Below the pieces are notes generated by a model, which ran no database searches, had not been told where the DNA came from, and worked only from the letters and a program-made list of their open reading frames with translations. Shown one piece after another: positions 1 to 24,260 of a stretch of 24,260 nucleotides of DNA (its first letter is position 1; every line of letters begins with the position of its first letter). The DNA is from Candidatus Latescibacterota bacterium (GTDB lineage: Bacteria; Latescibacterota; UBA2968; UBA8231), in contig CBDETK010000010.1 of assembly GCA_965242865.1 (NCBI GenBank), positions 1 to 24,260 on the forward strand, given 5' to 3'. The translations under genes were made by a program, and so were the position numbers.

Positions 1-1
1 A

Positions 2-1537
2 CGAACTCCGGGCCGCGCCGACGCCAAGCTGGCCGGCCTGGTCGGGATCGTGAAGGACATGCTCGATGACGGCTTCTGCCCCATCGTGTTCTGCCGCTTC
101 ATCGAGACCGCCGTCTACGTGGGCGAGGAGCTGGCCCGGCGCCTCCCCAAGAAGCTGGGGGCCAGCGTCGAGACGGTCACCGGGCTGCTGCCCCCGGGCG
201 AGCGGGAGGCCCGAGTGGCCGAGCTGGCCCGCCGGGACCGCCGGGTGCTGGTGGCCACCGACTGCCTCAGCGAGGGGATCAACCTCCAGGACCCGTTCTC
301 GGCCGTGGTCCATTACGACCTGCCCTGGAACCCCACCCGCCTGGAGCAGCGCGAGGGCCGGGTGGACCGCTTCGGCCAGCGGGCCGCCCAGGTGAGGGTG
401 GCCACCTACTACTGCGCCGACAACCACATCGACGAGACCGTGCTGGAGATCCTGCTGCACAAGCACCGGGCCATCCGCAAGGCGCTGGGCATCTCCATCC
501 CGGTGCCGGGCAGCACCAGCGACGTGATCGACGCCCTGGCCGAGAACGTGCTGCTGTCGGCCGAGACGTCGATCACCCAGCGCCTGCCCGGCCTCGACGA
601 GCAGTTGCGCCCCGCCGCCGGCCGGCTGAACCGGGAGTGGGACGCGGCCCGCGACCGGGAGTCGAGCCGGCGTTCGCTGTTCCAGCAGTCCACCATCCAC
701 CCCGACGAGGTGTCCGCCGAACTGGATGCGGTGCGGGCCGCCATCGGCTCCGGCGCCGAGGTGGCCGATTTCACCCTGGCCGCGCTGACCGCCCACGGCG
801 CCGGCGTCGGCCGCTGGCGACAGAGCCCCGACAACTGGGTGATCGACCTGGCCGAAACCCCGCCCGAGGTGCGCGACGCCCTCGGAGCCCTCGGAGCCGA
901 GGCCGACGCCGACGGCACCGGCGGCAAGGTGAGGGTGCGGTTCGAGCAGCCCGGCGAAACCGGCGTCGCCGTCTTGGAGCGCACCCATCCGGCCGTGGCC
1001 GGGCTGGCCGGCTTCGTGCTCGACACCGCCCTCGACCCGCTGCTGGCCGGCCAGGCCAAGCGCTGCGCCGCCATCCGCACCACGGCGGTGGCCCAGCTCA
1101 CCACCCTGCTGGTGTGCCGGTTCCGGTTCAACCTGGTGGCGACCGTCGGGGGTGCCGAGCATCCGATGCTGGCCGAGGAGGCCGGTCTTGTGGCCTTCAC
1201 CGGCGCCCCGGTCCAGCTCGACTGGATCGACGACCCCGGCCGGGTCGAGTCGCTGCTGGAGGTCGAGCCCTCCGCCAGCCTCAACCCCGAGACCTCCCGC
1301 CGCCAGGTCCGCGATGTGCTGGAGGCCCGCGAGCGCTGGCAGGGCCGGGTCGCCGCCGCCGCCCGCGAGCGGGCCGAAGCCACCGCCGAAGCCCACCAGC
1401 GGGTCCGAGACACCGCCCGGCGCCGCTTCGGCCCGGCCGGCCGGCTCCGGGTCACCCCGCAGCTCCCCCCCGACATCGTGGGCCTCTACGTGTTCGTGCC
1501 CGACGTAGCCGCCGGGGCCGGGGCCGGGCCGCGGTGA
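2..1537 (+). CDS. SNF2-family helicase, C-terminal part (DISARM DrmD-like); 5'-truncated by the window edge
   Basis: Helicase-C motifs VLVATDCLSEGINLQ, VVHYDLPWNPTRLEQREGRVDRFGQ. The frame is open from position 2, so GTG 50 is probably internal. Lies directly upstream of an N6-adenine MTase, as in drmD-drmMI. Confidence 0.85.
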   Translation, partial: RTPGRADAKLAGLVGIVKDMLDDGFCPIVFCRFIETAVYVGEELARRLPKKLGASVETVTGLLPPGEREARVAELARRDRRVLVATDCLSEGINLQDPFSAVVHYDLPWNPTRLEQREGRVDRFGQRAAQVRVATYYCADNHIDETVLEILLHKHRAIRKALGISIPVPGSTSDVIDALAENVLLSAETSITQRLPGLDEQLRPAAGRLNREWDAARDRESSRRSLFQQSTIHPDEVSAELDAVRAAIGSGAEVADFTLAALTAHGAGVGRWRQSPDNWVIDLAETPPEVRDALGALGAEADADGTGGKVRVRFEQPGETGVAVLERTHPAVAGLAGFVLDTALDPLLAGQAKRCAAIRTTAVAQLTTLLVCRFRFNLVATVGGAEHPMLAEEAGLVAFTGAPVQLDWIDDPGRVESLLEVEPSASLNPETSRRQVRDVLEARERWQGRVAAAARERAEATAEAHQRVRDTARRRFGPAGRLRVTPQLPPDIVGLYVFVPDVAAGAGAGPR

Positions 1538-1606
1538 CCGCCGGCATCGCCGCCGTCTGCGGGGTCAGGCCCGACGCCGGGGCCAAGGCCGGACCGCGGT
1601 GACCGC
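1511..1606 (+). repeat. 31-nt direct repeat (1511-1541 and 1576-1606) duplicating the helicase 3' end
   Basis: gccggggccggggccgggccgcggtgaccgc vs gccggggccaaggccggaccgcggtgaccgc (3 mismatches); each copy contains the dyad GCGGT-G-ACCGC. Confidence 0.8.
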
Positions 1607-2446
1607 GTGATCAACGGAGCCGTCGTCTCCCGGGGCGGGCTGTTGCCCCGCGAGATCCTCGACCGGCTGAGCGCCCGGGGCTCCGACCTCCCCGGCACCG
1701 ACCCCACCGACTACGGGCTGGTGGCCAGCGAGCGGATCGCCGACGCCGTCAGCCGCTCCTGGAACCGCCTGGTCCCGCTGTGGGCCGAACTGGCCGCAAC
1801 CCTCGAAGCCGGCACCCTGCCCGCCCCCGACCGCCACGCCACCACCTTCACCCGCGACCGCTGGCTGCGCCCCCTGCTGGAGGAGCTGGGCTTCGCCCCC
1901 AGCGGGCTCGCCAGGGGCGAGGTCACCGTCGAGGACCGGAGCTATCCGATCAGCCACCGCTGGGGCGCCAGCGTGCCGGTCCATCAGCTCGGGGCCAAAG
2001 TCCCCCTGGACCGGCGGACCCCGAGCGTTCCTGGCGCCGCGGCCAAGTCGCCCCACGGCCTGGTCCAGGAGTTCCTCAATCGCTCGCCGGCCCACCTGTG
2101 GGGGATCGTCACCAACGGGCTGGTGCTGCGGGTGCTGCGCGACAACGTCTCGCTGACCCGCCAAGCCTACCTGGAGTTCAACCTGGAGCGGATCTTCTCC
2201 GACAACTCCTACAGCGACTTCACCGTGCTGTGGCTGTGCGGCCACGCCACCCGCTTCGCCGGCGACCCGCCCTCGCAGTGCCTGCTGGAGCAGTGGAACA
2301 CCGAGGCCGCCCGAGCTGGCACCCGGGCCTTGGACCGGCTCCGCGACGGAGTGGAGACGGCCATCAAGAAGCTGGGGGAGGGCTTCCTGGCCCATCCCGC
2401 TAACTCGGATCTACGACTGCGTCTACGGGGGGGGGGTAGGTGCTGA
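1607..2446 (+). CDS. N-terminal portion of a DrmMI/Eco57I-like (type IIG-like) methyltransferase, ended by a frameshift at the G10 tract
   Basis: SPHGLVQEFLN, WGIVTNGLVLRVLRDN and YLEFNLERIF match the N-terminal region of this MTase family. The stop at 2444-2446 follows the G10 run closely. Confidence 0.8.
   Translation: MINGAVVSRGGLLPREILDRLSARGSDLPGTDPTDYGLVASERIADAVSRSWNRLVPLWAELAATLEAGTLPAPDRHATTFTRDRWLRPLLEELGFAPSGLARGEVTVEDRSYPISHRWGASVPVHQLGAKVPLDRRTPSVPGAAAKSPHGLVQEFLNRSPAHLWGIVTNGLVLRVLRDNVSLTRQAYLEFNLERIFSDNSYSDFTVLWLCGHATRFAGDPPSQCLLEQWNTEAARAGTRALDRLRDGVETAIKKLGEGFLAHPANSDLRLRLRGGGRC
2427..2436 (+). repeat. G10 homopolymer at the methyltransferase frameshift
   Basis: gtctac-GGGGGGGGGG-taggtgctgac. 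G9 or G12 joins the two ORFs as ...LRLRGG(G)VGADDYLRALLRTVYRLLFLL. Confidence 0.9.
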
Positions 2447-2474
2447 CGACTATCTGCGGGCCCTGCTGCGGACC

Positions 2475-5400
2475 GTGTACCGGCTGCTGTTCCTGCTGGT
2501 CACCGAGAGCCGCGACCTGCTGCTCGACCCGGAGGCGAGCGAAGCCGCCCAAGCCCGCTACCGGAAGTTCTATTCGATGGAGCGCCTGCGCACCCTGGCC
2601 GACCGGCAGCGGGGCAGCCCTCACCACGACCTGTGGGAACAGCACCGGGTGGTGGCCCGGGCCCTGGGCGACGAGGCCGGCGCGCCCGCCATCGGCATCG
2701 CCCCCTTGGGTGGTGACCTCTGGTCAGAGGAGTTCGTGTCCGCTCTCGGTGACGCCGTGATCGACAACCACCATCTGCTGGCCGCGGTTCGGGCCCTGGG
2801 CTCGGTGCGCGACCGCGAGGCCCGCGCCACCCGCCCGGTGGACTACCGCAACCTCGGAGTGGAGGAGTTGGGCTCGATCTACGAAAGCCTGCTCGAACTC
2901 CACGCCGAAATCGGCCCCGGCCCACAGCCCAGCTTCGACTTGGCCGCCGCGGCCGGCAGCGAGCGCAAGACCACCGGCAGCTACTACACCCCGTCGTCGC
3001 TGATCAAACGGCTGCTCGACTCGGCCTTAGACCCGGTGATCGAAGAGGCTTTAGATGCTGACAACCCCGAAACGGCCCTGCTGGGCCTGCGGGTGCTCGA
3101 CCCGGCCTGCGGTTCGGGCCATTTCCTGATCGCTGCCGCCCACCGCATCGCTGACTGGCTTGGTCGCCTCCGCTCGGAAGGCAACGAGCCCGACCCCGAG
3201 ATGCAGCGCCACGCCCTGCGCCAGGTGATCGGCCATTGCATCTACGGCATCGACAAGAACCCCATGGCCGTTGAGCTGTGCAAGGTAAGCCTCTGGCTGG
3301 AGGCGGTGGAACCGGGCCTGCCTCTCAACTTCTTGGACCACCACGTGGTATGCGGCAACAGCCTCCTCGGCACCACGCCAAGGTTGCTGGCCGACGGAGT
3401 GCCCAACGAAGCATTCAAAGCCCTCACCGGCGACGACAAGGAGCAGGTGAAGAAGCTGCGCAAGGCCAACCGGGCTGAACGATCCCAGCGCGATCAAGGC
3501 ATGTTCATCTGGGACTCGCCGCAAGCGGCCTACTCGGCCGAACTGCGTGAGGGCTTTGCCACCATCGACGCCTTCAATGACGACACACTGTTCGGCCAGG
3601 CTGCCAAAGAACAGTACTACCGAGAGTTGCAGGAGTCCGAAGCCGCCCGTCACTCCAAGCTGGCCGCCGACGCCTTGTGCGCCGCTTTCGTGGCTCCCAA
3701 GACCGCAAACTCCCCAGCCATCACCGACCGCACCATCCGCATCCTCAACGGCGAATCCGGCTCAGTCGACGAGAAGACCATTGAAGAGATCAACCATCTA
3801 GCCGAGGAATACCAGTTCCTCCACCTACACCTTACATTCCCTGACATATTCCCCGTCCCGGAGAACCTGGACAACGCCACCAACAAACAGTGCGGCTGGT
3901 CCGGCGGTTTCACCTGCGTCCTCGGCAACCCCCCTTGGGACAAAGTCGAGTTCAAAGAGAAGGAGTTTTTCGAGGTCAGTTGCCCCGACATCGCAAAAGC
4001 CACTGGTGCATTACGTAAGGCACTGATCAGACGACTGGCGGTAGATGATCCTGCTCTCTTCAATAATTATCATATTAACATTAGTCATGTAGACCGAACC
4101 CGTCACCTATTCGCAAGTAGCGGGATGTTTCCACTTTGTGGGCGAGGGAAAATTAATACTTATGCCATATTTGCTGAATGGATGCGCAATGCTATATCGG
4201 CTGTCGGTGGAGTCGGTGTGATTGTACAGACCGGGATCGCTACTGACGATACAACTAAACTCTTCTTCTCTGATATCGTTGACTGTGGCTCTCTCGTATC
4301 TCTATACGATTTTGAAAATCGTAAGAAAATCTTCGACATTCACAGGAGCATGAAATTCTCATTGTTGGCTCTCACAGGTGATGAGCGCCCTTCTGAGGAG
4401 GCCAAGCTATTCTTCTTCGCCCATGATGTAGCCGACCTTGATAATATCAGCCGTGGCTTCACACTCTCTCCAGAAGACTTCAGATTTATAAATCCCAATA
4501 CTCGTACATGTCCTATCTTCCGAAGCCGTAGAGACGCCGAGATTACCAAGTCAATTTATAGAACTAATTCTGTCCTCTTACGAGAAGTTGGATCTGAAAG
4601 TAACCCTTGGAACTGTAAGTTCAAGCAGGGGCTCTTCAACATGACTAGTGATTCTCACCTATTTCACACCTTCGAGCAATTAGAATCTGATGGGTGGGTT
4701 CTTGAAGGCAATCACTTTATACGTGGAAATGATCGTTACTTGCCACTCTATGAAGCCAAGATGGCTCATCACTTTGACCACCGTTGGGCTTCACACAATG
4801 GTTATCAATTTTATAATTTGACTCCTAGAGAGAAACTTAACCCCTGCACAGTCGTACAACCCCGCTATTGGGTACCGGAGCATGAAGTAACGGTAAACTT
4901 TAAGGAGAAAGCTTCTTGTTCTTGGTTGTTTGGTTGGCGTGATATAACGAATGCGACAAATGAGCGTACGCTAGTAACATCGGTCGTCCCTCCTGTAGGC
5001 ATAGGGAATAAGTTTCCGCTGTTTGAAGTAGATCGATCTTTCGGTGACCGTGTAACCTTTATAAGTATCACGTCGTCATTCGTATGTGATTTTATCTCGC
5101 GCACAAAATTGGGTGGCACAAGTATGAACTTCTATATTGTCAAACAACTAGCATTATTGTCACCAAAAATGTTGCATTATGATACATTTATAGGGACTCG
5201 AGTTCTAGAGCTAACCTACACCGCTTGGGATTTGACCGGCTTCGCAGAAGACCTCGGGTATCATGGCCCTCCGTTCCGCTGGGACGACGAGCGCCGGGCT
5301 CTGATGCGAGCCGAGTTGGACGCGCTGATGTTCCACCTCTACGGCATCGCCCGCGACGATGTGGACTACATCATGGGCACCTTCCCCATCGTCGAGCGCC

Positions 5401-5615
5401 GAGACCGCGAGCGCTACGACGGCGCCTACCGCACCAAGGACCTGATCCTCGACCGCTACGACGCCCTCGCCCCATTCATCCCACCAGCCGCCAGCCCCAC
5501 GACCACCCCACAACTCACCCCCGACTCCCTCAACGGCTACCAAACCTTCCTAAACCCACCCCCCGCCGACCCCTCAGTAGCCCACCCCACAACAACCCGC
5601 CCCCCCTGGGCCTAG
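2475..5615 (+). CDS. Main portion of the N6-adenine DNA methyltransferase (DrmMI/Eco57I-like) with target-recognition region; forms one gene 1607-5615 if the frame is restored
   Basis: ELGSIYESLLE, RKTTGSYYTP, motif I LDPACGSGHFL, IYGIDKNPMAVELCKVSLWL, motif IV GNPPW, C-terminal RAELDAL...YGI. Confidence 0.9.
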   Translation: MYRLLFLLVTESRDLLLDPEASEAAQARYRKFYSMERLRTLADRQRGSPHHDLWEQHRVVARALGDEAGAPAIGIAPLGGDLWSEEFVSALGDAVIDNHHLLAAVRALGSVRDREARATRPVDYRNLGVEELGSIYESLLELHAEIGPGPQPSFDLAAAAGSERKTTGSYYTPSSLIKRLLDSALDPVIEEALDADNPETALLGLRVLDPACGSGHFLIAAAHRIADWLGRLRSEGNEPDPEMQRHALRQVIGHCIYGIDKNPMAVELCKVSLWLEAVEPGLPLNFLDHHVVCGNSLLGTTPRLLADGVPNEAFKALTGDDKEQVKKLRKANRAERSQRDQGMFIWDSPQAAYSAELREGFATIDAFNDDTLFGQAAKEQYYRELQESEAARHSKLAADALCAAFVAPKTANSPAITDRTIRILNGESGSVDEKTIEEINHLAEEYQFLHLHLTFPDIFPVPENLDNATNKQCGWSGGFTCVLGNPPWDKVEFKEKEFFEVSCPDIAKATGALRKALIRRLAVDDPALFNNYHINISHVDRTRHLFASSGMFPLCGRGKINTYAIFAEWMRNAISAVGGVGVIVQTGIATDDTTKLFFSDIVDCGSLVSLYDFENRKKIFDIHRSMKFSLLALTGDERPSEEAKLFFFAHDVADLDNISRGFTLSPEDFRFINPNTRTCPIFRSRRDAEITKSIYRTNSVLLREVGSESNPWNCKFKQGLFNMTSDSHLFHTFEQLESDGWVLEGNHFIRGNDRYLPLYEAKMAHHFDHRWASHNGYQFYNLTPREKLNPCTVVQPRYWVPEHEVTVNFKEKASCSWLFGWRDITNATNERTLVTSVVPPVGIGNKFPLFEVDRSFGDRVTFISITSSFVCDFISRTKLGGTSMNFYIVKQLALLSPKMLHYDTFIGTRVLELTYTAWDLTGFAEDLGYHGPPFRWDDERRALMRAELDALMFHLYGIARDDVDYIMGTFPIVERRDRERYDGAYRTKDLILDRYDALAPFIPPAASPTTTPQLTPDSLNGYQTFLNPPPADPSVAHPTTTRPPWA

Positions 5616-5687
5616 CCCGGCGGGCGAGTCGATAGGATTTCAAGAGCATTCTTGCTCAAATTCCGTGGATAAATCGAAATAAGCACA

Positions 5688-6944
5688 TTAAGTTTCAAGA
5701 AGTGATGTCTGAATGGACGCCTCGTGTTCGTCATGTGATTCGTCAGTCGCTGCATCTGCAGATGGACATTGCCCGGCCGCTTTGAGAGGTGTAGAAAGAG
5801 CCCTATCGACAATTTCTACATGTGTAATCTGACTTCGAAGGAAGGCAGCAACCAATCTCACTAGACGACCAGCTTCAGGGTCTGTGAGTGAAAGGCGATT
5901 ATAGGGAATCAAGTTGACTTCCCGTTGCCAGACAATTCGCTCGTATGCAATAAGATCAATTTGCCTGGGGAGCAAGCGTGCATTTTCTCGATTTGCAGCA
6001 AGACGAGAAATAAACTCTATGAATTGTCTAGTCCACACAGGAGGTTCAGGGTGCAAAGCCCCCGTAGCCTCAACGGTCACATTGGCTGGCGCATTTGCCG
6101 CTGCAAGTAGTCCGATGACGTACTTATCTACGTCGTCAGCAATCCGACGCATGACATCCGCTGAAGCCAGGCCAGCACTCAACTGTTCTCCTAATTCTGC
6201 TGCGAGAAGCTCAGGTTCAACTCGAATCGCTTCAAACGCGACCGCTACTGCGTTGAGGGTAAAGACACTTACAGTTTCTGCGAATAACCAACGGAAAGCT
6301 CTAGAATCTTCGTCTTCGATTTCAGCAGTCCAAACTTTACCAAGTTTGCTATATAGGTTGATCAGGCGTTTGCATGCTGTGATCTCGTCATGGAACCAAA
6401 CTTCAGATCTCAAAAACCAAAATGCTCTCTCAAGATCCGGGTTAGATTTACAGTGTTTATGTACCCATTCCCTTTCAAGAAAGGCGCGCGTACCATGGGC
6501 CCCCGCATCCTCGACATCTATCACGCTTGCTAGTTGTTCTCGACGCTCAATATCAGCTTGTGACTGAGCACTAACTCCTATAGATCTCGCCAACTTTCGA
6601 GTACGAGGTGATGGAATAATGCTGCTCACTAACTCAGCATGCTCGGCTCTAACTATCTCTTTAAGACCCCTCAACCATATGATTCTATCGAGAGGCTTCT
6701 GTGCGCTCCTTCCCGTACCAGCTTTCACTTCTCCAATGGTTCGTTTCACTTGAAGAGAAGGCTCGAAATCGTAGGCCATCAGGTCAAGGTCGGTGACAAG
6801 GAGAGGTTCAGGGTGATAGTAACGCTGTAAGTTGATCTTACAACGTGAGAAGTAGCCTTCCCAGAACCAGAGTCTGGCTACGCGCATCTCCATTTCGTCG
6901 CCCTTGTTAAGCGGCTTAGAAGACTGAGTCTTGGCGTGTTGCAC
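5688..6944 (-). CDS. Hypothetical protein with a predicted N-terminal PD-(D/E)xK nuclease domain and helical C-terminus
   Basis: 418-aa ORF; GTG start preceded by GGGAGG. The pattern GDEME...TDLDLMAY...IGEVKAG fits the restriction-endonuclease-like catalytic motif. Overlaps the upstream gene by 29 nt. Confidence 0.7.
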   Translation of the reverse strand: MQHAKTQSSKPLNKGDEMEMRVARLWFWEGYFSRCKINLQRYYHPEPLLVTDLDLMAYDFEPSLQVKRTIGEVKAGTGRSAQKPLDRIIWLRGLKEIVRAEHAELVSSIIPSPRTRKLARSIGVSAQSQADIERREQLASVIDVEDAGAHGTRAFLEREWVHKHCKSNPDLERAFWFLRSEVWFHDEITACKRLINLYSKLGKVWTAEIEDEDSRAFRWLFAETVSVFTLNAVAVAFEAIRVEPELLAAELGEQLSAGLASADVMRRIADDVDKYVIGLLAAANAPANVTVEATGALHPEPPVWTRQFIEFISRLAANRENARLLPRQIDLIAYERIVWQREVNLIPYNRLSLTDPEAGRLVRLVAAFLRSQITHVEIVDRALSTPLKAAGQCPSADAATDESHDEHEASIQTSLLET

Positions 6945-8178
6945 TTTGTAATTCCTCCCTGAGTTTCAGAATAACCGAACGGGCAACTTCATCGGTGGCT
7001 CCCTGATCCGATAATGCAGCTCGATCCTGCTCCGGTGTGACGAACTGACTGGGAGAACGTAGTAACTTCAGAGACTCAACACTACCTGTTCCTTGACCGC
7101 TGGTTCGTTCAAGCCAATCTAGTCCATCACGGACTATCTCAGGTTTTACCATTTTCAGAAATGCACGACCACCATGACTAGGCTCAACTGAGACGATCCC
7201 CTGTGCTTCAAGCAGATGGTAGTCTGTGCCGATGTTGGTAGCAGGACCGACCTGGCCTCGTTCATATAACCGCCTTACTAGCAGGGTTGGATGTGATATC
7301 CTCCCGAGCCCAGATTTTGATTTCTCAGCACCAAACAAAATATGAGCGACGAGTATCTTCCGCTGATGAAGTGCTTCTGTGGTGAGCTTTTTGTCATCGT
7401 CTGTTTCGAGAAGTGGAGAGAAGATATACGTCTGACTGGCACCACCATTAGATGCAGATGACTTGACTGTCGTAGCCTGGATCAAGCCCACTTTTCGTGC
7501 GCTTGCCAAAGCCTGTGGGGATGCTTGCAGCGCTGGTAAGGCAAGTCCCGGCCGATGAGACGCATTCTCACATAACCCTAAAATAACATCTCTTTCAGCC
7601 GAAGGGAGGCTCTTGAGGAATTTAGCAATAGTAATTTGGCCAGTTCCCCAGACATAGGGATTAAAGACAACATTTTCGCTAAGATTCTTCGATAATATTC
7701 GTTTGTTTACCCCAACCGAAAGTGCCAGATTGTAGCCATTTTGGGATATAGTATCAATGAACCCACGTCGTGTTAATTCGTTTAAATGTTGTGACTCAGT
7801 AAGAGGTGCCCAAGACGCTAATTCCACGCTGTGCAGCAAAGCTTGCTCCTCTTGCGTAGGTTCGAGATGCATCAGGACATCGTAAGCCTGCTCTACGAGC
7901 GTGCCAGTAATACCGGCATACTCCTCAATGCCCGTGAGATTATTGTCTGCTACCGTATAATCAATGACGTCAGCTCTTTTAAGCACTGGAAGGATATCAA
8001 TGAGGAGGCTCCTAGGACCAATTCCTGCCGTCTTGGCAAAATTCTCCACAACGTTGGGAGTAAGGTCGGTGGTTGAGAATCCCTTGAGTCGAGCAACAAA
8101 GTCCATAGCACGCCCTGCTAGAAGAAGTGGCTCAATCTCAGCGGCTGTGGTTTGCGGAATCTGACCTGTGTCTGCCAT
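6916..8178 (-). CDS. Hypothetical protein (about 420 aa), first gene of an AT-rich two-gene operon
   Basis: Long ORF (open to 8265) in AT-rich DNA; ATG 8178 chosen as the likely start, which is uncertain. No catalytic motif recognised. Confidence 0.75.
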   Translation of the reverse strand: MADTGQIPQTTAAEIEPLLLAGRAMDFVARLKGFSTTDLTPNVVENFAKTAGIGPRSLLIDILPVLKRADVIDYTVADNNLTGIEEYAGITGTLVEQAYDVLMHLEPTQEEQALLHSVELASWAPLTESQHLNELTRRGFIDTISQNGYNLALSVGVNKRILSKNLSENVVFNPYVWGTGQITIAKFLKSLPSAERDVILGLCENASHRPGLALPALQASPQALASARKVGLIQATTVKSSASNGGASQTYIFSPLLETDDDKKLTTEALHQRKILVAHILFGAEKSKSGLGRISHPTLLVRRLYERGQVGPATNIGTDYHLLEAQGIVSVEPSHGGRAFLKMVKPEIVRDGLDWLERTSGQGTGSVESLKLLRSPSQFVTPEQDRAALSDQGATDEVARSVILKLREELQSATRQDSVF

Positions 8179-8405
8179 ATGCACATACACAATTGCTCGC
8201 CCCAACCGTCGGTGCGAACGAACTTCTGTATTTGTGGATAGAAGCGTCATAGTAGTTACTACCAACCTTTTATAGGTTTTTAAGATATTTGATACCTTTC
8301 ATGCTGTTTCCGCTAAAATGACTCTTAAGTCTTTCAGCAATAAAGCTAGATCCTAGCCTAGCGCCTCTGCACTTCCCTCACTCCAATGCGCGGAACGCAC
8401 TGTAA

Positions 8406-9351
8406 GAGCGTGCGCGGATTGCTCATGGTGTTGGGTTCCAGCGGTTGCGGTGGGCGATGAGTTTGGCGGTGAGGATGCAGGCGATGGCGAGGGCGAGTTG
8501 GGCTCGCCGGTGGCGGGTGCGGCGGTCGGTGTTGCGGCGTAGTTGCCCGAAGTTCGACAGCCAGGAGTTGGTGCGTTCGATGCTCCAGCGCGGCCCGAGA
8601 GGCGCGGGCCGGGGGCCGCTGGCGGCGCCGGGGGCGCGTCTTTTGGGGCAGACGACGTCGGCGATGCCCGCGTCGGCGCACAGCCGCCGGGCGGTTGCGC
8701 TGTCATAGCCGCGGTCTAGGTGCAGGGTCTCGACGCCATCGAGCAGCCCCCGCCGGCCGGCGGCTCTCAGGGTGGGCTCCAACAGGGTCAGGTCATGGCG
8801 GTTGGCGCCGCCGAGCGCGGCCGCGACCGGTATCCCCCAGCGATCGGTCAAAAGCGACCACTTGAACCCGAGCTTGCCCCTGTCAACAGGGCTTTTGCCC
8901 GTTCCCTCGCCGCCGCAGGGAGCCTTGTGAACCGACCCGTCGACGCAGGCCTCGGTCAAATCCAGGCCCACGATGCGGTCATAGGCCTCGATCGACTCGG
9001 CTTCGAGGTCCTCGAACACCCCGGCCTCGATCCACTCGTCGCGGCGGGCCCGCATGGTGGTGTCAGACACCCGGCCCTCCAACAGCCTCTCCGCGGTGAC
9101 CCACGAACAGCCCGTGACCAGCCGGGTGAGCATCCCCCAAAAACAGACCCGGTCCGGGATCCGCGGCCTGTGCCCCCTGCCCGAAGGGCGCCGCGGGACC
9201 CGGGACTTGACCACAGCCCACACCGCATCCACCACCTCGACATCCAACGCGCGCATGATGTAACTGACCTCCACGGTCGTCTCGTCACCGCCCCCCGACA
9301 TACAAACCGGGACAACCAGACGACCCGTGGATGGTCAATCCGCGCACGCTC
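8406..9351 (-). mobile_element. IS5-family insertion sequence (IS1031-like), 946 bp, complete
   Basis: Perfect 16-bp terminal IRs GAGCGTGCGCGGATTG (8406-8421) and CAATCCGCGCACGCTC (9336-9351); TAA target duplication at 8403-8405 and 9352-9354. Confidence 0.92.
8423..9256 (-). CDS. IS5-family DDE transposase
   Basis: CVDGS, SPVDRGKLGFKWSLLTD, LHLDRGYD, RWSIERTNSWLSNF; ATG 9256 with GGAGG upstream. Confidence 0.92.
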   Translation of the reverse strand: MRALDVEVVDAVWAVVKSRVPRRPSGRGHRPRIPDRVCFWGMLTRLVTGCSWVTAERLLEGRVSDTTMRARRDEWIEAGVFEDLEAESIEAYDRIVGLDLTEACVDGSVHKAPCGGEGTGKSPVDRGKLGFKWSLLTDRWGIPVAAALGGANRHDLTLLEPTLRAAGRRGLLDGVETLHLDRGYDSATARRLCADAGIADVVCPKRRAPGAASGPRPAPLGPRWSIERTNSWLSNFGQLRRNTDRRTRHRRAQLALAIACILTAKLIAHRNRWNPTP

Positions 9352-9354
9352 TAA

Positions 9355-9615
9355 GCCACCGTCTCCCGGTTGGTCAGTCGCTGCGGTCAAGCCGGTTTAG
9401 CCCTACAGCGGCGGTGGATCTGCCATTTGGCACCCCGGCGTTGCTTCGATACCTACACCAGCCCGCGCCCGGCGCTGTGCCCGCAGTCGGCAGATTCGCT
9501 CCTCGGTCTTCGCGTCGACGTGCCGAGGCGACCGGCGCGGCTGCGAGTCGCGGTCTACCAGACCGGCCTCGCCGTGCTCGTGCCACTGCCGCCACCACTT
9601 GGTGACGGTGCCCCC
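9355..9615 (-). pseudogene. Decayed IS481-family transposase N-terminal fragment
   Basis: TVTKWWRQWHEHGEAGLVDRDSQPRRSPRH...EERICRLR, continuing in another frame as GLNRL. Frameshifted, with no DDE core. Confidence 0.7.
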
Positions 9616-9625
9616 GCTCCAGCAT

Positions 9626-9654
9626 TTGCAAAACTTTGTGCTACCAACTAACAT
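9626..9654 (+). promoter_or_regulatory. Putative sigma70-type promoter of the 9675-12159 operon
   Basis: TTGCAA-17 nt-TAACAT, ending 20 nt before ATG 9675. Confidence 0.5.
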
Positions 9655-9674
9655 CACCGGATCGTTAGACGACC

Positions 9675-10325
9675 ATGGCCAGGGACATCATGCCGCACTC
9701 ATCCATAACTGCTCAAAAGCTTGCACGCAACGTCTGTAATGATATTGGGCTACCTATAAATGTTCGTCGAGAGGCAAGGCGCTTGCTTCGATTAGTAGGG
9801 CAACAACCTGACCGTGTGATAGATCAGCTTAATTTACTCCGAGTACAGGTTACTCCAGAGCTTACTACAGAACTTGCTACGATCCCGTATGCGCGGTGTG
9901 TTTCAATTGAATTATTTTATAAGTATCATCTAAATCCCGGCATATATGATATCTTCAAAATCCCCTCGGATTATCGAGACTTCATTAGTAGCATAAACAA
10001 TCCTGCTGCCCAATTACTTGGTGATCTGAGAGAAGGCACCCTTATACCAGCCGAGCATTCTTGGCTTGTACCATACAGTTATATTCAAAGTTTAATGGCA
10101 ATCCAAATCATGACACAACTTAAATTTAATCAAGCTCCGCCATATGTAGTTATGGTTTTCACGGTGGATAGCCTTCTCAGAGCCGGAATTAAGATTAGAG
10201 AACCGCGAGGAACTGACACTATTCCTAGTGTGCTTACAGAATGGTTTCCAAATAACGTGAAGGGCGAGCGTATTAATTCAGATATACCACGCGCGGCTCT
10301 TGAAGATATTGAGTGGCGGATATGA
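9675..10325 (+). CDS. Hypothetical protein (216 aa)
   Basis: ATG-started ORF in AT-rich DNA; its stop overlaps the next ATG (ATGA, 10322-10325). Confidence 0.75.
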   Translation: MARDIMPHSSITAQKLARNVCNDIGLPINVRREARRLLRLVGQQPDRVIDQLNLLRVQVTPELTTELATIPYARCVSIELFYKYHLNPGIYDIFKIPSDYRDFISSINNPAAQLLGDLREGTLIPAEHSWLVPYSYIQSLMAIQIMTQLKFNQAPPYVVMVFTVDSLLRAGIKIREPRGTDTIPSVLTEWFPNNVKGERINSDIPRAALEDIEWRI

Positions 10326-11773
10326 ACCGGCCATCTATAGGAGCGTATGCATCCGTATTCGAAGCCATACGACGCTATCGTCCTCATCAAGACTCACTTC
10401 ACGATGTTCTTAAGAACTTCGTTGATGGAATTGATGATAAAGAAGCAAGCGTGCTTCCTAAATCAGTGGTTGATATTATGCCACTACTAAAATCGGATAT
10501 TAATCGGTTGCGATTTGCAGCAGATCTTCTCGCAAGATTAGACCTATACGAATCAACTGGAGCATTATTCACTGTGGCGGTACAAACCCGTGATCGTCGA
10601 TTGATGTTGGCAGCCGCTTCTTTAGCTGGCAATCCAGCAGTTGATTCGTCACTACGAGATAGAATAAAGTCGTACGCAGGTGATGATCGAATGGTGATGA
10701 TAAGATTGTCACCAGATGTAGTTCCATCTACTCAGCACGAAAAGATGCTATATTTGCAATGTTGGCCCGGTGAGCGCACGGCGGATATGCCGTTGCAGTT
10801 TGCCCCTGTTGTGGTTTTGGATGTTAGCCTTCCACCAGCTAATTCGCTGAAACTTGCTGCAATGTTAGAAGGCGCTGGAGCGGCCGTTAGAAGATTGGAT
10901 ACTTCTGCTCCCTTGCCATATTGGTTTGGTTACCAGACAGCTTTAGTGTGTAAGCCCAAAAATGCAGATACTGTTCGTTCAAAATATCCTCAGCTTGCTC
11001 CAGATCGGGTTTTCACTGAAGCGTTACCTTCTCAATCGGGTAAGCTAATCCAACGGATGGCAGGGATATATAGCTCCATTCCAAGAGTCAAACAAAGAGA
11101 ATATAAGCGTGTTCTAGATGAGGTCTCAACATACGTGTGGAGCACTGCTAATTATTCTCTTGGCGTCTACGGTACAACTGAGATCCGATATCTGACAGGG
11201 GCCTCGCTGTATCTACTGAAGAAACTGGTTAAAAATGGTTACCTCAAGCCTAAAATATACAAGCAAAGTAGGTACTGTAGATTCGCTGATATTGTGGCAG
11301 TGAGATCCTTCGTTCATTTAAAGAACTTATCTCCAAAGCGTGTACCTGTTGGGATTGTACCGAAACTTGCTGAGTTTCCAGGCAATGATCAGGCAATAAA
11401 TATTGGTGTAACATCTCAAGGAAATGTTTTGTTTGATAAAGGAGAAGGGTGGGTAGATGCTAATACAGGGCAGTCAATTTTTGGACTAGATATTACGAGT
11501 CTGGATAATGTATTCGAACCATTTAAATTAGGTGGTGGACACATGCCTGAATTTGAAGTGCCTGGACTCCTCAATGTTAGTTCAAATACTTGCCTACATC
11601 CTTCAGTCATGAATGGCCTGCCGTACTTACGAAATCATCGGATAAAAGCCACTACACTGGCTGCTATGGAAGAGAGGGGTGGGATTGAGAACATTTATGC
11701 TTCTTATCCAGAACTAAAGGATACTGCATTGGAAGATGCGATCGAAGTCGGCAAGAAACTCATGTACATGTAA
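10322..11773 (+). CDS. Extended antitoxin-like protein: unknown N-terminal region, MerR-like HTH and C-terminal DUF433
   Basis: YGTTEIRYLTGAS...LVKNGYLKP...YCRFADIVAVR (MerR-like HTH); LHPSVMNGLPYLRNHRIK...IYASYPEL...LEDAI (DUF433 pattern). Confidence 0.75.
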   Translation: MNRPSIGAYASVFEAIRRYRPHQDSLHDVLKNFVDGIDDKEASVLPKSVVDIMPLLKSDINRLRFAADLLARLDLYESTGALFTVAVQTRDRRLMLAAASLAGNPAVDSSLRDRIKSYAGDDRMVMIRLSPDVVPSTQHEKMLYLQCWPGERTADMPLQFAPVVVLDVSLPPANSLKLAAMLEGAGAAVRRLDTSAPLPYWFGYQTALVCKPKNADTVRSKYPQLAPDRVFTEALPSQSGKLIQRMAGIYSSIPRVKQREYKRVLDEVSTYVWSTANYSLGVYGTTEIRYLTGASLYLLKKLVKNGYLKPKIYKQSRYCRFADIVAVRSFVHLKNLSPKRVPVGIVPKLAEFPGNDQAINIGVTSQGNVLFDKGEGWVDANTGQSIFGLDITSLDNVFEPFKLGGGHMPEFEVPGLLNVSSNTCLHPSVMNGLPYLRNHRIKATTLAAMEERGGIENIYASYPELKDTALEDAIEVGKKLMYM

Positions 11774-11790
11774 AGGGTTGGTGATGGCTT

Positions 11791-12159
11791 ATGCGAATTC
11801 TGCTAGACACCGAGTTCCCATCCTCAACGGAATATGAGGCTCCTCCTGAGGTTGAACTCATAAGACATAGTGGTCAGCAGATAGAAGACGGAGTTCTAGT
11901 TGACAAGGCATTAGATTATAAGGTACAGGCTATTGCAGTTTTATCTCACAAATCATTGCATCAGACTATTCTGAGAGAAAAATGCCAAGAACACGCTATA
12001 ACACTCATTGTTGTTGACACACCTGATCCGCTGGAAGCTAAGATTAGATTCCTTCATCATATTCATAAAATTCGATCCGAATTATTGGCGAATAGTTCAT
12101 CTATATTACTTGTTCTCAAATCTGAAGTCCGTTCAATCGATAAGGCAAGCTTAGTCTAG
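11791..12159 (+). CDS. PIN-like protein (DUF5615/VapC45-like), putative toxin partner of the DUF433 gene
   Basis: Starts MRILLDTEFP, has IEDGVLV, 122 aa, and lies 17 nt after a DUF433 gene (the established DUF433-PIN arrangement). Confidence 0.7.
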   Translation: MRILLDTEFPSSTEYEAPPEVELIRHSGQQIEDGVLVDKALDYKVQAIAVLSHKSLHQTILREKCQEHAITLIVVDTPDPLEAKIRFLHHIHKIRSELLANSSSILLVLKSEVRSIDKASLV

Positions 12160-12211
12160 ATCCGGTATCATGTAGCCGGAGCTTGTAACGTTATAGCTTT
12201 GGGTTGATTGT

Positions 12212-12397
12212 CTATGTTTCGTTATCGGATGACGACTCGTCGGTATTATCTTCTGCATCATTCTGGGCAGGATGATAGCCCAGCAGCCACGATTCCGGTA
12301 CATTGAGCTTGTCGGGAGGTTTCCAGTCTGGTGATCTCATATTAGATCCGCGCACCCGCTCAGTGGGCACTCTCGAACGATTAAAAAGACCGGCCAT
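12212..12397 (-). CDS. Possible small protein (61 aa) with an acidic tail
   Basis: ATG shortly after a -10-like GATAAT on the minus strand; no family recognised. Confidence 0.3.
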   Translation of the reverse strand: MAGLFNRSRVPTERVRGSNMRSPDWKPPDKLNVPESWLLGYHPAQNDAEDNTDESSSDNET

Positions 12398-12512
12398 CGC
12401 GCCATTATCTCACAGTCTGCCGTGCCGCGCGCTGCCGGGCCGCTGTGTTTGGCTCCTCACAGCCGTCGTTGGCGTCGTTGCCAGGAGGTCCCCACCAGGG
12501 CATGATTAGAGG

Positions 12513-13607
12513 CTAGTGGTCCGTCGTTGATATAGCTTCTAGGGTGGCTTTGCCTCGTTGGACGTTGGCGATGATGTCGTCGGCGGGTTTGGTCCAGACG
12601 AGGGGTTTGGGGTCCTGGTTCCAGTTGTGGGCCCAGGTGTCGATGGTTTCGGTGAGGTCGGCTAGGGAGCTGAAGCTGTTTTGGGCGAGGGCTTTGCGGG
12701 TGAGGATGGAGAACCAGGCTTCGACGAGGTTGAGCCACGACGCCGAGGTGGGGGTGAAGTGCAGGTGCCAGCGCTTGCGCCTCGGGTGCGCGAGCCAGGT
12801 CCGCACCGGCTCGGATTTGTGGGCTGAGAGGTTGTCGAGCACGATGTGGACGTCGAGTTCTCGGGGGGTGTGCAGGTCGATCCATTTGAAGAAGGCCAAC
12901 ACGTCGCGGCCGGTGTGGCGTTTGCGGGTCTGGTGAAGGACCTCGCCGGTGGCGACGTCGAGCGCGGCGAACAGGTCGGTGGTGCCGTGGCGGCGGTAGT
13001 CGTGGGTCATCGTTTGGGCCCGGCCGGGTTTGATGGGCAGCGAGGGCTGGGTGCGGTCGATGGCCTGGCACTGGGTCTTCTCGTCGAAGCTGAACACGAC
13101 CGCACGCTCCGGGGGGTCCACGTAAAGGCCCACCACGTCGGCCAGTTTGGCCTCGAAGTCGGGGTCGGTGGACAGCTTGAACGTGTCGGTGCGCCACGGG
13201 CGCAGACCCCTCTCGTTCCAGATGCGCTGCACGGTGTCTTTGCCGACCCCGTGGCGGGCGGCCATCGTGCGCGTCGACCACCTCGCGGAGCCGTCGTCGG
13301 GCACGGTGTGCAGCGTGTCATGCACGATCGCCGCCTCCTGCTCGGCGGTGATCTGGCGTTTGCGGCCCCGGCCCGGCGCCACCACCCCCACCCCGGCTGG
13401 ACCCGCTTCGGCGAACCGGGTGCGCCAAAGCCGCACCGTGGCGTCACTGGTGCCGAGCGCCTTGGCCGTCGACCGCACCGAGGCCCCGTCGGCCAAAGCC
13501 AACAAGCCCTTGGCAGCTATCACCCGCCGATAAGGCTCAACCCCGGACCGGGCCAGACGCTCCAGCTCCTCGCGATCCTCAGCCGACATTTCCGTTATGG
13601 CAGTCAT
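12513..13607 (-). CDS. IS630-family transposase
   Basis: WSTRTMA, FKLSTDPDF, VFSFDEK, THDYRRHGT, IVLDNLSAHK, FTPTSASWLNLVEAWF. Confidence 0.95.
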   Translation of the reverse strand: MTAITEMSAEDREELERLARSGVEPYRRVIAAKGLLALADGASVRSTAKALGTSDATVRLWRTRFAEAGPAGVGVVAPGRGRKRQITAEQEAAIVHDTLHTVPDDGSARWSTRTMAARHGVGKDTVQRIWNERGLRPWRTDTFKLSTDPDFEAKLADVVGLYVDPPERAVVFSFDEKTQCQAIDRTQPSLPIKPGRAQTMTHDYRRHGTTDLFAALDVATGEVLHQTRKRHTGRDVLAFFKWIDLHTPRELDVHIVLDNLSAHKSEPVRTWLAHPRRKRWHLHFTPTSASWLNLVEAWFSILTRKALAQNSFSSLADLTETIDTWAHNWNQDPKPLVWTKPADDIIANVQRGKATLEAISTTDH

Positions 13608-13650
13608 GCCGCCATGTTACACTATAGAAGTTATTTCAACGACATACCAC
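12516..13650 (-). mobile_element. IS630-family insertion sequence, 1135 bp, complete
   Basis: Imperfect IRs gtggtccgtcgttgatatagcttcta and tagaagttatttcaacgacataccac (4 mismatches in 26); TA duplication at 12514-12515 and 13651-13652 in a CTAG site. Confidence 0.92.
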
Positions 13651-13685
13651 TAGCGTTGGACGAGAAAGGACAGGAGGTAGCAGAG

Positions 13686-14456
13686 ATGGGTTTAGAAACC
13701 AGTGAAAAATCGGCCGATCGCTCGGACGGTGTCGAGCTGATCGACTTTCAGATGCCGTCGTTGGCAGATGATGACCTGCTCGACGACGAACTCCTCGAGT
13801 ATGCCCTCGGAGAGAGCGACCCCGCCTCTGTTGCCGCCGCCGAGGCCCATCTCGCTGACTGCTTGTTCTGCCGTGTACGCCTCAACCGGATCAAGATTGA
13901 GGATCCGCGTCTTGAGCCGCCGGCCTTCGCCGTGTCGCCCTTGCCGGTTTCAGAGGAGGCCCTCAAGCTCCTCGCTGCCGACCCGCCAGCCTGCGTCGAA
14001 TCCGGCCAGGTCTGGTACGCCCGGGGCGAGCACGAGCAGCTCATGGTGTGGGTCAGCCACGAACCCCCCGGTTTCGATGCGGTCATGGCCCACCCCGTAA
14101 CGCTCAACATCGACGCCGTCGACCACAGCGCTCTGATCGAGGAACTTCCGAAGATCGGGCCCGTGGCAGTTTCTTCCTCCATAGTCGGCCTAGTGCTCAA
14201 GTCCAAACTTGTGGCCCATCTGGGCGATCTGGACATCGCATCAGACCTCTGGCGGCTCTTCAACCGAGCCCGCCCCGACCTTGAAACCGGTCTCCGCACC
14301 GGGCGCCCGATCACCGACCCCAACGACGAGCGGCACGAGTTCGATCAGTTCCTCATCGACCAGATGGCAGACCTATACCCGATCATCGAGCCCCCCGACG
14401 AGGAAAACGACAGCCCCGTCCTCGCCGGAGCCCCAGAGCGTCCAAGGACCAGGTAA
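13686..14456 (+). CDS. Array paralog P1 (256 aa): zf-HC2/ZAS zinc domain plus PemK-like domain
   Basis: AGGAGG RBS before ATG 13686; EAHLADCLFC, GQVWYA, AHPVT, LGDLDI, LRTGRPITDPNDER. The upstream extension in the ORF track lies inside IS630. Confidence 0.85.
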   Translation: MGLETSEKSADRSDGVELIDFQMPSLADDDLLDDELLEYALGESDPASVAAAEAHLADCLFCRVRLNRIKIEDPRLEPPAFAVSPLPVSEEALKLLAADPPACVESGQVWYARGEHEQLMVWVSHEPPGFDAVMAHPVTLNIDAVDHSALIEELPKIGPVAVSSSIVGLVLKSKLVAHLGDLDIASDLWRLFNRARPDLETGLRTGRPITDPNDERHEFDQFLIDQMADLYPIIEPPDEENDSPVLAGAPERPRTR

Positions 14457-14490
14457 GCCTTTAGACGAGAGGGGACAGGAGGTAGCAGAG

Positions 14491-15265
14491 ATGGTTTTGG
14501 AAATCAGTGAAAAGTCGGCCGACCACTCGGACGGTGTCGAGCCGATTGACTTTCGGATGCCGTCGTTGGCAGATGACGACCTGCTCGATGACGAACTCCT
14601 CGAGTACGCCCTCGGGAAGAGCGACCCCGCCTCCGCTGCCGCCGCCGAGGCCCATCTCGCTGACTGCTTGTTCTGCCGTATAGGCCTCAACCGGCTCAAG
14701 ATTCAAGATCCGCGCCTTGAGCCGCCGGCCTTCGCCGTGTCGGCTCCGCCGGTTTCAGAGGAGGCCCTCAAGCTCCTCGCCGCCGACCCCGCCGGCCTGC
14801 GTCGAATCCGACCAGGTCTGGTACGCCCGGAGCGAAGACGCGCAGATCATGGTGTGGGTCAGCCACGAACCGCTCGGTTTTTTTGGTACGGTCATGGCTC
14901 ATCCCGTAACGGTCAACATCGACGCCGTCGACCACAGCGCGCTGATCGTGGATCTGCCGAAGATCGGGCCGGTGGCAGTCTTCTCCGCCATAATCGGCTT
15001 GGTGCCCAAGTCCAAACTCTTGGCCCATCTGGGCGATCTGGACATCGCATCAGACCTCTGGCGGCTCTACAACGGAACCCGGCCCGACCCTGAAACCGGT
15101 CTCCGCACCGGGCGCCGGATCACCGACCCCAACGACGAGCGGATCGAGTTCATCCAGTTCCTCGCCGACCAACTCGCAGACCTATACCCGATCATCGAAC
15201 ACACCGACGAGGAAGACGACAGCCCCATCCTCGCCAGAGCTCCCGGAGACCAGGTGAGCCCTTGA
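14491..15265 (+). pseudogene. Array paralog P2, tandem copy of P1 with a +1 frameshift at C4 14787-14790
   Basis: Same RBS and start context as P1. gacCCCgccggcctgc here vs gacCCgccagcctgc in P1; both halves align with P1. Confidence 0.8.
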
Positions 15266-15320
15266 TCGCCAACAGGTGCCAGATCGCCGTCCCGGAGCCA
15301 GGCCAGATCAGCGCCCAAGA

Positions 15321-15375
15321 CGGCGACCAATCCCGGAGCCCAGTAAGACCCTGATCGTAGGCAGGCACCGGATCG
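15321..15375 (+). repeat. Orphan copy of the P4 3' end and downstream sequence (18858-18912)
   Basis: cggcgaccaatcccggagcccagtaagaccctgatcgtaggcaggcaccggatcg aligns without gaps; 9 mismatches in 55. Confidence 0.8.
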
Positions 15376-15393
15376 ACCGGACGGTTGCGCACG

Positions 15394-15422
15394 TTGCGTC
15401 GCGCCAGTAAACCTAGTAACAT
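15394..15422 (+). promoter_or_regulatory. Putative promoter of MazF-like gene 1
   Basis: TTGCGT-17 nt-TAACAT, overlapped by the imperfect dyad AACATCA-N7-TGAAGTT. Confidence 0.45.
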
Positions 15423-15537
15423 CAAATTCACTGAAGTTGCTTCCCCCCGGCTGTTGCGTCTGTTGGTCGTCACGGACGTCGCGCCCGCGTTCGCTTCTTG
15501 AACGTATGAGCGAGAAACGGCGGCCAGTGACCGAGGG

Positions 15538-15882
15538 GTGCCGACCTTGGCGCGAAAGCCGTACCTGCCGAACCCAGGCGATGTCTACTGGGTGGAAGCT
15601 GTGGTTTTCTACGACTATGACCCGAAACCGCGTCGGCCTGTCCTCGTCATCGGTGTCCTTCGACCGACATCTGAAGGCATAGTCGTCGTCACCCGCACCA
15701 CCGATCTCGCCCCAAATGGCGTGTACTCCGCCGCCGACCCAAGCCTTGGTTTGAACAAGCCCGGGGTGTGGGTCTACAAAAAATACGCCAGGTCGTCTCT
15801 GTGGATGTTCCCGCTGGTCAAACGGCGTGGTGCTGTCAGTGTTGCCGAGTTGGAGACGGTCAAAGCGAGGTTCAGTCTATGA
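15538..15882 (+). CDS. MazF/PemK-like protein 1 (putative endoribonuclease toxin)
   Basis: PGDVYWV...RRPVLVI...VVVTRTT...GLNKPG, 114 aa. The start may be TTG 15547. Confidence 0.75.
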   Translation: MPTLARKPYLPNPGDVYWVEAVVFYDYDPKPRRPVLVIGVLRPTSEGIVVVTRTTDLAPNGVYSAADPSLGLNKPGVWVYKKYARSSLWMFPLVKRRGAVSVAELETVKARFSL

Positions 15883-15956
15883 CCTTGCCCAAAAAGAAGA
15901 GGATATAATGAAAATTCTCAGGTCAGAGCCGGAAGAGTGGGGAAACGGGAGGTGTC

Positions 15957-17420
15957 GTGATGGTTCAGGGAGTCTGTGAGGAGTTGCAAAGTGGGCCGGA
16001 CGAGGTCGAGCAGTTGGAGGTCCAGCCGTATGTGATGCGCAAGGGGCCCTACCACCCGTCCGATGCCGACCTCCTCGAGAACGCCCTCGGAGAACACGAC
16101 ACCGCCAGCGGGTTGGATATCGAAGGCCATCTGACTGATTGCCTGTACTGCCGTGTACGCCTCGACCGGATCAAGATCATCGACTCTCGCCTCGAACCGC
16201 CCGCTTACGCCGTGCCGTCTCGGCCGGTTTCGGACGAAACGCTCGAACTACTGGCGGCCAACCCACTGCCCAAGGTCGAAGCGGGCCAGGTCTGGCTCGC
16301 CCAAGGCGATCGCGGACAGCTCATGGTGTGGATCGGGCGGCTTCGCTCCGACGCCGGCGCGGCCTTGGTTCGTCCGGTCACCCCCAACATCGACGCCGTC
16401 GACGACAGCGCGCTGATCGTGGAACTGCCCAACGTCGGCCCGGTGGGGGTCTTCTCCTCTCTGGTCGGCTCGGTTGACGTCTCCAGGCTTGTAGCCCACT
16501 TGGGCGACTTGGACATCGCGTCAGACCTCCAGCGGATCGCCGACGCGCCGCCAACCGACGCCCGCACGGGTCTCAAGACCGGCCGCCCCATCACCGGCCC
16601 CGGCGACGAGCGGCACGAGTTCTATGAGTCCCTCATGTATCAGCTCGACAACCTTGACCCGATAATCGAGTCCGCCGACGAGGACGACGACATGTTGGCC
16701 GACGGTTGGGAGCCCGGCCTAGTGTACACGATCCCCGGGCCCTGCCACCTCCGCCATCCGTCCGAGCCCGATCTGCTGGGGTGCGCCCTAGACGAACTCG
16801 ACGGCCCCGCCGGGGCAGATGTGCAGGCTCATTTGGCTGACTGTCTGTTCTGCCGGATACGCGTCAACCGGATGAGGCGTTGTGACCCGCGCCTTGAAAC
16901 GCCCCGCTATGCGCCGACCCGGCCGCATATCCCAGAGGAGATCCTGGGGCCCTTGGCCGCCGACTCGCCTGCCGATGTCAAACCCGGCCAGGTCTGGCTG
17001 GCCGGCCCGCCCGGGTGCGAACAGGTAATGGTGTGGGTCAGGGGCGTCTTCCCTCATGCGATCATGGTTCACGCGGTCACGTCCGACATCGACTTCGTCG
17101 AGGAGTTCTCCCTGATCGCGGACCTGCCGGCCATCGGCCGCCCGGTGGCGGTCGTCTCCTCGGTCTCCAACGCCGTGCCCAGAGAAACCCTTGTAGCCAA
17201 TCTCGGCGACTTCGACATCAAGTCCGACATCCGGGAAGCCCGTGAGGCGGCGTTGAGCCGAAATGCGACCGCTCTGCGCACCGGTCGCCCGATCACCGAC
17301 CCCGCCGATGTGCGGAACGAGTTCCTGCACATGCTGGCCGACGACCTCGCCGCCCTCGACCAGCAAAGCGACGCCTCTCGGGTTGAGGCTCGTGTGGGAC
17401 GGAAACAGGGGGTGTCGTGA
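15957..17420 (+). CDS. Array paralog P3 (487 aa) with two tandem ZAS plus PemK-like modules
   Basis: GGGAGG RBS; HPSDADLL...HLTDCLYC and HPSEPDLL...HLADCLFC; GQVWLA and TGRPIT each occur twice; TATAAT at 15904-15909. Confidence 0.88.
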   Translation: MMVQGVCEELQSGPDEVEQLEVQPYVMRKGPYHPSDADLLENALGEHDTASGLDIEGHLTDCLYCRVRLDRIKIIDSRLEPPAYAVPSRPVSDETLELLAANPLPKVEAGQVWLAQGDRGQLMVWIGRLRSDAGAALVRPVTPNIDAVDDSALIVELPNVGPVGVFSSLVGSVDVSRLVAHLGDLDIASDLQRIADAPPTDARTGLKTGRPITGPGDERHEFYESLMYQLDNLDPIIESADEDDDMLADGWEPGLVYTIPGPCHLRHPSEPDLLGCALDELDGPAGADVQAHLADCLFCRIRVNRMRRCDPRLETPRYAPTRPHIPEEILGPLAADSPADVKPGQVWLAGPPGCEQVMVWVRGVFPHAIMVHAVTSDIDFVEEFSLIADLPAIGRPVAVVSSVSNAVPRETLVANLGDFDIKSDIREAREAALSRNATALRTGRPITDPADVRNEFLHMLADDLAALDQQSDASRVEARVGRKQGVS

Positions 17421-18883
17421 TGGTTCAGGGAACCTGTGAGAAGTTGCAAAACGGGCCGGACGAGATTGAGGAGTTGGAGGTCCAGCCGTACGTGATGCGC
17501 AAGGGTCCCTACCACCCGTCCGATGCCGACCTCCTCGAGAAGGCCCTCGGAGAACACGACACCGCCAGCGGGTCGGATATCGAAGGCCATCTCTCTAATT
17601 GCCTGTACTGCCGCATACGCCTCAACCGGATCAAGATCAGCGACCCTCGCCTCGAACCGCCCGCCTTCGCCGTGCCGTCTCGGCCGGTTTCGGACGAGAC
17701 ACTCGAATTCCTGGCCGCCAACCGATCGCCTATGGTCGAAGCGGGCCAAGTCTGGCTCGCCCAAGGCGATCACGGACAGCTCATGGTGTGGATCGGGGGG
17801 CTTCGCTCCGACACCGACGCGGCCTGGGCTTATCCGGTCACCCCCAACATCGACGCCGTAGACGACAACGCGCTGATCGTGGAACTGCCCAACGTCGGCC
17901 CGGTGGGGGTCGTCTCTTCTCTGTACGGCTCGGTTGACGTCTCCAGGCTTGTAGCCCACTTGGGCGACTTGGACATCGATTCCGACCTCCGGCGGCTCGA
18001 CGAAGCGGCGCGGAACGGGACTCGGACCGATTTGCGCACCGGCCGCCCGATCACCGATTCCGCCGACGAGCGGCATGAGTTCGATCAGTTTCTCATCGAC
18101 CAGCTCGCCGACCTTGACCCGATCATCGAGTCCGCCGACGAGGACGACGACATGTTGGCCGACGGATGGGAGCCCGGCTTGGTGTTCGCGATCCCCGGGC
18201 CCTGCCACCCCTGCCATCCGTCCGAGCCCGACCTGCTCGGATACGCCCTAGACGAACTCGACGGCCCCGCCGGGGCAGACGTGCAGGCCCATCTGGCGGA
18301 TTGTCTGTTCTGCCGGATACGCGTCAACCGGATAAGGCGCTGTGACCCACGCCTCGAACCGCCCCGCCATGCGCCAACCCGGCCGCATATCCCAGAGGAG
18401 ATCCTGGGGCCCTTGGCTGCCGACTCGCCTGCCGATGTCAATCCCGGCCAGGTCTGGCTGGCTGGCCGGCCCGGGTGCGAACAGGTCATGGTGTGGGTCA
18501 GGGGTGTCTTCCCTCATGCGATCATGGTTCACGCGGTCACGTCTGACATCGACTTCGTCGAGGAGCTCTCCCTGATCGCGGACCTGCCGGTCATCGGCCG
18601 CCCGGTGGCGGTCGTTTCCTCGGTCTCCAACGCCGTGCCCAGGGAAACCCTCGTGGCCCACTTGGGCGACCTCGACATCAAGTCCGACATCCGGGAAGCC
18701 CGTGAGGCGGCGCTGAGCCGAAATGCGACCGCTCTGCGCACCGGCCGCCCGATCACCGATCCCGCCGACGTGCGCAACGAGTTCCTGCACATGCTGGCCG
18801 ACGACCTCGCCGCCCTCGACCAGCAAGCCGACACCCCCGCCCTCGCCGGAGCTACCGCGGTGGCCAACCCCGGAACCAAGTAA
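17417..18883 (+). CDS. Array paralog P4 (488 aa), two modules, tandem duplicate of P3
   Basis: Offset from P3 is 1460 nt at both the start and the end of the aligned region; GTGA overlap with the P3 stop; HLSNCLYC and HLADCLFC. Confidence 0.88.
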   Translation: MMVQGTCEKLQNGPDEIEELEVQPYVMRKGPYHPSDADLLEKALGEHDTASGSDIEGHLSNCLYCRIRLNRIKISDPRLEPPAFAVPSRPVSDETLEFLAANRSPMVEAGQVWLAQGDHGQLMVWIGGLRSDTDAAWAYPVTPNIDAVDDNALIVELPNVGPVGVVSSLYGSVDVSRLVAHLGDLDIDSDLRRLDEAARNGTRTDLRTGRPITDSADERHEFDQFLIDQLADLDPIIESADEDDDMLADGWEPGLVFAIPGPCHPCHPSEPDLLGYALDELDGPAGADVQAHLADCLFCRIRVNRIRRCDPRLEPPRHAPTRPHIPEEILGPLAADSPADVNPGQVWLAGRPGCEQVMVWVRGVFPHAIMVHAVTSDIDFVEELSLIADLPVIGRPVAVVSSVSNAVPRETLVAHLGDLDIKSDIREAREAALSRNATALRTGRPITDPADVRNEFLHMLADDLAALDQQADTPALAGATAVANPGTK

Positions 18884-18942
18884 GGCCCTGATCGCAGGCA
18901 GGCATCGGACCGCCGCCCCGGGCTGAAGCCTGTTTTTCGGGG

Positions 18943-18971
18943 TTGCGCGCCAGAGGCTTGTAGTGTATAGT
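18943..18971 (+). promoter_or_regulatory. Putative promoter giving a leaderless or near-leaderless DUF3467 transcript
   Basis: TTGCGC-17 nt-TATAGT; ATG 18980 lies 8 nt after the -10 with no RBS. Confidence 0.6.
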
Positions 18972-18979
18972 TAGTGCTT

Positions 18980-19303
18980 ATGAGTGATTTTCAAGGTCAA
19001 GACTTCCCTCATGACGGTCAGAATCTGGAGATCCGGATGCCGCCCGAACTCGAGGCTGGCGTCTGGTCGAACTTCGCGATTGTCAGCCACTCGCCGTTCG
19101 AGTTCACCTTGGATTTCGTTCGACTCGACTTCACTAGCAACCCGCCCGGGGGTGTGGTAGTACAGCGGGTCAACATGTCACCGCAATTTGTCGAACAACT
19201 CATCAACGCGTTGAACCAGAACATGGAGAATTACGCGGCCAGGCTCGCTGCTGACATCAACCCACCCGATTCTGTTTCTGATGGAGAAGATCCGAATGGA
19301 TGA
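18980..19303 (+). CDS. DUF3467 family protein
   Basis: GVWSNFAIVSHSPFEFTLDF...VVQRVNMSPQ...LINALNQNMENY matches the family pattern. Confidence 0.85.
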   Translation: MSDFQGQDFPHDGQNLEIRMPPELEAGVWSNFAIVSHSPFEFTLDFVRLDFTSNPPGGVVVQRVNMSPQFVEQLINALNQNMENYAARLAADINPPDSVSDGEDPNG

Positions 19304-19487
19304 TGACATCAGGTACTTTTTGTCTGACGGGCAGAGCGCAGAATTTCCCATAAAGACCGGGCCCTGGATGAATGTCACCATTCGCGGATACGGCAACCAG
19401 GAGCAATCGTACAGGATGAGGCTTAGGCTGGACCCCGGCCGTGATATTAACTTTATTGCCAAACCTCCTCCGGGCATGGAAATATAG
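19296..19487 (+). CDS. Small hypothetical protein (63 aa) coupled to DUF3467
   Basis: ATG 19296 with GGAG upstream; overlaps the DUF3467 end by 8 nt. Confidence 0.55.
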   Translation: MDDDIRYFLSDGQSAEFPIKTGPWMNVTIRGYGNQEQSYRMRLRLDPGRDINFIAKPPPGMEI

Positions 19488-19553
19488 TCGATTATCCACT
19501 TCCTCACCCGCGCCGAGGAAGAACGAGAAGGCGGGCCCCGTAGCTGGCCGGTA

Positions 19554-19640
19554 CCGGTCAGATCGGGGGGCCAGGGTTGGCGGCGGCCGCTGTCGCCTAG
19601 GGGAACCGGCCAGCGGCGATCAGCGCCGGTCCGGTCCGGC
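19554..19640 (-). pseudogene. Decayed duplicate of the 3' end of the SCO1664-family gene
   Basis: Aligns with 21081-21168. Translates with frameshifts as ALIAAGRFP.GDSGRRQPWPP.I* vs ALVAADRFPIDEQGRRWPWPLV*. Confidence 0.75.
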
Positions 19641-19691
19641 TTGCAATGACCTGGGATCTGGTGTATACTGGCAAACATCAAAAATTGATGT
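19641..19691 (+). promoter_or_regulatory. Putative promoter and operator of MazF-like gene 2
   Basis: TTGCAA-17 nt-TATACT (19641-19669), followed by the perfect dyad ACATCAA-AAA-TTGATGT (19675-19691) over the expected start site. Confidence 0.65.
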
Positions 19692-19822
19692 AAAACCCTT
19701 CCCCGATCTTCCCCCAACGACCGGTCGGCGGTCGATCTGCCTAGCCGCCTCAATCTTGAGCGCAGCCGTTGGCGGACGAACACGACACGGTCGGCAGGCC
19801 TTCTCAAAAATGCGAGCAGCCG

Positions 19823-20179
19823 ATGATCGGGGCAATCCGTCTGACCGAGAAACCGTATCTGCCTAATCCAGGCGATGTCTACTGGGTAGATACTGAGGTC
19901 TTTTATGATATCGACCCTAAACGTCATCGACCTGTGCTCGTAGTCAGTGTTAGCCGATCAACAGTTGACCACATAATTGTTGTGACCCGTACCACAGATT
20001 TAAGTGTGGATGTGGGGGTATTTTCGGCTGTAGATTTGACTTGTGGACTGAACAAACCTGGAGTGTGGTGTCGTATAAGATACGCAAAGCCCCACCGGTG
20101 GGCCCGTCCATTAGTTGAATGGCGTGGTGTGGTTAATATGACTGAATTGATGGCGGTTAGGACGGAGTTCGATCTGTGA
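19823..20179 (+). CDS. MazF/PemK-like protein 2 (putative endoribonuclease toxin)
   Basis: KPYLPNPGDVYWV...RHRPVLVV...VVTRTTDL...GLNKPGVW; about 64 of 109 residues identical to copy 1 by manual alignment. Confidence 0.75.
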   Translation: MIGAIRLTEKPYLPNPGDVYWVDTEVFYDIDPKRHRPVLVVSVSRSTVDHIIVVTRTTDLSVDVGVFSAVDLTCGLNKPGVWCRIRYAKPHRWARPLVEWRGVVNMTELMAVRTEFDL

Positions 20180-20273
20180 TTTCAGTTCAAAAACCTCCAG
20201 AGTTTGAGCCGGGTTGGTTGAATGCGGCTGTAGTCGCATATAATAAGTGATCAGGAACGAGGAGGCAGCAGGC

Positions 20274-21044
20274 ATGGTTCTGGAAACCCACAGGAAGCGG
20301 CAAGATCGCCGGGACGGGATGGGGCCGTCCGATGTGCGGCCACTCCCAATGGAAGGGCACCCATTTGACCTCGATCTCCTCGGGTGCGCCCTCGGAGAGC
20401 TCGACGGTCCCGTTGCGACGGACGTTGATGCCCACCTGGCAGGCTGCTTCTACTGCCACATGCGCCTCAATCGAATCCGGCGCCGCGACCCGCGCCTTGA
20501 TCCGCCTCGCAACGCACCGCCGCGCCCGCGCATCCCCGAGGAGATCCTCTCGCCTCTCGCCGCCAACCCTCCCGGCGACGTCAAAGTCGGCCAGGTATGG
20601 CTAGCCGGCGAACGAGAAAACGAACAGATTATGGTGTGGATCAGGAGCGTTCGCCCCCGCACGATCACGGCTCATCCCGTCACTCTCGACGTCGACTACG
20701 TCGACGACCTCTCACTGATCGTGGAACTGCCGGTCGTCGAGTGTCAGGTATCAGTTGTGTCCTCTCTAATCGGCACCGTGCCCAGAAAAATTCTCGTAGC
20801 CCACCTTGGCGACCTCGACATCGAATACGACCTCCGACGGATTAACGAAGCCGCGCGGAATGGAACTCCGACCGATCTGCGCACCGGCCGCCCCGTCGCC
20901 AACCCCAACGACGAGCGTGACGAGTTTCGGCAGATGCTGGCTGACGATCTAGCGGCCATTGACCCGATTATCGATACCCCCGACGACGAGGACCACCCCG
21001 TTCTTGCTGGAGCCCCCGGGGCTACCGGACCAGGGACCGGGTGA
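20274..21044 (+). CDS. Array paralog P5 (256 aa), single ZAS plus PemK-like module
   Basis: GAGGAGG RBS; HPFDLDLL...HLAGCFYC, GQVWLA, AHPVT, LRTGRPV..PNDER; TATAAT at 20239-20244. Confidence 0.88.
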   Translation: MVLETHRKRQDRRDGMGPSDVRPLPMEGHPFDLDLLGCALGELDGPVATDVDAHLAGCFYCHMRLNRIRRRDPRLDPPRNAPPRPRIPEEILSPLAANPPGDVKVGQVWLAGERENEQIMVWIRSVRPRTITAHPVTLDVDYVDDLSLIVELPVVECQVSVVSSLIGTVPRKILVAHLGDLDIEYDLRRINEAARNGTPTDLRTGRPVANPNDERDEFRQMLADDLAAIDPIIDTPDDEDHPVLAGAPGATGPGTG

Positions 21045-21084
21045 TCCCTGATCGGAGGCCGTCCCTGCAGCTTGTCAGGGCCGG

Positions 21085-21846
21085 TCAGACCAGGGGCCAG
21101 GGCCAGCGGCGGCCTTGTTCGTCGATGGGGAATCGGTCGGCGGCGACTAGGGCCCGGGTGCGGGCCAGGGCGGCCTCCCGCTCGATCGGGGTGAGGATCT
21201 CGGCCAGCGGCTCGGGCAGGCCGGCCTCCAGCAGGGCCCGCAGGTCGGCGCCGATCGAGGCGGGCAGGTCTTCGCCGGCGAAGTCCCACAGCACGGTCCG
21301 AAGCTTGAACTCGTGGTGGAACGACAGGTTGTTGTCGATGGCCCAGATCGAGCCGTCGGCCCCCAGCAGGCAGTGGCCCGACTTGCGGTCGGTGTTGTTT
21401 ATGACCACGTCCAGGGCGCACATCCGCTCCAGCTCCAGGCGGTAGCCGGGGCGGTCCCGCAGGGTGAAGTAGTGCTCCTCGGGGTCGAACGGCATGAACA
21501 ACTGGAGCGAACCCAGACCGAACGGGGCCTCGGAGCGCATGACGGTGGGGGGGACCAGATCCCAGCCCAGGGCCTGATCGACGGCGAAGGCGGCCGCCTC
21601 CCGGTAGGCGATCCCCGGCGGGAAGTCCCACAGCGGCCGCTCACCCCGGAGCGGCTTGTATATGGCCTGGGCGACCAGCTCCCCCCCCTCGGCCAAATCG
21701 ACCAGGAAGGTGGCGTTGGAGCTGTAGGGCATCCGGCCCACGATCTCCAGCTCCCCCTCGGCCAGCAGCTCCAGGGCTCGGGGGGTTTCGATGGGAGGAC
21801 GGTCCAGAAACGGCGAGTCTTCCGTCGGCGACACCTGCATCGGCAC
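21085..21846 (-). CDS. SCO1664-family protein (PI3/4-kinase-like)
   Basis: SSNATFL, IYKPLRGERPLWDFP, REAAA, VINNTDRKSGH, AIDNNLSFH, KLRTVLWDFAGE. Confidence 0.92.
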   Translation of the reverse strand: MPMQVSPTEDSPFLDRPPIETPRALELLAEGELEIVGRMPYSSNATFLVDLAEGGELVAQAIYKPLRGERPLWDFPPGIAYREAAAFAVDQALGWDLVPPTVMRSEAPFGLGSLQLFMPFDPEEHYFTLRDRPGYRLELERMCALDVVINNTDRKSGHCLLGADGSIWAIDNNLSFHHEFKLRTVLWDFAGEDLPASIGADLRALLEAGLPEPLAEILTPIEREAALARTRALVAADRFPIDEQGRRWPWPLV

Positions 21847-21934
21847 CGGGCTCAGCGGCCGGACCGGCCCGGGCCGAAGGGGGCCGGGCCCTGGCCGCGG
21901 TCGCCGCGGGCTGAACTGGCTCCCCCGTCCCTTG

Positions 21935-22450
21935 TCAGTTGTGGCACGGGCACCAGTCTCCGTGGGCCTCTTCCAGCGGGCGGGCGCAGTACGGGCAGGG
22001 CGGGCGGCCCGCGGCCACGACCCCTCGGGCCCGGCCGACGAAGCCGGCCACCTGCGCCCGGGTCAGCGTGAACCGGGCCGAGGCGGGCTCGGCCCCCGGG
22101 TTCCCGCCTTCGCCTTCTCCCTCGTCGTCTTCGATCCGCTCCTCGGCCACCAGGATGATCCGGTCGCCGTCACCGTCGTAGGCCACGCCCATGTTCCCCA
22201 CCGCCCACTCGGCCTCCACCGGGGCCCGCAGGTCGTAATCGGTCGGGGGATCGCCCGCCGGGGCCGGGGGAAGGCCGTCGAGCATCCGGTCGAGGTACTC
22301 GGCCAGGGCCGCCACCTGCTGCTTCTCCATCTTGAACGACACCGGCCCGTTGCGGGACCGGCACTGCAGGTAGAACACCCGCTGCCCCTTGGGGCCCAGC
22401 GTCCCCACCGTGACCGGCTCGTCCGAGTCGAAATGAAACGACTGGCTCAT
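21935..22450 (-). CDS. DUF3090 family protein
   Basis: VGTLGPKGQRVFYLQ, MEKQQVAALA, VVAAGRPPCPYC...WCP; conserved position next to the SCO1664-family gene. Confidence 0.92.
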   Translation of the reverse strand: MSQSFHFDSDEPVTVGTLGPKGQRVFYLQCRSRNGPVSFKMEKQQVAALAEYLDRMLDGLPPAPAGDPPTDYDLRAPVEAEWAVGNMGVAYDGDGDRIILVAEERIEDDEGEGEGGNPGAEPASARFTLTRAQVAGFVGRARGVVAAGRPPCPYCARPLEEAHGDWCPCHN

Positions 22451-22514
22451 GGCGCCGACCGACCCGCAGCCGGCGCCCGACTGCCGCGACTGCTACAAAG
22501 CCGCGCCGACCGGC

Positions 22515-23204
22515 TCATGGCCCCGGCCGGGCCGGCAGATCCGGGCCGGTGTTGTTGACGCACAGCACCACCGGGCCCTCGGGGCCGTAGGCGACGGCGG
22601 TGACCGAGGCCGGGTCGATCAGAATCCGCTGGAAGAGATCCAGGGGAGTGCCCATAGCCGAGGCCGCCACCGCCTTGATCACGTCGGCGTGGGAGACGGC
22701 TGCCACCCTCTGGCCGGGATGGCGGGCCACGATGGCGGCCACCGCGGCCAGGGCCCGGCTCTGCATCTCCGCGAACGACTCCCCGCCCGGGAACCGGAAC
22801 CCGCTGGGATGGCGCTGCACCGTGGCCCACTCCGGCCGCTTGCGCAGATTGGCCAACTTCCGGCCCGTCCACCGGCCGAAGTCGCACTCGTTGAGCCCGG
22901 CATGGCGGCGGACCCGCAGCCCGCAGGCCCGGGCGATGGGGGCGGCCGTCTCCCGGGCCCGCTCCAGGGGCGAGGCGTACACCGCGCCCACCCCGCCCGC
23001 GGCGGCGATCCGCTCAGCCGTCCGCTCAGCCTGCTCCGCCCCGGCCTCGGCCAGGTGCAGCCCCGGCGCCCGTCCCGGCAGGGTGGCGCCGGTGGTCGGG
23101 GTCAGCCCGTGGCGGACGAACAACACCAGGGTGGGGGAGGGCGGACTCGATTTCCGGCCCCTGTTTGCAGTTGCGGGTCCGGGTGGACTCGAGTTCCCGG
23201 TCAT
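22515..23204 (-). CDS. Histidine phosphatase (MSMEG_4193-family putative phosphomutase)
   Basis: FVRHGLT, YASPLERARETA, ECDFGRWTG, FPGGES, VSHADVIK, LDLFQRI. Start approximate. Confidence 0.9.
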   Translation of the reverse strand: MTGNSSPPGPATANRGRKSSPPSPTLVLFVRHGLTPTTGATLPGRAPGLHLAEAGAEQAERTAERIAAAGGVGAVYASPLERARETAAPIARACGLRVRRHAGLNECDFGRWTGRKLANLRKRPEWATVQRHPSGFRFPGGESFAEMQSRALAAVAAIVARHPGQRVAAVSHADVIKAVAASAMGTPLDLFQRILIDPASVTAVAYGPEGPVVLCVNNTGPDLPARPGP

Positions 23205-23309
23205 GTCGGGGGCCGCCGGTCTGGGGAGGGGGAGTTGGAACTTCGGGTCATGGCGGCGGCAGGGTCCGGGGAAGCGAGGCCGTGTCGGCGGCCAACCTAG
23301 CCTGATCGG

Positions 23310-23996
23310 GTGGATTCCCCCGAGCGAAAGCGGCGGCTGGCCGCGGTGGCCGCCGAGGTGGAGGCGTGTCGGCTCTGCCCCCGACTGGTCGCCTGGCGGG
23401 AGCAGGTCGGCCGCGAGAAGCGGGCCGCCTACCGGGACGAGGACTACTGGGCCCGGCCCGTGCCCGGCTTCGGCGACCCCGACGCCCACCTGCTGGTGGT
23501 CGGGCTGGCCCCGGCCGCCCACGGGGCCAACCGCACCGGGCGGATGTTCACCGGGGACCGGTCCGGCGAATGGCTCTACCGGGCCCTGCACCGGGCCGGG
23601 TACGCCAACCAGCCCGACTCCGTCCGGCGGGGCGACGGCCTGGCCCTCACCGGGGCGTGGATCACCGCCCCGGTCAAGTGCGCCCCGCCCGCCAACAAGC
23701 CCACCCCCGACGAGCGGGACCGGTGCCGGCCCTTTCTGCGGCGGGAGTTGGACGCCCTGGCCAACCTGCGGGTGATCGTGGCCCTGGGCGCTTTCGCCTA
23801 TCAGGCCATGGCCAGCGAACTCGGCCTGCGGCCCCGGCCCCGGTTCGGCCACGGGACAGAAGCCGAGCTGGACGACGGGCGGACGCTGCTGTGCAGCTTC
23901 CACGTCAGCCAGCAGAACACCTTCACCGGCCGGCTCACCGCCGAGATGCTCGACGCCGTGTTCGACCGGGCCCGAACCCTGGGAACCGCCCCGTGA
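23310..23996 (+). CDS. udgB: Uracil-DNA glycosylase, family 5 (UdgB)
   Basis: [61 protein letters not shown]. Confidence 0.92.
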
Positions 23997-24113
23997 CCCG
24001 GGAACCGCCCCCGACTCGGTTGGGGTTGTCGGGTGCCTCGGCGGCCCCGGCGGGAGATCGGCGGCCGAACCCGAGAACCGCCCCGGCGGTGGGCGGCGGT
24101 ACTCTCTAGCGCC

Positions 24114-24260
24114 ATGAGACGCCCCCGCCGCCTCGGACTCATCGCCGTCTTGGCCGCAGTCGGGCTGACGGTGTCGGGATGCGGCACCGACCCCGACCCC
24201 GACAACTGGGAGGAGGCCCGGCAGGGCGACTTCTCGGTGGCGTCCAACTATTTGAGAGCC
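24114..24260 (+). CDS. Putative lipoprotein, N-terminus (runs off the window)
   Basis: MRRPRRLGLIAVLAAVGLTVSG-C: basic N-region, hydrophobic core and lipobox VSGC. Confidence 0.7.
   Translation, partial: MRRPRRLGLIAVLAAVGLTVSGCGTDPDPDNWEEARQGDFSVASNYLRA

Follow-up and report, generated by a model that had tools for sequence, protein, structure and literature searches.

A tandem array of fused ZAS-type and MazF-fold modules beside small MazF/PemK-like genes, and its relation to a four-gene cassette

Organization of the array

What is encoded by a locus in which one protein module recurs along a single strand, interleaved with small genes that resemble MazF toxins? The window analysed here (a 24,260-nt stretch) had initially been annotated as a candidate new system, a repeated unit of toxin and downstream zinc/redox-sensing partner. 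The observation of the array itself is confirmed: the ORF listing gives seven modules of ~240 aa spread over five co-oriented genes (P1-P5, forward strand), with two small genes directly upstream of P3 and P5.

More specifically, the array is bounded on its left by an IS630-type transposase on the reverse strand (12513..13607; Pfam DDE_3, E 1e-21, plus HTH_29/HTH_32), which occupies the site upstream of P1. P1 is a single module defined by the ORF listing and module alignment (13686..14456); P2 is a second, frame-broken one, recovered by reading two frames and comparing them with P1 (14491..15265). No T gene lies upstream of either. The first small gene, T1 (15538..15882, forward), has a probable TTG start at 15547, from which it would begin MARKPYL, as P0015 does. 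It is followed after 75 nt by P3 (ORF listing, 15957..17420), which carries two modules (a, 15957-16691; b, 16692-17417). P4 (17417..18883), whose start overlaps the stop of P3, also carries two modules and is a tandem duplicate of P3, with a repeat unit of 1460 nt. A DUF3467 gene (18974..19303, forward; Pfam PF11950, E 2.6e-14) lies between P4 and the second small gene, T2 (19823..20179, forward; 58% identity to T1, BLASTP E 4e-45). The single-module P5 (20247..21044) follows T2 by 68-95 nt and has a probable ATG start at 20274, with AGGAGG ahead of it. Direct reading of the forward strand places a perfect TATAAT hexamer in both the T1-P3 spacer (15904..15909) and the T2-P5 spacer (20239..20244). 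The former, which a two-hexamer promoter scan did not flag, is a possible promoter of P3's own, and we read the latter as a candidate promoter for P5.

The seven modules share 41-90% protein identity, and at the DNA level P1 and P2 are 93% identical. They correspond to a direct-repeat family, D2, with seven copies in the window and unit spacings of 805-809 nt (P1/P2) and 1460 nt (P3/P4). Alignment of the six uninterrupted modules leaves 67 invariant columns, including H63, C67, C70, GQVW, VT, GD.DI, TGRP and D.R.EF. The module would have been duplicated by unequal recombination, both within genes and between them. As had also been remarked at first, the window contains no visible sigma factor (0 of the bin's 13 Sigma70_r2 matches are on this contig), and no small upstream antitoxin gene is evident in the ORF list.

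Domain composition of the module and of the small genes

From N to C terminus, the module consists of a ZAS-type anti-sigma domain, a MazF/CcdB-fold domain and an acidic tail. The ZAS ligands follow the pattern H-x24-H-x3-C-x2-C: H63, C67 and C70 are present in 90/90 rows of the family alignment, and the upstream histidine in five of the six window modules and 82 of the other 84 rows, the exception in the window being P1, in which the aligned column is D (context MPSLADDD). Compared with the PDB, the 90-row profile matched ChrR (E 4.5e-5), RslA (E 1.2e-4) and DdvA (E 1.4e-4), five of six matches being anti-sigma factors. The P5 protein was then modelled with AlphaFold2 from the same alignment (pLDDT 85.1, pTM 0.73); its last ~25 residues, acidic and disordered, had a pLDDT of 52-60. 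A Foldseek search of this model against the PDB returned 53 matches with E <= 1e-3, the best 29 of which were all MazF/CcdB-superfamily toxins. Structural alignment with VIA-align gave MazF, CcdB or Kid in its best 11 rows (Z 10.1-7.1, residues about 110-208). A further structural comparison placed 136 of 999 chains at Z >= 8; the 50 among the matches listed were all MazF or CcdB, and the structural Z of the domain was up to 10.5. For the N-terminal domain, VIA-align gave RslA at Z 4.8 (48 aligned residues, rmsd 2.5, 25% identity, module residues 37-85) and RsiW at Z 4.1. Taken together, the Foldseek, VIA-align and ChrR/RslA profile matches bear out the early description of the module as a ZAS-type domain fused to a MazF/PemK fold.

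The PemK-like half of that description holds for the fold and stops short of catalysis. With the correspondence to MazF set by eye and from a non-significant alignment, the catalytic-Arg position is Q in 6/6 window modules (A in 40 and R in 23 of 84 others), and the catalytic-Thr position is T in 39 and V in 35 of the 84 others. The domain therefore appears to be a catalytically degenerate pseudo-toxin lacking the conserved pair of MazF, and we rejected it as a second toxin on this ground. Comparison of sequence profiles between this domain and MazF or T gave nothing significant (E 0.19, 0.21 and 0.38), and heterodimerisation with T is no more than a structural idea.

T1 and T2 are best described as divergent relatives of MazF and PemK in which the Arg-Pro and Thr motifs are retained. 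An alignment of 11 T sequences shows no variation at R32-P33 or R52, and at least 90% of them have T51. All eight matches of the T profile in the PDB were MazF/PemK, colinear over positions 8-112 (E 0.09-0.9); 25 of 30 matches in an Atlas feature search fell in PemK sets (score 0.93); and when nine T sequences were compared by hhalign with five MazF genes from the bin, 97 columns aligned at E 3.5e-5 and a probability of 72%. These three lines of evidence agree with the MazF/PemK-like label first given to the small genes. The scores against Pfam PemK were 17.4 and 12.1 bits, below the 23.1 cut-off, and an AlphaFold2 model of T had a pLDDT of 37.9, too low to define its fold.

A four-gene cassette and the readings of the array

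Elsewhere, most relatives of the module have a length of ~450 aa. Nine other loci allowed a judgement, and in 9/9 of them these proteins belong to a single operon with the order T, B, C and, usually, D. Gene ends in the cassette overlap. T is the small MazF/PemK-like protein; B, of 322 aa, has a sigma region-4-like HTH; C joins the ZAS-type domain, the MazF/CcdB-fold domain without the catalytic pair and an acidic linker to an extra domain of ~220 aa; and D is a ~590-aa Rad50/SMC-like ATPase with a Rad50 zinc hook. D matched the PADLOC LmuB model over its whole length (E 1e-17) and mad3 (E 1.6e-21), and falls under every NCBIfam cut-off. No LmuA, LmuC or other PADLOC model matched T, B or C, and none of the libraries searched names them, which is in line with the candidate-new status first proposed for the module and small proteins. 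This four-gene cassette is undescribed. The proposed association between MazF-like and ZAS-fusion genes proved to be conserved, T lying upstream in 6/6 loci found via C that have upstream sequence, and C downstream in 3/3 found via T. The two-gene unit did not hold as the basic form, the usual form being the four-gene operon. Homologs beside sigma factors rather than MazF-like genes had been set as grounds against this idea; the loci have both, a MazF-like gene and the sigma region-4-like B adjoining one another. Since B sits between T and C in these operons, the sigma partner missing from the window probably exists in the ancestral form. A natural C-D fusion (P0122) argues that C works with the ATPase D, and P0086 is a module-NACHT fusion.

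Of the cassette, the window retains two copies of T and seven of the first half of C, each module ending in the acidic linker; B and D were not found in it. We favour, at about an even chance, the reading that the array arose from C by loss of the C-terminal part and tandem amplification, and that T, an RNase toxin on this view, is restrained by a partner that is both pseudo-toxin and anti-sigma-like. T would be an active endoribonuclease kept inactive by the module protein encoded just downstream, the two forming a reversed-order toxin/antitoxin-like unit. Inhibition could take place in two ways: the pseudo-MazF domain may stand in for a second T subunit as the pairing partner of T, or the acidic tail may fill the substrate groove of T, as MazE does. 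T would be freed when the zinc-bound anti-sigma-type domain is disturbed or degraded, and in the full cassette its release would be governed by B and the DNA-sensing ATPase D. Because B, and not C, directly follows T in the ancestral operon, B could instead be the true partner of T.

Zinc or redox sensing by the module is speculation. One version of it makes the modules RsrA-type zinc/thiol redox sensors, paralogs tuned to different stresses or phages, each freeing a MazF toxin for abortive infection. The conserved H-x3-C-x2-C motif and upstream histidine, the ZAS class of the domain, the divergence of the paralogs and the type IIG restriction/DrmMI-like methylase in the same island all suit it. 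Against these stand the structural role of zinc in most ZAS anti-sigma factors (ChrR, RslA and RsiW types), a family with only a few redox switches, the presence of seven modules for two T genes, and the ancestral cassette, which suggests that the input comes through a DNA-sensing ATPase and not from redox. We consider this version highly improbable.

Alternatively, the array could be mostly non-functional debris, a T-B-C-D cassette broken by IS activity and unequal crossing-over whose truncated C and T copies are drifting to loss. P2 differs from P1 by one surplus C at 14787, a 1-nt frameshift in this assembly, and related contigs encode the deletion chimeras P0004, P0006 (a P4a-like/DUF3467 fusion) and P0014, so that some decay is under way. 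Joints in public contigs (skips of 907, 1224 and 3196 nt; back-steps of 810 and 1434 nt) record copies both gained and lost. Such debris would also account for the absence from the window of B, of D and of C's C-terminal domain, the IS630 element abutting P1 and the dN/dS of up to 0.61-0.68 in some module pairs. All 11 module comparisons nonetheless gave a dN/dS below 1 (0.26-0.68), and T1/T2 gave 0.09, indicating purifying selection. Residues invariant across the 90-row alignment are kept in 6/6 intact modules, contigs aligned to the stretch from 4/4 public runs carry a P2 allele without the surplus base, and P1, P3 and P5 have good ribosome-binding sites. Furthermore, intact module-only proteins are found again in several assemblies and in a different MAG (P0001, P0002, P0008, which is an intact P2-like protein, P0019, P0020 and locus L009). 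Wholesale decay is thus quite improbable.

At locus L009 the related module stands by itself, without a T gene in the surrounding 8 kb, and together with P1 and P2 this locus indicates that a module can persist without an adjacent T. The module proteins might then be trans-acting, serving as anti-sigma-like decoys or modulators. On this view a complete T-B-C-D cassette, or some other sigma-like partner, would be present elsewhere in the true host or in hosts that the island enters, and the module-only proteins would attach to its B or T component. The effect would be to dampen that system, the mobile island bringing anti-defence or immunity with it, or to adjust a sigma-dependent response, with T1 and T2 as passengers or spare effectors. 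In one genome (G168), a complete T-B-C-D cassette (L050) is accompanied by a solitary P1-like module 3.1 Mb distant, which lies on the margin of a low-GC island and neighbours a weak excisionase-type HTH. The island in our window likewise has a lower GC content (0.42-0.67, compared with about 0.70-0.76 in the flanks) and two IS transposases. The contig, just 24 kb, seems to be mis-binned, which would place the gene content of the true host outside view; the fold of the ZAS-type domain is a genuine sigma-binding one, and CalpT, in the consulted excerpt of its paper, is an anti-sigma factor with a MazF-like domain. A trans-acting role is nevertheless rather unlikely: no B-type gene or Sigma70_r2 match was found on this contig or linked to it, the two T genes under strong purifying selection sit right next to module genes, and transfer of the island is unsupported, no integrase or tRNA having been found in the window.

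Relation to known systems

The nearest precedent for C and the module is CalpT, of the type III CRISPR CalpL-CalpT-CalpS cascade. As excerpted, its paper describes CalpT with DUF2080, mentions neither an HxxxCxxC zinc motif nor the order of the domains, and names a 10-kDa fragment as the sole part of CalpT in the PDB; this fragment was absent from the module profile-PDB matches and the VIA-align listings, and there was no sequence match to CalpT. As CalpT is an anti-sigma factor with a MazF-like domain, so C carries an anti-sigma-type domain next to a MazF fold, in its case apparently without catalytic capacity; in the full cassette C comes after a sigma region-4-like HTH protein. The cassette differs in adding the free-standing T and in having a Rad50/SMC-like ATPase as candidate sensor, with no SAVED-Lon protease or CRISPR locus here; the window, unlike CalpT/CalpS, is without any sigma-like partner.

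The C terminus of MazE is acidic. In keeping with MazEF, the neighbour of T ends in an acidic, disordered tail; as in MazEF and PemIK (Kid/Kis), T is a small MazF/PemK-like protein with Arg-Pro and Thr motifs, and the gene pair is tightly spaced. The toxin gene, however, comes first, T is under the Pfam PemK cut-off, and the partner, at 240-490 aa, has no AbrB/RHH DNA-binding domain and itself holds a MazF fold. The module shares the H-x24-H-x3-C-x2-C ligands and the anti-sigma-domain fold with ZAS anti-sigma factors (RsrA, ChrR, RslA, RsiW, DdvA), and departs from them in having no adjoining ECF sigma gene in the window, a C-terminal partner domain of MazF fold where those proteins have a membrane anchor or cupin, and the whole unit tandemly duplicated inside one polypeptide.

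In Lamassu (LmuA-LmuB-LmuC), one of the SMC/Rad50-based defence systems, a conserved SMC-family protein is coupled to diverse effectors, according to the part of the source consulted. D resembles LmuB and carries the zinc hook, and P0122 pairs C with the ATPase in a comparable coupling; T, B and C match neither LmuA nor LmuC, and the window has no SMC-like gene. In addition, HicA-SMC proteins (class 14) and cis-antitoxin proteins such as EzeT and CapRel have a toxin domain fused to, or guarded by, their own inhibitor or an SMC domain. The consulted portion of PMC10865869 describes RNase-toxin-type folds inside larger defence-type proteins, an SMC fusion among them. The fusions found here (C-D in P0122, module-NACHT in P0086) follow the same idea. 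The fold here is that of MazF instead of the HicA superfamily and apparently non-catalytic, and, unlike in HicA-SMC, EzeT and CapRel, the candidate active toxin is the separate gene T.

The module array and its surroundings

Between 13686 and 21044, seven copies of a module of about 240 aa are distributed over five co-oriented genes, a layout proposed in the initial annotation and borne out by both the ORF listing and a direct-repeat analysis that recovers all seven copies. On the plus strand, P1 (13686-14456) and P2 (14491-15265) hold one module each, P3 (15957-17420) and P4 (17417-18883) hold two each, and P5 (20247-21044, probable start at 20274) holds one. Two small plus-strand genes, T1 (15538-15882) and T2 (19823-20179), are paralogues with 58% identity and do lie, as had been described, directly upstream of module genes: 75 nt separate the end of T1 from P3, and 68-95 nt the end of T2 from P5. 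A perfect TATAAT is present in both spacers; a promoter/terminator scan of the window as a whole stayed at shuffle level (2 found where 1.5 were expected, and 3 where 5.0 were). Upstream of P1, an IS630-type transposase takes the place of a T gene. Between P4 and T2 lies a DUF3467 gene (18974-19303, plus strand), and in P0006, a protein encoded on a related contig, a module similar to P4a is continuous with the DUF3467 C-terminus, a deletion variant.

Protein identity among the modules ranges from 41 to 90%, and 67 invariant columns are common to the six uninterrupted ones. The direct-repeat analysis defines recent duplication units of 805-809 nt (P1/P2) and 1460 nt (P3/P4). Public contigs contain joints that skip 907, 1224 or 3196 nt of the array or step back by 810 or 1434 nt, and copies are therefore added to and lost from the array through unequal recombination. 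The P2 module is spread over two reading frames, owing to one extra C at 14787 relative to P1, with which it shares 93% DNA identity. That interruption and the fairly relaxed selection on the modules are among the points in favour of viewing the array as decaying debris. The allele without the extra base is found in contigs of all four public runs aligned to the window, with depth shares of 436/694, 10.6/18.5, 386/811 and 21.9/21.9, and the form consisting of the module only is intact on other contigs (relatives P0001, P0002, P0008, P0019 and P0020). Furthermore, dN/dS is 0.26-0.68 over 11 module comparisons and 0.09 for T1 against T2, so that both the module and the T genes are under purifying selection. 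We consider the debris explanation unlikely.

The first and last 2-kb windows of the contig have a GC content of 0.75 and 0.74, whereas none of the 2806 2-kb windows of the 5.6-Mb chromosome of the bin (contig C13) reaches 0.72, the maximum being 0.703; the contig is probably mis-binned and derived from a higher-GC organism. The right one of the two flanks (1-2000 and 22001-24260) encodes a SCO1664-family protein (TIGR03843, E 2.7e-70), and another contig of the bin, C3, shows a similar high-GC end. Within the bin, the module and T are confined to this contig. None of 75 further genomes from the taxonomic family of the bin gave a match to the module, and a sample of the phylum gave ZAS-only or C-terminal-only matches and nothing else; these counts are given little weight because the contig looks mis-binned.

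Inside the flanks lies an island of lower GC. At its left edge lies the gene of a 1046-aa Eco57I/N6_Mtase protein (2475-5615, plus strand), for which PADLOC ranks DrmMI (E 1e-55) and a type IIG restriction-methylase (E 5e-43) highest; no DISARM partner genes of this methylase were recognised in the window. The lowest-GC part (0.42-0.49) comprises five ORFs at 5688-8265 (minus strand) and 9675-12159 (plus strand), interrupted by an IS5-type transposase (8423-9301); the five gave no family match, save a below-cut-off DUF433 at the end of a 486-aa ORF. No tRNA was found in the window. In the public sequencing runs X1 and X3, module-gene contigs at least 92% alike to window positions 13600-18870 have depths of hundreds, and a contig identical to 18797-21100 has a depth of 4.3 in X1; this contrast suggests that a much more abundant genome in those samples carries near relatives of the module genes. 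The aligned runs also included X2 and X6, which are labelled sponge metagenome.

Two domains in the module

Neither Pfam nor PADLOC gave a match for the module proteins. NCBIfam anti-sigma models match the module N-terminus weakly (E 3e-4 to 0.03, far under their cut-offs), and a profile of the family searched against the PDB retrieves ChrR (E 4.5e-5), RslA (1.2e-4) and DdvA (1.4e-4), anti-sigma factors being five of its six matches. In structural comparison with VIA-align, module residues 37-85 of the P5 model resemble RslA (Z 4.8, 25% identity) and RsiW (Z 4.1). Zinc-binding anti-sigma (ZAS) domains carry the ligand pattern H-x3-C-x2-C with an upstream His or Cys about 24 residues before it. 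In the module family, H63, C67 and C70 are kept in 90 of 90 rows and a His stands 25 residues upstream in five of the six window modules and in 82 of 84 other rows, P1 having D in that column. The N-terminal part of the module is thus of ZAS type in ligand pattern as well as in homology and fold, and the zinc HxxxCxxC domain anticipated from the sequence holds. A cognate ECF sigma factor was sought beside the module: no Sigma70_r2 match occurs on this contig.

For the second part of the module, P5 was modelled with AlphaFold2 from a 90-row alignment (pLDDT 85.1, pTM 0.73, disordered ends), and the model places a MazF/CcdB fold at about residues 110-208. Foldseek against the PDB returned 53 matches at E <= 1e-3, of which all of the best 29 are MazF/CcdB-superfamily toxins (TM by target 0.59-0.72). 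Likewise, the top 11 VIA-align rows are matches to this fold at Z 10.1-7.1, the best structural match of the domain is 5hk0_B (Z 10.5, 96 aligned, rmsd 2.9), and 136 of 999 chains in a second structure comparison of the module reach Z >= 8. Profile-profile comparisons of this part with MazF and with T, and of A4 against A3, were not significant (E 0.19, 0.21 and 0.38), and for this reason the MazF-fold assignment is a structural one and the correspondence with MazF catalytic residues was made by eye, from a non-significant alignment. At the position so aligned to the catalytic Arg, all six window modules have Q and the other family rows have A (40/84) or R (23/84); at the position of the catalytic Thr, the other rows have T (39/84) or V (35/84). 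Other positions are fixed across the family: W118, G214 and D222 are invariant and D148, D153, R224 and E226 nearly so. We read the second domain of the predicted structure as a non-catalytic MazF fold from which the catalytic pair has been lost. Of the PemK-like domain that had been assigned to the module, the fold therefore stands, without a conserved catalytic pair.

The initial annotation further suggested zinc or redox sensing by the modules, possibly as several sensors. The strict conservation of the zinc ligands could accommodate this reading; against it, two T genes stand beside seven modules. We regard it as very unlikely.

Small upstream genes and a possible toxin-antitoxin pairing

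T1 and T2 had been described as MazF/PemK-like. Both fall under the Pfam PemK_toxin cut-off (PF02452, 23.1 bits), T2 at 17.4 bits (E 0.0051) and T1 at 12.1 bits (E 0.23), and three of five T family members match this model at E <= 1. The remaining comparisons nevertheless all point towards MazF/PemK. In hhalign, nine T sequences aligned over 97 columns with five MazF genes from the bin (E 3.5e-5, probability 72%); a T profile gave eight PDB matches, all MazF/PemK and colinear over 8-112 (E 0.09-0.9); and PemK sets make up 25 of the 30 Atlas feature neighbours of T. This is modest, not strong, support for T1 and T2 as MazF/PemK relatives with homology near full length. Among 11 T sequences, R32-P33 and R52 are invariant and T51 is present in at least 90%, and both the PDB profile and the hhalign alignments place R32-P33 and T51 on the RRP and P-I-T-type motifs of MazF. 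The catalytic residues of MazF are an Arg ahead of strand 2 and a Thr or Ser, R29 and T52 in the E. coli protein. Judged from these alignments, the catalytic pair appears to be kept in T and, by the correspondence drawn by eye, lost in the module.

We give about an even chance to a mechanism in which T is an RNase toxin held in check by the module protein encoded downstream, a pseudo-MazF joined to an anti-sigma-like domain. In this proposal, T would be the RNase of the pair, the protein of the next gene would silence it by means of either the pseudo-MazF domain or the acidic tail, and release would be controlled at the zinc-bound anti-sigma-type domain. A complex prediction for P5 residues 30-265 with T2 scored 0.55, 0.31 and 0.61, next to 0.43 for a single unrelated control, and so speaks neither for binding nor against it; an AlphaFold2 model of T1 from five sequences has a mean pLDDT of 37.9, too low for a fold search. 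The small T-module pairs of the window bear on the idea of a pseudo-toxin as antitoxin and on the role of the zinc site.

A four-gene operon related to the window genes

The module has few close relatives, 14 proteins among 5.8 billion. A profile search gave 207 representative clusters; among the best 150 of these 207 representatives, 95 are 400-520 aa long and HxxxCxxC is present in 130. In the longer relatives, C (about 450 aa), the module is followed by an acidic linker and then by another domain of about 220 aa. Searching with C turned up eight metagenome loci, the scan using a 15-row alignment since a 72-row alignment was too diverse. Searching with T turned up three genome loci, in 3 of the 401 genomes examined from one class; a search of species genomes added a single related locus. 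In all C-found and T-found loci the genes form the same compact operon, T-B-C-D, in which gene ends overlap. More specifically, T lies upstream of C in 6/6 C-found loci with upstream sequence, the same six have B, and D follows downstream in 8/8; from T, B and C follow in 3/3 loci and D in 2/3. The pairing of a MazF-like gene with a ZAS-fusion gene is thus conserved elsewhere, with B lying between the two.

No family model matches B (322 aa), whose C-terminal end is similar to sigma region 4 (FliA E 0.008, six of eight PDB matches being sigma factors; hhalign E 2.3e-4). No region-2 match was found in its N-terminal half, and the Atlas structure rows against sigma factors give TM 0.19-0.26, under the bar; on these two grounds B is not called a sigma factor, and that candidate assignment was set aside. 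D, of about 590 aa, is a Rad50/SMC-like ATPase that carries a zinc hook and matches Pfam SMC_N (E 9e-18) as well as the PADLOC models mad3 (E 1.6e-21) and LmuB (E 1e-17); it lies under all NCBIfam cut-offs. T, B and C are unnamed in Pfam, NCBIfam and PADLOC, with no PADLOC model at E <= 0.01. Natural fusions join C to D (P0122), place the module ahead of NNH7-NACHT-cNMP domains (P0086) and place an Xre-type HTH ahead of the MazF-fold part (P0135).

Neither B nor D was found in the window or anywhere in the bin. The window thus has a shortened version of the cassette, namely T and the front half of C, which stops at the acidic linker and has been amplified. Alternatively, the targets of the module proteins might lie elsewhere, in a full cassette or a sigma-like partner on which they would act in trans. 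A lone module gene in an Acidimicrobiia MAG whose genome holds the full cassette at another place fits this explanation; no B-type gene or Sigma70_r2 match occurs on this contig, and P3 and P5 each have a T gene at hand. We hold it to be rather improbable. On this view the window module genes could be decoys or modulators. Returning to the silencing of T by its downstream neighbour, in the full cassette the release step would be governed by B together with D as a DNA-sensing ATPase. A bolder reading, to which we assign a rather low probability, makes T-B-C-D a new Rad50/SMC-based immune system in which DNA sensing by the ATPase would act through C as adaptor to free B, T or both, the window modules being a diversified bank of adaptors. 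On this reading they could make up the first toxin-antitoxin pairs with an antitoxin that is itself an inactive version of the toxin fold, fused to a zinc anti-sigma domain, or else they could be decoys carried by the island to disarm the full system.

The nearest described counterpart that we found is CalpT, an anti-sigma factor with a MazF-like domain that partners the ECF-like sigma CalpS and is cleaved by the CRISPR protease CalpL (bioRxiv 10.1101/2024.05.08.593097). The resemblance is one of domain logic only. CalpT is absent among the listed matches of the module structure comparisons and the PDB profile search, and no Lon, SAVED or sigma domain of a SAVED-Lon/type III CRISPR context occurs in the 17 window ORFs scanned. 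Lamassu (LmuA, LmuB, LmuC) corresponds to the cassette through the LmuB match of D; T, B and C match none of its models and the window has no SMC-like gene. MazEF, ZAS anti-sigma factors and HicA-SMC fusions (PMC10865869) likewise each have one aspect only in common with it. Our literature search found no paper joining zf-HC2 and PemK, and none on the way in which the conserved operon unites a zinc anti-sigma domain with a MazF toxin fold and a Rad50/SMC-like ATPase. We place the window array as a variant among toxin-antitoxin-like modules and anti-sigma relays; of more interest than the array is the parent cassette of four genes. With CalpT the sole precedent found, the pairing of an anti-sigma domain with a dead MazF suggests a recurring relay part in bacterial immunity.

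Several cassettes adjoin integrases or a multiubiquitin/E1/DUF6527 cassette, so that T-B-C-D travels in islands with other conflict-type genes. A multiubiquitin / DUF6791-ThiF (E1-like) / DUF6527 cassette lies directly downstream of T-B-C-D in locus L038 (9219-11114) and likewise in L039 and L040, and L035 and L038 have a tyrosine integrase on the upstream side. The T homolog of L035 (1752-2209) may be frameshifted, because two frames that overlap each give a match (E 1.2e-6 and 3.6e-6). Finally, locus L011 (genome G016) encodes a protein matching the C-terminal domain of C only (profile 238-439, E 9e-15), followed by a D-like ATPase (E 3e-31); given this arrangement, the functional partner of the ATPase may be the C-terminal domain of C rather than the module.
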